NCBI GenBank assembly: GCA_964531275.1 | Contig: CAZHDZ010000006.1 | Coordinates: 14,963-78,962 of the forward strand | Direction: 5' to 3' | DNA from: an uncultured Gammaproteobacteria bacterium | Lineage (GTDB): Bacteria; Patescibacteriota; Microgenomatia; Levybacterales; GWA1-39-11 | DNA: 64,000 nt | Made by a program: the position numbers and the translations under genes | Part shown: piece after piece, positions 1 to 64,000 of the stretch | How positions within the stretch are numbered: the first letter of the stretch is position 1 | Layout of the letters: the number at the start of each line of letters is the position of its first letter | The notes under the pieces: generated by a model | What the model was told of the DNA's origin: nothing | The model's database searches: none | Seen by the model: only the letters and a program-made list of their open reading frames with translations

Positions 1-2
1 AA

Positions 3-120
3 CAGCTATCAAATGCTGTATCCACCTGCTTCCTAGAGGGCATAGCTGCTGAAGGATTAACAGAAAGAATAAAACCTTTCATAGGTCAAAAATCACTCGA
101 ATATTACTTGCATTACGATC
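3..120 (+). pseudogene. RHS/YD-repeat fragment (frame 3), ends ...KSLEYYLHYDH then TAA; upstream remnant of a disrupted RHS gene
   Basis: Own translation of frame 3 gives a YD-repeat-like EYYLHYDH motif followed by a stop at 118-120. No start codon; window begins inside it. Confidence 0.4.
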
Positions 121-129
121 ATTAACTAA

Positions 130-792
130 CACTCGCTACTCTCAGCTATAGAGCCTGCTCCATCAAGCTCTACAGAAACAACTGTCTACTACTATGCCAA
201 CAAGGAGCTTGTTGCAAAGAAGGATAACAACAATACAAAGACATATTTCCATAGTGATCATTTAGGATCAACAAGTGTTGTAACCAATCAAGCAGGATCT
301 GTTGTCGAGACTACTACGTACGACCCGTGGGGAGAAATCGTATCGGGAGGTACTGCAAACAAATTCCTCTATACAGGACAAGAGCATGATGGAGAAACAG
401 GACTACACTACTACAATGCCCGGTATTATAACCCTGACATTCGAAGATTCACTCAACCTGATGATATAATTCAGAATGTTTATGACCCTCAAATGCTCAA
501 CAGGTATTCATATGTAAGAAATAATCCACTAAGATACACTGATCCTTCTGGGCATTTTATCAATCCCCTCACAATACTCTCTGCCATTAACACAATTAAG
601 GATTTATTTGGCTCAACGAAATCTCATCCTACTCCTCAAAAAACCAATAGTAATATTGGTGCGCATAAGCCAACTTCAGCAGGCTCAGCCCCCTTAAACA
701 AGGTGCTTGGATCAAGCTCTTCAAGTGGTGGTGGAAATAATGTCACTCTAGACCACAAGCACCTCCAGGCGTCAATATCAGGCAGAATGTAA
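130..792 (+). pseudogene. RHS repeat-associated core domain C-terminal region (TYFHSDHLGS...YDPWGE...YTGQEHD...YYNARYYNP..RFTQPDD...RYTDPSGH) plus ~85 aa downstream; no in-frame start upstream (stop at 127-129)
   Basis: Own translation of frame 1 upstream of ORF 493..792. Canonical RHS core motifs YxHxDHLGS, YDxxGR, and the DPxG(L/H) autoproteolysis-site motif. Open frame begins right after a stop, so it is an orphan or disrupted tip. Confidence 0.65.
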
Positions 793-1190
793 GTGAAGCT
801 CAAAATCACAGAGTTAGCTTATCTATATTTAATCTCAATAGTCCAGCTACTCACGGTAAAAATATATACAACACGGCATGGTTTATCAACAAAGTTGCCT
901 ATGGAGGTGATTGGGACTATAAAAAGTATGATAATGATAGATATCAAGACTATGGCAATTGGCACTACGGAGTTGTTGGATCAGCTGCTGGTTATCCCGA
1001 ACCCATGCTGCTGGTAGGCGCAGGCGTAGCACAACAAATGCATAATATTAAACGCGTAAGCCAAGGTAGAAAACCAATAGAAACCTCCGCCTCTCAATTT
1101 TTTGATGCAGTTGATTCTAACGGTTTTTCTAATGATCAGTATTGGATTAGAAATGGTATCAATGATTTTCACTCAGGATCTTACCATTGA
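741..1190 (+). pseudogene. Polymorphic-toxin C-terminal domain in frame 3 (NIYNTAWFINKVAYGGDWDYKKYDNDRYQDYGNWHYGVVGSAAGYPEPMLLVGAGVAQQ...), overlapping the end of the frame-1 RHS ORF; frameshifted toxin tip
   Basis: Own frame-3 translation is open from 741 and extends the listed ORF 1005..1190. The GxWDYK / YGNW(F)NYG / LLxxAG motif pattern is one I recall from a family of Rhs/polymorphic-toxin C-terminal domains (Ntox44-like, from memory). Frames 1 and 3 overlap at 741-792. Confidence 0.5.
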
Positions 1191-1202
1191 AATTAAACTG
1201 GA

Positions 1203-1688
1203 TTGGCAGTAATAGTAAATTTAACTATAAAATTATATAATATACACTCAAAACTTGTGAAATATAAATTCAAGAAAATACTAATCTTAATTGGGGTAAT
1301 AATTATGGTTCCAATATTGGCCGTTGGACTAATTCTTTTATTACCTACAACGGGCTGGGAGTATTCAAATAAAAAATTTTCTGCTGATGGTAAATATTAT
1401 GCGCAAGTATCAGAAAGCAATGGGGGCGCTACAACTGCGTACTCTTCTGATGTTAATATTTTTAATGCAAAGTCTCAACTTAATAACTTAGGTATTATCA
1501 GCAGCTGGATAGGAACGAGCACTTCTGTCTTTGGACTTAACGGAAGACTATCTTCAATTAATACCTCTTGGATAGACAATCGCACCCTAAAAATTACATA
1601 TACAAGTTGCAGGCAAATATATGGTCGAGATTATTCATGGAAAGACGTAAAAATTGTCTACGAAGAAAAATGCTCTCCCAGTAATTAA
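1203..1688 (+). CDS. Small membrane-anchored protein (N-terminal TM, extracytoplasmic ~110 aa); candidate immunity or partner protein of the upstream toxin tip. Start ambiguous (ATG 1203, GTG 1258 or ATG 1305)
   Basis: ORF track. Hydrophobic segment ILILIGVIIMVPILAVGLILLL preceded by KYKFKK. Position immediately 3' of the toxin domain. Confidence 0.5.
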   Translation: MAVIVNLTIKLYNIHSKLVKYKFKKILILIGVIIMVPILAVGLILLLPTTGWEYSNKKFSADGKYYAQVSESNGGATTAYSSDVNIFNAKSQLNNLGIISSWIGTSTSVFGLNGRLSSINTSWIDNRTLKITYTSCRQIYGRDYSWKDVKIVYEEKCSPSN

Positions 1689-1830
1689 CTTTTTTCCTTG
1701 ATGAGACTTTACAATCAGATCAATGAATTTTCTTTTAAGACTGAATGAAGAGTGAACATAAGAAGTAGGTACACAACATACTAGTCTTGTGTTATTAGAT
1801 TCATACATAAACATACCTTGCGATAACATT

Positions 1831-2268
1831 ATGTTTAATATTGGAAAACAGAAAATGAAGTATGAGTTTGAAACTCTCTATTTAGCAATTGTTTTAGAGA
1901 AAGGGTGGATCACAGATTCAAATGAAAAGGGCAACGACCTGCTCAGTTTTTACAAAGAATATAACGGCAACGGAACACTCCAGATTTCTTTAGCAACCTC
2001 AGTTGGTGAAGAGGAATTTAACATCAAAGATGCTTTAAAAAAATTTCAAATCAAAGAAAGCGACGTAAAAAAATACAAGAAACATGGCTCAATGGTTTAC
2101 GAATTTCATAGAGAGGACGACAAGATGGACTATACATACTTCAATCTGGTTAGGGACAGAATAGTTATTCTTACTACTTATACCTGCTTGAAAGATTCTA
2201 TCGATCTAAACGAAATCTATGAAGCAACAAAGATTGCGCAATCTATATCAATAAATACAAAAAACTAA
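1831..2268 (+). CDS. Hypothetical cytoplasmic protein (~145 aa); second candidate immunity protein
   Basis: ORF track (1789..2268; likely start MFNIGKQKMKYEF at 1831 or 1852). No TM segments. Sits in the toxin-immunity neighbourhood. Confidence 0.45.
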   Translation: MFNIGKQKMKYEFETLYLAIVLEKGWITDSNEKGNDLLSFYKEYNGNGTLQISLATSVGEEEFNIKDALKKFQIKESDVKKYKKHGSMVYEFHREDDKMDYTYFNLVRDRIVILTTYTCLKDSIDLNEIYEATKIAQSISINTKN

Positions 2269-2339
2269 CAACAAATTAATCTATTCAGTAGTTTTAGATA
2301 ATAATTATTGCTTTCATTAAAATTAGAAATAGAGAAAGA

Positions 2340-2876
2340 TTAAAATTTCACTGGAATAGTGAGTTTTTTGTCATTATCCGGTTGACCTGATGGGTTTTCT
2401 TTGTGAATAAATAGTGTCCCATCGCCTTTTTCTGGCTTTGTGAATGTTAATTTTCCTTGAAAGTGCACGAATTCATCAGTCATCCACTCCCCTTCTGCTG
2501 TGAGCTTTACTGAACCAAGCTTTTTATTTTCGCGATCAACTAATTCTCCCGAAAGTTGCCCCTCAAAAAACCATGAGCCGCGGGCACGGCCTTGTACTTC
2601 GAGTGGGCTTGATACCTCCTGATTTGGTCGGGGATTTGTCACCATAATTTCGTCTATCATTTCCAATTCGTTGCCGATGTTCTGTGTAAATGACCTCCCA
2701 TCAGGAGTATTGCATCTGGGAGGGTAACTGTTCAAAGTCTCTGAGAAGGCTGTACACTCTTCAAAAGATTTTACATTACTTATCTTTACGCTCCTCTGAT
2801 ATTGGAGAAAGCCATAGACAGCTCCTGCCCCACAGAGAATGAGAAGAATCACTATTACAATCTTTCTTTTTCTCAT
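2340..2876 (-). CDS. Membrane-anchored protein with Gmad2-type immunoglobulin-like domain (GerMN-associated Ig-like fold)
   Basis: N-terminal TM/signal (IVIVILLILCGAGAV). The motifs VTNPRPNQEVSSPLEVQGRARGSWFFEGQ and GEWMTDEFVHFQGKLTF match the Gmad2 Ig-like domain pattern as I remember it. Confidence 0.6.
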   Translation of the reverse strand: MRKRKIVIVILLILCGAGAVYGFLQYQRSVKISNVKSFEECTAFSETLNSYPPRCNTPDGRSFTQNIGNELEMIDEIMVTNPRPNQEVSSPLEVQGRARGSWFFEGQLSGELVDRENKKLGSVKLTAEGEWMTDEFVHFQGKLTFTKPEKGDGTLFIHKENPSGQPDNDKKLTIPVKF

Positions 2877-2957
2877 ACCATTATTGTATCGCAGATTTAT
2901 ATTGCCATGCTAATAGCTTGCTTGACAACTTTGACTTTTTTTGGCTATCATAGATCT

Positions 2958-3698
2958 ATGCGTAAAAGTTTTCTTATAGCTGCTTCTTTTCTTGTGCTTA
3001 GCGCGACACCTACATTTGCAATCTACCGTACAGATGGTCCTCAAGCAACCCCAGCCGAAGGAGAAGCAATGCTTATGACAACGACAACTGAAGTCGGCAC
3101 TGCACCGAAAGAACCCCGAGCAATTCCTATGGAAAAAACTTCAGCTCTTCCTGGTGAACCAACGTCTAGGATTATGATGGAAAAAGATGACATAAAAGAC
3201 AAAATGATGGAGGCAAGAAATGCTTTTAAGGCAAAGCTGCAAGGAATTAAGGATACAAAAAAGCAAAAAACGGTTGAAAATATTGATTCAAGAATAAATG
3301 AAATCAATAAAAAAAGGACAGAGATGATGGGTGAAAAGCTTACTCGAATGACCTCAATTCTTGAAAAAATCACCTCAAAGGCTGCTGCGTTAAAAGCAGA
3401 AGGTAAAAGCACTGCGTCACTTGAAGCAGACATTGCTACAGCAACTACCATAGTTGAAGCAGCAAAAACAGCAGTTGCTACTCAAGCAGCAAAAGATTAT
3501 GTTGTAGATGTTACAACAGAAACTGCTCTTAAAACTGATGCACAAAAGGCCGTTAAAGCATTTGTAACTGACATAAAAGCAACCATGACGCAAGTGACAG
3601 CAGCACAAAAAGCTGTTGCAAAAGCTGCTCGCGGAGCAGGATTATTGATGGAAAAGCCATCAGTCACTCCAACCATAACATCAGCTGCAACTCAATAG
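2958..3698 (+). CDS. Secreted Ala/Lys/Thr-rich coiled-coil protein (signal peptide MRKSFLIAASFLVLSATPTFA)
   Basis: ORF track 2802..3698. The upstream part overlaps the minus-strand gene, so the start is placed at Met53 (2958), which gives a classic signal peptide. Confidence 0.5.
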   Translation: MRKSFLIAASFLVLSATPTFAIYRTDGPQATPAEGEAMLMTTTTEVGTAPKEPRAIPMEKTSALPGEPTSRIMMEKDDIKDKMMEARNAFKAKLQGIKDTKKQKTVENIDSRINEINKKRTEMMGEKLTRMTSILEKITSKAAALKAEGKSTASLEADIATATTIVEAAKTAVATQAAKDYVVDVTTETALKTDAQKAVKAFVTDIKATMTQVTAAQKAVAKAARGAGLLMEKPSVTPTITSAATQ

Positions 3699-3704
3699 AG
3701 CCCT

Positions 3705-4199
3705 ATGGATAATAAAGACCCACAACCAACACAACCAACTACAGAAGCATCCCCAGCAGCACCTTCTGTTCCAGTTACTCCGGTTACTCCCGAGCCAACT
3801 GCTCCTGTCGAAACACCTCCAGCTCCAGCTGCTCCGGCCATAACAACTACTCCTTCAACAGATCCATCCACAACTCCACCTGCAGGCACTCCTCCGCCAG
3901 TAGTCCCTCCACCTGCTGCAAGCGCACCAGTTGTTGCAAAAGATGGTAAAAAGAAAAATGGCCTTATGATCGTTGCAGCTATCCTTATTGTTCTTATCGT
4001 CATCCTGGGCATCTTGTATTACTTCATAATGCAGCAGTCAGCAACCAAAACACCTACTCCAGTCGTCACACCAACACCTACACCAGTATCCGTTGTTACT
4101 CCAACACCTACTGCAACCGACGAATCAATTCTTGAAGAAGAACTTCCTGATACTACAGATGATGAGGCGACACTAGAAGCCGAAATCAACAACCTCTAG
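3705..4199 (+). CDS. Pro/Thr-rich single-pass membrane protein (PT-rich linkers either side of one TM helix, acidic C-tail)
   Basis: ORF track. Low-complexity PT repeats. TM segment LMIVAAILIVLIVILGILYYFIM. Confidence 0.5.
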   Translation: MDNKDPQPTQPTTEASPAAPSVPVTPVTPEPTAPVETPPAPAAPAITTTPSTDPSTTPPAGTPPPVVPPPAASAPVVAKDGKKKNGLMIVAAILIVLIVILGILYYFIMQQSATKTPTPVVTPTPTPVSVVTPTPTATDESILEEELPDTTDDEATLEAEINNL

Positions 4200-4201
4200 A
4201 C

Positions 4202-4534
4202 TTAGGTCAATTTATTCAGAAGAGAAGATATCAATGAGACAACAATGCTAAAGAGTATTGCTGTAAATAAGGACGCTACATGAAATCCCGGAACAACGGA
4301 GCTTACGAGAAGAACCAACGCCCCATTTAGAATGAGTATAAATATTCCAAGTGTCAAAATGGTGAGTGGCAGAGTAAGGATAACGAGTATTGGCTTTATA
4401 AAAGCATTAACAACCGCAAAAACTACCGATACAATAATAAGAGTCGTAAATGTGTCTACCTCAACTCCCTGGATAATATTTGATGCAATAAAAATTGCGA
4501 GAGCCAGAACGATGAGTCGTAAGAGGATGGCCAT
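4202..4534 (-). CDS. DUF360 / phage-holin-4_2 superfamily 4-TM membrane protein
   Basis: Four hydrophobic helices. The motifs PILVILTLPLTILTLGIF and VPGFHV are typical of the DUF360 family (from memory). Confidence 0.6.
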   Translation of the reverse strand: MAILLRLIVLALAIFIASNIIQGVEVDTFTTLIIVSVVFAVVNAFIKPILVILTLPLTILTLGIFILILNGALVLLVSSVVPGFHVASLFTAILFSIVVSLISSLLNKLT

Positions 4535-4564
4535 ATGCTTATTATAGAACGCTTTTTAATAACT

Positions 4565-5563
4565 TCAAACACTAACTACATTAAGAGGTGCTCCAGAAGT
4601 AAATGCTGATAGATTTTCATGAGTAGTCTCGACGATCTTTTTCAAAGCCTCGCGGCTATTAAATGCGTTATGAGGAGTTATTATAACTTTTGGATGATTA
4701 AGAAGCATGTGATCTTGAAGCACAGTAAGTAATTTTTCTTTATCAAAGTCCTGAGAAAGCAGATCCTTCTCTTCTTCAAGCAACGGCTCTTCTTCCAATA
4801 CATCCAGACCAGCCGCACTAACCTTGCCACTTTCTAATGCTTTAAGAAGTGCTGCAGTATTTATTAAAGCACCTCTTGCAGTATTTAAAAGAACTACCCC
4901 ATCCTTCATTTGAGAAAATGCTTCGTCTGAAAGGTAGTGGTGAGTCTCTTTTGTGTATGGAATATGGAGAGTAACGATATCTGATTGCTGATAGAGAATT
5001 GGCAATTCAACAAATTTACACCCCAACTCTTTCTCGAGAGCATAGTCTGGGGTTCTCTTATACACGATAACATTCATGCCAAAACCTCTCGCAATTTTTA
5101 TAACATTTGTCCCAATACTTCCAACCCCAATAACCCCAATAGTTTTTCCTCTCAATTCAAATCCCGTCAAACCACTAGGCATAAAGCTCCCCTCCTCCAC
5201 TCGATCAATTGACTCTGGAAGTCTACGTGCAATTGCTAAAAGAAGAGCGAATGTATGCTCTGCGACAGTTGTCTCGCCATACGAAGGGACATTGCTAACC
5301 ACAATACCTCTTTTCTTACACTCTTCTATGTCTATGTGGTCAAATCCCGTTGACATAGTAGTTATAAATTTCACATTTGGCATTTTGTCCAAGAGCTCTT
5401 TATTCATTTGCGTATGAATAAAAGTAATGACAACTTCAAAGGTGCTAATATCTGGGGTTTGATCTGAAAGTGGTTGATCGAAGAAAACTAGCTCGTTATC
5501 TGATATTTCCTTTTGGAAATATTCTTTTTCCCAATTTTCCAACTCAAAAAATGCGTATTTCAT
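4565..5563 (-). CDS. D-isomer-specific 2-hydroxyacid dehydrogenase (D-lactate dehydrogenase-like), NAD-binding
   Basis: Rossmann motif GKTIGVIGVGSIGTNVIKIARGFGMNVIVY and the conserved catalytic-region layout of D-2-hydroxyacid dehydrogenases; about 330 aa. Confidence 0.85.
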   Translation of the reverse strand: MKYAFFELENWEKEYFQKEISDNELVFFDQPLSDQTPDISTFEVVITFIHTQMNKELLDKMPNVKFITTMSTGFDHIDIEECKKRGIVVSNVPSYGETTVAEHTFALLLAIARRLPESIDRVEEGSFMPSGLTGFELRGKTIGVIGVGSIGTNVIKIARGFGMNVIVYKRTPDYALEKELGCKFVELPILYQQSDIVTLHIPYTKETHHYLSDEAFSQMKDGVVLLNTARGALINTAALLKALESGKVSAAGLDVLEEEPLLEEEKDLLSQDFDKEKLLTVLQDHMLLNHPKVIITPHNAFNSREALKKIVETTHENLSAFTSGAPLNVVSV

Positions 5564-5622
5564 GGCAGTAATTAAGTATACCCAATTATTTATTAAAAAA
5601 GTAGAGCATAGAATCTTTCAGG

Positions 5623-7995
5623 CTAATTTGCCTGAGGCTTTATTGTTAGATTGTCGTTTTCTATTGTAATATGTCCTTTTTCACCAGAAATTAGATCGTG
5701 CGACAAAATCAATTTTGAGAGCTGATTTTCAACTGACTGTTCTATAAAACGACTTATGTTACGGGCTCCAAATTCTACGCTGTATGCATTTTTTGCAATA
5801 TAATCACACACTGCTGAATCAAAAGTTAGCAGTATTTGTTTTTCCTTCGTTTTTTCTACAATTTCTTCAAGGAATATCTTTGCAACTTGAGAAGCCTCCT
5901 CTTGGGTTAATGGATGAAAGACTATTACATCGTCAAAGCGATTTAAAAGCTCCGGCTTAAAAGTTCCACTTTGTAGAAGTTTTTCTAATAATTTGTCTTT
6001 CATATTTTCGAGTGCACCACTCTTAAACATTTCCCTAATGAATTCGCTTCCAGCATTTGATGTCGCGATAATAATAGTGTTATTGAAAGATACTGTCCTT
6101 CCAAGATTGTCTGTCAAACGCCCTTCATCTAGAATTTGAAGAAATAGATTAAGAATTGATGGATCTGCTTTTTCAAATTCATCGAGAAGTATTTCACTGA
6201 ATGGATTTGCTACTACTTTATCGGCAAGAGTATCCTGATTTCCGGAAGAACCCAAAAATCTTTCAACAGAATTTGAATTCTGGTACTCACTCATGTCTAA
6301 CCTGATCATATTGTTCTCTTCTCCAAAATAGGATGTCGCAAGAGCTTTTGCTGCCTCAGTCTTTCCAACACCTGTTGGTCCCAAGAATAAAAATGAAGCA
6401 ATCGGCTTATTCTCATCTTTAATTCCGGACCTAACTCTTCTCATAGCATCAGCTATCGCCTGTACTGCTTCATTTTGAGCAATAACTCTTTTGTGAATTG
6501 TTTGTTCTAGATTAAGAAGCTCTTTTGCTTCTGCATCAGTAGGCTCTGACAGAACAATTTGAGTTTTTGTCTGAATAAAGTCTCTCACGCTTTGGCTGTC
6601 TATGTGCTTAATGCCATGCGTTAGGCAATATGAAACAGTATCCTCAATAAGTCTTACTGCACGTCCGGGAAGACCAGTGCCATCATTTACATAAGAGTTT
6701 GATAATTTGCGTGCCTCTGAGATAGCAGAGTACATAATAGTAACGTTGTTAACGCTTTCAATTTCTTTGGATTTCTCAAGCAGCATGAAAAGCACTGTCT
6801 CCTCATCTGGCTCATCAATTTCTATCTCATCAAAAAGCTCCTTTATTTCGGTTTTTGGATAAATGAATGTTTTGTATGCCTCCTTGGTAGTACTTCCTAT
6901 AATTTTTATTTTGTTGCTCTTCAGATATTCTACTAACGATCCCGAAAAATCGATATTGAGCCCTCCGCCCCCAAACATATTCTCGATATTTGGAATATAG
7001 ACAATGATATTGCCGGCATGAAAAAGCTCTGAGAAAAGATTCACTATTCTCGCTTCTAAATCTCCTTGATTGTCTATCCCAGCAAGTAGCCTTTCAGGAT
7101 ACAACTTAAAAACCAGCTTATTTGAGACACTTTTTGGCAAGCTACCACTATTAGAATCCACAACCAACTCCTTAACCAAAGCAGTCTTTCCAACACCAGC
7201 ATCCCCAACAAGCATTGCGTTGCTTGATGAACTTTTTGAGAGTGCAGTCACTAGTAGATCGTATTCCCGGGATCTTCCAATTGTTAGAGTTTGGGTTGAG
7301 GACAGAACTTCTCTAGTAAAATCTTGTGCATATTGTGCAAGTTCCGCACTCCAACCATAGACGAAAAAATCAAAGACGCCTGCTCCGGTAAAATGGAGCC
7401 CATGGTGCTTAGGCATGTCGATCGAATATTGTCTCCTAACCCACGATAGGACAATAACGATATCTTTTTCGAATATTTCACTTTGAAATAGCGATTTATC
7501 TATCTCATCTTCCAATAAAAGATATGCAGCATATATATCAATTCCATGTATATTATTTCCTCCAACTGATTTGACGAGTTGGCCTGCCTTAAGAAGGACC
7601 TGCTCTTCATCAATGGTCATTTCGTTTCTTTTGTATGAATGTCCCAAAAGCCTATTAAAATATTTAATCTCGCTCGTATGTAAAAGGTTTCCCATAACAT
7701 CCTCAACTTTTGCAAAACGTTCTAGATGCGCCCTTGTTTTATAGTCAACAGCTTCAATGATATGTTTTACAGCATCATGAATTGTCCTTTGAGGGGGAGA
7801 ATTTTCCAGCTTAAAATGAATAAAAAATTCTTGAAGTATGAGGAAAAAATAGATAGGTAGTAATCGCATTATAAAAGCGACATCTGAAAGGTTGAAATAT
7901 ACAAGAATACCAATCCCGAAGAAAATCAGAACCCTCAACCAACGAATAATTGGGTTGTCAAAAAAATAATACAAATAATAATAGTTATTGTGCAT
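5623..7995 (-). CDS. Hsp100/Clp-family double-AAA+ ATPase with N-terminal transmembrane helices; D1 has Walker A (GDAGVGKTA) but lacks the Walker-B DE; D2 is intact (GPTGVGKTE, ILLDEFEKA, ATSNAG, GARN); no ClpP-binding IGF loop
   Basis: ORF track translation. Two hydrophobic helices in the first 60 aa. A ClpB/ClpC-like D2 with a C-terminal small domain. In D1 the sequence IVYIPNIENMF replaces the expected hhhhDE box. Confidence 0.75.
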   Translation of the reverse strand: MHNNYYYLYYFFDNPIIRWLRVLIFFGIGILVYFNLSDVAFIMRLLPIYFFLILQEFFIHFKLENSPPQRTIHDAVKHIIEAVDYKTRAHLERFAKVEDVMGNLLHTSEIKYFNRLLGHSYKRNEMTIDEEQVLLKAGQLVKSVGGNNIHGIDIYAAYLLLEDEIDKSLFQSEIFEKDIVIVLSWVRRQYSIDMPKHHGLHFTGAGVFDFFVYGWSAELAQYAQDFTREVLSSTQTLTIGRSREYDLLVTALSKSSSSNAMLVGDAGVGKTALVKELVVDSNSGSLPKSVSNKLVFKLYPERLLAGIDNQGDLEARIVNLFSELFHAGNIIVYIPNIENMFGGGGLNIDFSGSLVEYLKSNKIKIIGSTTKEAYKTFIYPKTEIKELFDEIEIDEPDEETVLFMLLEKSKEIESVNNVTIMYSAISEARKLSNSYVNDGTGLPGRAVRLIEDTVSYCLTHGIKHIDSQSVRDFIQTKTQIVLSEPTDAEAKELLNLEQTIHKRVIAQNEAVQAIADAMRRVRSGIKDENKPIASFLFLGPTGVGKTEAAKALATSYFGEENNMIRLDMSEYQNSNSVERFLGSSGNQDTLADKVVANPFSEILLDEFEKADPSILNLFLQILDEGRLTDNLGRTVSFNNTIIIATSNAGSEFIREMFKSGALENMKDKLLEKLLQSGTFKPELLNRFDDVIVFHPLTQEEASQVAKIFLEEIVEKTKEKQILLTFDSAVCDYIAKNAYSVEFGARNISRFIEQSVENQLSKLILSHDLISGEKGHITIENDNLTIKPQAN

Positions 7996-8341
7996 ACCAT
8001 TGGGGAGATGCTGCTCCCAAAAGAATGAAAATTAAAGCAATTGGTATTGATGCAATAAGAAATCCTATGAGACATTCTGCGCAAAGGATAATAAGAACAA
8101 TGCATGATGTAACAGCAATCAAAATAGATTTTATTACCATTCCAAATAGTATTGAGAAAAGGACAAGCCCATCCCTATACTCATTCTTCATAGGTTTGAA
8201 AAAAGTTCTTATCAGTAAGGGGAGAGAGAGAAGGGATACTACATACCTGTTAAATAGCACGAAGAAATTTATCAACCCACCAAGAACGTCTTTGTACCAG
8301 AAGATAATGAGATACAGTGGGTAGTATAAAAATGCAACCAT
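7985..8341 (-). CDS. Small 4-TM membrane protein, overlapping (11 nt) and co-directional with the Clp-like ATPase
   Basis: ORF track. Four hydrophobic segments. Stop overlaps the start of the downstream Clp-like gene. Confidence 0.45.
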   Translation of the reverse strand: MVAFLYYPLYLIIFWYKDVLGGLINFFVLFNRYVVSLLSLPLLIRTFFKPMKNEYRDGLVLFSILFGMVIKSILIAVTSCIVLIILCAECLIGFLIASIPIALIFILLGAASPQWYAQ

Positions 8342-8414
8342 AGCAAGACTAAGAAGCTCAACGCTCCCTATTCCTAGTTTAGGTTAACCGTGCTTGTGGG
8401 GCAATAAGTAAATA

Positions 8415-8741
8415 TTGTATGATAACCTCATGACGGATACTGATCTTTTGTCTTATCGTGATCTTTTTATTGAGTCTGCAGAGGAGCATGTACAAAAAAT
8501 TAATTCTGAGCTTACGAACAGCTCTGCACGCAAAGAAGTTATTGATGAAATATATAGGAGGATTCATTCATTGAAAGGCTCCTCAAGCATAATGGGCTTT
8601 TCCGAAATCTCCCAACTATGCACTAAAGCAGGAGACCTACTACAAGATCGCGAGAAAGAAAGTACTAGAGATGATAACCTTAAAATAGTTCAAGAAATTG
8701 TTAATAACATCCAACAAAAAATAGAAGAAATTAAAAAATAA
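8415..8741 (+). CDS. Standalone histidine phosphotransfer (HPt) domain protein
   Basis: The sequence RIHSLKGSSSIMGF fits the HPt signature HxxKGxxxxxG, in a ~100-aa all-helical context. Confidence 0.65.
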   Translation: MYDNLMTDTDLLSYRDLFIESAEEHVQKINSELTNSSARKEVIDEIYRRIHSLKGSSSIMGFSEISQLCTKAGDLLQDREKESTRDDNLKIVQEIVNNIQQKIEEIKK

Positions 8742-8746
8742 GAACT

Positions 8747-9112
8747 ATGAAAATACTGCTCGCGGAGGATGATCCATTCTTTCAAAATTTTTATTCCCGA
8801 AAATTATTAGAACATGGCTTTGAGGTAGATGTGGCGCATGATGGAAATGAAGCAATTGACAAGATATTCAAGCATACACCTGATGTTGTTCTACTTGACC
8901 TTATTATGCCGGGAAGAAATGGCTTTGAAGTACTCTCTGAAGTTTCAAAAAATAACACAATAAAAAAGCCTCCAATAATAGTATTTTCCACTCTAGGCCA
9001 AACTTCAGATATTGAAAAGGCAAAGCAATTAGGTGCAGTTACCTATATTAATAAAACCTTTTTCGATTTTGACAATTTATTATCTAAAGTAACAGCTGTT
9101 ATGAAAAACTAA
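8747..9112 (+). CDS. Single-domain CheY-like response regulator receiver
   Basis: MKILLAEDD...DVVLLDLIMPGRNGFEVL...TYINKTF: conserved Asp pocket, phospho-acceptor Asp, and Thr/Lys positions. Confidence 0.85.
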   Translation: MKILLAEDDPFFQNFYSRKLLEHGFEVDVAHDGNEAIDKIFKHTPDVVLLDLIMPGRNGFEVLSEVSKNNTIKKPPIIVFSTLGQTSDIEKAKQLGAVTYINKTFFDFDNLLSKVTAVMKN

Positions 9113-9119
9113 ATAGAAT

Positions 9120-10808
9120 ATGATCCTGTCCGACGATCAAATCAAAGCATTAGTTCTAAAAACTGGTCTTGCTAATGACCAGACTCTTCAGGAGCTCGTT
9201 GAATTCGCGAAAAATTCAAATGTTACACTTGCCGATGCCTTAATAGAAAAAGATGTAATCTCTGATGAAAATCTTGGAATACTCATCGCTGACTTCCTCC
9301 ATATCCCATTTATAGTTCTTTCAAAACTCTCGATACCAGAAGATGTATTTAGAATTGTTCCTGAAAAAATTGCAAGAAAACATAAAGTTATTCCATTTGA
9401 AAAAACACAAGAAGGGTTAAAAGTAGCAATAGTTGACCCTAAAAAAGTTGAGGTTCTTCAGGCGATCAGCAAAAAAGCTGGAGTCAAAGTCATACCTTAT
9501 CTCACAACGGAGCGTGATGTTGAAAATATTCTCCGCATATACAAAAGAGATCTTCAAAAATCATTCGAGCAACTCCTACAAAAGGAGCTTGGTATAACTG
9601 ATATTTCAAAAGTTACTGATGCTGCTCCAATTGAAAAAATTGTTAACCTACTTGTTGAATTCGGATATCAAGATAAAGTATCCGATATTCATATAGAACC
9701 TGAAGAAAAGGATTCACTTGTACGTTTTAGAATCGATGGAATACTCCATGACGTACTTTACTTCCCTAAGAACTTTCATGAAAGAATTATCTCAAGAATA
9801 AAAATCTTGTCGAAATTAAGAACCGACGAGCATTTAAGTCCTCAGGATGGAAAAATGAGAATAAAACTTGATGAAGAAAATCTCGACATCAGAGTCTCAA
9901 TACTACCAATTGCAGACGGCGAAAAAGCAGTGCTTCGTTTGCTTGCTTCACATTTCAGACAGTTTTCCCTCATTGACCTTGGAATGAGTGAATCCGATCT
10001 GAAAAAAGTAACAGCAGCGTACAGCAAGTCGTATGGAATGGTCCTCTCAACTGGTCCGACAGGAAGCGGAAAGACAACCTCTATATACGCGATTCTAAAA
10101 ATTCTTAACACAAGAGAAAAAAATATTACAACGATTGAAGACCCTGTTGAATACAGAATAAAAGGAGTTAATCAAATCAATGTTAATGTCAAAACCGATC
10201 TTACCTTTGCAAATGGTCTTCGCTCTATTCTGCGTCAGGATCCAAATGTTGTTTTTGTTGGAGAAATCAGAGATGGTGAAACGGCTGGTATTGCTGTAAA
10301 TGCTGCTTTGACCGGACATTTAGTTCTGTCTACCCTCCACACGAATGATGCCGCAACCGCTCTTCCTCGTCTCATTGATATGAAAGTTGAGCCTTTTCTT
10401 GTTGCTTCCACAGTCAATGTCATTATCGCTCAAAGACTTATTAGAAAAATCTGCGATATGTGCAAAATGTCCTATACTATATTAAGAACGGACCTTGCTA
10501 AGAATCTCCCACCAAGCGTAATATCAAAGCATTTTGGTGAAAAAGAGAACATAAGCCTTTATCGTGGAAAGGGCTGCAAGATCTGTCATGCAACGGGATA
10601 TTCAGGAAGACTAGGACTTTTTGAAGTACTCGTGGTATCGAAAGAAGTTAAAGCTCTTATTACGGCAAAGTCGGACTCTGACGTAATTGCAAAAAAAGCT
10701 ATCGAAGAAGGAATGACTACTATGTTAAATGACGGAATAAATAAAGTTGCAAAAGGAACAACAACATTGGAAGAAGTGTTGAGAGTTACAAGGGTCGAAT
10801 CCGATTAA
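9120..10808 (+). CDS. pilB: Type IV pilus assembly ATPase PilB (GspE family) with N-terminal T2SSE_N domain
   Basis: Walker A GPTGSGKTTS, Asp box, His box, and tetracysteine-like motif CDMC...CKIC. N-terminal domain LADALIEKDVISDENL. Confidence 0.92.
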   Translation: MILSDDQIKALVLKTGLANDQTLQELVEFAKNSNVTLADALIEKDVISDENLGILIADFLHIPFIVLSKLSIPEDVFRIVPEKIARKHKVIPFEKTQEGLKVAIVDPKKVEVLQAISKKAGVKVIPYLTTERDVENILRIYKRDLQKSFEQLLQKELGITDISKVTDAAPIEKIVNLLVEFGYQDKVSDIHIEPEEKDSLVRFRIDGILHDVLYFPKNFHERIISRIKILSKLRTDEHLSPQDGKMRIKLDEENLDIRVSILPIADGEKAVLRLLASHFRQFSLIDLGMSESDLKKVTAAYSKSYGMVLSTGPTGSGKTTSIYAILKILNTREKNITTIEDPVEYRIKGVNQINVNVKTDLTFANGLRSILRQDPNVVFVGEIRDGETAGIAVNAALTGHLVLSTLHTNDAATALPRLIDMKVEPFLVASTVNVIIAQRLIRKICDMCKMSYTILRTDLAKNLPPSVISKHFGEKENISLYRGKGCKICHATGYSGRLGLFEVLVVSKEVKALITAKSDSDVIAKKAIEEGMTTMLNDGINKVAKGTTTLEEVLRVTRVESD

Positions 10809-10809
10809 T

Positions 10810-11880
10810 ATGCAATTATTTAATAACTCCAACCCTAAATCGTTACGTATTAGCAGTACTGAAAAATTAGCATTGATCAGCAATCTTGCAACAATGCTAA
10901 CTGCAGGAATTCCTATTCTTGAAGTTGTGGATTCTCTTTTAGAGGATGCGAAAGGCAATCAAAGAAAACTTCTTGAATCACTGAAATTAGATCTTACCCA
11001 AGGAAATCATGTAGCAGATGCATTCGCAAAATTTCCTCGGGTTTTTGACAAGATTACCGTAAATCTCCTTAAGGCATCTGAAGAAGCAGGAACCCTAGAC
11101 GTAACGCTTATCGACTTGAAAGCTTCAATAAGAAAAGATTCTGAATTTTCAGACAAAATCAAAGGAGCACTTACGTATCCCGTACTTATTATGTTTGTTT
11201 TTATTGGAGTGCTACTTATGATCCTGGTTGTTGTTGTTCCAAAAATCTCAACGGTGTTTATGAGACTTAATGTAGAGCTACCACTACCTACCCAGATTCT
11301 TATCGCAATGTCTCAAGCGCTTACTCAATATACAATATTTGTAATTTTAGGAGCTGTAATATTTGTTGCTGGAATTTTTCTTCTATACAGAGAAAAGAAA
11401 AGAGAATTTCTTCACATACTCTTTATGCTACCCATCATATCCACCCTCGCAAAACAAATTGATCTGACTCGCTTTTCAAGAAGTCTTTACTTATTACTTA
11501 ATGCGGGTATTCCAATTGCAGCCGCATTAGAATTAACACAAGACGTTGTACTAAAACGTGAAGTTGCAGAATCAATTACGCATTGTAAAGAGGTTGTTCT
11601 TGCTGGTAGCCAGCTTTCGGAGGGACTTAAAAAAGCAAAGGGGATATTTCCAAGCATTATGATAAGAATTACTGAAGCAGGAGAGAAAAGCGGATCCCTA
11701 GATAAATCGATGCAAGATGTCTCTGAATATTTGGACTACCAAGTAGAAAAAACTCTCAAAACTCTTACAACTGTTCTAGAACCTATTATGCTTATTTTTG
11801 TTGGAATTGCGGTCGGAGGAATGATGCTTGCTATTATTGCTCCTATATATGGGCTTATTGGGCAAGTCACTACACGGTAA
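10810..11880 (+). CDS. pilC: Type IV pilus platform protein PilC (GspF family, two T2SSF repeats)
   Basis: Three TM segments with duplicated cytoplasmic domains. Position directly after pilB. Confidence 0.85.
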   Translation: MQLFNNSNPKSLRISSTEKLALISNLATMLTAGIPILEVVDSLLEDAKGNQRKLLESLKLDLTQGNHVADAFAKFPRVFDKITVNLLKASEEAGTLDVTLIDLKASIRKDSEFSDKIKGALTYPVLIMFVFIGVLLMILVVVVPKISTVFMRLNVELPLPTQILIAMSQALTQYTIFVILGAVIFVAGIFLLYREKKREFLHILFMLPIISTLAKQIDLTRFSRSLYLLLNAGIPIAAALELTQDVVLKREVAESITHCKEVVLAGSQLSEGLKKAKGIFPSIMIRITEAGEKSGSLDKSMQDVSEYLDYQVEKTLKTLTTVLEPIMLIFVGIAVGGMMLAIIAPIYGLIGQVTTR

Positions 11881-12365
11881 TGAAACTACAACGACAAGCT
11901 GGATTCACCTTAATTGAAATTTTATTAGTAGTTGGGATTCTGGGACTACTTTTCGGAATCGGGCTTTTAAGCATTGGCAACATCCAAGTAATCACTCAAA
12001 ATAATGCCTCTTCAACCCTGATAGTCTCAGATCTTAAGACACAGCAGATAAAGGCGATGGTTGGTGACACAGAGGGAAGAGGAATTCCGGATAACTATGG
12101 CATTAAAATTTTGACAGACAGATATATTTTATTCCACGGCATAAATTACAACGCAGCTGATACTGCTAACTTTTCAATTCCACTCGCATCCGGATATACA
12201 CTGAGCTCTACATTTCCCAATACAACAATTCTCTTTGCATCAAATAGTGGAGAGCTAGTAAACTTTGCTCAGGGCAGTGACACAATTACGGTAACCCATA
12301 CGTCATCAAGCAAGCAACAGGTTATTAGACTTAATAAATATGGAACTATTACAAATCTTCAATAA
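11880..12365 (+). CDS. Prepilin-type (pseudopilin/minor pilin) protein with class III signal peptide
   Basis: N-terminus MKLQRQAGFTLIEILLVVGILG: G-F-T-L-I-E with Glu at position +5 after the Gly cleavage site. Confidence 0.8.
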   Translation: MKLQRQAGFTLIEILLVVGILGLLFGIGLLSIGNIQVITQNNASSTLIVSDLKTQQIKAMVGDTEGRGIPDNYGIKILTDRYILFHGINYNAADTANFSIPLASGYTLSSTFPNTTILFASNSGELVNFAQGSDTITVTHTSSSKQQVIRLNKYGTITNLQ

Positions 12366-15276
12366 AAACCAAAAAGGCCAGATGCTCATAGAAATTCTTA
12401 TTGTCATTGCAATAAGTGCGATTATGCTCCCAGCACTACTCACTGGCCTTTTCTCATCAACTCAAGGAAAAGCACAACAGGGACAACGAGTACAAGCAAT
12501 CGCTCTTATGAAAGAGGCTGAAGAAGTAGTCAGAAACGTTAGAAACCAGAGCTGGCAAGCCTTTGCCACCAATGGCATTTATCATCCATTGATATCGGGC
12601 ACTACGTGGAATTTTGCATCAGGGAGTGAGACGGTAAATGGCTTGACTAGAACAATTACTGTTAGTGACGTTAGGAGAGATGCGAATGGAGCAGTTGTTA
12701 CTTCAGGCGGCAGCCTTGATCCTTCTACTAAGCGTGTCTATATTCAAGTGACCTGGGGTGAACCCTACGCTTCTTCTGTAGATTCTACTATTTACGTTAC
12801 AAGATTCCTACAAAATGCAGCCTCAACCCAAACAAGCATTAGTGACTTTAGCACCGGCACTTTTGCAACAACCGAATCATCGAATGTGTTGGGTGGAGAA
12901 ATTACGCTTTCAACCAATACGAAGGGTAAATGGTGCTCTCCCGCTTTTGCTGCAGCTACCATTACGCTCCCTGATGGTCCACCAGTTGCCGTTGCCGCGA
13001 CCTCAAGCGCAACCAGCATAACAATACCAAATCAAGCATTTGTAGCAACAGCCCCAACCCTTGCAACTTCAATTAAATTGGCGCATGTTACGGTGTCTGC
13101 TGATACCGATACTCAGACGACTTCTCTTCGAGGGAAATTCACTCTTGACCCAACCAAATACAGCAATGCCGGACTGGTGCCCTCAGGCATTGGACTAGAC
13201 AATAGTTTTAAAACAAATGCCATAAAATATTACAAATCGTCTTCGGGAAAAATGTATGCCCTTATAGCAACTACAAAACCTGACAGGGAGGTTATAGCAA
13301 TTTTAGTTGATGACAACAATAGCTCGAATGATAATACAAATACCGGCGAGTACCAAGATTATGTAAATGGAATTTATAAATATTGGACGTACTTTAATAC
13401 CAATACATACAACACTGCAGGAAATTTTGATACAGGATTTCAAAGTCCATCAGCAAATTCCGCAGACAGTGGAGGGGATGGGGATGGATTTACCAATGGT
13501 AGCAGGGCTTACTCAAATAATACCCAACAAGCAACAGATAGTAATAGCGGATCGGGGACAGGAACAAGCTGCACTGGGAGCGACAAGGACAAGCATCGAT
13601 TCTACAACTATGATTTTACTCTCCCAACAGGTGCTGCTATTTCCGGGATCGAAGTAAGACTTGATGCATGGGTTGAAAGCACATCCAATTCACCCACTAT
13701 GTGTGTTCAACTTTCCTGGGATGGGGGTACAACATGGACAACAGCAAAATCAACAACAACATTAACAACATCTCAATCAACATATCTGCTTGGAGGCTCG
13801 TCCGACACTTGGGGTCGGTCATGGGGAAGCACTGAGTTGAGCAATTCAAATTTTAGAGTTAGAGTGATTAATGTATCAAGCAGCACCTCAAGGGATTTTT
13901 CCCTTGATTGGGTGGCTGTAAAAGTTAATTATTCAGGTGGAACCCTAAATGACCAAGCCCCATTCGATTATGGAGCTACCTCTATTGCAGTTCTTGGAAA
14001 TCAAGGCTATGCAAGCTCTGGTGGATACCTTTACACCTTTGATTTATCAAACATCGACTCAAAATCCACCTCAGATGGTCTAGATATGGTAGGCTGCAGA
14101 ATACAGCTTGATGGGTACGACTGTAATCCCGGCTCCGGCACAGATAGAAAGTACGACCCTGGTGAATATGGGGCAAGCTGGTCTGATACAACTTCACCTG
14201 CCCACAATGACTGCTCTGATGGAGGAAATATAGAGCTGTATGGAACAAATGATATTTACCCAGTCCAGGTAGGCAGCAATACATATATTTATGCAGCGGT
14301 TGGTGCTGGTACAAATCCTGAGCTTAATATTGTAAATGCTACAAGCATACCAACCACAAGCACTACTCCCACAATTTCAGATAGTACGTGTGGGAGAGCC
14401 TCCGGAGGCAATACCGGATGGAAATTGGTCGGAAGCTATGACTTTAATACAGCCAATGGCACAGAAGAAGCTGCAAATTCTGTATATGCCAGCGCTGATG
14501 GAACGAGGGCTTATATATCATCCAATGGTGGCTCGGCCAGCAAGCAGCTTTATGTAATAAATACCTCCAGCAAAACCGCTCCCGCCTTCCTTTCAGGCAG
14601 TCCTTCAACTGGACCTCTAAGCGGATTCTACAGTGGAACTGGAGCAGATGCCGAACTGTATCCAAGACGTTCACTAACTGTTTTTAACGGTCAGAGAGCT
14701 GTGTTGGTTGGAAAAGATGGAACGGTAAATGGAAATAATGGGAAAGAATACCAAGTACTTAACATGAGCAATGAAGCCAACCCTACATACTGTGGGGGTT
14801 TGCAGTTCGATTCAGGATTTAATGACCTTACTGCTGTTTCGGAGTTAGACGGAGACAACTTTGTATACATGGTCGGAAATACAGTAGGAAATGAGTTGAA
14901 AATAATTCAAGGAGGTCCTGATGGCACCTACCTAAGCTCCGGAACGTATGAATCCTCTCCAAAGGATCTAGGTGCAAATGTAGCACTTAATAGATTTTCT
15001 GTAACTGCTACTGTCTCTGCTTCAACCATTCTTCAATTTCAAGTTGCTGCCACTCAACAAGTAAGTGGTTCTTGTGTTGGCGCAACATATACGTACGTTG
15101 GGCCAGATGGCACTTCAAGCACCTACTTCCCTTCAAGCGGAGGACCAATACCTTTGAGTGGAGTTGTTGGATTTGAAAATCCTGCACAATGCGTAAAGTA
15201 TAAAGCTTTTCTTTCAACAACAGACAACAATGTAACCCCTTCAATTCTTGACGCATCTTTTAATTTCTCACCGTAA
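12340..15276 (+). CDS. Giant prepilin-type protein (978 aa): class III signal peptide (KGQMLIEILIVIAISA) fused to a large Ser/Thr/Gly/Asn-rich extracellular region; candidate pilus tip adhesin
   Basis: ORF track. N-terminal prepilin motif with E at +5. Remainder is beta-rich with low-complexity ST-rich stretches and no further TM segment. Confidence 0.7.
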   Translation: MELLQIFNKNQKGQMLIEILIVIAISAIMLPALLTGLFSSTQGKAQQGQRVQAIALMKEAEEVVRNVRNQSWQAFATNGIYHPLISGTTWNFASGSETVNGLTRTITVSDVRRDANGAVVTSGGSLDPSTKRVYIQVTWGEPYASSVDSTIYVTRFLQNAASTQTSISDFSTGTFATTESSNVLGGEITLSTNTKGKWCSPAFAAATITLPDGPPVAVAATSSATSITIPNQAFVATAPTLATSIKLAHVTVSADTDTQTTSLRGKFTLDPTKYSNAGLVPSGIGLDNSFKTNAIKYYKSSSGKMYALIATTKPDREVIAILVDDNNSSNDNTNTGEYQDYVNGIYKYWTYFNTNTYNTAGNFDTGFQSPSANSADSGGDGDGFTNGSRAYSNNTQQATDSNSGSGTGTSCTGSDKDKHRFYNYDFTLPTGAAISGIEVRLDAWVESTSNSPTMCVQLSWDGGTTWTTAKSTTTLTTSQSTYLLGGSSDTWGRSWGSTELSNSNFRVRVINVSSSTSRDFSLDWVAVKVNYSGGTLNDQAPFDYGATSIAVLGNQGYASSGGYLYTFDLSNIDSKSTSDGLDMVGCRIQLDGYDCNPGSGTDRKYDPGEYGASWSDTTSPAHNDCSDGGNIELYGTNDIYPVQVGSNTYIYAAVGAGTNPELNIVNATSIPTTSTTPTISDSTCGRASGGNTGWKLVGSYDFNTANGTEEAANSVYASADGTRAYISSNGGSASKQLYVINTSSKTAPAFLSGSPSTGPLSGFYSGTGADAELYPRRSLTVFNGQRAVLVGKDGTVNGNNGKEYQVLNMSNEANPTYCGGLQFDSGFNDLTAVSELDGDNFVYMVGNTVGNELKIIQGGPDGTYLSSGTYESSPKDLGANVALNRFSVTATVSASTILQFQVAATQQVSGSCVGATYTYVGPDGTSSTYFPSSGGPIPLSGVVGFENPAQCVKYKAFLSTTDNNVTPSILDASFNFSP

Positions 15277-15279
15277 AAT

Positions 15280-15786
15280 ATGAACCATAAATCAATAAAG
15301 ATGCACAAACAAAGAGGATTCACATTGGTTGAGCTACTTATCTACATGGGGCTACTAGTAATTATGATTGTTGTCTTCACGCAAATTTTTGTTTCGATTT
15401 TGGACAATCAGTTGAGATCTACTAATACTTCGAATGTTGCTGATGATGGAAGATATATTTATTCTAGATTCATTTATGATGTTAATAGGGCTGACTCAAT
15501 TGCTTCACCCTCAGCATATGGCAGCAGTTCTGCAAGCATGACTTTGGTAATTGACGGGATAGACAATACTTATTCTGCAACAAATGGAAGCCTCCTAGTA
15601 ACAACCCCGACAAATACTTTTATATTGAATGGATATGGATCAACAGTTACAGATCTAATATTCACTAAGGTCGGTTCCCCAAGCGCAAAAAGTACAGTAC
15701 GCATGAACTTTACAATCAGTGGAACAATTAATTCGCGTGGCTTAATAGATAGACAAGATTTTCAAACAACTGCCGGACTGAGATGA
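15280..15786 (+). CDS. Prepilin-type minor pilin/pseudopilin
   Basis: Near the N-terminus: KQRGFTLVELLIYMGLLVIMIVVF, a prepilin cleavage/methylation motif. Confidence 0.8.
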   Translation: MNHKSIKMHKQRGFTLVELLIYMGLLVIMIVVFTQIFVSILDNQLRSTNTSNVADDGRYIYSRFIYDVNRADSIASPSAYGSSSASMTLVIDGIDNTYSATNGSLLVTTPTNTFILNGYGSTVTDLIFTKVGSPSAKSTVRMNFTISGTINSRGLIDRQDFQTTAGLR

Positions 15787-16166
15787 TACATAACTTTCGC
15801 AATCAAAAAGGGCAAACGCTCGTTATTATGCTTACCTACATGGTAATAGCTGTTGTTGTTACAACTGCATCAATTGCTTTGGTTTTAAATAGCGCGAGCG
15901 GTACAGATAAAGTCTATCAGGGAACCAACTCCCTTGATATTGCAGAAAGTGGAGCAGAAACTGCTATGATAAAGTTACTAAGAAATCCGAATTATACGGG
16001 CGAGACATTGACAGTTGGAGGAGGCCAAGCAGTAATAACCATAACGGGCACCAATCCAAAAAAAGTTATTTCGAAAGGGACTCTCAACCATTTTACTCGT
16101 ACAATACAGGTGCTAGTAGATACAAGTAACAATACTCTCACTGCTATATCCTGGAAGGAAATCTAG
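15783..16166 (+). CDS. PilX-like minor pilin (hydrophobic N-terminus without Glu5, AESGAETAMIKLL motif)
   Basis: QKGQTLVIMLTYMVIAVVV followed by IAESGAETA, which resembles the PilX N-terminal region. Confidence 0.55.
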   Translation: MIHNFRNQKGQTLVIMLTYMVIAVVVTTASIALVLNSASGTDKVYQGTNSLDIAESGAETAMIKLLRNPNYTGETLTVGGGQAVITITGTNPKKVISKGTLNHFTRTIQVLVDTSNNTLTAISWKEI

Positions 16167-16175
16167 ACTGCTCAT

Positions 16176-16874
16176 ATGGAATTTACAAAAAAACAACCTG
16201 CTTTTATTTATCTTGATAAAAATGGCTTCTACTTTTTTGAGAATGGCATGACCCAAGTAATAAGTCTCGCTTTCCTTGCAACTTCTGTAAAAGATATGGA
16301 CGTTATCAATGGTGGCTCGCTTATGACCCAGGTAAAAGGTTTTATAGATCAATATAAACTGTCCCCTGCGGCAGCCACCATAATCTTCTCTCCAAATATT
16401 ACCTTTGAAAAAGATATCGTTGATCTTGCCCATGATCAGCAGGAAGAAGAGATTAAAAAATTCTTAGAGACAGTTCCTTTCGACAGCGTGCTTTCAAAAG
16501 AGTATCCGATTAATAAAGGGGTTAAGATAATCGCGGTCAATGAGGATATATACATGGAACTTAAAATGGCATTTGAGAAAAACGCATGGAGCGTTGATAA
16601 CGCTGTAGCTTATCAAATGATGGGTCAAGATCAGACATTTATTCGCAATCTAACTCCAGACAACGCAGCACAACTCGTAAAGCGTCTTTATCACCTAAAA
16701 CAAGCAACACTTCTAACTGTTGAGAAAGAAAAATTCCAACCAATTGAAATGTCTTCTGACAATAAAAAGGAAATGACAAAAACAAAAAAAGTAAATGTTC
16801 GTCTCTTTGCCATGATTGGAATTTTCGGAATTCTTTTCGTTGTTCTGGGTTTTATGATAATTAACATGAAATGA
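16176..16874 (+). CDS. Hypothetical pilus-locus protein, ~205-aa cytoplasmic domain with a C-terminal TM anchor; possibly a reduced PilM-like component
   Basis: ORF track. C-terminal helix LFAMIGIFGILFVVLGFMIINMK. Sits between the minor pilins and the major pilin. Confidence 0.4.
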   Translation: MEFTKKQPAFIYLDKNGFYFFENGMTQVISLAFLATSVKDMDVINGGSLMTQVKGFIDQYKLSPAAATIIFSPNITFEKDIVDLAHDQQEEEIKKFLETVPFDSVLSKEYPINKGVKIIAVNEDIYMELKMAFEKNAWSVDNAVAYQMMGQDQTFIRNLTPDNAAQLVKRLYHLKQATLLTVEKEKFQPIEMSSDNKKEMTKTKKVNVRLFAMIGIFGILFVVLGFMIINMK

Positions 16875-17058
16875 GATTCTTAAATCTTTTTCTGATTTAT
16901 ATTTTTTTCTACAATCAGAAATAAAATCCTCACAAATTGCTATTGAAATCATGAAAAGAAAAATTAATATGAGATATTTTTTGGTTAATTTGAAGCAAAA
17001 GTTGCTCTTAAATTACCTATTGACAAGGTTTTTCAAATATGATTATCTTAATACAGAT

Positions 17059-17532
17059 ATGACAACTGCCCAGTTTAAAAATCAAAAAGGTTTCACACTC
17101 ATCGAGTTACTCGTAGTGATCGGAATCCTAGCCGTTCTTCTTGCTATCACTCTTATTGCTATCAATCCAGCGAGACAATTCCAACAGGCAAATGACACAA
17201 AAAGATCTTCTGACGTAAATGCTATTCTTAGTGCAGTCGGACAATATTCAGCAGACAACAAGGGAAATCTAACAGCTCTTGGAATCCCAACAGGAACAGC
17301 AGCGATTATCGGAGATGGAGTTGGACAAGTTGATCTTTGCGATGACATAGTCACACAATACATGGCTGCCCTACCTGTAGATCCATTAACGAATAACGGA
17401 GCCCCAGTAACTGATTGTACAGCTGCATACGATACGAATTACACAATTGTTCAAAGCGCTGCAAACAGCAGAATAACTGTAAGTGCTCCAGCAACTGAAA
17501 TCGGAGCTGTAGACATCTCAGTAACTCGATAG
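17059..17532 (+). CDS. pilA: Type IV major pilin (PilA-like) prepilin; start ambiguous (17059 gives leader MTTAQFKNQKG; in-frame ATGs at 16951 and 16969)
   Basis: KGFTLIELLVVIGILAVLLAITLIAINPARQFQQAND is a canonical type IVa pilin N-terminus. Mature length is about 145 aa. Confidence 0.8.
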   Translation: MTTAQFKNQKGFTLIELLVVIGILAVLLAITLIAINPARQFQQANDTKRSSDVNAILSAVGQYSADNKGNLTALGIPTGTAAIIGDGVGQVDLCDDIVTQYMAALPVDPLTNNGAPVTDCTAAYDTNYTIVQSAANSRITVSAPATEIGAVDISVTR

Positions 17533-17619
17533 TTCTTCACTCATTGACTTCCCTATAAATTAAGTGTTAGCATTTTATTAGTAGTTTAATTCGCTTAGCT
17601 AAGAATCTTACAATTCTAT

Positions 17620-18012
17620 ATGGATAAGAAGATACTCATTGCGGAAGATGATGAATTCCTAAGACAACTATATTCTGATGTCTTAAAAGGCGAAGGCTAT
17701 ACTGTCGATGTTGCCATAGATGGAGACGATGCCCTTCGCAAAATACAGGCAGGTGGATGGGATCTAGTGCTACTTGATATCATAATGCCCAAGCTCAGTG
17801 GTCTTGATGTTATGAGGAAGGCAAAGGAATCTCCTCAACCTTTAAATCAAAATAAATGCATAGTATTTCTCACCAACTTAGATAAGGGGGAAGAGATTAA
17901 GGAAGCATTAATTTTGGGAAATGGTTATCTCATAAAAAGTCAGATTACTCCAGGTGATTTGGTTAAAGAAGTTCAATTATATCTTACGCCTCAAGGACAA
18001 ACCGTTAATTAA
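17620..18012 (+). CDS. Single-domain CheY-like response regulator receiver
   Basis: MDKKILIAEDDEFLRQLY...DLVLLDIIMPKLSGLDVM... Confidence 0.85.
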   Translation: MDKKILIAEDDEFLRQLYSDVLKGEGYTVDVAIDGDDALRKIQAGGWDLVLLDIIMPKLSGLDVMRKAKESPQPLNQNKCIVFLTNLDKGEEIKEALILGNGYLIKSQITPGDLVKEVQLYLTPQGQTVN

Positions 18013-19418
18013 ATAGGAAGCGTAAATGAAAATGTCGCACCTTTTCCTTCCCCTTCTGATTCTACCCAGATGCGCCCATGATGTAATTCAATAAGATTTT
18101 TCGAAAGGTATAATCCTAGCCCTGATCCTTGGCCTGCTTGCTTCGTCAAATAACTACCACCTAGCATATTAAATTTCTTAAATAGCTTTTCCATATCCTC
18201 TGGTTTTATACCCATACCGGTATCGCGGACTTTAATAAGAACGCTTCCATCTTTTTCTTCACAGGTTACTGAAATACTGCCGTCTTTTACGGTAAATTTA
18301 AGAGCATTCCCTATTAGATTAATAAGAACTTGCTTAATTCTATCTGCATCAGCTGATATCACCGGCAAAGGCTCTGCCGGAACTGTTACAAATAATTTAA
18401 TGCCAAGTTCTGTTGATTTTGCTTGCATCTCCGCTATAACTTCCTGAACAAGAGTTACGATATTCATTGGCTTAGGATCAATTGTAAATCTTCCAGACTC
18501 AATACGAGAAATATTCAACATGTCATTTACCATATCAATAAGTCTATTTGTAGAATCGTATGATCTTTTAAGATATTCCATCTGCTGAGGGGTAAGCTCT
18601 CCGGTTTTTCCCTCTAAAAGAAGCCATACATATGACTTAATAACGGTCATTGGAGTTCTTAACTCATGTGATGCAAGAGAGACGAATTCATCCTTCAATT
18701 TATCTACTTGTTTTAATTTCTCGTTGGCATTTTGGATTGCTCGATACAAAAGGGCATTATCAACAGCAATACCAATAACACCAGTCAAGCGATCTATTAT
18801 GTCTTTCTCTGCTGGTGTCGCCTCTTCAAGCTTCTTCTCAAGCATCACAATCAAAGTTCCAATTACGTTATTACGGATTATAAGCGGCACTGCAAGTATT
18901 GACTGCACCCCGACCGAGCTTTGCAGCCGTACAAGCTCCTCTTTTGACTGACTACTTATGCCAAGGTCTTCTATGTTTGTAACAACCTGCATCTTTCTGT
19001 CAATTACTGTCTTAACAACGGGATTGATGCTTAAAGAAAGGGGTATTTCCTCAACGTAAAGCTTCCCTGTTTCACCTATTCCTGTGTATGCATCAGCTAG
19101 CGGCCTCAAGCTATTTTGGGTGGATAATTCATACACAGCAAGACCTCTAAATTCTGATTCGGCGACGATTAAATCGGCAACCTGTTGCGCAACTAAGTTT
19201 GGGTCAGTCACTGAAGAAAGAACAATAACGTCTATTTTTCGAAGCAGTGATAATGTCTTATTGCGTTCATTAAGCTCTACGTTCTTCTTATACATTTCCT
19301 CAGTTGCATGAGTAAGCTCACCCTGCAAACTTGATGTATCTTGAGTGGGCGTAAGCTCACCCTGAAGAGATGATGTATCCTGAGCTGGAGTAGGTGAATT
19401 AGGATTTTGCGGATCCAT
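18009..19418 (-). CDS. Cytoplasmic sensor histidine kinase: N-terminal 13-aa tandem repeat, GAF-like domain, HisKA (HELRTPMTVIKSY), HATPase_c
   Basis: H-box, N/G1/G2 boxes (LIGNALKFT, DTGMGI, GSGLGL). No TM segments. Confidence 0.85.
   Translation of the reverse strand: MDPQNPNSPTPAQDTSSLQGELTPTQDTSSLQGELTHATEEMYKKNVELNERNKTLSLLRKIDVIVLSSVTDPNLVAQQVADLIVAESEFRGLAVYELSTQNSLRPLADAYTGIGETGKLYVEEIPLSLSINPVVKTVIDRKMQVVTNIEDLGISSQSKEELVRLQSSVGVQSILAVPLIIRNNVIGTLIVMLEKKLEEATPAEKDIIDRLTGVIGIAVDNALLYRAIQNANEKLKQVDKLKDEFVSLASHELRTPMTVIKSYVWLLLEGKTGELTPQQMEYLKRSYDSTNRLIDMVNDMLNISRIESGRFTIDPKPMNIVTLVQEVIAEMQAKSTELGIKLFVTVPAEPLPVISADADRIKQVLINLIGNALKFTVKDGSISVTCEEKDGSVLIKVRDTGMGIKPEDMEKLFKKFNMLGGSYLTKQAGQGSGLGLYLSKNLIELHHGRIWVESEGEGKGATFSFTLPI
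19312..19389 (-). repeat. 2 x 39-nt tandem direct repeat encoding TPTQDTSSLQGEL twice at the kinase N-terminus
   Basis: Two near-identical 39-nt units (first 19312-19350) read directly in the sequence; the second unit is my own extension of the count and the least certain. Confidence 0.7.
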
Positions 19419-19484
19419 ATGTTACTAATTAGTATACTGCAAGAATTATTTTTTTACTGTATCACAGAAAGAATCTTTGATTCT

Positions 19485-19763
19485 TTACTGAAGCTGTGAT
19501 GGGATTTTATCTACAGGAATACTCTTAAGTAATCCCTTAATCGCATCGCGACAAACTTCTACTGAGGCTTGACCAAAAAGATGCTTGTAGCTGTTCACCA
19601 GCTGGTCCAAAATGTCTTTTTCGTTACCAGATAAAGATACCTCGTGCTTATCCCAATTGATAGTAAGCCCTGGTACTTTCTTTGCCTGCTCCAAAGCAAT
19701 AGGACCAATAACATTTTCTTGTTCTTTGATTATTTTTTGCGCAAGCTGTGCCATTGCATCCAT
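19485..19763 (-). CDS. Small hypothetical protein (92 aa) immediately upstream of and co-directional with the histidine kinase
   Basis: ORF track only. Confidence 0.4.
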   Translation of the reverse strand: MDAMAQLAQKIIKEQENVIGPIALEQAKKVPGLTINWDKHEVSLSGNEKDILDQLVNSYKHLFGQASVEVCRDAIKGLLKSIPVDKIPSQLQ

Positions 19764-19768
19764 ATATA

Positions 19769-20566
19769 TTATTCGTAATTCTTAAATAACATTAAGCCGA
19801 CAGCCATGAGAGTAAAAGAGGTTGTAAACATCAGGTCATTAATCCCAGCATTATAGTATGAACCAGTTGCTGCCTGATAAAAGAATGTAAATTCAGTGAT
19901 GTATTCCATGACCAAAGCAACAACTATAAACAAGATCTTTGGCCTCATTATTCCACCAAGCATCTTGCGTGACAGACTATAAGTAGCAATTGCTATAGAT
20001 ATTGGAATGGCCAGTCCGAGTGGCGTTCCATAGTCTAAAAATGTTTTTACGGGATTTGAAAAATCATGAGGAGCATCTTTTACAAAAAAGAAGTACGAAA
20101 CACTTAACATTATTGCGGGAATCATTATTGCTACAAAACGGGCATTATTCTTTTTAAGGAAATATTTTGATCCCGCTGCTCTTGCAAAATGGTACATTCC
20201 AAGAGAGTACGTGATAATTGCTGAAAAATATCCAAAATCAGCTACGGAAGGGTAAGGAATCTCTACTTTTGCAACTAAATTATAATACGACCAAATTGTC
20301 TGTCCAAGCCAATAACCAAAAAGTCCGAGAGACAAGTAGATTATTCCCTTACCGATATGACTCTTAAAACCCCCCCACTTTTTAGCTATTATTATGCCAT
20401 AGATTCCTCCTAAAAGAGGAATAAGCGAATATGCAAAACCAAAAAGCATATTCTCATCACCCTCTTTAACGCCGGAAATAAAGATCTTAACCCACCACAA
20501 AACAAGGAGAATATAATAGGATATTAGAACTAAAAAAACTTTACTTTGAAAGATTTGTTTTATCAT
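19769..20566 (-). CDS. Polytopic membrane protein (about 7-8 TM), possible membrane sensor module for the downstream kinase
   Basis: Hydrophobicity pattern. Operon-like spacing with the 92-aa gene and the kinase. Confidence 0.5.
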   Translation of the reverse strand: MIKQIFQSKVFLVLISYYILLVLWWVKIFISGVKEGDENMLFGFAYSLIPLLGGIYGIIIAKKWGGFKSHIGKGIIYLSLGLFGYWLGQTIWSYYNLVAKVEIPYPSVADFGYFSAIITYSLGMYHFARAAGSKYFLKKNNARFVAIMIPAIMLSVSYFFFVKDAPHDFSNPVKTFLDYGTPLGLAIPISIAIATYSLSRKMLGGIMRPKILFIVVALVMEYITEFTFFYQAATGSYYNAGINDLMFTTSFTLMAVGLMLFKNYE

Positions 20567-20680
20567 CTATATTTTAACTGTATGACAATCGATAATTCTT
20601 GTCAATCAGCCTGATCGACCTAAGCATTGATTGATCAATTTACCTACTATATACTTGTATTTTGGTAGACATTTTCTCAA

Positions 20681-22399
20681 ATGAAGGCAAAATCAATATA
20701 TATTCTGGGACTAAACACAACGTATCACGAGCTATCAGCGTGTCTATTAAAAGATGGGATGCTCATCGCCGCGATCGAAGAAGAGCGACTATCCAGAATT
20801 AAACATGGCAAGAGTGCTCTCATCAGCAACCCAGACGTTCTTCCACTAAAGGCAATTGAATATTGTCTTCATCAAGCTGGAGTTCGCTTTAAGGATATTG
20901 CTCGCATTGGATTGTCATTTTGCCCGAAAGACCGCTTGAAAAATAGCAACACAGATCCTTATTTCCAACCCAATGACTGGGGAAGCGTAGAGGGCGAAAA
21001 TTTATTCTATAAAAAATTGATGAATATACCAACTTTGTTAAGTAAATATGCAGGTATTGATGTAAAAGACAGAACTGAATGGGTTCCTCATCATATTTCG
21101 CATGCAGGAAGCGGGTTTTATGTATCTCCATTCAAAAATTCCGCAATCCTTTCAATTGATGGGATTGGTGAAATTAGCTCAACCTGGCTTGGTGAAGGTC
21201 ATGGCAATAAGATGAGCGTAATAAAAACAATCGATTACCCAAACTCAATAGGTTTTCTATGGGAAAAGCTATCGAAATATGTCGGCTTTGGTGAATATGA
21301 CGCGTCAAAAGTTATGGGCTTGGCGTCTTATGGAAATTGGAAAAAATATTATCCTCAAATGAAGGAGTTAGTAACAATTGGAAAAAATGGAGAATTTACA
21401 ACAGATATTGAACTCCTAAAATTTAGACTTGAAGATTATACCGATCTTGAAAAGTTGTTTGGCGTAAAAAAGATCAAATCGCCTGCAGATATTACCGAAA
21501 AACAAAATGACATTGCAGCAAGTCTTCAAAAAAGGACAACTGACGTAATACTTTCTCTTGGAAAATACCTCGCAGAAACAACAGGACAAGATAATTTATG
21601 CATGGCAGGAGGGGTAGCCCTTAATTGTGTTTCTAATTATAATCTTATGAAGTCTGGATATTTCAAAAAAATATACATCCAACCAGCAGCAAATGATGCT
21701 GGCACAGCTCTTGGTGCTGCATACCATTTATGGTCTTCCTATCCAAATGCTACAAGACCCTATGTCATGAAACATCCATATATAGGATCTGAATTTAGTG
21801 AGGAAGAGATGGAAAATGCTCTTTTGCAGAGTGGTTCGAAATATCAAAAATATAAAAACATAGAAAAAGAAACAGCAAGACTTATTGCTAAAGGAAATAT
21901 CATTGGCTGGTTTCAGGGAAAAATGGAATGGGGTCCTCGAGCACTAGGCAACAGATCTCTTATTGCAGATCCAAGAAATCCCAACATGAAAGAGATACTC
22001 AATTTAAGAATAAAAAAGAGAGAACCATTTCGACCTTTTGCCCCAAGCGTTCTTAGCGATGCTGCTATTGATTGGTTTGAAATTCCACAGAATTGTACCA
22101 CCTTGTCTATGGACTTTATGGAATTTACTTTTCCAGTTCGAAAAAGCAAGCAAAAAACCATTCCAGCAGTAACACATGTAGACGGGACCAGCAGGATTCA
22201 AACAGTCAAAAAAGCTACAAACCCAAAATATTACAAACTTATAAATGAATTTGAAAAGATAACAGGTGTCCCAATGATTTTAAATACTTCTTTCAATGAA
22301 AATGAGCCAATAGTATGCTCTCCAAATGACGCAATAAATACCTTCAACAAAACACAAATGGATTATCTGGTTCTCGGAAACTTCTTAGTATCTAGATAA
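20681..22399 (+). CDS. Carbamoyltransferase, NodU/CmcH/TobZ family (N-terminal ASKHA-like and C-terminal YrdC-like halves)
   Basis: The N-terminus IYILGLNTTYHELSACLLKDGMLIAAIEEERLSRIKH is the typical carbamoyltransferase opening. Length 572 aa. Confidence 0.85.
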   Translation: MKAKSIYILGLNTTYHELSACLLKDGMLIAAIEEERLSRIKHGKSALISNPDVLPLKAIEYCLHQAGVRFKDIARIGLSFCPKDRLKNSNTDPYFQPNDWGSVEGENLFYKKLMNIPTLLSKYAGIDVKDRTEWVPHHISHAGSGFYVSPFKNSAILSIDGIGEISSTWLGEGHGNKMSVIKTIDYPNSIGFLWEKLSKYVGFGEYDASKVMGLASYGNWKKYYPQMKELVTIGKNGEFTTDIELLKFRLEDYTDLEKLFGVKKIKSPADITEKQNDIAASLQKRTTDVILSLGKYLAETTGQDNLCMAGGVALNCVSNYNLMKSGYFKKIYIQPAANDAGTALGAAYHLWSSYPNATRPYVMKHPYIGSEFSEEEMENALLQSGSKYQKYKNIEKETARLIAKGNIIGWFQGKMEWGPRALGNRSLIADPRNPNMKEILNLRIKKREPFRPFAPSVLSDAAIDWFEIPQNCTTLSMDFMEFTFPVRKSKQKTIPAVTHVDGTSRIQTVKKATNPKYYKLINEFEKITGVPMILNTSFNENEPIVCSPNDAINTFNKTQMDYLVLGNFLVSR

Positions 22400-22404
22400 T
22401 CATT

Positions 22405-23313
22405 TTACGGTAAGAAAATGAAGTAGAGTCCAATAAACATAACGACAATACATGAAGCCTTCCATATTAAATTAGTCCCACCAATATCTTCTTTTATTAA
22501 TCTTGGCAATAGAACGGTAAGAACTATTCCAAAAAACAAAGTTATTAAAGGCTGTATCCCTTGCATGATAGTACTGGCAAGTCCAGCACTTATGGTAGTT
22601 AAAGAGAACCAATAGAAATATACTGCTACAAGATTTATAGACTCATTAATAAAGATGAATCCGTAGACTTTTTTCTTTATTCGCTTTGAATTTTTAACAA
22701 ACATTCTTCTAATACTCTTGTTGAGAAGCAGTACTACCGAGCATAGTAAAACCCCAACACCTTCATAAGTAAGAGCTTGAAAAAAAGGAATATCATTTGC
22801 TACAAATTTATATAAAATAAGAGATAGCGAATAGAGAAAACAGGAAAGCATCAGATACCAAAATGACTTCCTTAACTTGAATATATTAAGGCTAGGTTTT
22901 TCCATCGATATTACAAGAGAGGCTACAATAATAAAAAATGAACCAATATATTGATTACCTGATAATAGCTCACCAAGCAAAAGATATCCCATGATTATGG
23001 TAAAAACCGGAATTACCGAGAATAGTGGTATTATTCTTGAGGTTTCATCCATCGACAAAGTTTTGTAATAAGGCAAGAGGGAAATGTTAATAAGAAAGCC
23101 TGACCCGACCACCAAGAGAATTGTTAGAATATCACCCGTATATATTCCAACTACAAGAGCTACGCCTAAGCCAACAATAAATCCAAATATTCCGCTGTAA
23201 ATCGTTATGAGGTAGTAATTTAGCCGCTGCTTCTCAAGCAAGAACTTGTCAATGTAATTACTGCAGGAATAAAAAAATGCAGCAGCAATTGCTGAAAATA
23301 TACCGCTATTCAT
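22405..23313 (-). CDS. EamA/DMT-superfamily transporter (10 TM)
   Basis: Two EamA-like 5-TM repeats; about 300 aa. Confidence 0.7.
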   Translation of the reverse strand: MNSGIFSAIAAAFFYSCSNYIDKFLLEKQRLNYYLITIYSGIFGFIVGLGVALVVGIYTGDILTILLVVGSGFLINISLLPYYKTLSMDETSRIIPLFSVIPVFTIIMGYLLLGELLSGNQYIGSFFIIVASLVISMEKPSLNIFKLRKSFWYLMLSCFLYSLSLILYKFVANDIPFFQALTYEGVGVLLCSVVLLLNKSIRRMFVKNSKRIKKKVYGFIFINESINLVAVYFYWFSLTTISAGLASTIMQGIQPLITLFFGIVLTVLLPRLIKEDIGGTNLIWKASCIVVMFIGLYFIFLP

Positions 23314-24421
23314 TTAAAAAATGGGTTGTGGGTATTTCAAACCCATTGAATTCTGAAGCAAATACGGTCGAATAACAACCTACATCAAGAACATATACCT
23401 TGTCTCCAATTTTTGAATTTGGAAATTCAATGTGCTCAGCAACTACGTCAAAACTATCACAGCTAGGCCCTGCTATTGTTGTTTTGACTTTTGCATTTGC
23501 ACTCTCACTTACAAAATTAAATCTAAAACCACCTGTAATCTCCATGAGTCCGTTGTATACCCCACAATCAAGAAAAAGCCACTGTTCACCATCTCTTTCT
23601 GACCGCCCGACTATCGTTGCAACCATTACTCCAGCATCCCCGACTAATCCTCTGCCAGGCTCTATAGAAAATTTTAGACCGTCTTCGTCCGGAAAATTCT
23701 TCTTCTTTGCAGACACTATGTTCTCGCAAATTTCTTTAATGGGAGGAATAGGAACAGTATACTCAACCGGAATACCTCCACCCAAACTCACTAGTTCCAA
23801 TGGTACCCCACCCTCTTCTTTAAATCCGTTATATACTTTTCTTACCAATTTTAGGGCCTCATCCCAACTTTCATAATTTGGATTTTGAGAACCAACATGA
23901 AATGTAATGCCATAGGGTATCAATCCTTTATTTTTTGCGTAACTAAGCATCTTGACTGCTTCAGTGGGATTAACTCCATATCTATTACCTAACGGAAATG
24001 TGCTTCCTGTCTCAGGCACACTTATCCTAACCAAAACTTTACTTTCCGGCGCACAACTTGCAATCTTGTCTACCTCATCGTAAGAATCAATTGCCATAAT
24101 GTCTATGTTTTTTTCAAACATGTATTTTAAAAATTCAGGTGATTTAATCGGATTCAGACACATTATTTTTTCAGGCATTACGCCAATTTCAATAAGCTTT
24201 TTTGTTTCGTTAAGGGAGGAAACTTCAAAACCCGCCCCCTGATCAAGTAATCTCTTGCAAATAATCTTATTATCGTTTGCCTTCATCGCATAAAAGATTT
24301 CAATATCGACAAGGCTGTCCCTAAGCAATGAATACTTATTATCGAGAAGCTGTAGGTCCACTAATAAGTATGGGGTTTTGAATTTTCTTGAAGACTGAAT
24401 CACGGAGTCGGATAAATTCAT
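23306..24421 (-). CDS. PLP-dependent decarboxylase of the ornithine/lysine/arginine decarboxylase (alanine-racemase fold, ODC/NspC-like) family
   Basis: Motifs FYAMKAN (PLP-Lys), FHVGSQ, GGG(I)P, GPSCDSFD (catalytic Cys). Confidence 0.8.
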   Translation of the reverse strand: MNLSDSVIQSSRKFKTPYLLVDLQLLDNKYSLLRDSLVDIEIFYAMKANDNKIICKRLLDQGAGFEVSSLNETKKLIEIGVMPEKIMCLNPIKSPEFLKYMFEKNIDIMAIDSYDEVDKIASCAPESKVLVRISVPETGSTFPLGNRYGVNPTEAVKMLSYAKNKGLIPYGITFHVGSQNPNYESWDEALKLVRKVYNGFKEEGGVPLELVSLGGGIPVEYTVPIPPIKEICENIVSAKKKNFPDEDGLKFSIEPGRGLVGDAGVMVATIVGRSERDGEQWLFLDCGVYNGLMEITGGFRFNFVSESANAKVKTTIAGPSCDSFDVVAEHIEFPNSKIGDKVYVLDVGCYSTVFASEFNGFEIPTTHFLNE

Positions 24422-24433
24422 ATGTAGTTTTTT

Positions 24434-25297
24434 TTAAAACCAACGTTTCTTTTTTGATTCTTCTGCAAATTCCTCAAGAAGCTCTTTTTGTCTTGAGGAT
24501 AATTTGCCAGGCACTTCAACTTGAACTCTTACATAGTGATCTCCATGAGTAGAAACATTAACATGCTTTACACCCTTCCCCTTAATCCTTATAAGAGTCC
24601 CTGGTTGAGTTCCTTGTGGTATTTTAAGCTTTACTTTTCCAGCAACTGTCTCGATTTCCTCAATGCCACCGAGGGCCGCCTCGTGCATTGCCACTTTAAG
24701 ATCTGAGATGATATCATACCCTTCTCTTCTGAATTTAGAGCTTGAAGCAACAGAAATTAAAATATCAAAATCATTAAATTGAATTCTTGATCCTTCATTT
24801 ACTCCTGCCGGTACTTTAATGTCTTTCTTAGTTCCATCCAAAGATACCGTTTTTGTAGTTCCTTTTACTGCTTCCATAAAATCAATTGTTAAAGAATATG
24901 CAGGCTTTCGTCTTCCAAAAGGGGAAGCACCGCCAAAAAATTGCTCAAAAATATCAAATGGATCTGTCCCACCAAAATCAAAACCCTGGCCACCGTTACT
25001 TGTATATGAATAACTAAAAGGTCCCTGCTGGCCACCAAATCCTCCAAAGGGCCCACCCGCTCCCCCACGTCCTCCATTCTCAAATGAAGCGGACCCGAAT
25101 TGATCATATTGTTGTCTTTTCTGAGGATTTCCAAGAATTTCGTATGCTTGATTTATTTCTTTAAATTTTTCCTCTGCTTCTTTGGATTTATTTTTATCAG
25201 GATGATACTCAACAGCAAGCTTTCTGTATGCCTTTTTAAGCTCTTCCGCAGTCGCGGACTTAGTAACTCCTAACACTTTGTATAGGTCTGAATTCAT
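24434..25297 (-). CDS. DnaJ-family co-chaperone lacking the zinc-finger CxxCxGxG repeats (class B, CbpA/DnaJ-like): J-domain, G/F-rich region, C-terminal substrate-binding domains
   Basis: YKVLGV...HPDKN J-domain with the HPD motif. A GGFGG-rich linker. No CxxC repeats. Confidence 0.85.
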
Positions 25298-25329
25298 ATA
25301 GCTATTGTAACTTTTTGCTCATCAGTATT

Positions 25330-25356
25330 TTAGCAATTTCAAGATTCAATTGCTAG
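25330..25356 (-). promoter_or_regulatory. CIRCE-like inverted repeat TTAGCAATT-N9-AATTGCTAG upstream of the dnaJ-like gene
   Basis: An 8-bp perfect inverted repeat with a 9-nt spacer, the same geometry as the HrcA operator CIRCE (TTAGCACTC-N9-GAGTGCTAA). Intergenic position between the subtilase stop and the dnaJ-like start. Confidence 0.45.
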
Positions 25357-25358
25357 AT

Positions 25359-27056
25359 TCATCTTGGGGAACAGATGAGAGGGCAAATCTGAATACTTTT
25401 TCCGTTTTTTGTACATTTTGGATCAGGAACGCAACTAAAATACTGGTCGGGAGTTGGAGTTGGTGTTCCGACTTGCTTAAATGCACCCAAGGTTGGAGTT
25501 GGTGTGGGAAATAACACGGTTGGCAATGGAGCAAACGTTGCTGTAGGGCTTATTGTAAGACTAGGAACAATTGTCGTTGAGACCGATGGCGTGAGGGTTG
25601 ATGCCACTGTTGGTAATGCTGTTAAAGAACCGCAGGCTTGCATTGCCTTATACACATTAAGTCGCGGACCAATTGGCCTATCAGTAGATATTGGTTCTGC
25701 ACCTTGAATGAGACAGTCTTTTACTTGAGATGCGGAAAGAGACGGTTTTGCTGCCAAAAGAAGCGCAGCTGCTCCTGCAACATGAGGACTTGCCATACTT
25801 GTTCCTTGACTGGATTTATATCCTCCACCTGGCCATGTCGATATAATTCCTGTCCCCGGTGCTGAAATTCCAACAAATGACCCAAAATTAGAAAAGGATG
25901 CCCTTGAGTCAGTGGGTGTAGTTGCGCCAACAGCTAGAGCCCCACTGCATGATGCCGGACTATAGAGACCAGCATCCTCAGCAACGTGCGTGGTTGGGTG
26001 GCCATTTCCAGCAGCAACAACAACCAAAACACCCTTTGAAACAGCGTATGTTATTGCCGTATCATACTGGCTACCCTGTCTACATGGAGTCCTGCCACCC
26101 AGACTCATATTAATAACTTTTGCTCCATTATCTGCTGCGTAACTGATAGCCTGTGTCGTTGCAGTTGTGTCGCAGCTTGCAGAAGAACCGTATGGGACAC
26201 ATACCTTTAATGGCATTATCTTAACCGTCCAATTAACACCCGTCACCCCAACAGAATTATTACCAACTGCACCTACTGTTCCTGCAACATGCGTCCCATG
26301 TCCCACATCATCAGCTGGGTTTGAGTCTCCATTGGCAAAGTCGTACCCAGCTACCGCATTTGCAGATAAATCGGCATGGGAAGCTTCAATTCCCGAATCA
26401 ATTACAGCAACAACAACACTTCCAGAACCTTTTGTCATATCCCATGCAAGCGGCGCTTGAATTTTTTCCATTCCCCAAAGCTGACTATAATTAGGATCGT
26501 TTGGAACTGCAAAAAGCTCAAACTGGTTATTGGGCTCTGATGAGTAAAAGAAAGGGACGCTTGCAAGTTCTTGCTGCACATTAATAGCATCTACTCCTTG
26601 ACGTAATTTTAATGTATAAAATCCACGAAGCATTATGTCATCGGTACTATAAACTTTGACGAATGATACTACCCCAATCTTTTTAAAGACATCATTAATT
26701 TCGGAAAGCTTTTCTTGGGGCTTCTTTTCTTTAAGAATACTGTCTTGTGCCGAATTCCATGTATTCACAGTCTTGCCTAAAATATTTCTATCATTCTTAT
26801 TAAATTCTTCTTCCTTTTTCATTAAATCTGAAGGAATATAGTCATCTCTAAATCGAACCACTATTTCATTGGGGACATATCTTTCCGTTGCAGGAAATGC
26901 CTCATATTTTTTTGAATAGACTTCATTTTTTTTTGCGGATTTCTGAAAAACGGTTGCAAAAAAATATAGAGTAATCAGAACAAATACAAAAAGAGTGATT
27001 ACTATAAAAAGTACTCTTGGAGATTTTAAGTTATTGATTGAGAATTGCTTTAACAT
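25359..27056 (-). CDS. Subtilisin-like serine protease (peptidase S8) with N-terminal TM anchor, prodomain-like region and C-terminal Pro/Thr-rich, Cys-containing tail
   Basis: Catalytic triad motifs VAVIDSGI (Asp), HGTHVAGT (His), GTSMASPHVAG (Ser). Confidence 0.9.
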   Translation of the reverse strand: MLKQFSINNLKSPRVLFIVITLFVFVLITLYFFATVFQKSAKKNEVYSKKYEAFPATERYVPNEIVVRFRDDYIPSDLMKKEEEFNKNDRNILGKTVNTWNSAQDSILKEKKPQEKLSEINDVFKKIGVVSFVKVYSTDDIMLRGFYTLKLRQGVDAINVQQELASVPFFYSSEPNNQFELFAVPNDPNYSQLWGMEKIQAPLAWDMTKGSGSVVVAVIDSGIEASHADLSANAVAGYDFANGDSNPADDVGHGTHVAGTVGAVGNNSVGVTGVNWTVKIMPLKVCVPYGSSASCDTTATTQAISYAADNGAKVINMSLGGRTPCRQGSQYDTAITYAVSKGVLVVVAAGNGHPTTHVAEDAGLYSPASCSGALAVGATTPTDSRASFSNFGSFVGISAPGTGIISTWPGGGYKSSQGTSMASPHVAGAAALLLAAKPSLSASQVKDCLIQGAEPISTDRPIGPRLNVYKAMQACGSLTALPTVASTLTPSVSTTIVPSLTISPTATFAPLPTVLFPTPTPTLGAFKQVGTPTPTPDQYFSCVPDPKCTKNGKSIQICPLICSPR

Positions 27057-27576
27057 TTGGCTCTACTCCTTGTACTTCAGGAATTGTATAAATTACCTTT
27101 GAAGCATCCTCAACATTCGTTCCTTTTTTAAAGGTGAGTGTATAAAAACTATTGAGAGTTGGGTCTGTGGTTTTTTCATAAATATGTGTCTCACTCGTTA
27201 CTCCAACACTTTCTAGGATTTTTTTAATCTCTGCTCTTCTTTTTGGATCTAATTCTTCCGGAGTTTTCCCTAATTGGTACGAAATCACTAATTCATCTTC
27301 AACATATAGTTCTTTATCTGGGAATGGGAGAAGTGTAGGCTTTGCAATTGGCACAGGAGTAGGAGTGATAGTCGTTTTGTTTGAGACGCCAATAGCGACA
27401 CCTACCGCACCCAAGAGCAGCAGAACAAATGCTATTGTAAGAATAATGACAATCTTTTTTTTATAGAAAGGTTTTGACTCCTGCGGCAACTGAGATTGAA
27501 TAGGTGCTTGAACCGGTGATTGGACAGTAGCGTTTGGATCCATATAGTACTTATGCTGGCTGCATTTGGGTGCCAT
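27031..27576 (-). CDS. Membrane-anchored protein resembling a free-standing subtilisin prodomain (inhibitor I9-like), paralogous to the N-terminal region of the adjacent subtilase
   Basis: ELVISYQLGKTPEE...FYTLTFKKGTNVEDASKVIYTIPEVQGVEPN aligns by eye with the subtilase N-terminus EIVVRFRDDYIPSD...FYTLKLRQGVDAINVQQELASVPFFYSSEPN. N-terminal TM. 26-nt overlap with the subtilase gene. Confidence 0.5.
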   Translation of the reverse strand: MAPKCSQHKYYMDPNATVQSPVQAPIQSQLPQESKPFYKKKIVIILTIAFVLLLLGAVGVAIGVSNKTTITPTPVPIAKPTLLPFPDKELYVEDELVISYQLGKTPEELDPKRRAEIKKILESVGVTSETHIYEKTTDPTLNSFYTLTFKKGTNVEDASKVIYTIPEVQGVEPNVKAILNQ

Positions 27577-30436
27577 CTGCTCCTATGGTTGGCATTGGAG
27601 TTGTAGGGGTAGCAGAAGGCTGGGTTTGATCTGCAGTAAATGGATCAAATGGCGCTGGTGCCATCGGATTTTGGATTGGAGTGTACGGATCAACTACCAT
27701 ACCATTTGATTGGGAAGGAGGTGCTACTGGAGCCTGTTGAACCGCTTGACCTTGGGGAACTTGTTGGGACGCACCGTCAGGAGAAGGTGGCATTCCATTT
27801 GTTGGTGGCTGTGGTGCTTGTCCTTGCGGCTCTGCTCCCGGAGCGACTGGCACTGGAGTAGTCTTTACAAATAGATACTCTCCTTTTGCAGTGTCATAAT
27901 CAACCTTTATAGTATCCCCAGCTAAAAATTCTTGACCGATAATTTTTAAACTGATAGGGTTTTCGATTACATTTTGTATAAGGCGTCTTAATGGACGAGC
28001 TCCATAAATTGGGTCAAAGCCCTCATCACCAAGCTTTTCAAGGGCAAGATCAGAAATTTCCAATACAAATCCCTGCTCCTTTAATAACTTCGCAGTTTTA
28101 CCAATATTTATTTTTGCAATAAGCTTCATGTCCTGCTTCCTTAACGGCTTAAAAATAACAACTCCATCAAAACGATTTACCAGTTCTGGTCTAAAGAATT
28201 TAGTCAACTCATCCATAAGCTTCTTTGAAAGATCAGCAAATACTTTTTGCGCTGCTGGATCTTGATTTGGAGTCTTCGGAATTGCAGCAACTGCCCCATT
28301 TGCACTGGCGATTGTAGGGGTAGTAGTTGGAACAGCCTGATTTTGAGTTGAAGCAGACGCCCCAGTGTCGCCTGGGAGTCCTGGTGTAGCAGGAGTCGCA
28401 CCTTGAGCCTTTTCACTTGCAGTCTTCGCGTTAGTCAATGCTTCCTGAATCAAATTGCTTCCAATATTTGAAGTGGCTACAACAATAGTATTCTTAAAAG
28501 AAATTGTATTTCCCTTATTATCAGTTAGCCTTCCATCTTCAAGAAGTTGAAGTAATATATTAAATACATCAGGATGTGCTTTTTCGACTTCATCTAGTAG
28601 GACTATTGAGTATGGTTTTGCGCGTACGGCTTCAGTAAGTTGTCCCCCTTCTTCGTACCCTACATATCCTGGAGGTGCACCAATAAGCTTTGCCACCTCA
28701 TGCTTTTCCATGTATTCAGACATGTCCAATCTAACCATGGCATCATCACGACCAAACAATATCTCGGCTAAGGTCTTTGCCAGTTCTGTTTTTCCAACAC
28801 CCGTTGGTCCAAGGAAAATAAATGAAGCAATTGGCCTGTTGGCTGCTGCCAATCCAATTCTTCCACGCCTAACGGCCTCCGACACTGCGGCAACAGCTTC
28901 TTCTTGATCAATAAGTCTCTGGTGTATCAGGTCTTCAAGTTGCAAAAGCTTTTTCCCCTCGTCTTCCGTAAGTTTTGTTATAGGAATACCTGTCCAATCC
29001 GAAACAACCTTCTCAATATCAGCTCTTGATACATTTCCGTCGGTCCTTTGGCCTTGTGCAAGCTTCAACTTTACTTCAGCAGCTGCTTCATCCAATAAAT
29101 CAATTGCTTTGTCTGGCAAGAAACGCTCCCCAACATATTTCTTAGACAGTGTCACTGAGAATTTGATTGCATCCGGAGTAAGCACTACATTATGATATTT
29201 TTCGTATTTCTCCTTTAAGACATCAAGCATTTTCATAGCTGTCTCTTCATCTGGCTCATCAACTATTACTGACTGAAAACGCCTCTGAAAAGCCTTGTCT
29301 TTTTCAAAATACTTTCTATATTCTGCAGTGGTTGTTGTGCCAATTAGTTGCAATTGTCCACGAGCCAAGTAAGGCTTTATTATGTTAGATGCGTCCATTG
29401 CGCCTCCTCCTTCTTCCCCAGCGCCAATGAGCGTATGTATTTCATCAATGAAAAGCAGAATCTTTCCGCTTGAAATCTGCACCTCTTTAATGACATTTTT
29501 AAGTCTTTCTTCAAACTCTCCTCTATGTGAAGCTCCGGCGATTAAAGCTGCTAGATCAAGCTCTATAATTTGCTTATCCTTCAGCTGGTCTGGCACATTT
29601 CCTTTAACAATATTTTCAGATAAGCCTTCAATTACAGCTGTTTTTCCAACCCCTGCTTCACCAATAATGATTGGGTTATTCTTAGTGCGGCGCAGTAATA
29701 TATGAGTAAGCCTTTCTATTTCTTTATCACGCCCAATAACAGGATCTAATTTTCCGTCTCTTGCCTCAGCAGTTAGATCTATTCCAAATTGCTCCAATAC
29801 GGTCTTTTTACCTGCAGCTTGAAAAGTAGGGTTTTTTGAAAGATTCTTTTCAAGTCCTTCTTTTTGTACACCTTTAGTGGTGAGATATTGAGCTGTGCTC
29901 TCAGAATTAAATAAGGAGAGCAGAATATCTTCCGGGGTAATAAAGCTTGACCCTCTATTCTTAGCCATAGTAAATGCATCATCAAAAATCTTTTGAGAAG
30001 TAGGCGAAAGAGTGGGTATTCCATCTGAAGTTCCCGGTGTCTGCTTTTGCTGTAGCTCTCGTGCAAGATCTCCTGCATTCACCGAAAACTCCTGCATAGT
30101 CTTATAAATCTCTTTGTCATATAGCAAACCAAGAAGAACGATATCTGGGTTAATTTGCGAAAGTCTGGCTTTTTTCGCTTCACTTTGGGCTTGCTGGAGA
30201 ACTTGATTGGCTCGCGCATCTAGATGAGTAAGGCTTTCGACATTCTGTCTTTTAACAGGATCCATACCACCGGGAGAAGTAGGCGTTTCTACGACCTGCT
30301 GCGGCACAGGGGCTATGCCAATACCCCCCTGCATACCTTGATTTGGCATGCCTTGCTGATCAGACATACTAGGGTCCATTACGCCATCTTCACCGTATTT
30401 TTTATTACTGAACAAATTTCCAAACATATTACTCAT
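27551..30436 (-). CDS. clpC: Hsp100/Clp-family double-AAA+ ATPase (ClpC/ClpA-type: Clp_N repeats, both AAA modules intact, no M-domain), with Q/M/P-rich N- and C-terminal extensions and a ~55-aa low-complexity insert at the position of the ClpP-binding loop
   Basis: GEAGVGKTA / LLFIDEIH in D1; GPTGVGKTE / VLLDEVEKAH / ATSNIG / GARPLRR in D2. D1 and D2 are nearly contiguous. The insert follows the sensor-1 ATSNIG of D2. Confidence 0.85.
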   Translation of the reverse strand: MSNMFGNLFSNKKYGEDGVMDPSMSDQQGMPNQGMQGGIGIAPVPQQVVETPTSPGGMDPVKRQNVESLTHLDARANQVLQQAQSEAKKARLSQINPDIVLLGLLYDKEIYKTMQEFSVNAGDLARELQQKQTPGTSDGIPTLSPTSQKIFDDAFTMAKNRGSSFITPEDILLSLFNSESTAQYLTTKGVQKEGLEKNLSKNPTFQAAGKKTVLEQFGIDLTAEARDGKLDPVIGRDKEIERLTHILLRRTKNNPIIIGEAGVGKTAVIEGLSENIVKGNVPDQLKDKQIIELDLAALIAGASHRGEFEERLKNVIKEVQISSGKILLFIDEIHTLIGAGEEGGGAMDASNIIKPYLARGQLQLIGTTTTAEYRKYFEKDKAFQRRFQSVIVDEPDEETAMKMLDVLKEKYEKYHNVVLTPDAIKFSVTLSKKYVGERFLPDKAIDLLDEAAAEVKLKLAQGQRTDGNVSRADIEKVVSDWTGIPITKLTEDEGKKLLQLEDLIHQRLIDQEEAVAAVSEAVRRGRIGLAAANRPIASFIFLGPTGVGKTELAKTLAEILFGRDDAMVRLDMSEYMEKHEVAKLIGAPPGYVGYEEGGQLTEAVRAKPYSIVLLDEVEKAHPDVFNILLQLLEDGRLTDNKGNTISFKNTIVVATSNIGSNLIQEALTNAKTASEKAQGATPATPGLPGDTGASASTQNQAVPTTTPTIASANGAVAAIPKTPNQDPAAQKVFADLSKKLMDELTKFFRPELVNRFDGVVIFKPLRKQDMKLIAKINIGKTAKLLKEQGFVLEISDLALEKLGDEGFDPIYGARPLRRLIQNVIENPISLKIIGQEFLAGDTIKVDYDTAKGEYLFVKTTPVPVAPGAEPQGQAPQPPTNGMPPSPDGASQQVPQGQAVQQAPVAPPSQSNGMVVDPYTPIQNPMAPAPFDPFTADQTQPSATPTTPMPTIGADGTQMQPA

Positions 30437-30455
30437 TATTCATTATATGCAGATA

Positions 30456-32756
30456 CTAATTTGAAACGCCAGGAGGTCCACCTTGCCCCTCATCTTTTTT
30501 CTCCGGTGTTTCCTCTTCTGGAAGCTCTCTTTGCATTGTCATTTCAGCATGGCCCTCTTGGGTCTTGTTGTCAGCTCTATCAACCATTGTGTCATCCTCT
30601 TCCTTCTTACTATCAACGGACGTCATCACCGATTTTGCAGCTTCAAGTTTTGCCTTCAAGTAGGATACGACCTCAGTCTTAGAGAATCCTCCCAGGAGTA
30701 AAAATGGCAATATATTAGCCACTCTTTCCATTCCCTTATCTACATTCTCTTGGCTTTCTGAGCTAAGGAGATTGATCGTTTCCGTAATATTTTCAATGTC
30801 TGTCTGAAGGAAGGTATGCTTATCGGTTGGTATTCCATTCGCTCCGATTGGCGTCTCAATATTTTGATAATTTTCCTGCCACATTTTCTTAACATCCTCG
30901 TATTCTTCTATGCTCACTTGCTGAACTTGGTTTGTTTGAGGGAGTGAAACATCTTTAATTCCTGCTGTTGCTTGTGGTTTTTGACCAGGAATAACAGCTC
31001 TTGTCTTACTATTAACCTGCTCAGAGACACGAGAGGCCGACAATACATTGCCCGCAAGCTTATCACCTTGTTTTTGCTGAGAGATAAGTTTTTCTTTTAT
31101 TGTTGTAAATTTCTCCCTATCCATAGATCCCATAACGGTTGTAGGTTTTGAGATCTTCTCTAATGTTTCGTGGAAATTATTTACTTCGGTCTTTGAGACA
31201 GTGTCATGCTTTGTCATGGATGTTTCGTATCGAGCAATATCTCTCATCTTTGGAATTGAAAGATTAGCAAGCTTTAGCACATCCCTTGTCTCTCTTACTG
31301 TCTGCAAACTTGAGAGGGAGGCTCTTTCAATAGATGAAGTAGATGAAGATGTCTGGCTAGTGTTAGTGTTGGTGTTCGTATTCGTGTTGGTATTAGTATT
31401 TGTGTTGAGCTTCGAATTAAATATTGAACTTGAATTCGAATTTACCTTTGAAATTGTGTTTGTAGCCGAATTTGAGATGGTCCTCCCGGCAGGCATCTCC
31501 ATTGATCTTTTATTAAAGAATGGCAAAGCTTTTGCCATACCAAAAGGTGCAGGAACAGGCGGCGGAGAACCCGGAGGTGGGGGAGGATTTTGATAGGCCC
31601 GATTAAACCAGGAGTTATTCGTTATCTTCTTAACAACAGGGTTTTCAGAAATTGATACAGAGCTAAGATAATCAAGAAATATCTGCAACAAAAGGAATGG
31701 CAATAGAATAACAACCCAAAGCATGAGAAGTGCTACTACATATAACGCAAAGGTGTCGCTCAGATTTACAGAATTTGCTATATCTATTTGTTGTCCTGGG
31801 CCTCCAAGAAGAATATTGATTGCTGTGGGATAAGTCTGCTTTCCCCCTACGCTTGAGAAGTCAAAATACATAGGAATCCCACTTCTCCACACATTAACTA
31901 AGCCATGCAGAAATAATGCAAAAAGGGGTGCATAAAAAAGCCATCTGAAAAATTCCCCAATCCAAATTTTTGCTGTATTTCTAACCGGCCGGAAAAATAA
32001 TAATAAAGGAAACACTGGAGATACAATTAAGAAAAACCACAAGATAATTTTTCTAATAAGAAGAATTCCGGTCATCACATAGTAGGTAACAGCAGTAAGT
32101 TTAACCAACAGCAGAGATATAAATGCAGACTCATCAAACTCAATTCCAGGAATTCTATAACCAATAAAATTCTCGTAATCAAATGCGATGTAAAGAAGAT
32201 CTTCCGGTCCAATATTTTTTGTCACATTCGGATCTTCTAGGGAAGGCACCGATAAGAAGAATCCCTGGACAACGTCAGTTGCCTGATACATAAAGCGTAT
32301 AAGCCCATATGAAAAATAGATAAGAATAACTATTCCTATAAAAAGTGGGATGAATTTCATGACAGTTAGGTTCTGCCCGCGGGTTATTATCATTACAAAG
32401 GCAGCTCCAAGCACAAAAAGGCCCAGAAGGGCAAATACAACATAGGTAACCCTGCTCCAAAATTCTTGAATTGGATCTTGAGCGCCATTTGCGGGCAGCG
32501 TTATCCAACGGTAATTTTCTTCGGAGAGAGTCCACTTCAAAAAATCATTTGCACGTGTTGCAGTCTTACCAACAAAGGTAACCTCTTGATCTTTTACGAA
32601 GCTTGGTTGAGCACTTGTTGATGATGCTGCTATTTGAGCATCGGGAGAAAGTATGATTGAAGATTGCGCATTAGAAGTCCCAACGTAGCCTAAAAATCCC
32701 ATCGCAAAAAAAGCGATTACCAAAGCTATTTTAATCTTGGACAGTTTTTTTTGCAT
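30456..32756 (-). CDS. Large polytopic membrane protein (signal peptide, ~80-aa extracytoplasmic domain, 6 TM, ~400-aa low-complexity C-terminal region with an (NT)8 repeat and a PPPPPGSPPP stretch); topology resembles VirB6/TrbL-family proteins
   Basis: Hydrophobicity layout from the translation. The VirB6-like assignment rests on architecture only, not on a recognised sequence motif. Confidence 0.45.
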   Translation of the reverse strand: MQKKLSKIKIALVIAFFAMGFLGYVGTSNAQSSIILSPDAQIAASSTSAQPSFVKDQEVTFVGKTATRANDFLKWTLSEENYRWITLPANGAQDPIQEFWSRVTYVVFALLGLFVLGAAFVMIITRGQNLTVMKFIPLFIGIVILIYFSYGLIRFMYQATDVVQGFFLSVPSLEDPNVTKNIGPEDLLYIAFDYENFIGYRIPGIEFDESAFISLLLVKLTAVTYYVMTGILLIRKIILWFFLIVSPVFPLLLFFRPVRNTAKIWIGEFFRWLFYAPLFALFLHGLVNVWRSGIPMYFDFSSVGGKQTYPTAINILLGGPGQQIDIANSVNLSDTFALYVVALLMLWVVILLPFLLLQIFLDYLSSVSISENPVVKKITNNSWFNRAYQNPPPPPGSPPPVPAPFGMAKALPFFNKRSMEMPAGRTISNSATNTISKVNSNSSSIFNSKLNTNTNTNTNTNTNTNTSQTSSSTSSIERASLSSLQTVRETRDVLKLANLSIPKMRDIARYETSMTKHDTVSKTEVNNFHETLEKISKPTTVMGSMDREKFTTIKEKLISQQKQGDKLAGNVLSASRVSEQVNSKTRAVIPGQKPQATAGIKDVSLPQTNQVQQVSIEEYEDVKKMWQENYQNIETPIGANGIPTDKHTFLQTDIENITETINLLSSESQENVDKGMERVANILPFLLLGGFSKTEVVSYLKAKLEAAKSVMTSVDSKKEEDDTMVDRADNKTQEGHAEMTMQRELPEEETPEKKDEGQGGPPGVSN
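31358..31408 (-). repeat. Short tandem GT-rich repeat encoding (Asn-Thr)8 within the 766-aa membrane protein
   Basis: Plus-strand tgttagtgttggtgttcgtattcgtgttggtattagtatttgtgtt; translated on the minus strand as NTNTNTNTNTNTNTNT. Confidence 0.6.
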
Positions 32757-32759
32757 AGG

Positions 32760-33074
32760 CTACGAAAAACCAGGTATTTTCAAGATATTTCCAGCGATTA
32801 CAGATATAAAAACAAAGCCGAAAATAGCAAGAAGAATTCCTATAATTGCGTATGTTATATAAGACTTGCCTTTCTGTACGCTCATTGGGTCTCCTCTTGA
32901 AAGTAACAGGTGATAACCTCCAATAATGAGAAACAGGAGGCCAACCAAACCTATGAGCCCAAGCCCCCATCCATAGAATGAAGTGACAAATCCTACAGGA
33001 TTGTTGGGAAGACATCCAAAGTCTGTCTTTATAGATAATGCTGGATCACAGATTTCCCCTAGCGTTGAAGCCAT
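32760..33074 (-). CDS. 104-aa 2-TM miniprotein: Cys-containing N-region, TM1, short charged loop (SRGDPMSVQKGKS), TM2, short tail; VirB2/TrbC pilin-like architecture
   Basis: Translation. The layout parallels mature VirB2/TrbC pilins. 3-nt spacing to the downstream VirB6-like gene. Confidence 0.4.
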   Translation of the reverse strand: MASTLGEICDPALSIKTDFGCLPNNPVGFVTSFYGWGLGLIGLVGLLFLIIGGYHLLLSRGDPMSVQKGKSYITYAIIGILLAIFGFVFISVIAGNILKIPGFS

Positions 33075-33142
33075 ACAACATTAATAGTAGCATCAATCGG
33101 ACAGATAAAACAACACGTTTTGCAAAATTTACTCTGTAGAAT

Positions 33143-35242
33143 TTACTCTATTACACTTCCCCAAACAACTGCCGTAAAGTCCTTTCGGACTAGAGGACTG
33201 AACTGAATCTTTGTAGGTACAATTTCAGATGCGCCTTGTAGTTTTTTTGCGTAGAAGATGTGAGACATAAATGCTCTTGGCTGAGGTGAAACACTCACAG
33301 AAAGCAATTCTTTTACCTTTTCCTGAGGCAATGTGCTGAAGAATATATAGGGTGAATCTGACAACTCACCACCAAAGAAATCTACTATATCCTCTACCTC
33401 CCGAGTGTTAAAGCCTAAGCTATACGCATAGTCTGCAATCCCCTTTCGAAGCTCTTTTTGAGATAGTACAACTCCAGAAGTAGGGGTTGATACGCTTCCG
33501 CGAGGAAAATCATAATCAATTTTTTTATACACACCATCTGCAAAACCTAGGTCTCCATTACTATTTGCTTCAAAATTCCATGAATTATTAGAAAGGCTTG
33601 GCACCGCAGAATCTCTACTTATGGGAGTTACCGGAGAGATGCTAACCTTTTTCTTATCCGCACTATAGACATAAATTGGGCAAGCTTCACATGCTTCATA
33701 ATTGGGGTATCCTTTCTTTTCCCATTCCTCTTCACATTCTGAACGAGGATTCTTGCGTACACGCTTTGGCTCTACAGGAACAAAAGTTCCAAGCTTAAGC
33801 TGCCTTGTCATCGTTGTTAGTTCATCAACGAGCTTTTTATTTCTTTCGATTCCTATTTTTTCTTGAGGTAACTTGGGCATAACAGATATAAATTCAAAGC
33901 TATTTGATTTATCAGGCGTTATAGTTGATATCAGTGATTTAGTCGACAAATTATAAATCTTAATTGAACTAAGCTTATTCTTATAACCGGATGGTCCTAT
34001 GCCATTACCAGTCCCCAAATTACCTCGAAATTCAATTTCATTTCCAACAAGTACAGTCTTATCTCCTGAAGGCAACTCCCCCACACTGAGTATTCTCATT
34101 GCATTTTCTGCCTTACCAACGATTGTTTGCTTGGTAAATTTTCCATCTTTATCTTTGTGAATAAGCTGTATCTCTGAGAAGGCAAGAGTCGAAGCACCAC
34201 CAACAGAATCTATCTTATATACTTCAGCTACAATTTCCATCTCCCCATCGGGACTCCCCGATACATACACAGGGTGTTTGTAATGCTCGCCTTGATCTCC
34301 AGGTGCTACGGTTACGACATTTTTCGATTCGAGATCATAAGTCTTTACGATATTTGTATTTACAATCTGGTCGCGGGTGCTATCAACATCCCCAGTTGAG
34401 GGCAGCTTGGAATTGCGACTATCAAACGAAGAAAAGAGAAGGTATTGCTGCTTGAATAAATAAGGATTACTGTTGTAGGTATTTAAAGGCAATATAACGT
34501 TCAGTGACTCATCTTTAAAGCCATAGTACAGTGCATAGCTACTCGGAATTATTGAATCAAAATACACGTTACCTGCATTTGTAATTAAAGAGGGCAATGT
34601 AATTTGAATACCTACGTCTGCTTGTTGCTCTGTCAGCCTGACAGGAGAAAGTGTGCCTTTGCTTTTTACTGCTTCTTCTAAATTAGCCTTATAAACTCGG
34701 TAGAAGTCTCTGTCGTGAGAATAACCATTTTCATCAGGGGCCTTTATTTCATACCATGCAACCCATTTATTGTCTTGCGAAAGCACATACCTATCGATTT
34801 TGTAGTCATCTTCAGGAGTATAAATTTTTCTAGTTGTACCATCTGGGCCACCTGAACTTGCGGCAATTTCCCTAAGTCCAAAAGCTCCACCGGCATCCCC
34901 ATAGTCAGTATCAGCAACATAGAATATATTTTTTCCGTCAGAAAGAGGGGTTGCAAATTTTATCTTGCTCTCAAGTAGAGTGACTGGTGAATTATTGACT
35001 CCAGAATCATTTACTGCAGAAATCGAAGTTGAATCTTCGCCCATTTCACCGTAAATAATGGTATTTACCGAGGAACGATCATCTTTAAGATCAGTCTGAT
35101 TTTCCTTTGGAATCTCTTTTCTAATGGTCCCCGGCTTTCCATTTTGGTTAGCTACACCAACAAAACCCAAGCCCAAGGCAATGACTGCAATAACAAGAAT
35201 AAGGGAGGATTTATTTTGGGACAGCTTCTCAACGCTTACCAT
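33143..35242 (-). CDS. Large (699 aa) N-terminally anchored extracytoplasmic protein, beta-rich, with a Cys cluster (CEEEWEKKGYPNYEACEACP); function unknown
   Basis: ORF track. Single N-terminal TM LILVIAVIALGLGFVGV. Confidence 0.5.
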   Translation of the reverse strand: MVSVEKLSQNKSSLILVIAVIALGLGFVGVANQNGKPGTIRKEIPKENQTDLKDDRSSVNTIIYGEMGEDSTSISAVNDSGVNNSPVTLLESKIKFATPLSDGKNIFYVADTDYGDAGGAFGLREIAASSGGPDGTTRKIYTPEDDYKIDRYVLSQDNKWVAWYEIKAPDENGYSHDRDFYRVYKANLEEAVKSKGTLSPVRLTEQQADVGIQITLPSLITNAGNVYFDSIIPSSYALYYGFKDESLNVILPLNTYNSNPYLFKQQYLLFSSFDSRNSKLPSTGDVDSTRDQIVNTNIVKTYDLESKNVVTVAPGDQGEHYKHPVYVSGSPDGEMEIVAEVYKIDSVGGASTLAFSEIQLIHKDKDGKFTKQTIVGKAENAMRILSVGELPSGDKTVLVGNEIEFRGNLGTGNGIGPSGYKNKLSSIKIYNLSTKSLISTITPDKSNSFEFISVMPKLPQEKIGIERNKKLVDELTTMTRQLKLGTFVPVEPKRVRKNPRSECEEEWEKKGYPNYEACEACPIYVYSADKKKVSISPVTPISRDSAVPSLSNNSWNFEANSNGDLGFADGVYKKIDYDFPRGSVSTPTSGVVLSQKELRKGIADYAYSLGFNTREVEDIVDFFGGELSDSPYIFFSTLPQEKVKELLSVSVSPQPRAFMSHIFYAKKLQGASEIVPTKIQFSPLVRKDFTAVVWGSVIE

Positions 35243-35246
35243 AGCA

Positions 35247-35729
35247 TTAGCTCTTCTTTACTATATTAATTTCAATCTTATCTAAATCTTTAAGAAGAAT
35301 CCATCGGTAAAAAGCCGATACTTTTTTATCATTCTTTTTTATCGTTATTTCATAACCATCAAACTCACGTATGCCACCTATCTGAGTGTCGCTGAAAGTA
35401 GTCCCCATAGTGTCAAAGAAATCTCCAAGAAAGAATGGAAACGGGATTGGATATTCCATATGTATAAGACCTGTTGCATCATGCGTATGTAGGGGGTGCA
35501 TACATGCGGTTGTTAATCCTATATTTGCCGGTACTAAAACGTCTACACCGTCTTGAATAATTTTAAGTTGTGTATGAGTATGCGTCGGACTATTATCAAT
35601 ATGCTCAACACACTGCATAAAAGCCAACTTTCTGAAGTGAAAAAATAGTATCGCAAAAATCAAAACCCCAAGGAAAAAATAAACGACAATCAGGACAACT
35701 TTACTACTAACACGATTTTTTCTAGCCAC
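35247..35729 (-). CDS. 160-aa N-terminally anchored protein with His-rich motifs (HTHTQ, CMHPLHTHD)
   Basis: ORF track. One TM. Immediately downstream of dnaK with a 4-nt gap to the next gene. Confidence 0.45.
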   Translation of the reverse strand: MARKNRVSSKVVLIVVYFFLGVLIFAILFFHFRKLAFMQCVEHIDNSPTHTHTQLKIIQDGVDVLVPANIGLTTACMHPLHTHDATGLIHMEYPIPFPFFLGDFFDTMGTTFSDTQIGGIREFDGYEITIKKNDKKVSAFYRWILLKDLDKIEINIVKKS

Positions 35730-35765
35730 CTATTTAGGATAGCATTTGCGGAGGAAAATAAAAGA

Positions 35766-37685
35766 TTAATTAACGACTTGACCTTCTTCGGCATCATCTT
35801 TCTTTGTCGTATCATCATTAGACTCTTCTGAGGAATCATCTTTCTTGTCTTCTGTATCCGTATTTTCACCCGACGAAGCAGAATCTTCTGGCTTTTTAGC
35901 ATACATTTTTTCGCCCACCTTTGAAATTTTTTCAGAAAGATCTTTTGTCTTTGCCTCAATTTCTTCCTTATCTTCACCGTCTTTTACCTTTTTAAGATTC
36001 TCAATCGCTTCCTCAACGTCTTTCTTGTCAGATTCTTCAACTTTACCCTCCATATCTTTCATAGATTTTTCAGCAGTAAATATTAAGTTGTCTGCACTAT
36101 TCTTAACTTCAATTAGCTCCTTCTTTTTGGCATCTTCCTCCGCATGAGCTTCAGCATCTTGAGTCATCTTCTTAATCTCATCGTCAGTAAGACCGGTGGA
36201 GCCAGTAATTTTAATGCTCTGCTCTTTACCCGTTGCCTTATCTTGTGCTTTTACTGATAGGATTCCAGATGCATCGATGTCAAAGGTTACTTCAACCTGA
36301 GGGACACCTCTTGGTGCTGGAGGAATTCCATCAAGGATAAATCTTCCCAAAGACTTATTATCATTTGCCATTGGACGCTCTCCCTGAACAACATTAATTT
36401 CAACCTGTGTCTGATTGTCGGCGGCTGTTGAAAATACTTGAGACTTCTTGCTTGGAATAGTTGTATTTTTTTCAATAAGAGGAGTTGCTACTCCACCCAT
36501 TGTTTCGATACCAAGAGTTAATGGAGTAACATCCAAAAGCAAAACGTCTTTCACTTCTCCGCCTAATACTCCCGCCTGAACAGCAGCTCCAACAGCTACG
36601 ACTTCGTCAGGATTTACGCTTTTATTTGGTTCTTTTCCGAAGAATTTAGAAACTTCTTCTATAATCTTTGGCATTCTTGTCATTCCTCCAACAAGAATTA
36701 CTTCATCGATACCTGATTTTTCTACTTTTGCATCTTTAAGTGCCTGCTTTACAGGACCAAATGATTTTTCAATAAGTGGGGCAACAAGTCCCTCAAGCTT
36801 AGATCTGGAGATTTTAACGGTTAGATGCAGTGGTCCTGAAGGGCCTTGAGTTATAAATGGTTGGTTAATTTCAGCCTCCATCGAGCTTGATAACTCAATT
36901 TTTGCTTTTTCTGCTGACTCCTTAAGTCGCTGAAGAGCTTGAGGATCAGTGCGAAGATCTATACCATTCTCTTTCTTAAATTCATCGGCCAAATAATCTA
37001 TGAGTACCTGATCAAAATCATCTCCTCCAAGATGGGTGTCTCCATTTGTTGCCTTAACTTCATACACACCGTCTCCAAGCTCAAGGACAGAGATATCGAA
37101 TGTTCCTCCGCCAAGATCATAAACAGCAACTGTATGTGCATGTTTTTTATCAAGACCGTAAGCAAGAGCAGCGGCTGTTGGTTCATTTACGATTCTAAGC
37201 ACTTCAAGCCCGGCAATTTCTCCAGCCTGCTTTGTAGCTTGGCGCTGGGCATCATCAAAATAAGCAGGAACAGTAATAACCGCTTGCGTTACTTTATCTC
37301 CCAAATAATCCTCAGCATCCTTCTTAAGTTTTTGAAGAATTTGAGCTGATACCTCTTGAGGCGTGAAGGTTTTTCCATCTACTTCTACGACAGCCATTCC
37401 TTCACGTCCTGATGTAACTGTATAGGGAAGAAGCTTCATGTCTCTTTGGACAGATTCATCTTTCAACTTTCTCCCCATGAGTCTTTTGACGGAGAATATT
37501 ACCTTCTTTGGCTTAAGAACCATTTGTCTTTTTGCAACATCTCCCACAACCCTATCGATTGGATCAACGACTGAAGGGGTGGTATTTCTTCCTTCTGAAG
37601 AAAAGATAACCTTTGGAGATCCTCCCTCCATGACAGCCATACAAGAGTTTGTTGTTCCTAAATCTATACCTATAATTTTTCCCAT
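35766..37685 (-). CDS. dnaK: Molecular chaperone DnaK (Hsp70) with extended acidic C-terminal tail
   Basis: [21 protein letters not shown], and [11 protein letters not shown] signatures. Confidence 0.97.
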
Positions 37686-37697
37686 AATTTATTTAGT

Positions 37698-38201
37698 TTA
37701 TTTTTTGCCTCCGACTTTTACCTGCGCCGGTCTTATTAATTTTCCGTGCAAAGTAAATCCCGGACGTACTTCTTCTATTACTTCATCGCTATTTCCTTCT
37801 ACTACCTCTATCGCTTCCATCGTGTCTGCATTATATTTTGCACCAATAGTTGCGATCTTTTCAATACCATTCTCTTTTAAAATCTCAATAATTCTTGCAA
37901 TCGTTAATTTAACACTCTCGTCGTTAGTATACTTACCTGCCATCATCAATGTGTCAAAGGCCGGTAAGAGTGCTTCTATTAAATTCCTATTTGCAAACCT
38001 TATTGCGTCTAATCGCTCCTCACTGCTTCGTCTCTCTAAGTTTCTATAATCTGCAACTGCCCTCTTTAATTGATCAGTTAGTTCCTCTATCCTTTCGTCT
38101 TTCTCATCTTTTTCAATGACCTCTTCAACTTCCTCAACTATTTCCTCTTTTTTCTCTTCTTGTTTTAGATTTTTATCATTCATTTGCTTACCAATTTGCA
38201 A
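37698..38201 (-). CDS. grpE: Nucleotide exchange factor GrpE
   Basis: LKRAVADYRNLERRS and a C-terminal beta domain. Sits between hrcA and dnaK. Confidence 0.9.
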   Translation of the reverse strand: MQIGKQMNDKNLKQEEKKEEIVEEVEEVIEKDEKDERIEELTDQLKRAVADYRNLERRSSEERLDAIRFANRNLIEALLPAFDTLMMAGKYTNDESVKLTIARIIEILKENGIEKIATIGAKYNADTMEAIEVVEGNSDEVIEEVRPGFTLHGKLIRPAQVKVGGKK

Positions 38202-38910
38202 CTTCTTCTATTAAAGAGCCGTAGTACCTTACTAGTGGCACGATATTTTCATATCTTAACCTGGCAGGTCCAACAACGCCTATGGTTCCGTCCTGATTGC
38301 TTCTTGTATGAAATTTCGAAAAAACAAAACTATAAGGTCTAAATAATTCCAACTCTAAATCTTCCCCCAAAACTACAGCAAACTTTTCATTAATTCTTCC
38401 AAAAATTGTATCAAAATAATCTTGATTGTCCAATAGATTTAAAAGATTACGTGTTACATCAATGTCGTAAAACTCAGGCATATCAAGAATCTGTGAATAC
38501 CCGGCGCAGTAAAAGTCTCCACCCTTGCTAATTGCAACCGCTAATGTCCCGGTCTTTTCAGCTAGTCTATGAGTCGCAAGACGCATAAATTCTCCTTCTT
38601 TCTCTCTGACGTCCCAAATTTTTTCTTTTGCCTCTACCTCCTCAGCAACTGAAAGCTCTTTCTCTTTCATAAGCTCATTTACATATAGCTTAATTGCTTT
38701 AGATGTGGGAACACGACCAGCAGATGTGTGTGGCTTTCCAAGGTATCCTTTCTTAACCATTGCCGCCATTTCATTTCTGATCGTCGCAGGGCTTACACCG
38801 ACATCATATTTTTTTTCAAGGGTCTCTGAGCCAACTGGGTTGGCCGTATCTATATACTCTTTAACAATTTGTTTGAGTATTTCAATCTGTCTTTGTGTTA
38901 AATCATACAT
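38188..38910 (-). CDS. hrcA: Heat-inducible transcription repressor HrcA (short form)
   Basis: N-terminal winged-helix LTQRQIEILKQIVKEYIDTANPVGSETL is the classic HrcA start. Forms an operon with grpE-dnaK. Confidence 0.85.
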   Translation of the reverse strand: MYDLTQRQIEILKQIVKEYIDTANPVGSETLEKKYDVGVSPATIRNEMAAMVKKGYLGKPHTSAGRVPTSKAIKLYVNELMKEKELSVAEEVEAKEKIWDVREKEGEFMRLATHRLAEKTGTLAVAISKGGDFYCAGYSQILDMPEFYDIDVTRNLLNLLDNQDYFDTIFGRINEKFAVVLGEDLELELFRPYSFVFSKFHTRSNQDGTIGVVGPARLRYENIVPLVRYYGSLIEEVANW

Positions 38911-38959
38911 ATTTTAATGAATTCAATCTCATATACCCTGCTAAATGAAATATACGAGA

Positions 38960-38986
38960 TTAGCAATAATATATCACGAGTGCTAA
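38960..38986 (-). promoter_or_regulatory. CIRCE operator upstream of hrcA: on the gene strand TTAGCACTC-GTGATATAT-TATTGCTAA (left arm canonical, right arm 7/9)
   Basis: Read directly in the sequence, 50-75 nt upstream of the hrcA start. Confidence 0.6.
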
Positions 38987-39023
38987 GTTGTGTCAATACC
39001 GTGGTTTTATGTTACCCTAAAAT

Positions 39024-39360
39024 TATGAACGCCAGGAAGAAATTTGTACCATACTTATTCATTGCTATTCTGTCTTTAGTAGGACTCTTCCTATATATAC
39101 ATACGTTCACTCCTACTAAATCGATTGATTTTTTTGATGTCCAAATTATTCCTATTGCTCCTTTCCTCGCAATTTTTTTTCTTACCGTCTCATGTCTTTT
39201 TGCATTCATCCTAGCTAATTCGAGGCGTGGACTTTTGGTCGGACTTTTTGCAATAAGCTTTTTATTCCTTCAATACATTCGGTATAATAATGTTTTCTAT
39301 ACTATTCTTCTTATTCTGATTTTTACCCTTATCGAATTTTTATTCTGGAAAAAGAAGTGA
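39024..39360 (+). CDS. Small 3-TM membrane protein (start moved to Met at 39024, leaving the hrcA operator region intergenic)
   Basis: ORF 38917..39360. Hydrophobic segments. Confidence 0.4.
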
Positions 39361-39406
39361 GATTCCACTCATTGTCCTTAGCCTCAAAAATTGGTAAAAT
39401 GAATGT

Positions 39407-40831
39407 ATGGATGAAAATAAAAAATTCTATATAACAACTGCTATTCCATACGTAAACGGAAAACCTCATATCGGCCATGCATTGGAATATTTCCAGGCAG
39501 ATACCATAAGAAATTACCAAAAACTTATCGGAAAAGAAACTCTTTTATTGTCTGGTGCAGATGAAAACGCATTAAAAAATGTTCAGGCAGCTGAGAAAGA
39601 AGGAACCCCAGTGCAAGACTTTCTAGATAAAAATTCTGAAGTATTTCGAAATGCTTTTGCGAGCCTAGGAGTCAAACTTGATGTGTTTGAAAGAGGTTCA
39701 GATTCCGTAAGTCATTTTCCTGGAGTACAGAAATTATGGAATCTATGCCTAGAAAATGGAGATATATACAAAAAAGAATACACCGGACTATATTGTATCG
39801 GTTGTGAAAGTTTTAAAACTGAGACTGACCTGGTCGATGGTAAATGTCCAGATCATTTGACAGTACCGGAAAAAGTAACAGAAGAGAATTATTTTTTTAA
39901 ATTATCAACCTACCAGAATATACTTTTAGAGAAAATTGAATCAAACGAAATTAAGATCATTCCAGAAAACAAAAAAAGTGAAATTATTTCCTTCATATCT
40001 TCAGGCTTGGAAGATTTCTCAATATCAAGAAGCAAGGAACGCGCAAAAGGAGTTGGTGTACCTGTTCCTGGTGACCCAAACCAAGTAATGTATGTATGGT
40101 TTGATGCATTAGCGATTTATATTACTGGAATTGGTTATGGAACAGATGAGGAAAAATTTCAAAAATGGTGGCCCGCAGATGTACATGTTATAGGCAAGGA
40201 TATTAATAGATTCCACACAGTCTATTGGCCTGCAATGTTGCTCTCCGCAAAATTGCCACTTCCAAAATGTGTTCTAATTCATGGCTTCATTACATCCAAT
40301 GGACAAAAAATGTCAAAAACATTAGGCAATGTCATAGATCCTTTTGAAATGGTAGAAAAATTTGGACTTGAACCATTTAGATATTTTCTGCTTTCCCAAG
40401 TTCCTACCAATGATGACGGTGACTTTACCCAAGAACGCTTTAAAGAAGTCTACACATCAGAACTTTCAAATGGCTTAGGAAATTTAGTCGCAAGAGTCGC
40501 AAAGCTGGCAGAAAATAATAATATTTCAATAGATCCATATGATAATTCGTTTGTTCCCGAGGTTGAAGATGATCTTAAAGACTTTAGATTTAACATAGCG
40601 ATACAAAGAATAAGAGGGGTCATAGCGGCGCTTGATAAATCAGTAAATGAAAGTAAGCCATGGGAGTTAAAAGGAAATGAGGCGGTAAATGTAATAACGG
40701 TACTTTCGAAAGGAGTCCAACAAGTTGCATTTAATCTACAGCCATTTCTTCCAGACACTGCCAGAAAAATTTTGAACCAATTTTCGGGAGAAATCAGAAG
40801 CTCTAGCCCCCTATTCCCTCGCTTAGGCTAG
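39407..40831 (+). CDS. metG: Methionyl-tRNA synthetase (short form, no C-terminal tRNA-binding extension)
   Basis: A PYVNGKPHIGHA HIGH-type motif, KMSKTLGN (KMSKS), and a CxxC...C zinc knuckle. Confidence 0.95.
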   Translation: MDENKKFYITTAIPYVNGKPHIGHALEYFQADTIRNYQKLIGKETLLLSGADENALKNVQAAEKEGTPVQDFLDKNSEVFRNAFASLGVKLDVFERGSDSVSHFPGVQKLWNLCLENGDIYKKEYTGLYCIGCESFKTETDLVDGKCPDHLTVPEKVTEENYFFKLSTYQNILLEKIESNEIKIIPENKKSEIISFISSGLEDFSISRSKERAKGVGVPVPGDPNQVMYVWFDALAIYITGIGYGTDEEKFQKWWPADVHVIGKDINRFHTVYWPAMLLSAKLPLPKCVLIHGFITSNGQKMSKTLGNVIDPFEMVEKFGLEPFRYFLLSQVPTNDDGDFTQERFKEVYTSELSNGLGNLVARVAKLAENNNISIDPYDNSFVPEVEDDLKDFRFNIAIQRIRGVIAALDKSVNESKPWELKGNEAVNVITVLSKGVQQVAFNLQPFLPDTARKILNQFSGEIRSSSPLFPRLG

Positions 40832-41377
40832 TTCGTTATTGATGTAATCAATTGCTTCCCGCGGTGTGTCGGCAAAAAATACTATTTCCTCAACAGTATG
40901 TGTCAGAAATCCTTCGTCGTACATTTTTTGCAATTGAATTTTAAGCCCTTCATAAAAGTTATCCGAATTTAGAAAAACGATAGGCTTTGCATGGTGCTTA
41001 TGCTTTTTATGCTCAATGACTTCCGTAACTTCGTCAAGAGTTCCGATGCCGCCTGGAAGCACAACTATTGCATCTCCTCTGGCCATCATCGTTGCCTTTC
41101 GTTCAGAAAGATCTTTTGTAATAATCATCTCATCTGCATTTTCACGCGCTTTCCATTTTAAGAACTCCACAGAAACACCTATTATATTTCCACCATTTTC
41201 TTGAACTGTATCAGCCATTACTTTCATAAGACCAGTATTAGATCCTCCCCAAACAAGTGAGTAGTTATTTTGCGGAATCATTTTTCCAAATTCGATAGCA
41301 GGTTTTGTATATTTTTCCTGGAGGTCATTGGCTGAACAAAAAACTAATATGCTCTTCATTGACTTGATTATAAACAA
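40823..41377 (-). CDS. LOG-family protein (cytokinin riboside 5'-monophosphate phosphoribohydrolase-like / TIGR00730)
   Basis: GGSNTGLMKV and VVLPGGIGTLDEVTEV motifs. Confidence 0.85.
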   Translation of the reverse strand: MFIIKSMKSILVFCSANDLQEKYTKPAIEFGKMIPQNNYSLVWGGSNTGLMKVMADTVQENGGNIIGVSVEFLKWKARENADEMIITKDLSERKATMMARGDAIVVLPGGIGTLDEVTEVIEHKKHKHHAKPIVFLNSDNFYEGLKIQLQKMYDEGFLTHTVEEIVFFADTPREAIDYINNELA

Positions 41378-41396
41378 AAAACCTCCCGAATTTTCG

Positions 41397-41428
41397 AGAG
41401 GTTTTTTGAGTGACCTGCCTTTTTCAAA
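41397..41428 (-). terminator. Intrinsic terminator-like hairpin flanked by A and T runs (aaaaaaCCTCCCGAAttttCGAGAGGtttttt), downstream of hsp20
   Basis: GC-containing imperfect stem plus a T-tract, read on both strands. Confidence 0.5.
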
Positions 41429-41444
41429 GCGAAACGGTTCATTT

Positions 41445-41888
41445 TTAAGCAGATACTTTTGCCTTTTTTGATACTGTTATTTTCTTAGGCTCTTTCTTTT
41501 CTGCTTTCTTAAAAGCCAGTCTAAGAACTCCATTATCAAGCTCTGCCGTAGGCTCTTCATCTCTCACTACTCCTTCAGGAATTCTGAATGAGTAATTGAA
41601 TGAAGTTGCCATAGAGGACATGAAATATCTCTTCTTACTCTTTTCCTCGTCGCTTTGAGAAGAAGATGCACTAACTCTTACGATACCCTCTTCAAAAGTG
41701 ACATCAATTTTGTCCTCGGAGATTCCAGGAATTGCCGCTTCTGCAACAATTGCGTCTTCGGTCTCATAAAGATTGAGCCCCTGAGACATAAATTTTGAAA
41801 TACCTGGAATCGTTGGAAATTCAAAATCGTCATCTAACATACGATCCAAATTCCAAGGATTCCATCTTATTATTGCCATATTTTTCAC
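41445..41888 (-). CDS. Small heat shock protein, Hsp20/alpha-crystallin family
   Basis: Alpha-crystallin domain pattern: AEAAIPGISEDKIDVTFEEGIVRVSAS...GVLRLAFKK. Confidence 0.85.
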   Translation of the reverse strand: MKNMAIIRWNPWNLDRMLDDDFEFPTIPGISKFMSQGLNLYETEDAIVAEAAIPGISEDKIDVTFEEGIVRVSASSSQSDEEKSKKRYFMSSMATSFNYSFRIPEGVVRDEEPTAELDNGVLRLAFKKAEKKEPKKITVSKKAKVSA

Positions 41889-41916
41889 CTCCTTTTGAAC
41901 CTAAATTTGGTTATTT

Positions 41917-41943
41917 TTATCAGTATACAACCTCGAGTGCTAA
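41917..41943 (-). promoter_or_regulatory. CIRCE-like element upstream of hsp20: gene strand TTAGCACTC-GAGGTTGTA-TACTGATAA (left arm canonical, right arm 6/9)
   Basis: Read in the sequence in the hsp20 / PEGA divergent intergenic region. Confidence 0.4.
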
Positions 41944-41987
41944 TTTGTCAAGTCTATTTATGTCTGTTATCATTGGTAGTTACCACT

Positions 41988-42842
41988 ATGAAACGAAAAC
42001 TTCTCCTTGGCCTATCTATAATATTAGTTGCTTCTGGATTATTTCTGTTGGTTAGAGTTATCTATTCATTTCGAGATATTGAAAAGGGGGGACTTCAAGT
42101 AACTGCAAACGTGCATGGCCGCGTATTGTTAGACGGAAAAGACATCGGTGAAATCCCAGTAAGAAAAACTAGCTCAACAGATACTGTCCCCGTTGGAAAT
42201 TATGAATTAAGAATAGAGCCGGAAGATACAACCTTATCCTCATATACGGCAAGGGTACGCATCAATGGCGGAGTACTGACAGCTGTTGATAAAACATTTC
42301 TACCAGGGTCTCTAGGAAGCGCATATGCGTTAACTCTTGAAAAAACACAGAATCAAAAACCTAAAATTGATATTACCTCTGTTCCTAGTGGTGCTCTAGT
42401 TACGATAGATAGCGTTGCTGTAGGAGCAACTCCTTACTCCTCTGATTCCCTATCAGCATCAGAGCATGAAATTGAAATTCAAAAAGAGGGATTTGCAAAG
42501 AAAACAATTCGGGTAAAAACTGTAGAAAAACATACGCTAGTTGTTAGTGCGGCGCTTGGGACCGGAGACATTGGGACAGTTCAGATTCCAGCCAACATAT
42601 CACCGACACCTTCAGTTTCCGCTTCTCCAACTCCAGTGGTTGCTGCAACAACCATTACAATTCTCAAAACTCCTAATGGGTTCTTAAGAGTAAGAAGCGG
42701 ACCGAGTACTTCTTTCGGCGAAGTAGCACGAGTGAGACCTGGCGAAACCTACACGATAATCACTCAAGAAAATGGATGGTATCAGATACAAGCTGAAGGA
42801 GTAAATGGCTGGATCTCAAGCCAATTTGCTAGTGTAAATTAG
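41988..42842 (+). CDS. Membrane-anchored protein with PEGA domains and a C-terminal bacterial SH3 (SH3b) domain
   Basis: A PEGA motif (VTIDSVAVGATPYSS...HEIEIQKEGFAKKTIRVK) and an SH3b motif (GFLRVRSGPSTSFGEVARVRPGETYTIITQENGWYQI). Confidence 0.7.
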   Translation: MKRKLLLGLSIILVASGLFLLVRVIYSFRDIEKGGLQVTANVHGRVLLDGKDIGEIPVRKTSSTDTVPVGNYELRIEPEDTTLSSYTARVRINGGVLTAVDKTFLPGSLGSAYALTLEKTQNQKPKIDITSVPSGALVTIDSVAVGATPYSSDSLSASEHEIEIQKEGFAKKTIRVKTVEKHTLVVSAALGTGDIGTVQIPANISPTPSVSASPTPVVAATTITILKTPNGFLRVRSGPSTSFGEVARVRPGETYTIITQENGWYQIQAEGVNGWISSQFASVN

Positions 42843-42845
42843 CAC

Positions 42846-43811
42846 TTAACCTCCTATAAAGTAGATAATAAATATTACTAAAAATCCCCAAATTATGACT
42901 GATGCCAACAACGGTTTATCTGAAAGTAAAACCTTATCTGGGCTTTCACCCTCCTTCTTCTCGTAAATATCTTGAAGATAGCGCATTACTCCATAGATTA
43001 CAGGAAGTATCGTTATCATCAACCATTTCCTATTAAAATAGGAAGGTAAAAATTCTGGCAAAAGAATATCCAAGCCAATATGCAGACCTCGGGGTGTTGC
43101 CAAGAATGTGAATAGACCATAGAACACAAATGTACTTGTCGCAAAAATTGTTGAGAATGAATCAAGAAGTGCTTCTGAATAATGAGATAATGTTTTTCTG
43201 ACTTCGTCAATTTTTGCTCCCTTTACATTTTGTAGAAGTGTTAATTCAGACCTCCTTTTTCCAACAGCAAGAAAAAGAGACAATGAAACGGCTGTCAATA
43301 GCAGCCATATCGATGTGTGGAAGTTTGAGATGGCTTCTCCGGCAAGTATTCGTAAAATGTATCCTGTAGCAATAAAGAGAATATCAAATATTGTTATTGA
43401 TTTGAAAATTGTTGAATAGAGCACCTGAAGCAACATATAGGCAATACCAATAACTACAAAGAGATAACTTGTGTTAATTGCTATTGTGAATGCTGCGACC
43501 AGCATGACAACAAGAAGAACCAATGCTTCTGGGACAGATACTTCACCATTTGCGATAGGTCTGTGTCTTTTAAAAGGATGAAGTCTATCCTTCTTAACAT
43601 CAAGGATGTCGTTAAAGATATATGTTGAAGAAGCAAACAGACAAAACGCAACAAATCCGCTGACTACTTGAAAGAAAAGATCGGGGTTAAAAAGTTGGCC
43701 GGCAAATGTAATACCAGCAAAAAGGGCCGAGTTCTTTATCCACTGTCGTGGACGTAATAATTTCAGGACATAGTATAAATGCCTAATCATTGTATTCCCT
43801 CTTCCCTGCAA
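42846..43811 (-). CDS. UbiA-family prenyltransferase of the decaprenyl-phosphate 5-phosphoribosyltransferase (DPPR synthase) type
   Basis: RPRQWIKNSALFAG...FNDILDVKKDRLHPFKRHRPIANG: the NDxxDxxxD motif and the characteristic DPPR-synthase N-terminus. Confidence 0.75.
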   Translation of the reverse strand: MQGRGNTMIRHLYYVLKLLRPRQWIKNSALFAGITFAGQLFNPDLFFQVVSGFVAFCLFASSTYIFNDILDVKKDRLHPFKRHRPIANGEVSVPEALVLLVVMLVAAFTIAINTSYLFVVIGIAYMLLQVLYSTIFKSITIFDILFIATGYILRILAGEAISNFHTSIWLLLTAVSLSLFLAVGKRRSELTLLQNVKGAKIDEVRKTLSHYSEALLDSFSTIFATSTFVFYGLFTFLATPRGLHIGLDILLPEFLPSYFNRKWLMITILPVIYGVMRYLQDIYEKKEGESPDKVLLSDKPLLASVIIWGFLVIFIIYFIGG

Positions 43812-44835
43812 TTCGCAGCATAAATATAAAACCTAACACTACAACTACTACCAACATTATAACAAAAAGTTTTCCTCTACTCGAAGCACTTAATGCAACT
43901 ACTCCTAAGATTAATGACATTAACCAATAAAATACTGCAATACTTCTATGTCCCATTCCATAATTTAGAAGCAAATGATGAAGGTGACCTCTATCATGCC
44001 AAAACGGAGATTTCTTTGAGAGAATTCTTCTTATTATAGTAATTGCAGCATCAACGCTTGGAACTCCCATAACAAGAACTGCAGTAGCAAGTTTGACTCC
44101 TGAAGTTATTGATAGAATTCCAATAAAATATCCTAGTATCGTTGCGCTATAACCTGGAAAAATTTTAGCCGGATAAAAATTGAAAAAGAGAAATCCAAGA
44201 GATGCTCCCCCAACTATGAACGAAAACATTGTTGTTACATAACTCATCTCTTCCACAGATAGGAACCGTAAGGCAGCTATGCCTATCACGAAAGATGAGA
44301 TTGCTGCAATACCAGGCATTTGTCCGTCAACACCCTTACTCCAATTCAACATGTTCATAACCCACACAATCCAGACTATCGCGAGAATGTCTCCAAAGCG
44401 AAGTGTCATAAAAATCAGGTCCATTGAAAAGTCGGTAAAATGCAATATTCCTCCAAAAGGATTGGTTATAAAAGGAATAGTAACCCCAGCATATACTGCT
44501 ATTGCGGCAGCCAGAATATTAATCCCAAAGCGAATATATGGGGAAAGATCGTATTTGTCATCAAGAACCCCCGTAACAACAACTATTAAACCTCCCAGTA
44601 GTAAGGTGAGTGTAAATGCGTCAAGTGGTGTAAATATCAATGCAGCAACTGCAATACCAGCATAAATGGCAAGTCCTCCAGCACGAGGAATGGGCTTTTT
44701 GTGAAGCAAGGCGGGGTGCTTATGGGTCTTAGGATCGTCAATAAGATTTGCCTTCTTGGCAAATTTAATAACCAAAGGAACAGACAAAAGAGAAACAAGG
44801 AATGCTACAACGGGTGCCCAAATAAATTCTTGCAT
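43783..44835 (-). CDS. Glycosyltransferase family 4 polyprenyl-phosphate N-acetylhexosamine-1-phosphate transferase (WecA/TagO-like rather than MraY)
   Basis: HKKPIPRAGGLAIY and the DRGHLHHLLL motif (WecA DxxHxHHRL). Confidence 0.75.
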   Translation of the reverse strand: MQEFIWAPVVAFLVSLLSVPLVIKFAKKANLIDDPKTHKHPALLHKKPIPRAGGLAIYAGIAVAALIFTPLDAFTLTLLLGGLIVVVTGVLDDKYDLSPYIRFGINILAAAIAVYAGVTIPFITNPFGGILHFTDFSMDLIFMTLRFGDILAIVWIVWVMNMLNWSKGVDGQMPGIAAISSFVIGIAALRFLSVEEMSYVTTMFSFIVGGASLGFLFFNFYPAKIFPGYSATILGYFIGILSITSGVKLATAVLVMGVPSVDAAITIIRRILSKKSPFWHDRGHLHHLLLNYGMGHRSIAVFYWLMSLILGVVALSASSRGKLFVIMLVVVVVLGFIFMLRIAGKREYND

Positions 44836-45188
44836 TAAAATGTTAAAAATAAAATCTGTAAATAAGCTAACAGCCCAAGGAGCAAGAACAAAAAAGTATT
44901 GAACATTACAATTCTAGCAACCAGAACATACTTAGAATACGCAAATGAAGCTTGCAGTATATTTGCCATAAATATCCCAAGGAGAAGAAGGGGAAGAAAG
45001 ATGGATACTGAAGAACTAACCAGCCTATCCTCGCCCCATGGCATACTATTAAAAAAGGGTATCAGTGGAGGTAGATTTGAATAAGTTGCAATAATAATTG
45101 CAGTAAGGGGAATAATAAATAAAAAGGATAAAACAAGTGATATCCTCACAAATTGATCGGAGATAATTAGTTTAAATTTGCCTTTCAT
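44835..45188 (-). CDS. Small 3-TM membrane protein within the glycosyltransferase operon
   Basis: ORF track; overlaps both neighbours. Confidence 0.4.
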   Translation of the reverse strand: MKGKFKLIISDQFVRISLVLSFLFIIPLTAIIIATYSNLPPLIPFFNSMPWGEDRLVSSSVSIFLPLLLLGIFMANILQASFAYSKYVLVARIVMFNTFLFLLLGLLAYLQILFLTF

Positions 45189-46608
45189 AAATCTTTGTTC
45201 CTTCCATAATATATCTTAAATGGTACGAAGATAATATATCATTCACCAATGGTCCGTCGACTGTCTGAATTATATACTTTGGCTTTGCCGTTTCAATCTC
45301 TTCTTTTGTAACAATGTCTGCGTTTTTATAGAATTTAATGTGATATGCAACTATATATTTCCCAATTGGAAGCTTATTTGATAAAGCGTAAATCTGGGGA
45401 CTGTCAGACCACAGGAATACACTTTCTTCTGGCGAGACATTCATGGCTATAAAGTTAGCAACATTATAATCTCGTGGAGTATTGGCATCGAAAAAATATT
45501 CATATTGGATAATACTTTTACCCCCCGTCATAAATTCCAAATAATTTTTATAATACGGGATTGTTTTTTTATAAATTTGAAAATGAAAATAACCAATAAA
45601 TGAAATTGCAATTATCATAACCATGCTTATAATTTTGCCTTTTCTATTTTCCAAAATATGTCCAAAAAGTAATGAAAATGCAGGCAACAGAACCAAAAGA
45701 TAATGTGTATATGGCCGATCTGAAAAGAACGCACTGTACAAGCCGAATATAACCCACATATATATAAAAATTGTTGCTTTGGAAAATTTGCTACGCCTTA
45801 AAAACAGCAAAAGCGTAACAAATCCAAGAAGTATTGTTTTGATAATAAGAATACCCATTGGAAATACAAAGGCATTTTCCTCACCTACGTAGGAAATATT
45901 CTGAATAAAAACAGCGCTGATAAAATCTGTTAAGGCACCTAAAAAGAAAAACACTATTCCTGCAAGAAACGTCAACGAAAACGCGCATAGTAAAAAGATA
46001 CTGTATGGTCTTACATCAATTCTATTTTTCTGGAAAGAACTTACCGTTATAAGAAATACCAAAAAAGCAGCCACATCAAAAATTGCAACTACTTTTGTTA
46101 ACAATGCAACTGCAAGGAGAAGACCGGAGATTGCCATATGCACTTTCTTTTGAGATTCAACAAAACAAAACGCATAATATGCAGCAAATATTACGGGGAG
46201 CAACATAAAGTTTTCGGCATTTGCAATATTTCCCTCTAGAAGAGGTGTGCCAAATAAAAATGCGTAAATCCCAACAGAAATATATCTCGCTTTTTTACTT
46301 ACGAATAGCTTAGTGCTAAGGAGGTAAAATGCAAAAATTGAACAGAGCCCGCTTAATAAGGACAGTAATTTAACAAAATATAAATTTCCATTTACTGCGG
46401 CGTAGATAAGATAGAGAAGCGGGGGCTTATTGTCCCAGATATCCTGATATAGGACTCTCCCATCCAACAGCGCTCTGCCAATTACCTGATAGATTCCTTC
46501 ATCTCCATACCAATGCGGTTCTGCAAGTGAGGGGATTCGAAGTAATACAAAAAATGTAGAGATTAATAAAAGTACCCAGGCGGTTTTGTGCTTTCTGAAT
46601 TTCTCCAT
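45172..46608 (-). CDS. GT-C-fold glycosyltransferase (family 39/83, ArnT/PMT-like) polytopic membrane protein
   Basis: Periplasmic-loop motif HWYGDEGIY (DE/DD motif). About 12 TM. Confidence 0.7.
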   Translation of the reverse strand: MEKFRKHKTAWVLLLISTFFVLLRIPSLAEPHWYGDEGIYQVIGRALLDGRVLYQDIWDNKPPLLYLIYAAVNGNLYFVKLLSLLSGLCSIFAFYLLSTKLFVSKKARYISVGIYAFLFGTPLLEGNIANAENFMLLPVIFAAYYAFCFVESQKKVHMAISGLLLAVALLTKVVAIFDVAAFLVFLITVSSFQKNRIDVRPYSIFLLCAFSLTFLAGIVFFFLGALTDFISAVFIQNISYVGEENAFVFPMGILIIKTILLGFVTLLLFLRRSKFSKATIFIYMWVIFGLYSAFFSDRPYTHYLLVLLPAFSLLFGHILENRKGKIISMVMIIAISFIGYFHFQIYKKTIPYYKNYLEFMTGGKSIIQYEYFFDANTPRDYNVANFIAMNVSPEESVFLWSDSPQIYALSNKLPIGKYIVAYHIKFYKNADIVTKEEIETAKPKYIIQTVDGPLVNDILSSYHLRYIMEGTKIYERQI

Positions 46609-46610
46609 AC

Positions 46611-48146
46611 TTAAACTTTTTCAGTTACCTTATACTCAAGTCTCTTACCGCTAATAAGCTGGAGATGGGAAATTAACGCAGGGAGTGCTGATAAGAAAAA
46701 TCCCCCAATTGGCATAAATAAGAATTCCAAAGGAAAAAGTATTTTTCGAAGCGTTGAATATTTATGCTTACTTTTCTTAGGACCCAATGTATAGTCAACG
46801 TAAATCATGGCAAGTATAGAAACCAAGCAAAGGGTTAATATAAACGAAGAGATTTGAGGAAGAGTGTATCCAAGACTAGTTCTAGTAAATACAGGATTAA
46901 CTAAAGCCACAAGATTGGCAGAAACGGTAATAATGAACCAGTTAACCGGCCACAATATATGATCCACCAATACATTAACGATTAATGCAGTTTTTCTCCA
47001 AAAAGGTATCCCTGGAATTGTAAGATACCACTTCACATATGTTGCATCATCAGCAATCCCCCAAGACCATCTTCTTTCTTGATGATATTTATTGATAAGA
47101 CTTCTCTTATATGTCTGGGACTGCGCTGCATCCATTGAAGTTTTGAGGAATATCGGCTCAACCACTACCCTCCCCTTGGTTTTGAAAAACGCCTTAAAAA
47201 ACACTCTATAATCTTCTGGAATAACATCAACATCCCAATTCCCAATATCCATCAGTAATTTATATGAAAGGGTATATACAGAATTTGGAACAAGGCGAGC
47301 ATGCTGAACGAGTACTGACGTGCGCCAAAGACTTCCGAAAAAAGAAATAACTCTTGTAAAAGATGGAACCTGCCAGAAGTTATTATATGTGACATTTGCT
47401 GACTGCCAGAAAGTAAAGAGTGGGTCAGGAATGGTTAGGAAAGAATATGCAAGATACGAGAAAAATGCTTTATCGAATAGCACATCTGCATCAGCTGAGG
47501 TTACTGTCATAAAGTTAATATCAAGCTTCCCTGATTTAACGAGTCTTTTATAAGCATCTGCAGCAGCGAACGCCTGATTTGAAGATTTTCCCTTAACCTC
47601 ATTCGGAAGATCAGGGTGCAAGGTATAATAAAAACCACCAAATATTTTTTCGTACTCTTTTTTCAATTTGTCTCCCTTAACGCTAACCTCCTCTTCTCTT
47701 GCTTCAAAAGCCATATAAATGTGCATTTGCTTCTTAGGAAATGTCTGGTCATTAATACTCTCAAGTGTTTCTTTTATTTTTTCGTAGCTTTCTTTATAAC
47801 TTGGAATAACAATGAGATGATTTATCTTGGAAAAATTAGGTAATTTTTCTGCCATAGAAAGCCAGTCGGTTTTCTCAGCTGCTCTAATCTTTCTTGCTGC
47901 AATAAATGACATTATTACAAGATTTACTGCCTTATAGAACCAGTACACATCGAAAATAATAATAAAATAGGAAAGAGCGACCGGGAAAAAATAGGCACCC
48001 CACAACGGCATTGTTATCAAAAATAATGCAATGAGTGGAGGAATTATCTCCAATGCCCTCCGGGATTTTACAGGATACCGAGTGAAAAGACGATCAAGTA
48101 TTGTATGCATGTTAGCAGCTAAAAACTGAATGGAAATTACGCTCAA
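46611..48146 (-). CDS. Membrane-embedded processive family-2 glycosyltransferase (cellulose/chitin-synthase-like) with QxxRW motif
   Basis: IVIPSYKE, DQT and D,D motifs, and QERRWSWG (QxxRW). TM helices flank the catalytic domain. Confidence 0.75.
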   Translation of the reverse strand: MSVISIQFLAANMHTILDRLFTRYPVKSRRALEIIPPLIALFLITMPLWGAYFFPVALSYFIIIFDVYWFYKAVNLVIMSFIAARKIRAAEKTDWLSMAEKLPNFSKINHLIVIPSYKESYEKIKETLESINDQTFPKKQMHIYMAFEAREEEVSVKGDKLKKEYEKIFGGFYYTLHPDLPNEVKGKSSNQAFAAADAYKRLVKSGKLDINFMTVTSADADVLFDKAFFSYLAYSFLTIPDPLFTFWQSANVTYNNFWQVPSFTRVISFFGSLWRTSVLVQHARLVPNSVYTLSYKLLMDIGNWDVDVIPEDYRVFFKAFFKTKGRVVVEPIFLKTSMDAAQSQTYKRSLINKYHQERRWSWGIADDATYVKWYLTIPGIPFWRKTALIVNVLVDHILWPVNWFIITVSANLVALVNPVFTRTSLGYTLPQISSFILTLCLVSILAMIYVDYTLGPKKSKHKYSTLRKILFPLEFLFMPIGGFFLSALPALISHLQLISGKRLEYKVTEKV

Positions 48147-48930
48147 TTTGAGCCTCTAGTGTATTATATGCAATTCCTTTAGCCTTAGCAATGAAGTCTA
48201 AAATGAGGGGAATATTTGCGGGAGTATTCCTTTGCCCTCTCACTACTTGAGGAGACAAAAAAGGGCTGTCTGTCTCTGTTAATATTCGATCATACGGAAC
48301 ATATTCAATAAGATCTAGCAGACTTGTACTTTCTCCCGGCGGGACACCACCATATGTAATATTTCCATCAAATCCAGTATAAAATCCCATTTCTAGAACT
48401 TTTTTTGCAAACTCTTTGCTCCCTGAAAAACAGTGAAACATGCCCGGCACAGGCAATAATTGCTCTTTGTAGTCGGAAAGGATTGATAGTGTTTTGTCCC
48501 AAGCAAGACGTGTGTGGATTTGCAATGGTAGCGAGAGTTTTATGGAAAGTTCAATTTGCTTTCTGAATGCATCTTCCTGAAGGTCTTCGGCTACAATCCC
48601 ATTCGTTCTGTAGTTCCAAAAATCCATACCAATCTCTCCGATGCCTATTACTTTTGGCATCTTTGCAAGCTTCTCTAATTCGCTCAACCATTCAGTATGC
48701 AATTCTCCTTCAAATTCGATGTCGGATTTGTCTGCGTGGTGCGGGTGAACACCAACGATTGCATATAAATTCTCATATTTTTGAGCTAATTCTACAGTTT
48801 TTCTTGAAGAAGGTATAGAAGTTCCTGTATTTACAATTGTTGTAACTCCTTTTTCGTATGCGTCTTTTATAACGTCGTCTACGTCACTATCGAATTTATG
48901 GAAATTTAAGTGACAATGTACGTCTATCAT
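48112..48930 (-). CDS. tatD: TatD-family metal-dependent hydrolase/DNase
   Basis: MIDVHCHLNF start and a conserved His/Glu/Asp scaffold. Confidence 0.85.
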   Translation of the reverse strand: MIDVHCHLNFHKFDSDVDDVIKDAYEKGVTTIVNTGTSIPSSRKTVELAQKYENLYAIVGVHPHHADKSDIEFEGELHTEWLSELEKLAKMPKVIGIGEIGMDFWNYRTNGIVAEDLQEDAFRKQIELSIKLSLPLQIHTRLAWDKTLSILSDYKEQLLPVPGMFHCFSGSKEFAKKVLEMGFYTGFDGNITYGGVPPGESTSLLDLIEYVPYDRILTETDSPFLSPQVVRGQRNTPANIPLILDFIAKAKGIAYNTLEAQIERNFHSVFSC

Positions 48931-48932
48931 AA

Positions 48933-49577
48933 TTAAGTCATCGGTGAGATCAATGGAACCATTTTAAAGTTTTCGTCTTTGTAAGCAGGATCGGCAATAT
49001 CTATGAAGTTGTTAATAATGAAGCAATTCCTATCGTTACCTTTTCTGTCTTGGAATATAGTTTCTGTTCTAACGAATATATCATTCCAAGGATTAGATTT
49101 TTTTTCTTTCTCCTGGCTATGCATTATGCCAACATATTCCGCCACGCTACCTCGTCTAACACTTACTCCAGCAACTTCCTGTTCGAATCTTGATGCAAAT
49201 TCATCAATCTGCTCAGTGCTCTCATCAAATGTCATATTATTGCTACCCTCCAACGCCACTTCGGGTAAAATAGCGTATTCAGAATTTTCTGGCCACGAAA
49301 AGAGCAGTCTTTCAATTTCCTGGTCGCTAATTAAGCCCGCGCTCATACTCCTAAGTCTGTCTTTTTTCTGCTCAACAGTAAGACCACTACTACCAACCTG
49401 GATAATTTTGCAACCTTTTGCAATCAAAGACTCTCTGGTTGCTTCAGAAAATTGTCTTGTTGGATTCTTAACTTCTTCTTTATGCGGCAACAAACCTACT
49501 GTGTCTGCTGCAGCCTTTAGGGGAAGCGGTTGATCCAGTGCAAGTTCTCCATCCATAGTAATTAGTATACCAACCAA
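48933..49577 (-). CDS. Hypothetical protein (214 aa)
   Basis: ORF track only. Confidence 0.4.
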   Translation of the reverse strand: MVGILITMDGELALDQPLPLKAAADTVGLLPHKEEVKNPTRQFSEATRESLIAKGCKIIQVGSSGLTVEQKKDRLRSMSAGLISDQEIERLLFSWPENSEYAILPEVALEGSNNMTFDESTEQIDEFASRFEQEVAGVSVRRGSVAEYVGIMHSQEKEKKSNPWNDIFVRTETIFQDRKGNDRNCFIINNFIDIADPAYKDENFKMVPLISPMT

Positions 49578-49609
49578 ATCGTGAAGTTATTAAATAAAAT
49601 CGAGTCTTT

Positions 49610-51573
<1,964 letters not shown>

Positions 51574-51733
51574 CTAAGGTAACTTGAGTTGGGCTGTTTG
51601 TAGTTATACAAAAGTGTTATCAATTTGTCAAGATGTCTGCTAATTTAAACTGCTTTCGCTTGCAAAAAGTTCAAAAATCTTCTACGCTAATATCATCTTG
51701 TGTTGCAGGCTGTTGTGTCTGTGATGGCTACAA

Positions 51734-52852
51734 ATGAATATTTTTAAGAATAAGTTCTTTTTACTTGGTAATCTCGCATTTTTGTTATTGGCTATCCCGG
51801 TTGTTCTTTTTATCGTCAAGAATCAAACATCAACAAGAGGCAGCGCCGCTGCAACAACTACGCTTTCCTTTATAAATCCATCTATAACAACAGATCAATG
51901 CGACCAAACTAAAACCTCAAGACTTGTACTCAATCCAGGAGATAACATAGTAAGCACCATTCAACTCGCACTCAAGTGGGATAAAACAAAATTCGATATT
52001 AACTTTGCACCAAATACCACCGCCTTCCCACAAACTCTTAAGGGGCCTGAGCAAACCGCAGATGGGATGACCATTACCCTAAATATAGGAGCTGATGTTA
52101 CAAAGGCAGTGAGTACAACAACTGACGTAGGAACAATTACAATAAAACCAATTGCTCCAACCAATGGAACAGTCATATCACTTCAAATTGATACTGCAGG
52201 CACTAAGGCATACTCACTTGCCCAGCAGGATGGCACAACTGAAAATGTTTTTAACCCTGCCGGAACCTCCCCCCTACAAATCTCCATTGAATCAAAAACC
52301 TGCGGCGGTCAGGCAAATCCAACAGGAGGGGTTAGTCCGTCACCATCTATATCAACTATTCCCTCTCCGACATCTGCAACGACCAATCAGTCCCCTACAT
52401 GTCTAGCGCTTAACTCTTCTGTTGCGACGGGAGCTGCTCCTTTATCAGTTAATTTTACGGCAACAGGAAAAGACGCAGATGGAACCATCTCGAAGGCGAC
52501 ATTCAATTTTGGCAATGGTGCTCAGCAAGATGTAACGACAGGACTCGGAACTGCATCAGCCTCAGCTCAACTTGCATATACGTACACCTCAGGAGGCACA
52601 TTTACTGCTACTGCAGTATTTACTGACAACAATGGAGCTGTTAGTGCTTTATGCCAAAAACAGATTACCGTCTCGGGAGCTGTTGCAACACTTGCCCCGA
52701 CAGCGACTTCCACACCAGTCCCAATGACTCCAACAACTCCTCCCACTGCGACTCCAACAATTGCAGACACAGGAACGCTTACTACGACCGTAGGAATAAT
52801 CGGAGGCGTAATCCTGGTAATCTTCGCTGGGATATTCTTGCTAGTCCTCTAA
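51734..52852 (+). CDS. Cell-surface protein with signal peptide, PKD-like domain, Pro/Thr linker and C-terminal hydrophobic anchor (IADTG + TM)
   Basis: A PKD-like sequence (NFTATGKDADGTISKATFNFGNGAQQDVTTG...YTYTSGGTFTATAVFTDNNGAVSA). C-terminal TM with no charged tail. Confidence 0.6.
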   Translation: MNIFKNKFFLLGNLAFLLLAIPVVLFIVKNQTSTRGSAAATTTLSFINPSITTDQCDQTKTSRLVLNPGDNIVSTIQLALKWDKTKFDINFAPNTTAFPQTLKGPEQTADGMTITLNIGADVTKAVSTTTDVGTITIKPIAPTNGTVISLQIDTAGTKAYSLAQQDGTTENVFNPAGTSPLQISIESKTCGGQANPTGGVSPSPSISTIPSPTSATTNQSPTCLALNSSVATGAAPLSVNFTATGKDADGTISKATFNFGNGAQQDVTTGLGTASASAQLAYTYTSGGTFTATAVFTDNNGAVSALCQKQITVSGAVATLAPTATSTPVPMTPTTPPTATPTIADTGTLTTTVGIIGGVILVIFAGIFLLVL

Positions 52853-52858
52853 AGGTTT

Positions 52859-54619
52859 CTAGACCTTAAGGATACTCATGAATGCCTCTTTGGGGACGTT
52901 AACTCGACCAATTGACTTCATCTTCTTCTTTCCTTCCTTTTGTTTGTCGAGTAATTTATCTTTTCTTGTTCTGTCTCCACCATACAGCTTTCCCGTAACA
53001 TCTTTCATGTAAGCTCCTATCTTTTCGGACGCAACAATCTTTGCTCCAACTTGAGCTCTTACCGCGATCTGGAATGAATGCTTTGGGATACTCTTGGATA
53101 GGACTTCAACAATTTTCCTCGAAAATGACTCTGTAGTAGAACGGTGAAGTATAAAAGAAAGCTCCGGAATAACAACATCATTTACAGAAATGTCCACTCG
53201 CTCTAAATCTGAATTACGATAGTCTAAAAATTCGTAGTCAAAAGATGCGTATCCAGCTGAAGCAGATTTAAGCTTGTCATAGAAGTCGTAGACGATATTA
53301 GATAACGGCATCTCAAATGTTATTTTCACTTGATTTCCAAAATACGTTACGTCCCCCTCCATTCCCCGACCTTTATAGACAAGATCTAATATTCCGCCCA
53401 TGTATTGAGCTGGTGTATACACTTCTCCTGATATGAATGGCTCCTTTATATCATTTCTAGAAATATCAAAATCTTTTGGAGAAGAGACCTCTTGCCCATC
53501 AACCAAGTATAATATGGAAGGCGGTGCACTAAAAACGTCGAGATTATATTCGCGTTCTATTCTTTCCATTACAATCTGTGAGTGTAAAAGTCCTAAGAAT
53601 CCACACCTAAAACCCGATCCAAAAACTGTTGAATAATCCGGAGCTATAACTAGAGCCGCATCAGTTAATTTTAAAGAATACACTGCCTTTCGAAGATTTT
53701 GGAAATCCGACGAATCGGTTGGGTAGATAGAAAGATATACAAATGACTTTTGCTCTTTATACCCAGGGAGGCTTTCTCCTGGATTCTTAGAAAGGGTCAT
53801 TGTGTCTCCAACTTTAGCCTGTGTAATATCTTTAATATTGGTAATAACAAATCCCACATCGCCACTCTTTAATGCTGGGGCTGAAGTAAAGGTGGGGGAC
53901 ATGAATCCTACATCCATAACAAGTGCCTTTGAATTATCTGAGAGAAATGTAATCTCATCACCTTTTCTAATTTCTCCATTTCTTACCCTAATAAAAATAA
54001 CAATTCCCCGATGGTCGTCATACTTTGAATCGAAAATGAGTGCTTGCGTGTTGTCGGTATCAGATCCTGTTGGAGAGGGGATCTTATCAATCAGAATCTC
54101 CACTAATTTCTCTACTCCAAGCCCAGTTTTGGCGCTAATTCGGACAATTTCCTCTTTTTGAAATCCAAAAGATTCTACAATTTCATTTTCAACCCTATCA
54201 ATTTCAGCACTATCAAGATCGACCTTATTAACGACAGGTATTATGACTAGCCCCAAGCTCTTTGCCACGTTGAAATGGCTTACGGTTTGCGCCTGAATAC
54301 CTTTCGTAGCATCAACCACAAGAATTGCTCCCTCGCATGCATATAGAGTTCTTACAACTTCATATGAAAAATCTACGTGTCCGGGGGTATCGATTAGATT
54401 AAGTATGTAGTCTTGAGAATTTAGCTTGTACTTCATGTGCACAGGAGCAAGTTTTATGGTGATACCTCTTTCTCGTGAAATGGGGTTGCTATCCAAAAAT
54501 TGCTCCTGGTCAAGATCTTTACCGGTTAAGGTGCCAGTCAAAGCCATCAATCTATCTGCAAGAGTAGACTTCCCATGATCCACGTGGGCAATAATCGCAA
54601 AGTTCCTAATATTATTCAT
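52859..54619 (-). CDS. lepA: Elongation factor 4 (LepA)
   Basis: NFAIIAHVDHGKSTLADR G-domain and the LepA-specific C-terminal domain. Confidence 0.95.
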   Translation of the reverse strand: MNNIRNFAIIAHVDHGKSTLADRLMALTGTLTGKDLDQEQFLDSNPISRERGITIKLAPVHMKYKLNSQDYILNLIDTPGHVDFSYEVVRTLYACEGAILVVDATKGIQAQTVSHFNVAKSLGLVIIPVVNKVDLDSAEIDRVENEIVESFGFQKEEIVRISAKTGLGVEKLVEILIDKIPSPTGSDTDNTQALIFDSKYDDHRGIVIFIRVRNGEIRKGDEITFLSDNSKALVMDVGFMSPTFTSAPALKSGDVGFVITNIKDITQAKVGDTMTLSKNPGESLPGYKEQKSFVYLSIYPTDSSDFQNLRKAVYSLKLTDAALVIAPDYSTVFGSGFRCGFLGLLHSQIVMERIEREYNLDVFSAPPSILYLVDGQEVSSPKDFDISRNDIKEPFISGEVYTPAQYMGGILDLVYKGRGMEGDVTYFGNQVKITFEMPLSNIVYDFYDKLKSASAGYASFDYEFLDYRNSDLERVDISVNDVVIPELSFILHRSTTESFSRKIVEVLSKSIPKHSFQIAVRAQVGAKIVASEKIGAYMKDVTGKLYGGDRTRKDKLLDKQKEGKKKMKSIGRVNVPKEAFMSILKV

Positions 54620-54642
54620 ACTTGGGAATTATACCAGACAAA

Positions 54643-56295
54643 CTAGGGATTGAGCTTAGATCCATCAAGAAGTTCTCCAATTTGTTTTATAATTTTATTC
54701 TTATTTCTGAATTGTTTGGCAACAGCGATTATGTAATACGCTTCTTTTATATCCAAAAGCCATGTAAAGAAAATATATGCAACAATACCAGTCACAGATG
54801 CAATACCAGTCAGAATGAGAAGATTGATCGTTCTTGTTGTGTCAAATACTAACTGATCCAATAATTTAATTGGTATATAAAGAGCAACTCCCATAACAAG
54901 CGTTGCAGTTAAAATTTTCATTGAGGTAATAGCAATTTCAAGCTTCGGAAGCATAACTTTTGCATTAAGCGTTATCAGTAAAAGAAGAAAACTTATGATA
55001 TTCCCTATGCTAAATGATATCCCCAGATAGTAAACAGGAAATTTTAAATACAATATAAAATAATAGGAAAGCGCAATATTTATCACAACAGAAAAAAGAG
55101 TAATAAAGAAAGGAGTTTGGGAATCTTTTAATGCAAAAAATGCTCTTGCGCAAAGATAAATTGCACTCTGAGCAGCTATAGATACCCCTAATAGTGCGAG
55201 CGTTAAACCAGTCGAAACTGTCGCATCCCAATCAAATCTTGAAGCACCGAAAAATAACCTAACTACAGGTATTCTTAGAACAATAAGAAGCGCGCTGACG
55301 GGTAAGGTCAGATACATAATTTGATTCAGAGAAGAAACGAAGATTGAGACAAATTCATCAGGATTTTTTGCCTTCATAGCTAGCGTAGGGAATGATGCCT
55401 GAGCTATGGACTGCCCAAATAAAATTACTGGGGCAAGCATTAGGGTTTGGGCAAGCTCCAAGACAACAAGCCCCCGGGAAGTCGTAAATGAAGCAAAAAA
55501 TACGTTCGCAGTAATTGATATCTGAGCAACAAGGAGGGTTAAAGAACGAGGCACCATAAGCTGTACTATCTTATTGACTGCATCATCGCGCTGAAACGTT
55601 GGACGAAAATGGAAGCCTGTTCCTTTCAGCATCGGCAGTTGTATTACAAAAAAGAAAAATGCCCCCACGACTACTCCCAGAGTTGCCCCATATATTCCCA
55701 TATGAAATACTCCAGAAAGAAGAGTGAGGCCTATTATTATTCCTAAATTGTAAAGTGCAGATGCAATGCCCGGAACCAGAAAGTGTTGATACGACTGCAG
55801 CATCCCAGAAAAAACCGTACCCACAACAAAAAATACTTGAGATAATTGAATTATTATCATGAGATTTGACATCAAACGAAGCTCATTCTCTGAAAAACCA
55901 GGAGCAATAACCTTAGACAAAGGATATGCAAAAATAATTACAAACAATGATATTACGGTAAATATTGCTACCCCATAAGTAAGAATTGCCGAAGTAAACC
56001 TGTCGGATTCAGCTTTCTTATTCTGAGCAATAAAATCGGAGAATAGGGGAATAAACGAAGTTGAAAGCGCGCCAGCAATAAATATTTGGAATAGAAAATC
56101 CGGAACTCTAAAGGCTGCGAGAAAAACTCCAAGTTCGCTTGATGCACCAAATATCGCAACTAACAAACGGTATTTGAGTAGACCCAATATCTGACCGAAG
56201 ATAGTTGTTGCCACAATAAAAAATGCAGCAGTAAAAATGTTTGACTGCTTTTGCGTAAGAGCCTGGAGTCCTTTCTTTACAATGTCCTTTACCAT
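54643..56295 (-). CDS. murJ: Lipid II flippase MurJ (MviN)
   Basis: 14-TM MOP-superfamily pattern; a FRVPDFLFQ motif near the N-terminus. Confidence 0.85.
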   Translation of the reverse strand: MVKDIVKKGLQALTQKQSNIFTAAFFIVATTIFGQILGLLKYRLLVAIFGASSELGVFLAAFRVPDFLFQIFIAGALSTSFIPLFSDFIAQNKKAESDRFTSAILTYGVAIFTVISLFVIIFAYPLSKVIAPGFSENELRLMSNLMIIIQLSQVFFVVGTVFSGMLQSYQHFLVPGIASALYNLGIIIGLTLLSGVFHMGIYGATLGVVVGAFFFFVIQLPMLKGTGFHFRPTFQRDDAVNKIVQLMVPRSLTLLVAQISITANVFFASFTTSRGLVVLELAQTLMLAPVILFGQSIAQASFPTLAMKAKNPDEFVSIFVSSLNQIMYLTLPVSALLIVLRIPVVRLFFGASRFDWDATVSTGLTLALLGVSIAAQSAIYLCARAFFALKDSQTPFFITLFSVVINIALSYYFILYLKFPVYYLGISFSIGNIISFLLLLITLNAKVMLPKLEIAITSMKILTATLVMGVALYIPIKLLDQLVFDTTRTINLLILTGIASVTGIVAYIFFTWLLDIKEAYYIIAVAKQFRNKNKIIKQIGELLDGSKLNP

Positions 56296-56501
56296 AGAAT
56301 AGCAATACTCAATCTTTTTGAGGCTTCTTTTGTTGTATTTAGTCTCTATCCATGTTAGAATAACAGCGATCCTTTTACAACAAGCCGTAGATTTGTTGAG
56401 GAATTCTTAAGAGAACGACTACAATAAGACCTGTCTTATTGATGAGTTTTTGGAAAAAACGAATACAACAACCATAGGATTGTTAAAAAATTTATAAAAA
56501 T

Positions 56502-56816
56502 ATGCCAGTCATTAAATCAGCAATTAAAAAATTGCGTCAAGACAAAAAGAAAGAAAAACAGAATGATGCAATTCGCGAGCAGCTAAAATCTGCAATTAGA
56601 TCAGCTAAAAAAGTCAAAACAGGCAAATCTGTAACAAAAGCAATCTCAAAAGTTGATAAAGCTGCTAAATTGAATATTATTCACAACAATAAAGCAGCCA
56701 GACTCAAATCATCGCTATCAAAACTTGCAAAACCAGTGAGTTCGAAGATTACCGAAAAGGTGGCCGCTAAATCTACAAAAAAAGCTACACCAAAAAAGAC
56801 TACTACTAAGAAATAA
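56502..56816 (+). CDS. rpsT: 30S ribosomal protein S20 with Lys-rich C-terminal extension
   Basis: MPVIKSAIKKLRQDKKKEKQN... Confidence 0.8.
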   Translation: MPVIKSAIKKLRQDKKKEKQNDAIREQLKSAIRSAKKVKTGKSVTKAISKVDKAAKLNIIHNNKAARLKSSLSKLAKPVSSKITEKVAAKSTKKATPKKTTTKK

Positions 56817-56921
56817 TTCTTTTCCAGCCTCATTTATTTTCTTTTTTCTTTGACATACGTCCTAAAAAACCCTACACTAAATTAAGTACCCAGCATGGGC
56901 TATTTTGCTGTGGTGATTTGT

Positions 56922-57491
56922 ATGGCAAAGAGACCTGCTCCAAAAATTAACATAAATTTAAGCTCTCGTGGGAAGGCTACTGTTGGAAAAGTTATTTACG
57001 GTTGGACGGTTGACGCAGGCAGAGCAATAATTGTCAGCATCGAACTTATCGCTCTTATTGCCTTGGGCTATAGATTTGTAATAGACAGACAAATCGTAGA
57101 CCTTCATGATCAAATAAAAACACAAGAGGCATATATTGCTGCTCAAGCCGCTGACGAAAAAACATATAGAGGCATACAAGACAGACTTAAGAACATAAAA
57201 ACAATTAATCAAGAAACCGCAGCAAAAGCAGCGCTTACAAACGAACTCCTTAATGCAATCTCACAAGGAACTTTTTTCTCAACGAATCTTACCGTTAGTG
57301 ACAGAACGATTTACATTGACGGAAGTACATTCTCAATCTATACGTTGACTAGCTTTTTAGATGGCCTTAAGAATTTTTCTTCAGTTGCTGCCATAACAAT
57401 TGATGAGATTAATACAGCCGATGAAGGGGTTCGTTTTAAATGTAGAATAGAGATAAAAAATACAGAAGCAACACCTGAAGCTGCAAGTTAA
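56922..57491 (+). CDS. PilN-like type IV pilus assembly protein (short cytoplasmic N-terminus with ININL motif, single TM, periplasmic coiled coil)
   Basis: KININLSS resembles the PilM-binding INLLP motif of PilN. The TM IIVSIELIALIALGYRFV. Followed by a PilO-like gene. Confidence 0.6.
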   Translation: MAKRPAPKININLSSRGKATVGKVIYGWTVDAGRAIIVSIELIALIALGYRFVIDRQIVDLHDQIKTQEAYIAAQAADEKTYRGIQDRLKNIKTINQETAAKAALTNELLNAISQGTFFSTNLTVSDRTIYIDGSTFSIYTLTSFLDGLKNFSSVAAITIDEINTADEGVRFKCRIEIKNTEATPEAAS

Positions 57492-57492
57492 T

Positions 57493-58116
57493 ATGCAAAA
57501 GAATACTGAAAAAATAACAGCAGAGTTAAAGGCATTAATAACGAGAGGAAATACTAGTCTTAACGATGCCAAAAACAAACAAAAAGCAGTCGCGTATCTT
57601 TATATAATCTTTTCATTTATTGCACTCTCATTTTTCGGAATATTTGCAATTGGCCCAACCATTGCAACGATTTCTGACCTTAACAAGCAGTATGAGGAAA
57701 AAACTACTGCGCTTAAGCAACTTGAAGCAAAAAATGCTGCGCTTAAAGCGTTGGGCGCAAAATATATTGATATCCAATCAGATCTTCCGCTTATTGATGC
57801 CGCCATACCTCTCAGTCCAAAGGTGGGAGAATTAACCAGACAACTTGAGGCATTAACTCTTAGCAATGACTTAGTTGTTCAAAAACTCGATACTGGACTG
57901 ATGGAACTATACCCTGCAATAAATAATACGTCGTCTGTATTTGCATACACATTTTCTATTAGTGTCTCAGGAACCGAACAAGACATAAATAGATTTATTG
58001 GAGATGTCATAAATATGGGCAGAATGGTAGGAATAGATAAGCTGACTACGGGAAAAAAGCTTGAAAATATCTATACTGCATCAATAACAGGAAAAGCTTA
58101 TTTTATCAAAAACTAA
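57493..58116 (+). CDS. PilO-like type IV pilus assembly protein
   Basis: Short N-terminus, one TM, coiled coil, then an alpha/beta domain. Position after the PilN-like gene. Confidence 0.55.
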   Translation: MQKNTEKITAELKALITRGNTSLNDAKNKQKAVAYLYIIFSFIALSFFGIFAIGPTIATISDLNKQYEEKTTALKQLEAKNAALKALGAKYIDIQSDLPLIDAAIPLSPKVGELTRQLEALTLSNDLVVQKLDTGLMELYPAINNTSSVFAYTFSISVSGTEQDINRFIGDVINMGRMVGIDKLTTGKKLENIYTASITGKAYFIKN

Positions 58117-58118
58117 CT

Positions 58119-58430
58119 ATGTTAAAGAATCTTATTTTACTTTCCGGTTTTAGTACATTTGCCGTTATTGTAATAATCGGTTTTAATATTTACCACAACA
58201 ACACCATATCTTCTCTTCCAGAAGTTACACAAGAAAGAGTATTGAATATACCCTCAACATTTGATGAGCAAACTATTGAAAGTCTCAGAACTCGCAAGTC
58301 GATAGAAGTTAATATTACAGATAAAACAACTGTTGTTTCTGAGGATTCAAAAAATGCATCAACTAATCCCATCTCACTACCCGAAGACTTAAATCGAGAA
58401 CAAGCAAGTAGCAGCGCTACGCCATTATGA
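58119..58430 (+). CDS. Small membrane-anchored hypothetical protein
   Basis: ORF track; one N-terminal TM. Confidence 0.4.
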   Translation: MLKNLILLSGFSTFAVIVIIGFNIYHNNTISSLPEVTQERVLNIPSTFDEQTIESLRTRKSIEVNITDKTTVVSEDSKNASTNPISLPEDLNREQASSSATPL

Positions 58431-59821
58431 AAAATGGAATATTTAACAAACGCATACCTACCCTATTTTTACTCTTTGTCCTCTTAATAGTAATTGTAAT
58501 TTCCATTGCTCTCATTCAAAGTGGAATTTTCTACATAGGAAAAGCGTCTCAAGATGGCACGCCACGTAATTTTTTGATTGCTAACGTTACCGATTCTTCA
58601 TTTACGGCAGTTTTTACAACAACCGCACAATCTGAAGCAGTTGTAATCTTAGCCGATGCCCAAACAGGCAATGCTGTTACCCTAGATGATAGAGATAAAA
58701 AAAGTGGCATTAAGAACAAATACTATTCACATCATGTAACGGTTCATAATCTAAAACCGAATACAAAATACTCCTTCAAAGTACTCTCTCTGGGGAAAGA
58801 GTATACCAGCCCCAGTTATTCAGTAGCTACTGGGCCTGAGATTAGCACTGTACCCCCAGCCCAAAATCCTCTTTTTGGAAAAGTGTTAATCCCCGAGGGA
58901 TCAATTTCACCCGACACACTTATTACAGCCAGAACGTCCAGATCTTCGCTGATCACTGCGGTAACAGATAGTAAGGGAGAATTTATACTCCCAACAAATT
59001 CTCTAAGAACAACGGACCTAAAAACATATTTAGCGCTTGAAGATACTGATAAATTCTCTCTTGATCTTTTCCACCAAGATCTTAAGGCACATGTTTCGAC
59101 TACTTTTTTGTTGGCACAAAACCTGCCAACAGTAACACTTTCTCAAGAATATATTTTTTCAGAGAATAAAACCCAAACCGAAATTGAAGAGAATCAATTC
59201 AATTTTACTCAACAAGATAATAGCGGCAAAACCGTAGACATAACAGTGCCATTCGAAGGGGAATCTTTCACAGATCTTAGCCCGCAATTTGAAGGAACAG
59301 CATATCCAGGCAAAGAAGTATTAGTAACAATCTCTGGCCAAATTCCACAAAAAATAATAGCTGATCCAAATGGTTTATGGAAATACAAACCTTTGGGTGG
59401 GGCGGGCATGGGAAATCAAAAAATATCGATACTTGTTGTGGATAATGACGGCAACGAAATCGAGGAAAGCAGAAATTTTCTAATACTCCCCTCTGGATCT
59501 CAAATTACTGATAGTGCAACCCCATCAGCTACTCCCACCACGAAGCCTACTACAACCCCCACATCTCAACCTACTCCAACCCCTACACTCCCCCCAACAC
59601 CTACTCCAACTCCCATCCCAACGATGGTGCCGACTATTCAAGCAACTCCTACACCAACTCCAACAGTAGCACCTTCTCCAACCCCTCTTCCCACAATCGC
59701 AACTACTCCAACACCTGCTCCATCTATTGCACCGCCAGGAGAATTCCAAAATACCTTTATATTAACCGGTCTCTCTGCTATTCTCATAGTTGCTGGTGCA
59801 GTCCTCTTATTTGCCCTCTAA
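58427..59821 (+). CDS. Anchored extracytoplasmic protein with a purple-acid-phosphatase-N / fibronectin-III-like domain, Pro/Thr-rich linker and C-terminal hydrophobic anchor
   Basis: NFLIANVTDSSFTAVFTT...YSHHVTVHNLKPNTKYSFKV is an Fn3-like pattern. PT-rich stretch. C-terminal FILTGLSAILIVAGAVLLFAL. Confidence 0.55.
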   Translation: MKNGIFNKRIPTLFLLFVLLIVIVISIALIQSGIFYIGKASQDGTPRNFLIANVTDSSFTAVFTTTAQSEAVVILADAQTGNAVTLDDRDKKSGIKNKYYSHHVTVHNLKPNTKYSFKVLSLGKEYTSPSYSVATGPEISTVPPAQNPLFGKVLIPEGSISPDTLITARTSRSSLITAVTDSKGEFILPTNSLRTTDLKTYLALEDTDKFSLDLFHQDLKAHVSTTFLLAQNLPTVTLSQEYIFSENKTQTEIEENQFNFTQQDNSGKTVDITVPFEGESFTDLSPQFEGTAYPGKEVLVTISGQIPQKIIADPNGLWKYKPLGGAGMGNQKISILVVDNDGNEIEESRNFLILPSGSQITDSATPSATPTTKPTTTPTSQPTPTPTLPPTPTPTPIPTMVPTIQATPTPTPTVAPSPTPLPTIATTPTPAPSIAPPGEFQNTFILTGLSAILIVAGAVLLFAL

Positions 59822-59836
59822 CGTACCGCTATCTTC

Positions 59837-61588
59837 ATGCCGATTATTACATCTAAATTTTTAAAACACACTATCGCGCTTTTTATTTTTCTCAGTGCTT
59901 CCACCTATCTAACTTTCCCACTCATCTTTAACTTAAAGGATTATGTCCCTGGTACTGTTGATGAATTGTATATAACATGGATTCTCAACTGGGATATTCA
60001 TTCAATAGCAACAAATATTTTTACCCTCTTTCATGGCAATATTTATCATCCTTTCCCTTACGCAACTGCTTTTTCCGATCTACATTTAACATCTGCTTTT
60101 ATTGGAATACTTCCGGTACTCATCACTCAAGAGCCGCTCACTGCATACACAGTTAATTTATTTCTTTCTTTTGCCTTATTAGGATTTACCATGTACCTAC
60201 TTGTGCATTTTCTAACAGATGATTTTTGGGCATCCATGGTTTCCGGAGCAATCTTTGGATTTTCAACATACCTCCTACCAAAGCTCGGGCATCTACAAGT
60301 TCTTACAACGTACTGGATTGCACTTTCTCTACTTTGTTATTTCGCATATATAAAATTCGGAAAATTTAGATATTTTTTACTATGTATATTATTCTTCTAT
60401 CTTCAGTTCGTAAATAGTTTTCAACCTGCATACTTCTTAGTAGCATGCCTAATTACAATTTCTTTTTATGAGGTTCTTACAAAAAGAAAAAGCATTTCAT
60501 TCTTTATCAATAAAAGAACTGCTATCGTAATCTTTGCAACACTGTTACTATCAATTCCCATAATATATCCCTACTACTACACGTCTTTGACCCAAGGGTA
60601 TACACGCGACGTTCGAGAAGCAATTCACACTGCAAATAGACCAGAACATTTCTTTCTTAGTTATGGAAGATCTCATATTGGGCCAACTCTCTACACTCTC
60701 CTCTATAAATCTCCTGGGCCCTTCTTATATGATGGGTACCGAGGCTTAGTAAGCATAATCCTTACCTTTATAGTACTTTTTTATTCACTTTTTAAATGGA
60801 AAAAACAAAAGCCAAATTATTTCTCTTTATTTATAGGAATCGCAATTAGCATGTATGTAGTAAGTCTTGGACCAGCATTTCAACTTGGTGGAAAAGTTAT
60901 AAAAGAACCATTCTTGATCCCTCTTCCCTATGCATTACTCTACTACATAGCTCCCGGGTTTAAAGGCTTTAGAAATTCTGGGAGATGGGAAATGTTTGAA
61001 ATATTTGCCTTCTGCGTAGCAATTGGGATTTTCCTAGCTTTTATGCTTAAAAAGCACAGAATACTAAAAATATTCATCAGTAGTGTTCTTTGTATTCTTG
61101 TACTAGCAGAATTTACATTTCCAATAAAATATATGACGGTTCCATCAAGGGAAAATATTCCAGAAGTTTACAAATTTCTCGCAATGACAAAAGAAGACTC
61201 GATTATTGCAGAATTTCCAATCTACAATTGGAACATGTCCCCATACTCTTCCGACGAGAATATTAGATTGTATTTTTCAACCTACCACTTAAGAAAAACT
61301 ATTAACGGAGGAGGAGGTTTCTCGCCATTTCCATGGCAAAATATAGTTGAAAAACTCGCATCCAGTTTTCCAAGTGAAAGCTCAATAGTAGAGCTTAAAA
61401 AATTGGGAATAAATTACATAGTTGTGCATGAAAAAGAATTTGACAAACTGTTTTTAGATAAATACACGGTATTCGGCTATAGCATTCCAAATTCTAAAAT
61501 GGTAAAAACTATGTTACTGGAAAATAGATCTATTAGATTAATAGATACATTCGATAGAAATGATAGTGTATATGAAATCATCTACTAA
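59837..61588 (+). CDS. Polytopic membrane protein with large C-terminal soluble domain; probable GT-C-fold glycosyltransferase-like protein
   Basis: About 11 N-terminal TM helices followed by ~150 aa that are non-membrane. Family not recognised with confidence. Confidence 0.45.
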   Translation: MPIITSKFLKHTIALFIFLSASTYLTFPLIFNLKDYVPGTVDELYITWILNWDIHSIATNIFTLFHGNIYHPFPYATAFSDLHLTSAFIGILPVLITQEPLTAYTVNLFLSFALLGFTMYLLVHFLTDDFWASMVSGAIFGFSTYLLPKLGHLQVLTTYWIALSLLCYFAYIKFGKFRYFLLCILFFYLQFVNSFQPAYFLVACLITISFYEVLTKRKSISFFINKRTAIVIFATLLLSIPIIYPYYYTSLTQGYTRDVREAIHTANRPEHFFLSYGRSHIGPTLYTLLYKSPGPFLYDGYRGLVSIILTFIVLFYSLFKWKKQKPNYFSLFIGIAISMYVVSLGPAFQLGGKVIKEPFLIPLPYALLYYIAPGFKGFRNSGRWEMFEIFAFCVAIGIFLAFMLKKHRILKIFISSVLCILVLAEFTFPIKYMTVPSRENIPEVYKFLAMTKEDSIIAEFPIYNWNMSPYSSDENIRLYFSTYHLRKTINGGGGFSPFPWQNIVEKLASSFPSESSIVELKKLGINYIVVHEKEFDKLFLDKYTVFGYSIPNSKMVKTMLLENRSIRLIDTFDRNDSVYEIIY

Positions 61589-61594
61589 CTTATT

Positions 61595-62878
61595 ATGAAA
61601 ATCGGAATAATTGGCGCTGGATTTACTGGACTTGCATCTGCTTACTATTTACAGAAATTGGGTCATGAAGTGACACTATTTGAACGATCTAAAAACCCAG
61701 GTGGCCTTGCAATAGGCTATAAAGAAAAACCATGGAAGTGGACCTTGGAGGAACATTATCATCACTGGTTCACTAACGACAACAGTGTCCTTAACCTTGC
61801 TAAAGAAATTTCTCACCCAGTTATAATAAAAAGGCCAAAGACCTCTTCTTTTGTAAAGGACTCTATATACCAGTTGGACTCCCCTCTTTCTCTTCTTAAA
61901 TTTCCAGAGCTTTCTTTAATTGAAAGAATTAGAACGGGTGTCTCAATTGCATTCCTACGATTTAACCCTTTTTGGAAAATCTTTGAAAATTTTAATGCAG
62001 AACCTTATCTCATATCTACAATGGGAGATCATGCATATGGCAAAATTTGGAAACCACTTATGGTTAATAAATTAGGTAAATATTCTAAAAAGGTCTCTCT
62101 GGCATGGTTCTGGGCAAGAGTCTACAAAAGAACACCAAGTCTTGCTTACCCGGAAGGCGGCTTTCTGGAATTCTCAAAACACCTTGAGAAAGTTATAACA
62201 AAAAAAGGTGGCACCTTTCATTATGAATGCGACGTAACAAACATTTCATCTGTCAACCATCCAAAGGTAACAGTTGCAAGAAAAGATAAAAAAATAACGC
62301 TGGATTTTGACGCGATTTTAGTCACGACACCAATGTTTGCGTTTTCAAAAATGGCACCGTCACTTCCTCAGGAATATGTCAAAAAGTACTCAAAACTAAT
62401 AGGCATTGGTGCCGTAAATGTTGTCTTAAGACTAAAAAAACAATTTTTTAACGACGAAACATATTGGCTAAATATGTGTGATGAAAGATCTCCAATACTT
62501 GCTATCGTAGAGCATACAAATTTTATGCAGAAGAATAAATACAACAATGAACACTTGCTATATATAGGTAACTACATGGAAATTGATGACAAAAGATTTA
62601 CCATGAACAAAGAAGAGTTACTCAAGCTATATGACCCCTGGCTAAAGAAAATTAACCCGGATTATAAATCAGCAATAATAAGCTCGCAGATTTTTAAAGC
62701 ACCATTTGCACAACCAATAATTCCAAAGCACTATTCAAAAAAGATTCCACCTTTAGCAACCCCTTTAGCAAAGGTCTATCTTGCAAATATTCAGCAAGTT
62801 TATCCTTGGGATAGAGGAACCAATTATGCTGTTGAGCTGGGGAAAAAAGCAGCCGAAATCATTCATGAATCTTCATAA
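61595..62878 (+). CDS. FAD/NAD(P)-binding oxidoreductase (amine-oxidase/PPOX fold; some resemblance to UDP-galactopyranose mutase)
   Basis: MKIGIIGAGFTGLASAYYL...ERSKNPGG dinucleotide-binding motif. EHYHHWFTND resembles the Glf HIFHTND region. Confidence 0.6.
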   Translation: MKIGIIGAGFTGLASAYYLQKLGHEVTLFERSKNPGGLAIGYKEKPWKWTLEEHYHHWFTNDNSVLNLAKEISHPVIIKRPKTSSFVKDSIYQLDSPLSLLKFPELSLIERIRTGVSIAFLRFNPFWKIFENFNAEPYLISTMGDHAYGKIWKPLMVNKLGKYSKKVSLAWFWARVYKRTPSLAYPEGGFLEFSKHLEKVITKKGGTFHYECDVTNISSVNHPKVTVARKDKKITLDFDAILVTTPMFAFSKMAPSLPQEYVKKYSKLIGIGAVNVVLRLKKQFFNDETYWLNMCDERSPILAIVEHTNFMQKNKYNNEHLLYIGNYMEIDDKRFTMNKEELLKLYDPWLKKINPDYKSAIISSQIFKAPFAQPIIPKHYSKKIPPLATPLAKVYLANIQQVYPWDRGTNYAVELGKKAAEIIHESS

Positions 62879-64000
62879 TTTTTCTTCAAAATATATACTT
62901 CCCTATTTCGTATTCTATTTCCTAACCATTGGGCTTTTTTTGCGAACTTATGATTTATTTTGGGACACTCCCTATTTCTTTCATCCAGACGAAAGGAACG
63001 TAGCATCTCTTGTTACCGACAACATCACAAAGCCCAGCTATAAAATATTATATTCTGGAACATATTCTTACGGAAATTTTATCCCTCTATACACAACAGG
63101 AATACTTGCGCTTACAAAACCAGCACTTAATTACATTAACGACGATACCTTTGTTCAAGCTATCTTTCTTTTAAGAGTTAATACTATTATTTTTTCCCTA
63201 CTATTACTTTATCTCGTTTTCCTTGCGGGAAGCCTGTTCTCAAAGGCAATAGGAAGACTTGCTCTTGTACTGGCGACTTTCAATATAGGCCTGATACAGC
63301 ATTCTCATTTCGGAACAGTTGATATTTTTGCTACATTCTGGATCTTCTTAACTTTTTATTTACTTGCATTACTAGTGCTTCGACTGAAGCATTCATATCT
63401 ATATCTTTCAATCTTTTCTCTTGCAATAGCATGCTCTGCAAAATTAAATAGTGGTATTTTTATCGTCATTTTTGGGATTGCTTTTCTTTATTACATGAAA
63501 CAAAGAAAAGAGAAAAAATCATATGTTGTGGCCTCAGCATTGCTTGGGCTATCTCTCCTTATGACGACCACATTGATTCTTTCGCCTTACTACGCGACTG
63601 TGGATTTTGCCAACTTATTTAAATACGAAAGAGAAATGGTAACTGGTGTTTTTCCGGTTTTTTATTCTGGCTCATTCATTGGAACAGTACCTGTTATTTT
63701 TCAATTTACCTCAATCTATCCCTTTATGTTAAATGTTGCAGTTGCCGCCCTGCTACCCATAGCCCTAGCATATACATGCTTTGTAGCGTTTAAGAAGAAA
63801 AGCAAGATACTCTCTCTAACTCTGCTTGGATTTCTAGTTCTTTTCATACCATCATCATTTCTGTATGCCAAGTGGAGCAGATATTTACTACCAACAATTC
63901 CTTTCGTAATTATTCTTGTGTCATATTTTATAATCAAAATTTCTAATAAGAGTCGTATGCTTAAAATAAGTGTAGCTTCGATTTCTCTTTTGTTTGCGTG
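62865..64000 (+). CDS. GT-C-fold glycosyltransferase family 39 (PMT_2/ArnT-like) membrane protein, 3'-partial at the window end
   Basis: Own translation from ATG 62865: MNLHNFSSKYILPYFVFYFLTIGLFLRTYDLFWDTPYFFHPDERN... (DE motif). Polytopic, open to the end of the window. Confidence 0.6.
   Translation, partial: MNLHNFSSKYILPYFVFYFLTIGLFLRTYDLFWDTPYFFHPDERNVASLVTDNITKPSYKILYSGTYSYGNFIPLYTTGILALTKPALNYINDDTFVQAIFLLRVNTIIFSLLLLYLVFLAGSLFSKAIGRLALVLATFNIGLIQHSHFGTVDIFATFWIFLTFYLLALLVLRLKHSYLYLSIFSLAIACSAKLNSGIFIVIFGIAFLYYMKQRKEKKSYVVASALLGLSLLMTTTLILSPYYATVDFANLFKYEREMVTGVFPVFYSGSFIGTVPVIFQFTSIYPFMLNVAVAALLPIALAYTCFVAFKKKSKILSLTLLGFLVLFIPSSFLYAKWSRYLLPTIPFVIILVSYFIIKISNKSRMLKISVASISLLFA

Follow-up and report, generated by a model that had tools for sequence, protein, structure and literature searches.

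An orphan Rhs is described in Koskiniemi 2014 (PMC3967940), and in Salmonella Typhimurium LT2 orphan rhs-CT/rhsI modules lie downstream from the main rhs gene (Koskiniemi 2014, PMC3967940; Poole 2011, PMC3150448). The core homology tract offers a route for recombining orphan Rhs toxins into the main gene (Koskiniemi 2014, PMC3967940). Rhs toxin/antitoxin pairs that are expressed internally have been described by Starsta 2020 (PMC7043789). Among the toxin tips, Ntox44 has been described in Zhang 2012 (PMC3482391) as an all-alpha domain with DxK, GNxxxG and DxxxD motifs, for which no immunity family is listed, and papers after Zhang 2012 have termed it a nuclease or RNase domain.

The window, by which is meant the whole 64-kb stretch of DNA analysed here, opens with a locus that is closest to these systems. 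Positions 145-1190 are very probably an orphan rhs C-terminal cassette that is truncated at its 5' end, frameshifted and decaying. Like the LT2 orphans, the fragment consists of a partial core and a toxin tip lacking initiation and export signals, is linked to a putative immunity gene and shares a core homology that could support recombination. Unlike the LT2 orphans, the window copy is frameshifted downstream of the homology tract, the main rhs gene is known only from a relative with 77% identity (L005), and the low-GC host bacterium is uncultured; a T6SS context is not visible. The features of the locus are as follows.

1 to 125, + strand: 3' end of a DUF7674 gene, last 40 codons and TAA (gene 506-865 on contig L012); not RHS
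145 to 555, + strand: 5'-truncated RHS core remnant in frame 1 (TIGR03696 match 319-555, cleavage-type motif DPSGH at 541-555)
556 to 746, + strand: low-complexity linker of variable length in alignments, rich in Ser, Gly, Asn and Pro, from RHS core to toxin domain
735 to 747, + strand: frameshift site from frame 1 to frame 3, where the window is longer than L004 by 2 nt and than L005 by 11 nt
747 to 1190, + strand: toxin domain of the Ntox44 type, read in frame 3 as far as the stop codon 1188-1190 (Pfam match about 879-1160)
1257 to 1688, + strand: ORF-A, 143 aa from a GTG start, DUF5412-like, probable cognate immunity protein (100% identical to P0121)
1831 to 2268, + strand: ORF-B, about 145 aa, immunity-like, with no adjacent toxin; its homologue in L005 lies upstream of the Ntox44 cassette

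Architecture of the cassette and its upstream neighbour

Three-frame translation of window 1-1200 has shown an open frame 1 between 130 and 789, closed by a TAA stop at 790-792 and free of internal stops over 220 codons. In agreement with an earlier note on this DNA, which had recognised the end of an RHS core here, all the motifs that it quoted are present (TYFHSDHLGS, YDPWGE, YTGQEHD, YYNARYYNP and RFTQPDD, followed by DPSGH at 541-555). The TIGR03696 Rhs_assc_core model matches nt 319-555 with 87.6 bits (cut-off 32.5, E=6e-25) over profile positions 1-76 of 76, with the PxxxxDPxG motif at the end, and the Pfam RHS and teneurin YD-shell models give weak matches to this frame. The sequence 3' of DPSGH in frame 1 is about 78 aa long, not ~85 aa as the note had it.

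A full-length RHS protein was defined by a start codon, a region for delivery or export at its N-terminus and a YD-repeat shell (PF05593 or NF041261). NF041261 RHS_core gives 28 bits in the window against a cut-off of 2000, the window contains no YD repeats, neither ATG, GTG nor TTG occurs in frame 1 from 130 to 492, and the other 62.8 kb of the window hold no further RHS-like sequence. The homology to L003, L004 and L005 sets in abruptly at 145-160; 5' of that point the sequences are unrelated. Consistently, a family N-terminal HMM representing the N-terminal 144 positions of 44 full-length homologues matches frame 1 only at profile positions 92-144 (48.7 bits), and the full-length relatives carry ~100 extra N-terminal residues that make up a signal peptide and YD repeats. 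Judged from these alignments, the 5' end of the cassette is a truncation. The cassette keeps the last ~135 residues of the RHS shell or core, ending in DPSGH, together with the linker and the Ntox44 domain, and has neither a start codon nor an export signal nor the shell of YD repeats.

The open stretch of frame 3 covers 741-1187, with its stop at 1188-1190. Its 149 codons contain no internal stop, a condition reached by none of 2000 shuffles of 741-1190, and it has no ATG, GTG or TTG from 741 to 1004. The earlier note had placed here a domain of ~150 aa with GDWDYK and YGNWHYGVVGSAAGYPEPMLLVGAGVAQQ, both of which are found within 741-1187, connected it with a family of toxin tips, and proposed a search of the 741-1190 translation against toxin profiles. 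Such a search returns Pfam Ntox44 (PF15607) with 47.9 bits, above the gathering score of 24 (E=1.9e-12), and so gives that family its name. As in the Ntox44 domains of Zhang 2012 (PMC3482391), the domain is RHS-fused and carries an intact DxK motif (DYK at nt 915) and GNxxxG motif (GNWHYG at 954), and an AlphaFold2 model is all-alpha, with five helices and a pLDDT of 80. The third motif, DxxxD, is represented only by DRYQD, which lies between the other two, in a column that is not invariant in the clade. All family-invariant residues are kept. PDB fold and sequence searches with the model yielded only generic helical-bundle noise.

The sequence upstream of the window is seen on L012, a Logan contig of 1669 bp from run SRR12762304, which reaches 740 nt further upstream. 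On this contig the frame-3 piece at 3-122 forms the last 40 residues of a 119-aa ORF that is complete and has its own ATG. The 119-aa protein matches DUF7674 with 43.4 bits (cut-off 27) over profile positions 4-106 of 111, and the window fragment alone matches it with E=0.028; a homologue search with the 40-aa piece found nothing, and GTDB genome contigs contain no exact match to window 1-55. A DUF695 gene precedes the DUF7674 gene (E=9.6e-19), and the latter probably belongs to the immunity-type genes of the array. The cassette is embedded in this array of small immunity-type genes, with DUF695 and DUF7674 upstream and ORF-A and ORF-B downstream.

A promoter and terminator scan of 1-2400 gave 14 sites against 9.2±2.7 expected, which is not above background, and the 64-kb window contains no tRNA genes or Rfam families. 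Elsewhere in the window, four large ORFs of 583-978 aa (12340-15276, 30456-32756, 33143-35242 and 59837-61588) have no Pfam match at E<=1e-5.

Synteny with a relative and selection on the cassette

The MAG contig CAZEEU010000006.1 (L005) is collinear with the window, its positions 11530-20442 corresponding to window 2339-11183 with about 77% nucleotide identity. The order of genes in L005 is the main rhs gene, an immunity-sized gene, an orphan core-CT fragment with its partner, a stretch lacking ORFs, ORF-B, the core-Ntox44 cassette and ORF-A, and includes the following features.

148-5457 of L005: full-length main rhs gene, >1769 aa, running into the edge of the stretch examined
6085-7004 of L005: first orphan core-CT fragment, with a partner gene
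1.3 kb of L005, between the partner gene of the first orphan and the ORF-B homologue: decayed stretch without ORFs
9422-10447 of L005: core-Ntox44 cassette in a single frame, equally headless and cut at the same point as that of the window

The main rhs gene of L005 is only about 4 kb upstream of its core-Ntox44 cassette, and window 149-545 is 82.4% identical to the core of this main gene at 4442-4838, with no gaps. The window cassette, which has no initiation or export signals, is in this respect an orphan whose core is homologous to a main rhs gene. Headless core-Ntox44 ORFs with small immunity-like genes upstream, Barstar and DUF695 among them, are also found in L024, L025 and the P0010 locus.

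Several further observations concern the make-up of these loci. In the main rhs gene of L005, an insert of ~210 aa (4100-4450) separates the core from the last YD repeats, and the orphan cassettes start exactly where this insert ends; P0002 has a fragment of it as its N-terminus, and positions 1-270 of L004 are also concerned. The order of the array differs, with ORF-B following ORF-A in the window and preceding the cassette in L005 (8880-9311), where neither ATG, GTG nor TTG is found at the start expected for the ORF-B homologue. Upstream, the window genome carries DUF695 and DUF7674 genes (L012 26-865), and L005 has an unrelated DUF695 gene downstream (10910-11494).

The best named RHS homologues come from Candidatus Roizmanbacteria and Daviesbacteria, with some archaeal MAGs in addition. 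L005 is labelled as an uncultured Gammaproteobacteria, the named closest RHS homologues are from Candidatus Roizmanbacteria and Daviesbacteria, and the GC content of the window is 38%; the label of L005 may be wrong. A large family of mini-RHS proteins of ~410-450 aa (P0013-P0070) consists of a Sec signal peptide, YD repeats over only ~100 aa, the core and a toxin tip that varies, and occurs in MAGs of Roizmanbacteria and Daviesbacteria and in some archaeal MAGs (Woesearchaeota, Altiarchaeota, Methanoculleus). Going by solved RHS structures, these proteins are presumably too short to form a closed RHS shell.

Between the window and L005, the core remnant has a dN/dS of 0.05, Ntox44 one of 0.22, ORF-A 0.13 and ORF-B 0.19; among the neighbouring genes, the values are 0.10 for a Gmad2 protein and 0.15 for a holin-like protein. 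The two cassettes are separated by a dS of about 1. By these ratios, the cassette was under purifying selection for most of its divergence from L005. The orphan core has a dS of about 1.6 to the main rhs gene of L005 and was not recently homogenised with it. A purely silent archive does not fully explain such strong purifying selection on a headless cassette. Internal expression of the kind reported in Starsta 2020 (PMC7043789) could explain it, and the intact copy in L005 has internal GTG and ATG start codons. Unlike the internally expressed pairs (PMC7043789), the window copy would yield from ATG 493 only a 99-aa product (493-792), which runs into the stop caused by the frameshift and contains no toxin domain; the same 99-aa ORF is found exactly on L012.

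The linker frameshift and alternative explanations

The frame switch was bracketed to nt 708-750 by tblastn and located at about 735-747 by DNA alignment. Frames 1 and 3 overlap at 741-792, directly 3' of a GTGGTGGTGG run, and the run that the earlier note had seen beside the overlap is indeed present, at 725-734. The surplus bases fall in the Ser/Gly/Asn-rich linker of variable length. A search of a 5.8-billion-protein collection with the conceptual core-Ntox44 fusion found 724 homologues, the closest of which, P0001 (77% identical) and P0002 (64%), have the core and Ntox44 in one ORF. No relative was found in which the same frameshift is conserved. Purifying selection over most of the divergence, together with the retention of the invariant residues, indicates that the frameshift is recent.

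How many disruptions the sequence holds depends on the piece at 3-120, which the earlier note had read, from EYYLHYDH, as a YD repeat and as the first of three pieces of one RHS module. The likeness of EYYLHYDH to a YD repeat is superficial: the family N-terminal HMM gives -0.2 bits for this piece, the same as for reverse-strand frames, and the YD-repeat reading was rejected since the piece is the C-terminus of the complete DUF7674 ORF with its own ATG. The union of frame 1 with frame 3 at 741-1190 stands, and that of either with 3-120 falls, so that a single rhs gene with two frame disruptions has virtually no probability left. The second frame break that the note had seen at 118-130 is, by comparison with L012, the end of the complete DUF7674 gene, followed by an intergenic gap and the 5' truncation, and no frameshift. 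Because the upstream piece belongs to a separate gene, the sequence as aligned has one frame disruption, not two. The remaining disruption might be thought to come from sequencing or assembly, which would leave an intact but headless orphan as in L005; the lesion does sit in a variable low-complexity linker beside a (GGT)3 run, and both flanking segments are stop-free with every family-invariant residue kept. L012, however, which comes from an independent assembler, is 100% identical to window 1-929, frameshift included; since it is probably derived from the same reads as the window, this agreement excludes an assembler error and not a systematic read error. The frameshift site has no homopolymer longer than 3, the remaining long ORFs of the window are intact, those for DnaK, ClpB, MetRS and the pilus ATPase included, which indicates a good sequence quality, and no intact-frame variant more than 77% identical exists among the 5.8 billion proteins. 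Taken together, an artefact is quite improbable. More improbable still, to the point of being negligible, is a live toxin gene in which programmed -1 ribosomal frameshifting or transcriptional slippage joins the two frames: the shift needed is indeed -1 and both frames are open and conserved, but no slippery site of the form X XXY YYZ occurs between the frame-3 stop at 738-740 and the frame-1 stop at 790-792, and the homologues are single ORFs. Programmed frameshifting was rejected on these two grounds, and a start codon and an export signal are lacking upstream anyway.

A different question is whether the orphan still has a main rhs gene to serve. If none were left, the cassette would be a stranded relic that decays for want of a recombination partner, while the immunity genes are kept for defence. 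The 740 nt upstream of the window on L012 hold only the small immunity-type genes DUF695 and DUF7674, no other RHS-like sequence is present in the remaining 62.8 kb, and the frameshift together with the gene order rearranged relative to L005 points to erosion. On the other hand, the main rhs gene of the syntenic L005 stands about 4 kb upstream of the same cassette, and about 24 kb of the 88,450-bp contig of the NCBI protein P0121, presumably the origin of the window DNA, fall beyond the window, so that we regard such a relic as unlikely. A main rhs gene would be expected upstream in the window genome, by analogy with L005.

A decaying orphan cassette at 145-1190, the first of the two alternatives offered by the earlier note, agrees with the headless structure, the synteny with L005, the partner gene and the presence of the frameshift in a second assembly. 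The 2 surplus nt at ~735-747 of the linker were acquired in the window genome. A frameshift at this place means that the toxin cannot be made by internal initiation, nor would it be rescued by recombination through the core homology of ~400 bp (149-545), because the homology lies upstream of the lesion; a re-use of the cassette by recombination is an inference. The intact ORF-A may still protect the cell against Ntox44 toxins from relatives.

The partners of Ntox44

ORF-A, for which a 161-aa version from a TTG start also exists, belongs to a family with a basic N-terminus followed by a hydrophobic anchor of ~22 residues (Kyte-Doolittle hydropathy 3.19). It contains the motif NGGATTA, of which NGGA(T/V)T is invariant in the family, and two Cys residues (C118 and C139) that are invariant in four close homologues and absent from the distant L013 protein. 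The DUF5412 model gives 16.6 bits for ORF-A (P0121), below the gathering score of 25, and matches 5/5 members of the family, all below threshold (best E=1.7e-6), which makes ORF-A a relative of DUF5412 but no certified member. For ORF-B, neither Pfam nor NCBIfam gave a match.

Homologues of ORF-A adjoin Ntox44 in about 7 loci, down to an identity to ORF-A of 26%. A homologue is found directly 3' of RHS-Ntox44 in L005/L003, L022, L023, L024, L013 and the P0010 locus, the partner gene of the last having a weak DUF5412 match; in L013 the Ntox44 domain is 42% identical to that of the window and the partner protein 26% identical to ORF-A. An additional copy of ORF-A is present in the immunity array of L025. 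It is this conserved adjacency, by itself, that makes ORF-A likely to be the cognate immunity protein of Ntox44. Zhang 2012 (PMC3482391) has no immunity family for Ntox44, whereas a DUF5412-like, membrane-anchored partner recurs here.

The gene downstream of Ntox44 repeatedly encodes an exported or membrane protein, recognised by a membrane anchor, a lipoprotein signal or a signal peptide, the window (1257-1688) and L013 (1570-2058) being among the cases. At more distantly related loci, lipoprotein-type signals are found 3' of Ntox44 in L014 (6445-6978), L015, L020 (872-1426) and L019 (1067-1432), the downstream protein of L018 (2013-2456) has a single transmembrane anchor, and those of L008, L009 (10414-10998) and L016 have several transmembrane segments. 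The recurrence of such partners suggests that the Ntox44 clade is probably neutralised outside the cytoplasm, and the clade may act there as well. Exported partner proteins do not fit the label of nuclease or RNase.

The finding itself is of a textbook type, in that rhs loci serve as archives of displaced toxin tips and the immunity genes that go with them, and its main value lies in a correct annotation of the locus as a pseudogene or orphan accompanied by three or four immunity-type genes. One by-product is that Ntox44 gains a candidate immunity family, and the exported topology of this family speaks against the "nuclease" label commonly given to the toxin. An orphan cassette with dN/dS of 0.05-0.22 over a deep divergence bears on the question of whether such cassettes are silent archives or are in use. 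There is the possibility, which we put forward tentatively and hold to be somewhat doubtful, that Ntox44 hits the envelope or membrane, that the DUF5412-like anchor protein neutralises it there, and that headless RHS-core/Ntox44 cassettes of these uncultured bacteria are kept by purifying selection as functional units rather than as inert archives. If this is true, Ntox44 would for the first time have an immunity family assigned to it, that of the DUF5412-like protein.

Follow-up and report, generated by a model that had tools for sequence, protein, structure and literature searches.

The window analysed here, a stretch of 64,000 nucleotides, carries on its minus strand two overlapping open reading frames. 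The upstream one encodes a 118-aa hydrophobic protein with three to four membrane helices (p118; 7985..8341), and the downstream one a 790-aa, membrane-anchored two-ring ATPase of the Clp/Hsp100 type (MCLP; 5623..7995). Both ORFs and their junction (...CAATGGT ATGCACAATAA) were re-read, which reproduced the coordinates and the 11-nt stop/start overlap (ATGCACAATAA; 7985..7995, minus strand) reported in the preliminary description: the ATG of MCLP occupies 7995-7993 and the TAA of p118 occupies 7987-7985. Judged from the sequence, the overlap is consistent with translational coupling of the two genes. The small partner had been described as a four-helix protein. It is indeed a multi-helix membrane protein, although the number is approximate, as hydropathy gives three to four helices. 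Alignment of p118 revealed an invariant loop, TFFKP(L/M)KNEYRxGLVxFS, and conservation of K71, E89 and P100. No Pfam or NCBIfam family matched p118, and each of its 51 homologues is unnamed or annotated as 'hypothetical'.

Conservation of the pair in related genomes had been proposed as a check, and it was examined in the 80 best related loci, all of them from CPR/Patescibacteria MAGs of many phyla; motif counts below are over 77 family members. A p118 homologue lies directly upstream of the ATPase in 77 of the 80 loci. The two genes overlap in 45 cases (by 4 nt in 36, mostly as ATGA), are separated by a gap of at most 30 nt in 18 and by 79-130 nt in three, and are fused in frame in 11, with fusions seen in several lineages. 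One entire fused subfamily, of the Moraniibacteriota type and ~816 aa long, comprises more than 100 clusters. The earlier suggestion that the ATPase and the upstream miniprotein form a membrane complex is therefore strongly supported, as the partners are adjacent nearly throughout and form a single polypeptide in 11 loci, and p118 and MCLP very probably constitute an obligate two-subunit membrane complex.

MCLP begins with a membrane hairpin (residues 15-63; 7807..7953, minus strand) made of TM1 (~15-34) and TM2 (~39-63). That the protein starts with two transmembrane helices is borne out by hydropathy (strongly hydrophobic segments at ~15-35 and 39-61, whose Kyte-Doolittle means over windows of 19 residues are 1.9-2.0), by the AlphaFold model (helices 15-34 and 39-63) and by conservation in homologues. 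The loop between the helices is four residues long (NLSD), and TM2 carries an invariant E56. Since the ATPase part must be cytoplasmic, we infer an N-in/C-in topology. By hydropathy and the model, the membrane part has essentially no extracytoplasmic loops and is purely intramembrane. At least one such hydrophobic segment occurs within the first 200 aa of 75 of the 77 family members, compared with none of 33 canonical ClpB proteins; the two exceptions may have incomplete N-termini, as the ORF of one (L077) reaches the contig start and the first ATG of the other (L078) lies past the start of the tblastn match. A hydrophobic anchor could also arise as an annotation artefact if the true start lay further downstream. 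However, the N-terminus is conserved as protein from Met1 onward in 30 homologues (34-85% identity), which rules out an artefactual start; the stop/start overlap, too, is conserved across the family. Taken as one alternative with a role in anti-phage defence, considered below, an artefactual anchor is scarcely credible.

The hairpin is followed by a helical domain of eight predicted helices (residues ~79-189; 7429..7761, minus strand), delimited from the AlphaFold model and HMM/hhalign comparisons. Its earlier designation as Clp-N-like holds in part: hhalign relates it to repeat 2 of the ClpB N domain (probability 78%, E 1.9e-5), although Pfam Clp_N found no match in MCLP itself. In one family member, L064, the corresponding region does exceed the gathering score of Pfam Clp_N, and the alignments to ClpA begin at MCLP residue 121 (TIGR02639) and residue 125 (PDB ClpA). 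In some members a DnaJ-type zinc ribbon (CxxCxGxG) is also seen N-terminally, scoring below threshold. Between the N domain and the first AAA+ module lies an aromatic loop, FTGAGVFDFFVYGWS (residues 202-216; 7348..7392, minus strand), a signature of the family. Its G204, G206, G214 and W215 are invariant within the clade, and its counterparts in other clades read GxGIGExWVxGWT or MNRAWTARPTP; the loop is absent from canonical Clp proteins. AlphaFold confidence (pLDDT) is low at residues 200-207.

The first AAA+ module (D1; residues ~237-465; 6601..7287, minus strand), delimited by alignment and model, is degenerate. Its Walker A motif, GDAGVGKTA, is intact (residues 264-272; 7180..7206, minus strand). 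At the Walker B site, IVYIPNIEN (residues 331-339; 6979..7005, minus strand), the HMMER alignment to ClpC places FIDELH opposite YIPNIEN, replacing the acidic DE by PN, and in the AlphaFold model the strand at 330-334 ends at P335-N336, the Walker B position. Therefore, the alignment recovers no intact Walker B, and the description of D1 as apparently dead despite its P-loop stands. The glycine-rich NMFGGGG that had been singled out is not special, as it aligns to the ordinary TLVGAGG ('GAGG' motif) of Clp proteins. Further losses in MCLP are those of the D1 arginine fingers, where RR has become EL (E386-L387), and of the pore loop, where KYR has become DNQ and the tyrosine is gone. Across the family, the P-loop retains K-T/S in 30 of 77 members and reads K-E in 25, and the Walker B DE is present in 10. 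The arginine-finger RR is found in none, and KYR is lost in all; the two members with a pore-loop aromatic do not have it at the position of the tyrosine. It is likely that D1 is non-hydrolytic and that D2 is the sole motor.

The second module (D2; Pfam AAA_2, 151.7 bits; residues 530-689; 5929..6408, minus strand) and its lid (D2-small; ClpB_D2-small, 70.1 bits; residues 696-773; 5677..5910, minus strand) are catalytically intact, with GPTGVGKT, LLDEFEKA, sensor-1 N647, the arginine finger R686 and R745 of the sensor-2 motif GAR. All 77 members share invariant residues in Walker A, Walker B, sensor 1, the arginine finger and sensor 2. Because the D2 arginine finger, which acts in trans, is conserved, MCLP is expected to form a ring. 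D2 had been called fully canonical, which is true of these five catalytic elements but not of the pore: the usual GAPPGYVG is shortened to GSS-GNQD, and the remnant LGSSGNQDTL (residues 581-590; 6226..6255, minus strand), identified from alignments, replaces GAPPGYVGYEEGG, is ~6 residues shorter and contains no aromatic residue. Nor does the label ClpB-like fit D2 and the overall architecture. The M domain, which in ClpB is the coiled coil that docks DnaK, is missing in the alignment with three ClpB sequences, leaving a gap of ~120 residues at its position; the ClpB HMM aligns to MCLP in two stretches and the ClpA HMM in one, and the length is that of ClpA/ClpC. The reported absence of a ClpP loop was confirmed: the docking tripeptide (I/L/V)-G-(F/L) does not occur after D2 sensor 1, in residues 648-680, where FKSGALEN takes the place of the FAGFGG region of ClpC.

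These pore-loop changes bear on the possibility that MCLP is a classical threading unfoldase or extractase, a ring that pulls membrane proteins or aggregates through its pore like FtsH, Msp1 or ClpB, with p118 as adaptor or anchor. MCLP retains the whole Hsp100 fold of two rings together with an intact D2 motor, it is a membrane-anchored protein, and it belongs to a family with proteostasis genes among its neighbours; a dead D1 is compatible with threading, as Pex1/Pex6 shows. However, a D2 tyrosine is needed for translocation in ClpB/Hsp104, and the GYVG loop is deleted or variable in ~73 of the 77 members, while neither loop of MCLP is aromatic and no part of D2 is less conserved than its pore loop. 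As the D1 tyrosine is absent too, the roles first proposed for MCLP, as unfoldase or as a membrane protein extraction or disaggregation machine, lose their usual mechanical basis and are not the simplest prediction from sequence. They are kept in play by four members (L037, L048, L077 and L053) with an aromatic in the canonical place in D2. Two of these, L037 and L048, retain both a GYxG-like loop and the D1 Walker B DE, which may mean that the ancestral machine threaded. We regard threading by MCLP as a serious but unlikely explanation, and give a non-threading mechanism about an even chance.

MCLP belongs to the class I (two-ring) Clp/Hsp100 superfamily by its tandem AAA+ modules and D2-small lid, and lacks both a competent D1 (Walker B hhhhDE, arginine fingers RR) and the aromatic pore-1 loops (KYR, GYVG) of that superfamily. 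Classification of the modules by profile HMM, as had been advised, assigned D2 to AAA_2 plus ClpB_D2-small and found D1 alignable to the D1 of ClpC (100 bits, against 259 bits for D2), with every equivalog below its cutoff. The best PDB comparison with ClpC gave an E of 4e-105, and the top Foldseek match, to the ClpC/ClpB fold, an E of 5e-52; target-normalised TM-scores reach 0.84, for ClpC chains lacking the N domain. MCLP is not a ClpB, as it scores 427.7 bits with TIGR03346 (cutoff 1232.1) and 366.5 with NF008118 (cutoff 1417) and has no M domain. A ClpP partner of the ClpA/ClpC/ClpE type was rejected on the missing docking tripeptide and the TIGR02639 score of 389.8 (cutoff 993), ClpV/TssH on a score of 343.7 bits (cutoff 885) and the absence of T6SS genes from the window and the related loci, and FtsH on the presence of two AAA modules and the lack of matches to Peptidase_M41 and FtsH_ext, though a hairpin is present. 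PADLOC matched MCLP residues 353-764 to the defence ATPases DolB (139 bits) and PDC-M37B (121 bits), which would suit an anti-phage or mobile-element ATPase. However, these matches cover only the generic Clp D2 module, p118 has no PADLOC match, and the pair has housekeeping contexts in every lineage, so this candidate was also rejected.

ClpC/ClpA provides the best match in sequence and fold, sharing the two AAA+ modules with D2-small, the overall length, a putative Clp_N-like N domain and the canonical D2 catalytic residues, and being class I without a coiled-coil M domain as long as that of ClpB. In contrast to ClpC/ClpA, MCLP has a membrane hairpin and an obligate membrane partner, a D1 without the Walker B DE, arginine fingers and pore tyrosine, a D2 without GYVG, and no ClpP-docking loop. 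By HMM its D2 is most similar to ClpB/Hsp104 (TIGR03346, 428 bits), which likewise has no ClpP loop, and in Levyibacteriota MCLP is encoded near DnaK/DnaJ; however, MCLP reaches only about a third of the ClpB cutoff and differs in its missing M domain and pore-loop tyrosines, its dead D1 and its membrane anchor. We propose to define a p118-MCLP family by a p118 homologue that directly precedes the ATPase or is fused with it, hydrophobic helices on the N-terminal side of the ATPase, a linker motif of the type G-h-G-x-x-W-x-x-G-[WFY]-T, a degenerate D1 and an intact D2, and the pair in the window has all of these. No description of the module was found in the searchable literature. The two genes form a module that occurs throughout the ultrasmall CPR/Patescibacteria and represents a variant of the Clp/Hsp100 family not described before. 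Sequence, alignment and model agree with the original view that MCLP is an Hsp100-type ATPase anchored in the membrane, with a D1 that is catalytically dead.

Many Levyibacteriota encode the pair behind hrcA-grpE-dnaK-dnaJ or behind clp-S8 protease. The array CIRCE-hrcA-grpE-dnaK-dnaJ-p118-MCLP runs in one direction and has short gaps. DnaJ is encoded upstream of the pair in 12 loci and DnaK in eight, and four Levyibacteriota loci have the array clp-S8 protease-(dnaJ)-p118-MCLP. This chaperone-operon context is limited to Levyibacteriota; in other phyla the pair has unrelated housekeeping genes beside it, namely UDG, PolX, NUDIX, PBP2, TopA and CTP synthase. Within the window, 16 kb separate the pair from the heat-shock array, the pair has no CIRCE element upstream, and a separate canonical two-ring Clp is encoded at 27551-30436. 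Divergently adjacent to the pair in the window are genes for Hpt, a response regulator, PilB, PilC and a pilin. A device for secretion or uptake, or one associated with pili, energising export or import across the CPR membrane in analogy to Plasmodium HSP101-PTEX or Bcs1, or serving as an accessory of the type IV pilus genes, would make sense of this arrangement and of the recurrence of the PilB/PilC/pilin neighbourhood at four other loci (L002, L003, L006, L029). A hexamer would gather up to ~36 membrane helices, and Bcs1 is an AAA ring without threading loops that can move folded cargo. However, the pilus neighbourhood is confined to the closest clade and lies on the opposite strand, and no secretion-system components recur beside the pair elsewhere. 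The export device first suggested therefore finds no contextual support beyond a clade-specific, divergent type IV pilus operon, and we consider it most unlikely.

Transposon sequencing of a Saccharibacterium, Southlakia epibionticum ML1, covers a similar pair: SEML1_0701 encodes a hypothetical protein of 127 aa, SEML1_0700 an 'AAA family ATPase' of 860 aa (PMC10633639, Tables S1, S2). In the ATPase, AAA_2 and D2-small are recognised, D1 is weak and Clp_N gives no match, and the two genes overlap by 22 nt (PMC10633639). As in p118/MCLP, a small hypothetical protein thus overlaps a large AAA_2 plus D2-small ATPase, and the pairs are probably orthologous, judged from domain coordinates and gene layout rather than sequence. 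The Tn-seq calls for both genes are identical (NE, NE, GD), a growth defect being called late, with falling read counts, and the canonical ClpC and ClpP are NE throughout; the pair appears in the tables without discussion in the paper text (PMC10633639).

Our best overall explanation, which we hold at somewhat less than even confidence, is that p118 and MCLP form a D2-driven membrane AAA+ complex, conserved CPR-wide, that acts in membrane proteostasis and is probably not a classical threading unfoldase. MCLP would sit as a ring beneath the membrane, attached to as many as ~36 membrane helices (6 x [2 + 3-4]). D1 would be a tier that is stabilised by nucleotide or has a purely structural function, comparable to NSF-D2 or Pex1/Pex6-D1, and D2 alone would burn ATP. 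Since neither ring has the aromatic paddles for hand-over-hand threading, the movement of D2 is probably relayed through a rigid D1/N-domain tier. From there it may pass via the aromatic loop (202-216) to the membrane helices and p118, so as to grip, loosen or hand over membrane-embedded or membrane-proximal clients rather than unfold them processively. The functional assignment is the least certain step: quality control of membrane or envelope proteins beside DnaK/DnaJ, the canonical Clp ATPase and the S8 protease is a tentative proposal, to which we give at best an even chance.

Known machines offer partial parallels. FtsH, a hexamer with small membrane partners that acts in membrane protein quality control, is also an AAA+ protein anchored N-in/C-in by two N-terminal membrane helices; however, FtsH combines one AAA module, which is from another clade, with a periplasmic domain placed between the two helices, an aromatic pore loop and a fused M41 protease. 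MCLP has none of these, and its hairpin loop is only four residues. Pex1/Pex6 (with Pex15/Pex26) and NSF are AAA+ machines with two rings, one of them catalytically degenerate and structural (D1 of Pex1/6, D2 of NSF) and the other the motor, and Pex1/6 is tied to the membrane by a separate membrane protein. These belong to another AAA+ clade and are eukaryotic, and the likeness is functional only. Pex1/6 D2, moreover, keeps aromatic pore loops and threads its substrate, and its tether is a tail-anchored protein that is neither co-translated nor fused. Bcs1, Torsin-LAP1 and Msp1/ATAD1 are membrane-anchored rings, of which Torsin needs a membrane partner, and Bcs1 and Torsin work by other means than classical threading loops. 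However, they are single-ring, eukaryotic and of unrelated clades, and serve as analogies only.

The same loss of pore loops beside conserved D2 catalytic residues would also suit a nucleotide-switch scaffold or regulator, in which the ring tethers or times other factors at the membrane, such as DnaK, the canonical Clp or the S8 protease, or gates the p118 bundle as a channel-like element. The very strongly conserved p118 loop and the near absence of extracytoplasmic loops could be read in this way. However, the analysis found no motif for partner binding, the putative Clp_N-like domain, like the DnaJ-type zinc ribbon of some members, points to polypeptide clients, and a two-ring 790-aa motor would be costly for a small genome as a mere switch, which makes such a regulator very doubtful. 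A bolder reading of the p118-MCLP complex, and a doubtful one, would make it a novel type of AAA+ membrane machine that does not thread polypeptides. Its motor, D2 alone, lying under a ring of up to ~36 membrane helices, might open, close or deform the p118 bundle. Cargo might in this way be moved across the CPR membrane or dislocated from it; examples would be proteins that are folded or embedded in lipid, or lipids of host origin, which these bacteria are unable to synthesise. If true, a principle like that of Bcs1 would have arisen within the Hsp100 family, and the complex would be a housekeeping system that defines the Patescibacteria as a lineage.

Textbooks present the Hsp100/Clp ATPases as soluble motors that work by threading. 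The p118-MCLP module would be an Hsp100 branch built into the membrane with an obligate small partner, in which one ring has turned into a structural tier and the tyrosines that define threading have been discarded, while the second ATPase site is under strict selection. CPR/Patescibacteria have tiny genomes and keep few dispensable genes, and the module is conserved across this group, which makes up a very large, little-understood portion of the bacterial tree. The hypothesis is testable, as a genetically tractable Saccharibacterium shows a matched, mild fitness defect for a probable orthologous pair, and knowing the function of the complex would bear on how AAA+ rings can work without pore-loop aromatics and on how ultrasmall epibionts maintain their membranes.

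The preliminary description had called two overlapping ORFs on the reverse strand, and our ORF calls reproduced their coordinates and lengths exactly: p118, a hydrophobic protein of 118 aa (7985..8341, -), and MCLP, a membrane Clp-like protein of 790 aa (5623..7995, -). The junction reads ATGCACAATAA, with the start of MCLP overlapping the stop of p118 by 11 nt. p118 has no match in Pfam, NCBIfam or PADLOC, and carries a strikingly conserved loop, TFFKP(L/M)KNEYRxGLVxFS, between hydrophobic helices. The pairing of the two genes is borne out in related genomes. Scanning one genome per species (GTDB) with a family profile yielded 548 relatives, and the best 80 loci were analyzed. All 80 come from CPR/Patescibacteria MAGs (Levyibacteriota, Saccharibacteria, Paceibacterota, Davies-, Colwell-, Wolfe-, Portnoy-, Lipton- and Moraniibacteria, and CPR3), counting as CPR several binchicken MAGs titled 'uncultured Gammaproteobacteria' that share their gene order with titled Levyibacteriota loci. 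An iterated HMM search (context-guided jackhmmer) over six-frame translations of these loci identified, in 77 of the 80, a same-strand p118 homolog immediately upstream of MCLP; two of the other three are cut by a contig end, and the third (L075) encodes a canonical Clp. The genes are fused in frame in 11 loci, overlap in 45 (with a 4-nt overlap, mostly ATGA, in 36), are separated by at most 30 nt in 18, and lie 79-130 nt apart in 3. When the natural fusion P0083 (816 aa) was used as a query, it recovered an entire fused subfamily of over 100 clusters at 90% identity, several with the source names Moraniibacteriota or Amesbacteria. Along the N-terminal region of P0083, a match to p118 is followed by one to the N region of MCLP; the secondary structure of P0083 was read from a predicted structure with a pLDDT of 85. 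A p118 profile built from Levyibacteriota only matched just 55 of 1.84 billion representative proteins, one being an 832-aa fusion, but this profile under-reports the family, since the context-guided search found p118 across the CPR loci. The fusions and the universal adjacency of the genes strongly indicate that p118 and MCLP act as one unit, a conserved two-subunit membrane module.

We also examined whether the membrane N-terminus of MCLP might be an artefact of a start codon called too far upstream, a concern that is now removed. By hydropathy analysis, the segments at about residues 15-35 and 39-61 are strongly hydrophobic, and an AlphaFold model built on 30 homologs (mean pLDDT 84) has helices at 15-34 and 39-63 with a four-residue loop between them. 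The N-terminus is conserved from Met1 onward in 30 full-length homologs (34-85% identity, 780-795 aa), including both hydrophobic helices and an invariant glutamate, E56, in the second. At least one hydrophobic segment (Kyte-Doolittle 19-residue mean of at least 1.6) falls within the first 200 residues of 75 of 77 family members taken from genomes, compared to none of 33 canonical ClpB proteins. The two exceptions may have incomplete N-termini, as the ORF of L077 reaches the contig start and the first ATG of L078 lies after the start of the tblastn match. On this conservation, the start codon and the membrane anchor are real.

In the model, the cytoplasmic part consists of eight helices within residues 79-189 followed by two Rossmann-type ATPase modules, D1 and D2, with a low-confidence loop at 200-207. 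A Foldseek search of the PDB matched the model to ClpC and ClpB chains, with E values down to 5e-52 and target-normalized TM-scores up to 0.84. The Clp-N-like region suggested previously is only partly upheld. Alignments of the ClpA HMM and the ClpA PDB sequence to MCLP begin at residues 121-125, profile-profile comparison of residues 79-189 with ClpB N domains matched repeat 2 at 78% probability, and in the family member L064 the corresponding region scores above the Pfam Clp_N threshold. However, a Pfam search of MCLP itself gave no Clp_N match. The linker between the N domain and D1 carries a family signature, FTGAGVFDFFVYGWS in the MCLP of the window and GxGIGExWVxGWT or MNRAWTARPTP elsewhere, which is absent from the canonical Clp proteins in the alignment. 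In some CPR lineages (members L053, L064, L071 and L073), the membrane helices are preceded by a DnaJ-type zinc ribbon of two CxxCxGxG motifs at the start of the ATPase; Pfam DnaJ_CXXCXGXG matches it at E 1e-4, under the gathering score.

Strong Pfam matches of MCLP are confined to the second module (AAA_2, 151.7 bits; ClpB_D2-small, 70.1 bits), the first module being found by generic P-loop models only. Every NCBIfam Hsp100 equivalog matched far under its cutoff: ClpB at 428 bits (cutoff 1232), ClpA at 390 (993), ClpV at 344 (885), and ClpK and ClpG at about 350 (1900). An anti-phage identity by way of PADLOC DolB and PDC-M37B was rejected, as this similarity is generic and lies in the D2 module.

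Residues were compared with S. aureus ClpC, three ClpB sequences and the window's own canonical Clp. As first described, D1 keeps an intact P-loop (GDAGVGKTA) and lacks the Walker B acidic pair: FIDE(L/I)H is replaced by YIPNIEN, with P335-N336 in place of D-E at the end of the model's strand 330-334. The 'GGGG' that follows, previously singled out as a special feature, aligns with the ordinary 'GAGG' of Clp proteins. The D1 arginine fingers (RR in 'ERRFQ') have become E386-L387, and the pore-1 loop KYRGEFE has become DNQGDLE. With these residues, D1 would not hydrolyze ATP in the canonical way. D2 retains Walker A (GPTGVGKT), Walker B (LLDEFEKA), sensor-1 N647, the arginine finger R686 and sensor-2 R745, and should be able to hydrolyze ATP. 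Its pore-1 loop, GAPPGYVGYEEGG in the references, is shortened to GSSGNQD with no aromatic residue. Both threading tyrosines, of D1 and D2, are missing. Alignment to S. aureus ClpC revealed no ClpP-docking loop, (I/L/V)G(F/L), as had been proposed, and alignment with the ClpB sequences and the canonical Clp revealed no M-domain insertion. By the same alignments, MCLP would be unable to dock ClpP via the usual loop and lacks the DnaK-docking M domain.

A motif census of 77 members, drawn from the best 80 of the 548 relatives, extends this picture to the family. All five D2 elements (Walker A, Walker B, sensor 1, arginine finger and sensor 2) are intact in 77/77, marking D2 as the probable strictly conserved motor, and its conserved trans-acting arginine finger implies ring assembly. 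In D1, neither the RR fingers nor the pore-loop tyrosine occurs in any member, Walker B 'DE' is present in 10/77 (other forms include PD in 20, PN in 13, PE in 10 and DD in 8), and Walker A has K-T/S in only 30/77, with K-E in 25. Such variation suggests relaxed or altered constraint on D1, as expected of a structural tier. Only L037, L048, L077 and, weakly, L053 still have a GYxG-like D2 loop. The fused CPR3-type members L037 and L048 retain both the D1 DE and the GY/QVGY loop, and by their motifs look like intermediates. Within loci L001-L032 and L069, D1 Walker B (query residues 335-339) tends to carry its acidic residue in one of two places: the catalytic-Glu position (IPEFQN, IPDFQN) or the position two residues further on (IPNIEN, IPNFEN). 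Of 32 Levyibacteriota loci, 29 fit this apparent either-or placement, which may be a trace of some remaining function of D1 with Mg2+ or nucleotide.

The p118-MCLP pair alone is the universal context across the loci. Levyibacteriota that do not belong to the clade of the window have the pair at the close of a co-directional array, hrcA-grpE-dnaK-dnaJ-p118-MCLP-nusA-infB; DnaJ lies upstream of the pair in 12 loci and DnaK in 8 (identities by NCBIfam and Pfam), and CIRCE-like palindromes precede hrcA in L016 and L027. An alternative array, in L004, L010, L013 and L069, runs from a canonical two-ring clp and an S8 subtilase to the pair, with dnaJ in between in L004. In other phyla the neighbors are unrelated housekeeping genes (UDG, PolX, NUDIX, L20/IF3, PBP2, TopA, CTP synthase, HIT, BacA).

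The window's own heat-shock array is on the same strand, 16-30 kb away. It is complete over 24434-38986 (-), with a CIRCE-like palindrome (38960-38986) before hrcA (38188-38910), then grpE (37698-38201), dnaK (35766-37685), three ORFs with no Pfam match (35247-35729, 33143-35242 and 30456-32756), a canonical two-ring Clp (27551-30436), an S8 subtilase whose prodomain (27031-27576) and catalytic part (25359-27056) occupy separate ORFs, and dnaJ (24434-25297), all on the minus strand. Compared to the direct adjacency in L004, L010, L013 and L069, the pair in the window has moved 16 kb from the clp-S8 array. CIRCE/HrcA control of the pair in the window was rejected, as a CIRCE scan of the window found no element upstream of p118, only the one before hrcA (38960-38986) and a single weaker site at 41917. 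Promoter and terminator scans of 4100-8800 were uninformative, since their counts were no higher than in shuffled sequence. The canonical Clp (961 aa) has DE, RR and GYVGY intact, a D1 pore loop of SHR rather than KYR, no M domain, a low-complexity D2 insert of about 60 residues in the place expected for the ClpP loop, and a C-terminal tail of some 100 residues rich in P and Q, features shared by the CPR homologs P0082, P0086 and P0087. With this separate canonical Hsp100 in the genome, MCLP is an addition and not a replacement. The 766-aa protein encoded upstream of the canonical clp (30456-32756, -) has a signal or membrane N-terminus and internal repeats, with homologs at the same position in other Levyibacteriota loci (L075:1644-3797, with 40% identity over 753 aa; L030:165-2555; L017:63-1886). 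It was rejected as a Clp relative, the clustering having arisen from single-linkage chaining, and is an unrelated repeat protein.

The pair divergently adjoins genes for an Hpt protein (8415-8741, +), a stand-alone response regulator (8747-9112, +), a PilB-like ATPase (9120-10808, +), a PilC-like protein (10810-11880, +) and a pilin-like protein (11880-12365, +), followed by a 978-aa ORF with no Pfam match at all (12340-15276, +). The segment 8415-15276 (+) looks like a phosphorelay ahead of a type IV pilus operon. A pilus link of the pair was rejected, as the PilB/PilC/pilin neighborhood is clade-specific, being shared only by the closest loci. Downstream of MCLP are a D-2-hydroxyacid dehydrogenase (4565-5563, -), which is also 3' of MCLP in L001-L006 and L029, and a 110-aa four-helix membrane protein of the Phage_holin_4_2/DUF360 type (4202-4534, -). 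Two further ORFs with no Pfam match occupy 2802-4199 (+), one of 298 aa with an Ala/Lys/Thr-rich tail of coiled-coil-like appearance and one of 164 aa that is Pro/Thr-rich with one membrane helix.

The searchable full-text literature yielded no account of an Hsp100 protein anchored in the membrane in CPR. The supplementary tables of a Tn-seq study of the cultivated Saccharibacterium Southlakia epibionticum list a 127-aa hypothetical protein, SEML1_0701, that overlaps by 22 nt an 860-aa 'AAA family ATPase', SEML1_0700, whose tabulated domains are AAA_2 (544-706), D2-small (713-792) and a weak PF00004 on D1, with no Clp_N (PMC10633639). From gene layout and domain coordinates, these are probable orthologs of p118 and MCLP. 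In the same tables both genes are called NE, NE and GD across P0-P2, with normalized reads of 4124 falling to 1638 (SEML1_0700) and of 258 falling to 51 (SEML1_0701), and canonical ClpC (SEML1_0512) and ClpP (SEML1_0493) are NE throughout (PMC10633639).

A hexameric MCLP ring would lie beneath the membrane, with D1 and the N domain as a rigid spacer, and the movements of D2 would be exerted on p118 and the membrane helices, or on clients that the N domain holds together with the aromatic linker loop, in a manner other than processive threading. The guess with the best support is a role in proteostasis at the membrane, because of the Levyibacteriota operon context, the sub-threshold DnaJ-type CxxCxGxG ribbon on some members and the matched mild fitness defect. 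A classical extractase is a serious rival, and the module may instead be a machine for translocation or gating that works without threading. MCLP is unquestionably a member of the Clp/Hsp100 superfamily, as its fold and the sequence of D2 show. It fails the defining tests of ClpA, ClpB, ClpC and ClpV alike. It combines features that have not been described together in the literature searched: an integral membrane anchor, a small membrane partner that is obligate or fusable, a D1 that is dead, the absence of both pore-loop tyrosines and restriction to CPR. The p118-MCLP observation is solid, and it concerns a large and conserved family.

Follow-up and report, generated by a model that had tools for sequence, protein, structure and literature searches.

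We show that the window, the 64-kb stretch of DNA analysed here as a whole, carries a type IV pilus operon belonging to an uncultured, Levybacteria-like bacterium of the CPR (Patescibacteria), and that it encodes all four kinds of part that a phosphorelay needs, namely a histidine kinase, a putative intermediate receiver (RR2), a histidine phosphotransferase (HPt) and a putative terminal receiver (RR1). On balance, we consider it probable that these proteins form a relay running from the kinase through RR2, HPt and RR1 and gating PilB, the extension motor of the pilus. CPR bacteria retain few conspicuous surface machines in their tiny genomes; type IV pili, one of these, are thought to serve host attachment and DNA uptake, and to our knowledge the control of their activity in these organisms is essentially undescribed.

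The four signalling genes, as well as PilB, PilC and the pilins, had been placed in this region by the initial annotation, and all were confirmed by Pfam (Table 1). PilB, whose relatives carry the names Levybacteria, Gottesmanbacteria or Patescibacteria, combines the features that define this ATPase: a T2SSE domain together with an MshEN-type domain, and PilC plus five pilin-like genes downstream. Its NCBIfam score against TIGR02538 (525 bits) lies under the equivalog cut-off of 675.65, and it is therefore a divergent member of that family. The 978-aa pilin-like protein, which occupies the same position in all related loci and ranges from 658 to 1162 aa across relatives, is a candidate tip or adhesin subunit. 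The ORF of the major pilin opens at 16951, with a likely start at M37 that gives the leader MTTAQFKNQKG ahead of FTLIELL. No Pfam match was obtained for the 127-aa minor pilin-like protein, and neither Pfam nor NCBIfam recognized the 232-aa protein, which is probably a pilus assembly component of no recognised family. Broad profiles for receivers, kinases and HPt domains, searched against the six-frame translation of the 64-kb window, returned no further kinase, receiver or HPt, and scans for promoters and terminators gave no excess of sites over shuffled sequence.

Table 1. Pilus and signalling features of the locus, with positions in the window.
Feature	Coordinates	Strand	Description
HPt	8430..8741	+	103 aa, standalone; mechanical ORF 8415-8741 opens at TTG 8415
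RR1, single-domain CheY-like receiver	8747..9112	+	121 aa; Response_reg 85.7 bits (Pfam)
PilB-type extension ATPase	9120..10808	+	562 aa; T2SSE 424.5 bits; N-terminal MshEN-type domain, 53.2 bits
PilC platform protein	10810..11880	+	T2SSF 156.5 bits, two repeats
Minor pilin-like protein	11880..12365	+	161 aa; N_methyl 25.3 bits
Large pilin-like protein	12340..15276	+	978 aa; prepilin-type N-terminus; N_methyl weak, 15.5 bits
Minor pilin	15280..15786	+	168 aa; N_methyl 30.4 bits
Minor pilin-like protein	15783..16166	+	127 aa; hydrophobic prepilin-like N-terminus; kept in all related loci
Conserved 232-aa protein	16176..16874	+	C-terminal TM 205-232; same position in every related locus
Major pilin	17059..17532	+	N_methyl 38.6 bits, residues 43-67 of long ORF; TIGR02532
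RR2, second single-domain receiver	17620..18012	+	130 aa; Response_reg 67.2 bits
Cytoplasmic GAF-HisKA-HATPase histidine kinase	18009..19418	-	469 aa; HATPase_c 102, HisKA 66.7 bits
92-aa protein	19485..19763	-	Upstream of kinase; next to kinase in L093 too (94 aa)
265-aa multi-TM membrane protein	19769..20566	-	Several hydrophobic segments; conserved in L093

The standalone HPt proposed from the first inspection of the sequence held up in both profile and fold tests. It scores 55.8 bits against Pfam Hpt (PF01627; gathering cut-off 24.6), at the upper end of the 37-56 bits seen across its family, and Pfam finds in its 103 residues only the Hpt domain, with no H-kinase_dim, HATPase or CheW-like domain. 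Translation likely starts at ATG 8430, the start also seen in all relatives and in the database copy P0001. The protein carries the motif H46-S-L-K-G, with Lys at H+3, Gly at H+4 and a phosphorylatable His46, and this His does not vary among 41 members of the family. An AlphaFold2 model (pLDDT 90.6) has four helices (residues 3-30, 35-55, 58-72 and 77-102) with His46 on helix 2, and its top Foldseek matches are HPt proteins and CheA P1 domains. The best PDB sequence match is the P1 domain of Thermotoga CheA (1TQG, E 1.4e-12), as opposed to E values above 0.1 for AHP or Ypd1 types, and in NCBIfam the CheA N-terminus ranks first (49.9 bits). From its sequence and model, HPt is thus predicted to be a CheA-P1-like monomeric four-helix bundle, rather than the counterpart of Spo0B or Ypd1 that had been suggested at the outset; a Spo0B-type reading was rejected on domain grounds.

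The family of HPt is a distinct one, made up of standalone proteins of 100-160 aa, and has CheA P1 domains as its nearest relatives. All 43 family clusters recovered by a word-indexed search are standalone (102-149 aa). When an exhaustive search of 1.84 billion representatives was scored per domain, 33 family representatives reached 120-173 bits, and the next-best relatives were the HPt domains of CheA and ChpA-like proteins, at 71 bits or less; summed scores instead put multi-HPt CheA and ChpA proteins on top. A profile search of the genome contigs with the HPt alignment returned a single locus, identical to L002.

The catalytic residues of receivers are intact in both RR1 and RR2: the acidic pair (D8, D9), the phospho-acceptor Asp (D51), the Ser/Thr (S/T81, with S81 in RR1) and the Lys (K103). 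In each, the receiver domain fills nearly the whole protein, which bears out the proposal that neither has an output domain. RR2 begins 88 nt after the major pilin and is convergent with the kinase gene, which it overlaps by 4 nt and with which it is not co-transcribed. The kinase has no predicted transmembrane segment and is not hybrid, having neither a receiver nor an HPt domain. Its GAF domain is marginal (GAF 22.5 against 22.4; GAF_2 26.1, under 28.6) and is clear in the L093 orthologue. A 13-aa duplication is present in the kinase N-terminus and was not reported at the DNA level by TRF. The kinase lies in a minus-strand unit that opens with the 265-aa multi-TM gene and also includes the 92-aa protein, which has no family match in Pfam or NCBIfam. 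It is possible, if speculative, that the 265-aa protein is a sensory partner of the kinase. The kinase core is 59% identical to that of a 7TM-kinase in L095, and the idea that the 265-aa protein is the split-off sensor domain of the latter was rejected, as BLASTP found no similarity (E 2.5).

The arrangement of these genes suggests how phosphate might travel. HPt and RR1 would constitute a His-to-Asp phosphotransfer pair encoded immediately before pilB. In the sub-clade of the window, phosphate would most likely be supplied from the far end of the locus by the cytoplasmic GAF kinase, and since this kinase is not hybrid, phosphate would have to pass through the lone RR2. The chain would therefore lead from the kinase His to the RR2 Asp, on to His46 of HPt, then to the RR1 Asp and finally to PilB. 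As RR1 lacks an output domain, it would act by binding when phosphorylated, most likely gating pilus extension through contact with PilB or with the interface between PilB and PilC, so that the relay would most likely serve as an on/off switch for pilus assembly. We infer the direction and order of phosphotransfer, the signal sensed and PilB as the target.

Comparison with related loci bears on whether the two ends of the locus work together. The order HPt-RR1-PilB-PilC is kept in seven lineages, as PilB identity falls to 65% and HPt identity to about 25%; in one of them, L095, documented as a single lineage of metagenome-assembled genomes, HPt and RR1 are fused into one 249-aa ORF that retains the His. 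RR2 and the kinase are found only in the sub-clade of the window, in an indel block that also holds unrelated genes (a carbamoyltransferase, EamA and a PLP decarboxylase). Thus, the conserved unit is the two-part HPt-RR1 cassette and not the four-part set originally described: L011, L013, L096 and L097 have HPt-RR1-PilB with neither a kinase nor a second receiver within 10 kb. In these four lineages the phosphate donor lies elsewhere, and the same could hold for this genome. Together with the convergent orientation of RR2 and the kinase in their separate block, this would fit a locus made of two separate systems, in which HPt and RR1 receive their phosphate from elsewhere in the genome, through a hybrid kinase or a further receiver, and the GAF kinase and RR2 are an independent pair whose receiver targets pilin supply or another protein, or is a mere neighbour of the pilus operon. 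We regard this alternative as unlikely, if a serious one, in view of the pattern of gene loss. L094 and L008 share the same backbone and pilus genes and lack both block 1 (HPt-RR1) and block 2 (RR2 and the kinase plus neighbouring genes), which occupy two separate sites. A bootstrap tree of PilB and PilC nests these two loci inside the four-part clade with 100% support, implying at least two independent joint losses of both blocks, and across the clade formed by the window, L001, L093, L094, L008 and L095 the four components are present or lost together. In addition, RR2 orthologues (178-259 bits) were seen, in a small sampling, only where the kinase and HPt-RR1 are present as well, and a non-hybrid kinase with a lone receiver is exactly the donor set that an HPt requires. 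The view that both ends of the locus form one set gains support from the joint losses, while the placement of the kinase outside the RR2 operon speaks against it.

Deeper-branching relatives suggest where the cassette came from. In L014, L016, L017, L019 and L021, a classical sensor kinase holds the slot of HPt and is followed immediately by one or two lone receivers and then pilB, and it appears that the HPt layout derives from an older CPR sensor kinase-receiver-PilB arrangement in which HPt replaced the kinase. P1 domains, which HPt resembles, exchange phosphate reversibly with CheY. These observations are also what would be expected if the pathway were branched, with the kinase phosphorylating RR1 and RR2 directly, HPt acting as a reversible store or outlet of phosphate that determines how long RR1 stays phosphorylated, and RR2 serving as an antagonistic sink in the manner of PilH or PixH; as a rule, the Pil-Chp and Tax1 systems have a pair of CheY-like receivers that antagonise each other (PMC11181946). 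However, in the HPt clade, HPt takes the place of the kinase before RR1, and the RR1 surface past the conserved Lys changes as well, reading FFDF in HPt-coupled and xLSxxE in kinase-coupled receivers, which suggests that the donor was exchanged and not that a sink was added. Moreover, HPt-RR1 persists in lineages that have no local kinase at all, and we think a branched pathway improbable.

The link between RR1 and the pilus motor rests on an association that outlasts changes in signalling context. RR1 is separated by 5 nt from HPt upstream and by 7 nt from pilB downstream, and its orthologues are directly upstream of pilB in L001-7, L011, L013, L093 and L095-97. Receivers scoring at least 80 bits to RR1 adjoin pilB in nine of 13 metagenome loci, in the layouts HK-RR-PilB, HK-RR-RR-PilB or PilB-RR-PilC. 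A common alpha4 motif, S(T/N)LGQxxDIxKAxxLGA, is found in every receiver encoded next to pilB and is absent from RR2. That RR1-type receivers mostly adjoin pilB in three signalling contexts favours a protein-level output on the pilus motor, in agreement with the initial annotation. It is very improbable that pilB adjacency reflects mere co-expression and that RR1 targets PilC, the 232-aa protein or an unrelated process: although no column of the PilB alignment separates receiver-linked from receiver-less loci, and PatA-type regulators of cyanobacteria also contact PilC (PMC11181946), both the adjacency and the alpha4 face are maintained across the HK-RR-PilB, HPt-RR-PilB and PilB-RR-PilC forms.

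We tentatively extend the proposed relay to a broader view, to which we give somewhat less than even chances: a dedicated family of receivers in CPR (Microgenomates) bacteria may gate PilB directly, and in one large clade the cognate kinase may have been replaced by a liberated CheA-P1-like HPt, forming a relay hub. If so, a one-step system would have become a hub on which several kinases could converge, a classical HisKA kinase would load a P1-type HPt by way of a lone receiver and independently of any CheA, and the relay would decide on pilus extension for attachment or DNA uptake in ultra-small, probably host-dependent cells. The individual parts of the circuit are all standard. Nonetheless, the conserved HPt-receiver cassette at pilB offers a circuit, made up of PilB and four soluble proteins, that is small, concrete and open to testing, and the layouts from kinase-receiver-PilB through HPt-receiver-PilB and the fused HPt-receiver to complete loss provide a natural series of rewiring from a two-component system to a relay. 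Multistep phosphorelays and CheY-like control of PilB are known kinds of regulation; searching the full text of the literature for HPt, response regulators and pilB in connection with CPR, Patescibacteria or Saccharibacteria brought up no relevant work, and we found no description of such a variant for CPR bacteria.

Several known systems share features with the one proposed here. In having a non-hybrid kinase, a lone intermediate receiver, a separate phosphotransferase and a terminal receiver encoded by individual genes, the locus is similar to the Bacillus KinA-Spo0F-Spo0B-Spo0A relay and to the alphaproteobacterial stress relay kinase-SdrG/MrrA-PhyT/LovK-PhyR (PMC5898713, PMC5964349). In both of these, however, the middle phosphotransferase is dimeric and DHp/HisKA-like, whereas here it is predicted to be a monomeric HPt of the CheA P1 type, and the terminal receiver of the window has no output domain and belongs to a relay tied to a pilus motor gene. 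Ypd1, plant AHPs, Vibrio LuxU and Pseudomonas HptB (PDB 7C1I) are likewise small standalone HPt proteins with a solvent-exposed His on helix 2, but they are fed by hybrid kinases, none of which was found in the window or in the related loci examined, and the sequence of the window HPt is far nearer to CheA P1 than to Ypd1 or AHPs. As in the PilS-PilR systems of Myxococcus, Geobacter and Pseudomonas, kinase and receiver genes adjoin the major pilin gene, and the orthologous kinase of L095 adds a 7TM sensor domain to this likeness. A PilS-PilR reading was nevertheless rejected, since RR2 is a 130-aa receiver with neither a sigma-54 AAA+ nor a DNA-binding output and so cannot act as PilR.

With regard to the proposed output, there are precedents for direct control of PilB by receivers. 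EmvR of Xanthomonas oryzae, a single-domain receiver that a classical kinase phosphorylates, binds to PilB and represses the ATPase activity of this motor (PMC11973254). Unlike RR1, EmvR is an orphan gene located away from pilB and involves no HPt, and the likeness between the two is not one of established orthology. In the Tax1 system of Synechocystis (PixL, PixG, PixH), phosphorylated PixG binds PilB1 (PMC11181946). Both in Tax1 and in the Pil-Chp system of Pseudomonas (ChpA, PilG, PilH), the CheY-like receivers acting on PilB take their phosphate from a P1-type HPt. Compared with these two systems, the HPt of the window is a free protein, the receivers lack PATAN domains, and the only nearby kinase is a classical HisKA enzyme, with no MCP, CheW or CheA kinase core (P3-P5) among the scanned ORFs of the 64-kb window or of related loci. 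Despite these differences, the locus has in common with both systems a P1-type HPt, two lone CheY-like receivers and the PilB motor.

We show that the type IV pilus locus in the window is built on a conserved core, in which a standalone phosphotransfer protein (HPt) and a receiver (RR1) directly precede PilB, and that a second receiver (RR2) and a GAF-HisKA-HATPase histidine kinase at the far end of the locus are a clade-specific addition, inherited and lost with this core. The initial annotation had proposed a four-part phosphorelay comprising all of these signaling proteins; this stands as a reasonable best guess, strengthened by the comparative data, although only HPt-RR1 belongs to the core. 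The locus is a compact gene cluster at 8.4-20.6 kb, with plus-strand gaps of -25 to +88 nt and with RR2 and the kinase convergent and overlapping by 4 nt. In the backbone, a 2-hydroxyacid dehydrogenase, a ClpB-like AAA+ protein and a 118-aa ORF precede HPt-RR1 and the pilus genes; between the major pilin and dnaJ lies a block of ~6.9 kb (17620-24421) running from RR2 to a PLP-dependent decarboxylase, and DnaJ, an S8 peptidase and ClpB follow.

Features of the pilus locus and other regions of the window (window coordinates)
Feature	Position	Strand	Remarks
RHS/YD-repeat toxin, C-terminal fragment	130-792	+	orphan
ClpB-like AAA+ paralogue (790 aa) with adjoining 118-aa membrane ORF	5623-8341	-	hydrophobic N-terminal region in the paralogue
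HPt	8430-8741	+	Pfam Hpt; mechanical ORF opens at TTG 8415
RR1	8747-9112	+	Response_reg 85.7 bits
PilB	9120-10808	+	T2SSE 424 bits, MshEN
PilC	10810-11880	+	T2SSF
Four pilin-like genes	11880-16166	+	N_methyl in pilins
978-aa pilin-like protein, one of the four	12340-15276	+	
232-aa conserved protein	16176-16874	+	C-terminal TM segment
Major pilin	ORF 16951-17532, probable start 17059	+	N_methyl in pilins
RR2	17620-18012	+	Response_reg 67.2 bits
Kinase	18009-19418	-	HisKA 66.7 bits, HATPase_c 102 bits
92-aa protein	19485-19763	-	precedes kinase in its transcription direction
265-aa multi-TM protein	19769-20566	-	precedes kinase in its transcription direction
Carbamoyltransferase	20681-22399		
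EamA transporter	22405-23313		
PLP-dependent decarboxylase	23306-24421		
Canonical ClpB	27551-30436		
Genes for 766-aa and 699-aa proteins and the protein between them	30456-35242	-	no Pfam match for the 766-aa and 699-aa proteins
104-aa protein between these two	32760-33074	-	T4SS_pilin PF18895 26.5 bits, at threshold
Second pilus-assembly cluster	56895-58430	+	far from main locus
207-aa protein	57493-58116		PilO PF04350 26.9 bits

All domain calls of the initial annotation (Hpt, two Response_reg, T2SSE with MshEN, T2SSF, N_methyl, HisKA and HATPase_c) were borne out by Pfam, and the HPt assignment passes profile search at 55.8 bits against a cut-off of 24.6. Both receivers retain the catalytic quintet. 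The GAF domain is marginal in the window's kinase and clear in the orthologue from the related locus L093; the kinase has neither a receiver nor an HPt domain and lacks a TM segment, its sole hydrophobic stretch falling within GAF. Single-sequence searches of the 64-kb window found no further kinase, receiver or HPt gene, nor did a search of its six-frame translation with broad profiles (122 receiver and 52 kinase domains), which together with the Pfam matches confirms the underlying observation. The N-terminus of the kinase (19300-19400, minus strand) is of low complexity and carries a 13-aa tandem duplication, QDTSSLQGELT(P/H)(T/A), that Tandem Repeats Finder does not report at the DNA level.

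The HPt is a real HPt of CheA-P1 ancestry, yet no CheA, as profile, fold and search results collectively establish. The best match of its orthologue profile is the Thermotoga CheA P1 domain (1TQG, E 1.4e-12, nearly full length), whereas the E-values of plant AHP and fungal Ypd1-type proteins exceed 0.1; in NCBIfam, the CheA N-terminus reaches 49.9 bits, the HPt domains of TorS and BarA ~20 bits. An AlphaFold2 model from a 41-sequence family alignment folds confidently (pLDDT 90.6) into a four-helix bundle whose second helix bears His46; its top Foldseek matches are, with few exceptions, HPt proteins and P1 domains of CheA (Salmonella P1: TM 0.79, rmsd 2.5 Å), with the weak E-values usual for helical bundles. 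The phosphorylatable-site His is invariant in 41/41 family members. A word-indexed search returned 43 clusters, every one standalone (43/43; 102-149 aa). Per-domain re-scoring of an exhaustive search through 1.84 billion representatives clearly sets apart a family of 33 standalone proteins (125-159 aa, 120-173 bits); the next best, P1/HPt domains from CheA and from multi-HPt ChpA-like kinases, reach 71 bits at most.

Synteny in relatives upheld the proposed set in part, the unit kept in common being HPt-RR1-PilB-PilC. The four-part set is present in L001-L007 (PilB 96% identical to that of the window), L093 (90-91%) and L095 (75%), but L011 (70%), L013 (65%) and L096 and L097, both reached via distant HPt members, have HPt-RR1 only, neither a kinase nor another receiver lying within 10 kb or, for L013, in the sequence at hand. 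The HPt and RR1 of L011 are homologues of those in the window, the HPt at 40% identity over its N-terminal half and RR1 at 51%. In L095, HPt and RR1 are naturally fused in a single 249-aa ORF (9143-9892, plus strand) that retains the His, and the 719-aa kinase has a HisKA_7TM sensor domain in place of GAF, its catalytic core being 59% identical to that of the window's kinase. Of the computational evidence for phosphate exchange between HPt and RR1, this gene fusion and the invariant adjacency of the two genes weigh most.

The case for a link between the two ends of the locus comes mainly from joint inheritance. Two lineages, L094 (PilB 83%) and L008/L009 (76%), keep the backbone and pilus genes of the window and lack both HPt-RR1 and the block from RR2 through the decarboxylase; the Gottesmanbacteria-labelled L010 (72%) is likewise without HPt-RR1. 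In a bootstrapped NJ tree of PilB and PilC (902 gap-free columns, 300 replicates), the window, L001, L093, L094, L008 and L095 form a clade with 100% support, L094 is sister to the window, L001 and L093 (100%), and the four-part L095 is placed either as the sister of L008 (66%) or at the base of the clade (28%). Given these placements, the simplest history would start from an ancestor with all four parts and involve two or more independent losses, each removing genes at two separate sites. RR2 orthologues (178-259 bits) were observed only in loci with the kinase and HPt-RR1. Additionally, the NCBIfam matches of RR2 include hybrid-kinase receiver domains (PRK15347, 50 bits; ArcB, 42.6), which are absent among the 25 best matches of RR1, a weak further hint of the same link. 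We therefore infer that kinase and RR2 would feed HPt-RR1, an argument weakened by the four lineages without local kinase or RR2, where the donor must be encoded elsewhere. These same lineages speak for two independent systems, with the HPt fed from elsewhere, a reading that the joint losses make unlikely.

RR1 itself belongs to a receiver family linked to pilB. A metagenome scan seeded with RR1 orthologues gave 80 loci, annotated by our own ORF calls and profile searches. The receiver scores >=80 bits to RR1 in 13 and adjoins pilB in nine of these, in the orders HPt-RR-PilB (L013), HK-RR-PilB-PilC (L014, L015, L019), HK-RR-RR-PilB-PilC (L016, L017, L021), RR-PilB (L025) and PilB-RR-(PilT-like)-PilC (L020); the sequence of L026 is too short to tell. 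Below ~70 bits, pilB shares the locus in only four cases (L043, L048, L053, L067) and is adjacent only in L048. In RR1-like receiver loci, the kinases are sensor kinases of the classical PAS, HAMP or Cache type that carry neither a receiver nor an HPt domain, and the downstream pilus genes are ordered as in the window. An alpha4 motif, S(T/N)LGQxxDIxKAxxLGA, is present in every pilB-adjacent receiver and absent from RR2, while the beta5-alpha5 loop after the conserved Lys reads K(T/S)FFDF in HPt-coupled and KS(D/N)xSxxE in kinase-coupled receivers; the former may mark a common downstream surface and the latter a donor-specific upstream one. Since kinase-coupled loci are basal on the PilB tree and HPt-coupled loci a derived clade, the HPt appears to have replaced a kinase in front of RR1. 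L016 carries a third lone receiver amid its minor pilin genes (7313-7696, plus strand). In L018 (3256-5141), an RR1-like receiver (93 bits), not adjacent to pilB, overlaps a convergent kinase with an RNase-Y-N-terminal-like coiled region, the geometry of RR2 and the kinase in the window.

In the relay we propose, the GAF kinase would autophosphorylate on the HisKA His (its H-box, SHELRTP, is visible in the sequence) and, judging from conserved adjacency, phosphorylate RR2. RR2~P would then charge His46 of the HPt: it is receivers that load HPt domains in systems lacking a CheA kinase core, and no such core was found in the window. In an improbable alternative, branched or with a sink, both receivers would draw phosphate from the kinase itself and the HPt would buffer RR1~P. 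In the relay, HPt~P would phosphorylate RR1, and RR1~P would bind PilB or the PilB/PilC interface, altering extension activity. Input might enter through the GAF domain, through the 265-aa membrane protein encoded nearby or, in L095, through the 7TM sensor. On visual inspection, both MshEN repeats at the PilB N-terminus appear to lack three residues of the c-di-GMP-binding motif of MshEN domains (Arg, Gly and Gln); if so, the receiver could substitute for c-di-GMP control. Action on PilB is suggested by the family-wide pilB linkage and by two precedents, EmvR, a PilB-binding repressor of the PilB ATPase (PMC11973254), and phospho-PixG, which binds PilB1 (PMC11181946); a target other than PilB is very improbable.

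Several neighboring features deserve mention. The ClpB-like paralogue and its 118-aa ORF are conserved, immediately preceding the pilus locus, in L001, L093, L094 and L095. Orthologues of the 978-aa pilin-like protein range from 658 to 1162 aa in otherwise syntenic loci and are absent from L011, which suggests a rapidly evolving tip or adhesin subunit. The RHS fragment (…YDPWGE…LYTGQEHDGETGLHYYNARYYNP…RYTDPSGHF) is followed by a short variable tail; in L001, the same neighborhood is preceded by an RHS protein of 1964 aa. The genes around the T4SS_pilin-like protein may form another surface or secretion apparatus. In the second pilus cluster, the small membrane proteins flanking the PilO-like protein have no family match. 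The closest named PilB relatives are Candidatus Levybacteria, Gottesmanbacteria and 'Patescibacteria group', best hits that suggest a Microgenomates-type CPR bacterium as the source. The L007/L002 record, CAZEEU010000006.1, is titled 'uncultured Gammaproteobacteria bacterium', probably wrongly; in gene content and in the relatives of its PilB it is CPR/Levybacteria-like.

Full-text literature searches found no description of an HPt-receiver-pilB cassette, and neither HPt proteins nor CPR bacteria figure in a review of PilB cofactors (PMC11656802). The parts are standard, and no report of the combination in CPR bacteria was found; the circuit is small, testable with four small soluble proteins. 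A PilS-PilR reading is rejected because RR2 has no sigma-54 or DNA-binding output. Like Pil-Chp and Tax1, the system pairs a P1-type HPt with two CheY-like receivers that would control PilB, but it falls outside that family because MCP, CheW and the CheA kinase core are absent from the scanned ORFs of the window and from the related loci. The likeness to the Spo0-type and alphaproteobacterial stress relays (PMC5898713, PMC5964349) is that of a four-protein phosphorelay, although the middle component is a DHp-like dimer there and a monomeric P1-type HPt here.

Follow-up and report, generated by a model that had tools for sequence, protein, structure and literature searches.

In type IV pili, modular pilins display adhesive modules, with the tip as the probable site (PMC8179133). 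The lectin module of one of them, S. sanguinis PilC, binds glycans and was modelled in a tip complex (PMC9934059), and CPR pilins bearing LVIVD motifs (IPR013211) had already turned up in an InterPro survey of modular pilins (PMC8179133). Pilins are reported to be poorly conserved across Patescibacteria; in TM7x, normal host binding requires the minor pilin PilX2, which has a seven-bladed propeller, and early host binding falls by half when PilX2 is deleted (PMC12206443). Microgenomates are abundant and uncultivated. The concept of the modular pilin has been published (Raynaud et al. 2021, PMC8179133), and the giant pilin described here is a new, uncharacterised example of it. We consider it likely that this protein is a large modular minor pilin of the Microgenomates (Patescibacteria/CPR) type IV pilus, which takes part in the tip or priming complex and acts as an adhesin.

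A 978-aa protein with a class III signal

The window, by which we mean the whole 64-kb stretch of DNA that was analysed, contains the open reading frame called in the initial annotation (Table 1). We recovered the same 978-aa product, with an ATG start and the N-terminus MELLQIFNKNQKG/QMLIEILIVIAISAIMLP. The first 26 nt of the gene overlap the upstream pilin gene. In the class III signal, −1 is Gly (G13), +1 is Gln instead of Phe or Met, and +5 is Glu (E18); residues 14–35, downstream of the MELLQIFNKNQKG leader, are hydrophobic. In an alignment of 55 orthologues, these three residues are kept in 51, 47 and 54 sequences, respectively, and the leader varies in both length and sequence. Pfam N_methyl (PF07963) reached 15.5 bits on the 978-aa protein, below the gathering cut-off of 21.2, and the NCBIfam search gave no match to TIGR02532. 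Together, the Pfam and NCBIfam searches yielded weak N-terminal matches to N_methyl, ComGE and GspK, and PF07963 is carried by some of the orthologues (P0038, P0463, P0468). The leader had been called bona fide, a call that stands on motif conservation, predicted structure and gene context, and not on a curated threshold.

The rest of the protein had been described as Ser/Thr/Asn/Gly-rich, beta-predicted and containing Cys, which agrees with our results. These four residues make up 42.5% of positions 40–978, compared to 23.7% in nine housekeeping proteins from the same window, and charged residues make up 14.3%, compared to 25.6%. In the AlphaFold2 (AF2) model, everything after a helix at residues 14–70 is beta structure. 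The ten Cys residues (199, 411, 455, 586, 595, 625, 684, 818, 912 and 951) are all invariant in the 55 orthologues.

Conservation of the fusion and of the operon

We identified 661 homologues of the 978-aa protein. The best 120 of these were all full-length (955–1035 aa, 55–84% identity), and all 120 were colinear with it across 96–100% of the length. The initial annotation had allowed for a sequencing or assembly error that joined a pseudopilin gene with the gene following it, with a frame break near positions 12480–12600. The reading frame is continuous across this interval, and the conserved columns Q46, R50, W72 and W90 cross it in all relatives, including the 650-aa forms. The fusion is also present in independent assemblies, one of them a closed genome, and in 71 species-level loci. 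Because it is kept in hundreds of colinear relatives and about 70 species-level genomes, such an artefact is almost certainly not the explanation. Pilins of this size had been called rare; in Microgenomates they are the rule, as every orthologous operon has one large pilin of 620–1070 aa. Orthologues in the same operon slot measure approximately 650 aa (no insert), approximately 800 aa, exactly 897 aa (LamG insert) or approximately 980 aa, and their propeller scaffold carries no insert, a Cys-loop, a jelly roll, LamG or a second propeller.

In a type IV pilus operon, the giant gene belongs to the minor-pilin cluster, with pilB/pilC on one side and the major pilin gene on the other. For comparison, 71 related loci were taken from GTDB species representatives. 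The gene order pilB-pilC-pilin-giant-pilin-pilin (no Glu5)-pilM/N-like-major pilin recurs in about 70 species-level genomes, and it was also seen in Levybacteria and in a closed 928-kb Microgenomates genome. The G-x4-E motif was found in 68 of the 71 loci, and a pilin of about 160 aa lies upstream of the giant gene in most of them. Many relatives are titled "uncultured Gammaproteobacteria"; we rejected these titles as mislabels, as the same loci carry a Patescibacteria-type operon. The taxonomic placement rests on relatives that are named.

Table 1. Features of the pilus operon and predicted domains of the giant pilin (positions in the window).
Feature	Position	Strand	Evidence and remarks
PilB-type assembly ATPase (MshEN + T2SSE)	9120..10808	+	Pfam T2SSE 424 bits, MshEN 53 bits
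PilC-type platform protein (T2SSF)	10810..11880	+	Pfam T2SSF 156 bits
Upstream minor pilin, 161 aa (AG/FTLIE)	11880..12365	+	N_methyl 25.3 bits; weak GspH/ComGD-like N-terminal NCBIfam matches
Modular minor pilin gene (likely)	12340..15276	+	ORF; 661 homologues; mature form 965 aa, 101 kDa, pI 4.6
Leader peptide aa 1–13, ends Gly−1; predicted prepilin-peptidase site G13/Q14	12340..12378	+	G13 in 51/55 orthologues; leader length varies
Pilin alpha1 helix aa 14–70, Glu+5 (E18), invariant Pro31	12379..12549	+	AF2 helix; E18 54/55, P31 55/55
Small beta-sheet pilin head aa 71–165	12550..12834	+	AF2 strands 79–164, pLDDT ~75–91; kept in 650-aa orthologues
Linker and N-terminal propeller blades aa 166–352, with invariant W198-C199-x-P201	12835..13395	+	
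Nested Asp-box jelly-roll module aa 353–537, CBM32/lectin-like fold	13396..13950	+	Asp-box S459-W-D-G-G-T-T-W466; Cys411, Cys455
Remaining propeller blades aa 538–870	13951..14949	+	Cys-rich inserted loop aa 576–640 (nt 14065–14259; Cys586, 595, 625)
C-terminal beta-sandwich aa 871–978, Cys912 and Cys951, conserved ...NYSP end	14950..15273	+	AF2 strands 875–977
Downstream minor pilin, 168 aa (RG/FTLVE)	15280..15786	+	N_methyl 30.4 bits; position conserved in related loci
Pilin-like protein, 127 aa, Gly−1, no Glu+5 (KG/QTLVI)	15783..16166	+	Sequence; no Pfam/NCBIfam match
232-aa protein, C-terminal TM helix, PilM/N-like slot	16176..16874	+	Position conserved; orthologues 220–400 aa
Major pilin candidate (KG/FTLIELLVVIGILAVL)	16951..17532	+	N_methyl 38.6 bits; GspG/ComGC-like matches; near-identical N-termini in relatives

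Matches of the three small minor pilins in phmmer searches of the PDB and in NCBIfam were confined to the N-terminal helix, and typing them as H, I, J or K on these matches was abandoned. Counterparts of the 127-aa pilin-like protein in orthologous operons have I, T, M, V or L at +5. The 232-aa protein had no significant family match in Pfam or NCBIfam, and from its position we infer a pilus assembly (PilM/N-like) protein. The true start of the major pilin candidate is probably the ATG at 17059, which gives a 10-aa leader. Pfam scans of 38 ORFs in the 64-kb window identified neither the prepilin peptidase PilD nor PilT. CPR genomes are reported to carry PilD widely and to be enriched in a disulfide oxidoreductase family (PMC6744442). 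The class III signal, the predicted alpha1 helix with its beta-sheet head and the type IV pilus operon context uphold the pilin module proposed in the initial annotation.

Predicted architecture of the giant pilin

The domain layout is a prediction from the AF2 model. An extended alpha1 helix followed by an antiparallel beta-sheet forms the "lollipop" of a pilin in this model, and beyond it lies a predicted extracellular head of about 800 aa with a seven-bladed beta-propeller, a nested jelly roll, a Cys-rich loop and a C-terminal sandwich. Structure prediction, proposed for the C-terminal 900 aa as a check of the adhesin idea, thus returned a propeller with a nested CBM/lectin-like jelly roll, folds that are typical for binding modules. 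The sandwich is kept in all length classes, and its residues C912, C951, N947, P948 and P967 are invariant. Foldseek searches with the whole model gave low-TM propeller matches only (phage nozzle proteins, DDB1), which were uninformative beyond "propeller", and PDB sequence searches with the 978-aa protein and with a 55-sequence profile returned nothing significant. Mean identity to the window protein is 64–73% for the propeller and module, versus 54–56% for the helix and pilin head. Host-specific adhesins evolve fast, so a head that changes less than the pilin part does not resemble them and counts against the adhesin reading.

Pfam searches of the 978-aa protein gave no direct match to LVIVD (PF08309) and none to RCC1. 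The approximately 650-aa orthologues in the same operon slot match Pfam LVIVD with E-values of 1e-6 to 1e-12 (25.9–45.7 bits, cut-off 20.2), and they match the profile over positions 5–265 and ~700–986 with E-values ≤1e-100. Judged by these sequence matches, the propeller of the giant pilin is probably homologous to LVIVD-repeat propellers.

The nested module (residues 353–537) has the predicted beta-jelly-roll fold of CBM32-like/galactose-binding-domain-like modules, and its closest folds are carbohydrate-binding modules and lectins. Identity to its structural neighbours, which include CBM32/galactose-binding-domain-like jelly rolls and Asp-box-bearing reelin subrepeats, is 5–20%. These residues have no Pfam or NCBIfam match, and thus no CBM family to which they belong by sequence. 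The CBM-like fold is generic, and sugar binding is putative. The module is seen again, at 50–70% identity, at the C-terminus of surface proteins from Chloroflexota and Actinomycetota, and it is common to more than 1000 non-pilin proteins. Through the LVIVD-related propeller and the jelly roll, the protein combines a pilin module with domains that are not specific to type IV pili, as modular pilins do. An 897-aa orthologue in the same slot has LamG (Laminin_G_3, 102 bits) inserted into its propeller. Placing the LamG of orthologue P0159 at the jelly-roll site was rejected, as the alignment puts it in a different propeller loop. A search for a diversity-generating retroelement found no template/variable repeat pair for the giant gene; given this and the conservation of the module, we rejected retroelement targeting of the gene.

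Alternative functions

The giant pilin might instead be the DNA receptor of a competence pilus, capturing extracellular DNA at the tip like ComZ of Thermus and feeding the uptake machinery that CPR are thought to need. Previous work has tied CPR type IV pili to competence systems (PMC6744442), and in the closed Microgenomates genome DprA is found about 6 kb downstream of the orthologous cluster. Large minor pilins that carry additional beta-domains, such as ComZ, can serve as DNA receptors (cited in PMC8179133), and a conserved head would suit a universal ligand such as DNA. The mature protein, however, is acidic, with Lys and Arg making up 5.8% of its residues, which is unfavourable to DNA binding. 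Its nested module is nearest in fold to carbohydrate-binding modules and lectins, some orthologues have a lectin-type LamG insert, and the propeller-bearing PilX2 pilus of TM7x was dispensable for competence while contributing to host binding. We therefore regard a DNA receptor as unlikely. About equally unlikely is a membrane-anchored surface protein, whose pilin-like helix would serve as a signal-anchor without a filament and display the propeller and lectin head on the cell surface. The sub-threshold N_methyl score, the non-canonical Gln at +1 and the absence of a PilD gene from the window would fit such an anchor. Against it, Gly−1 and Glu+5 are retained next to a leader that is free to vary, the pattern expected from peptidase recognition and filament packing; the predicted 57-residue alpha1 helix and beta-sheet pilin head are kept in all length classes; and the gene is fixed in a minor-pilin cluster in about 70 genomes.

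Less probable still is the tip of a type II-secretion-like pseudopilus, where the protein would act in the manner of GspK, its head gating or recognising secreted substrates instead of serving adhesion. Like GspK among HIJK, it is larger than the other three minor pilins of its cluster; it has a weak N-terminal match to NCBIfam GspK, and relatives carry the annotations "type II secretion system protein" or "PulG". Such names are applied generically to any protein with N_methyl, and the GspK match (NF037980) scores 12.9 bits against a cut-off of 130 and covers the helix alone. Glu5, which GspK does not have, is present in the giant pilin. As CPR have neither the secretin PilQ nor a Gram-negative envelope, a periplasmic pseudopilus piston would have no obvious place. 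We consider this function very improbable.

Proposed role and wider implications

For the modular minor pilin that we favour, the ligand, cleavage, tip location and adhesion are those we infer. The sub-threshold N_methyl score, the Gln at +1, the generic nature of the CBM-like fold and the absence of PilD and PilT genes from the 64-kb window speak against this reading. The prepilin would enter the membrane via alpha1N, and prepilin peptidase would cut after G13. Together with the three small minor pilins, the giant pilin may build a priming complex on PilC from which the filament is assembled, with PilB providing the power. The 127-aa subunit without Glu5 probably enters this complex first; Glu5 is kept in the giant pilin, which is thus probably not the very first subunit. 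The major pilin would then polymerise beneath the minor-pilin complex, so that the bulky head of the giant pilin would fit only at the tip. At that site, the propeller and lectin-like head could tether the ultrasmall cell by binding a surface ligand; the most likely ligand would be a glycan on a host cell, a partner cell or a substrate. What the pilus presents may vary with the domains inserted into the propeller scaffold.

A bolder extension, which we think has a small but real chance of being correct, is that the propeller is a plug-in platform across Microgenomates and that the jelly roll is an envelope or glycan-binding domain that has not been described before and evolves very slowly. In Chloroflexota and Actinomycetota, this would be the PT-linker-attached C-terminal domain of many secreted surface proteins, and the pilus tip would directly recognise a host envelope polymer. 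If the tip does bear a domain with which potential hosts anchor proteins to their cell wall, module content would predict the host range of uncultivated Microgenomates. The giant pilin family is conserved, with one 65–110-kDa member per operon, and its distal domains are obvious candidates for the contact surface. The 185-aa module and the giant pilin are concrete targets for ligand screens, host fishing and location by cryo-ET. The analysis also flags a widespread domain without a Pfam model, common to surface proteins of Chloroflexota and Actinomycetota.

Comparison with known systems

As with the GspK/PilX-type subunit, the giant pilin exceeds in size the other three minor pilins of its cluster, adds a domain to the pilin fold and would be expected to cap the priming complex. 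The extra domain of GspK is an alpha-domain inside the pilin sheet, whereas in the giant pilin the added head is C-terminal and all-beta. In diderm T4aP, the tip adhesin PilY1/PilC works in a similar way, as a beta-propeller "carrier" with variable binding modules located at the tip with four minor pilins. PilY1 has its own type of propeller domain (Neisseria_PilC/IPR008707) in a non-pilin protein, and both the Pfam search and the fold analysis argued against the giant pilin being a PilY1.

Closer in lineage is PilX2 of Nanosynbacter lyticus TM7x (Saccharibacteria), the proposed adhesin of the T4P-2 pilus (PMC12206443). This minor pilin, from the same superphylum, is likewise large and combines a hydrophobic helix at its N-terminus with a seven-bladed propeller. 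Compared by description rather than by sequence, the PilX2 propeller is RCC1-type and that of the giant pilin LVIVD-related. PilX2 has no predicted PilD signal, whereas the giant pilin has the conserved Gly−1/Glu+5, and its nested CBM-like module and C-terminal sandwich are additions relative to PilX2.

S. sanguinis PilB (vWA) and PilC (Ig and ConA-like lectin), which were modelled at the tip, share with the giant pilin a class III signal, a small pilin module carrying a bulky binding module that is not pilus-specific, and a gene that shares its monoderm-type T4P operon with a few further minor-pilin genes. Their grafts consist of one or two modules in series, whereas that of the giant pilin is about 800 aa long and nested, with a jelly roll in the propeller and a terminal sandwich. 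Since both its pilin motif and its grafted modules fall below Pfam thresholds, the giant pilin would have escaped the modular-pilin survey, and surveys based on sequence signatures undercount such proteins. By analogy with S. sanguinis PilC, its lectin-type module suggests glycan binding.

Conservation of the giant pilin and its prepilin signal

The giant pilin is encoded by a single uninterrupted frame on the mechanical ORF list (978 aa, N-terminus MELLQIFNKNQKGQMLIEILIVIAISAIMLPALL). Its first residues form a class III (prepilin) signal, with a short, hydrophilic leader, G13 at −1, Gln at +1 and E18 at +5 relative to the predicted cleavage site, followed by a run of hydrophobic residues. Across 55 aligned orthologues (alignment A1), G13 was conserved in 51, Q14 in 47 and E18 in 54, while the leader was free to vary in length and sequence. 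Retention of Gly-1 and Glu+5 next to a variable leader is what a motif for recognition and packing should show. The 978-aa protein with a prepilin leader, Gly at −1 and Glu at +5, as proposed in the initial annotation, is thus confirmed. The remainder was also correctly described as rich in Ser, Thr, Asn and Gly, which make up 42.5% of residues 40-978; the corresponding share in nine housekeeping proteins encoded in the window is 23.7%. Once mature, the protein has a computed mass of 101 kDa and a pI of 4.6, and each of the ten cysteines of the giant pilin is invariant in A1 (55/55). Pfam N_methyl scored 15.5 bits, below its cut-off of 21.2, and NCBIfam returned weak, helix-level matches to ComGE and GspK and nothing stronger.

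A word-indexed search identified 661 homologues. The best 120 of these were 955-1035 aa long, with 96-100% query coverage and 55-84% identity, except for one 865-aa fragment; where named, they originated from Patescibacteria, Microgenomates or Levybacteria. The gene order around the giant pilin recurs in a Levybacteria MAG and a closed Microgenomates genome of 928 kb. Scanning GTDB species representatives returned 73 loci, those with names belonging to Levyibacteriota, Woesebacteria, Gottesmanbacteria, Shapirobacteria and Microgenomates. A large ORF was present in 71 of the 73, and 68 of these 71 had G-x4-E near its N-terminus. Almost all 71 were flanked upstream by a ~160-aa pilin and downstream by a ~165-aa GFTLxE pilin, a ~125-aa pilin-like protein without Glu+5 and a 220-400-aa protein, and most had PilC and PilB upstream. 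Pilins of this size, initially considered rare, are therefore not so in this lineage.

Of the GTDB-representative MAGs with this Patescibacteria-type operon (loci L009-L081), most bear the record title 'uncultured Gammaproteobacteria bacterium' or 'Pseudomonadales' (from TPA bulk assemblies), and 'Saccharimonadales' appears on a few. Mislabelling is almost certain, which makes the titles unfit for taxonomy.

The type IV pilus operon

The giant-pilin gene lies in a type IV pilus operon, and a six-frame motif scan of the window found class III signals confined to the genes of this operon. PilD and PilT were not encoded within the 64-kb window. MshEN, present in the PilB of the operon, is a c-di-GMP-binding domain.

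Genes of the pilus operon and its flanks (slash, predicted cleavage site)
Feature	Position	Strand	Remarks
Single-domain response regulator	8747-9112	+	
PilB-type ATPase	9120-10808	+	T2SSE 424 bits, plus MshEN
PilC platform	10810-11880	+	T2SSF
161-aa pilin	11880-12365	+	AG/FTLIE
Giant pilin	12340-15276	+	
168-aa pilin	15280-15786	+	RG/FTLVE
127-aa pilin-like protein	15783-16166	+	Gly-1 but Ile at +5, KG/QTLVI
232-aa protein with C-terminal TM helix	16176-16874	+	PilM/N-like slot
Major-pilin candidate	16951-17532	+	KG/FTLIELLVV
Second response regulator	17620-18012	+	
Histidine kinase	18009-19418	-	

The 127-aa pilin-like protein had no Pfam or NCBIfam match, and its orthologues in most related operons carry T, I, V, M or L instead of Glu at +5. 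A missing Glu5 is the hallmark to be expected of whichever subunit enters a priming complex first and ends up on top.

The giant-pilin start codon lies inside the 3' end of the upstream minor-pilin gene (26-nt overlap, 12340-12365), and the 168-aa and 127-aa pilin genes overlap by 4 nt (15783-15786). Overlaps this tight fit co-translation of the minor pilins as a set. The mechanical ORF of the major pilin has a 36-aa N-terminal extension; starting at the ATG at 17059 would give a typical 10-aa leader (MTTAQFKNQKG/FTLIE) and an N-terminus that matches those of relatives. The 232-aa protein stops immediately past its TM helix. Orthologues in its slot are 220-400 aa long, one with a weak LytR_C match, and the extracellular part of the protein seems to have been lost here or to be dispensable. 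The operon is bracketed by the two single-domain, CheY-like response regulators and abutted by the histidine kinase. In two related genomes (loci L001 and L006) the operon likewise comes with response regulator, Hpt and kinase genes, which suggests that piliation is under conserved two-component control.

Domain architecture and length variants

The AlphaFold2 model built from A1 is confident (mean pLDDT 85.1, pTM 0.67), with a helix at residues 14-70 and a small sheet at 79-164. Downstream of 164 the model is entirely beta, in line with the ~940 aa of beta-predicted sequence in the initial annotation. It contains a seven-bladed, LVIVD-related propeller, inside which a jelly-roll module is nested.

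When 1.84 billion representatives were searched exhaustively with the profile, the relatives fell into three classes. The first comprises full-length proteins of about 970-1016 aa. The second consists of many ~620-700-aa proteins from Levy-, Gottesman-, Woese-, Ames- and Roizmanbacteria, which match Pfam LVIVD and align to profile positions 5-265 and about 700-986, with the middle unmatched. As they occupy exactly the operon slot of the giant pilin, they are orthologues without the insert. The third holds many proteins of unrelated architecture, whose match is confined to positions about 355-530. Aligned to the second class, the giant pilin has a large insertion (~330-545) and a Cys-rich loop (~576-640).

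Forms of ~800 aa without the Asp-box motif also occur. By regular expression, the motif was present in 44 of the 71 loci and absent from 27, of which about 20 were ~800-aa forms. One 897-aa orthologue in the giant-pilin slot carries a Laminin_G_3 domain at another propeller loop than the nested module, and a 1027-aa orthologue has a second propeller. Even the short forms keep Cys199, 818, 912 and 951 without exception, whereas the other six cysteines lie within inserts. We therefore infer that one disulfide probably closes the propeller and one lies in the C-terminal sandwich, with the rest inside the inserts; the predicted pairs include 199-818, 411-455, 586-595 or 586-625, and 912-951. Within the pilin family, mean identity to the giant pilin is 64-73% for propeller and module and 54-56% for the pilin part.

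The nested jelly-roll module

The nested module (aa 353-537; 13396-13950, +; ~185 aa) contains a textbook Asp-box in its sequence, S459-W-D-G-G-T-T-W466, and is flanked on both sides by PT-rich linkers in some orthologues. It matched no Pfam or NCBIfam model. At E<1e-5, 1113 proteins matched it, often with 50-70% identity. Where named, they come from Anaerolineae/Chloroflexota and Micromonosporaceae. In these multidomain secreted proteins the module usually comes last, past a PT linker and ending ...V.YQP, accompanied by M14 peptidase, CBM2, CBM96, PKD, Big_2, Big_5, cadherin-like, Kelch, TIG and subtilase domains. It was also found in the homologous proteins P0279, P0287, P0303, P0320, P0348 and P0375. 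Several Asp and His residues and Trp-rich motifs (WGRxW, FRVR, DW) are invariant across phyla. The module is a candidate new domain family, possibly involved in envelope or glycan binding.

Other features of the window

Window G+C ranges from 35 to 42%, the giant-pilin region being the richest (42.5%), and no tRNA or tmRNA genes were detected in the 64 kb. Two ClpB/ClpC-like AAA+ paralogues are encoded (5623-7995, -, 790 aa; 27551-30436, -, 961 aa), and their Walker region forms the sole sizeable direct DNA repeat (6347-6411 versus 28776-28840; 65 nt, 78% identity). DnaK, DnaJ, HrcA and GroEL are also present. Five ORFs had no match in Pfam: 30456-32756 (-, 766 aa), 33143-35242 (-, 699 aa), 46611-48146 (-, 511 aa), 59837-61588 (+, 583 aa) and 19769-20566 (-, 265 aa). 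Surface proteins with PKD, fn3 and PEGA/SH3 domains are encoded among their neighbours (51734-52852, 58427-59821, 41895-42842), and the large Pfam-less ORFs may be further uncharacterised envelope proteins.

Proposed role and alternatives

Building on the motif, predicted fold, operon, conservation and modularity of the giant pilin, together with established type IV pilus biology and the cited papers, we propose that the prepilin would be cut behind G13. The giant pilin and the three small minor pilins would then prime assembly of the filament on PilC, with PilB supplying the power. The 127-aa protein that lacks Glu5 would be the likeliest first subunit, because the topmost subunit needs no Glu5 salt bridge. 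A tip position is what has been proposed for modular pilins in general (PMC8179133), and it has been modelled for S. sanguinis PilA-PilB-PilC (PMC9934059). A glycan is the ligand suggested by the predicted lectin-like folds (a jelly roll here, LamG in an orthologue). PilD is reported to be widespread in CPR, where an MdbA-like disulfide oxidoreductase family is enriched (PMC6744442); both are consistent with prepilin processing and the invariant cysteines of the giant pilin.

A ComZ-like DNA receptor is disfavoured by the acidic, Lys/Arg-poor composition of the giant pilin and by its predicted CBM-like folds. The protein could also serve as an uncleaved, pilin-like membrane anchor, yet Gly-1 and Glu+5 are near-invariant and the gene is fixed among minor pilins, which argues against this reading. 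A T2SS pseudopilus cap fits poorly with the monoderm, secretin-less CPR envelope (PMC6744442), and a membership test did not place the giant pilin in GspK. The colinear homologues, the closed genome and the 71 loci refute an assembly fusion of a pseudopilin with a downstream gene. The frame is continuous and the fusion is conserved across related loci; therefore, neither sign of an artefact named in the initial annotation, a frame break or a lack of conservation in relatives, was found.

Comparison with known systems

As a tip adhesin, the giant pilin would work like PilY1 with its minor pilins, yet its membership test for PilY1 was negative, as it was for GspK. The comparison with PilY1 suggested initially thus stands for the likely manner of working and falls for family membership. 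The giant pilin instead belongs to the published class of 'modular pilins', defined in a survey that found >1,200 of them, including a Falkowbacteria protein of 860 aa that bears 12 IPR013211 motifs (PMC8179133). IPR013211 is the LVIVD repeat. Minor pilins of the pilin-plus-propeller type have already been described in Saccharibacteria, where deletion of PilX2, the minor pilin of TM7x that carries a seven-bladed propeller, halves early host binding and leaves competence unaffected (PMC12206443). This is the closest experimental precedent within Patescibacteria. New here are the specific, uncharacterised pilin family that spans the Microgenomates, the nesting of its domains together with the insertion variants, and a jelly-roll domain with an Asp-box that is unannotated and shared with other phyla. 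For experiments on how uncultivated Microgenomates attach, the giant pilin offers a good handle.
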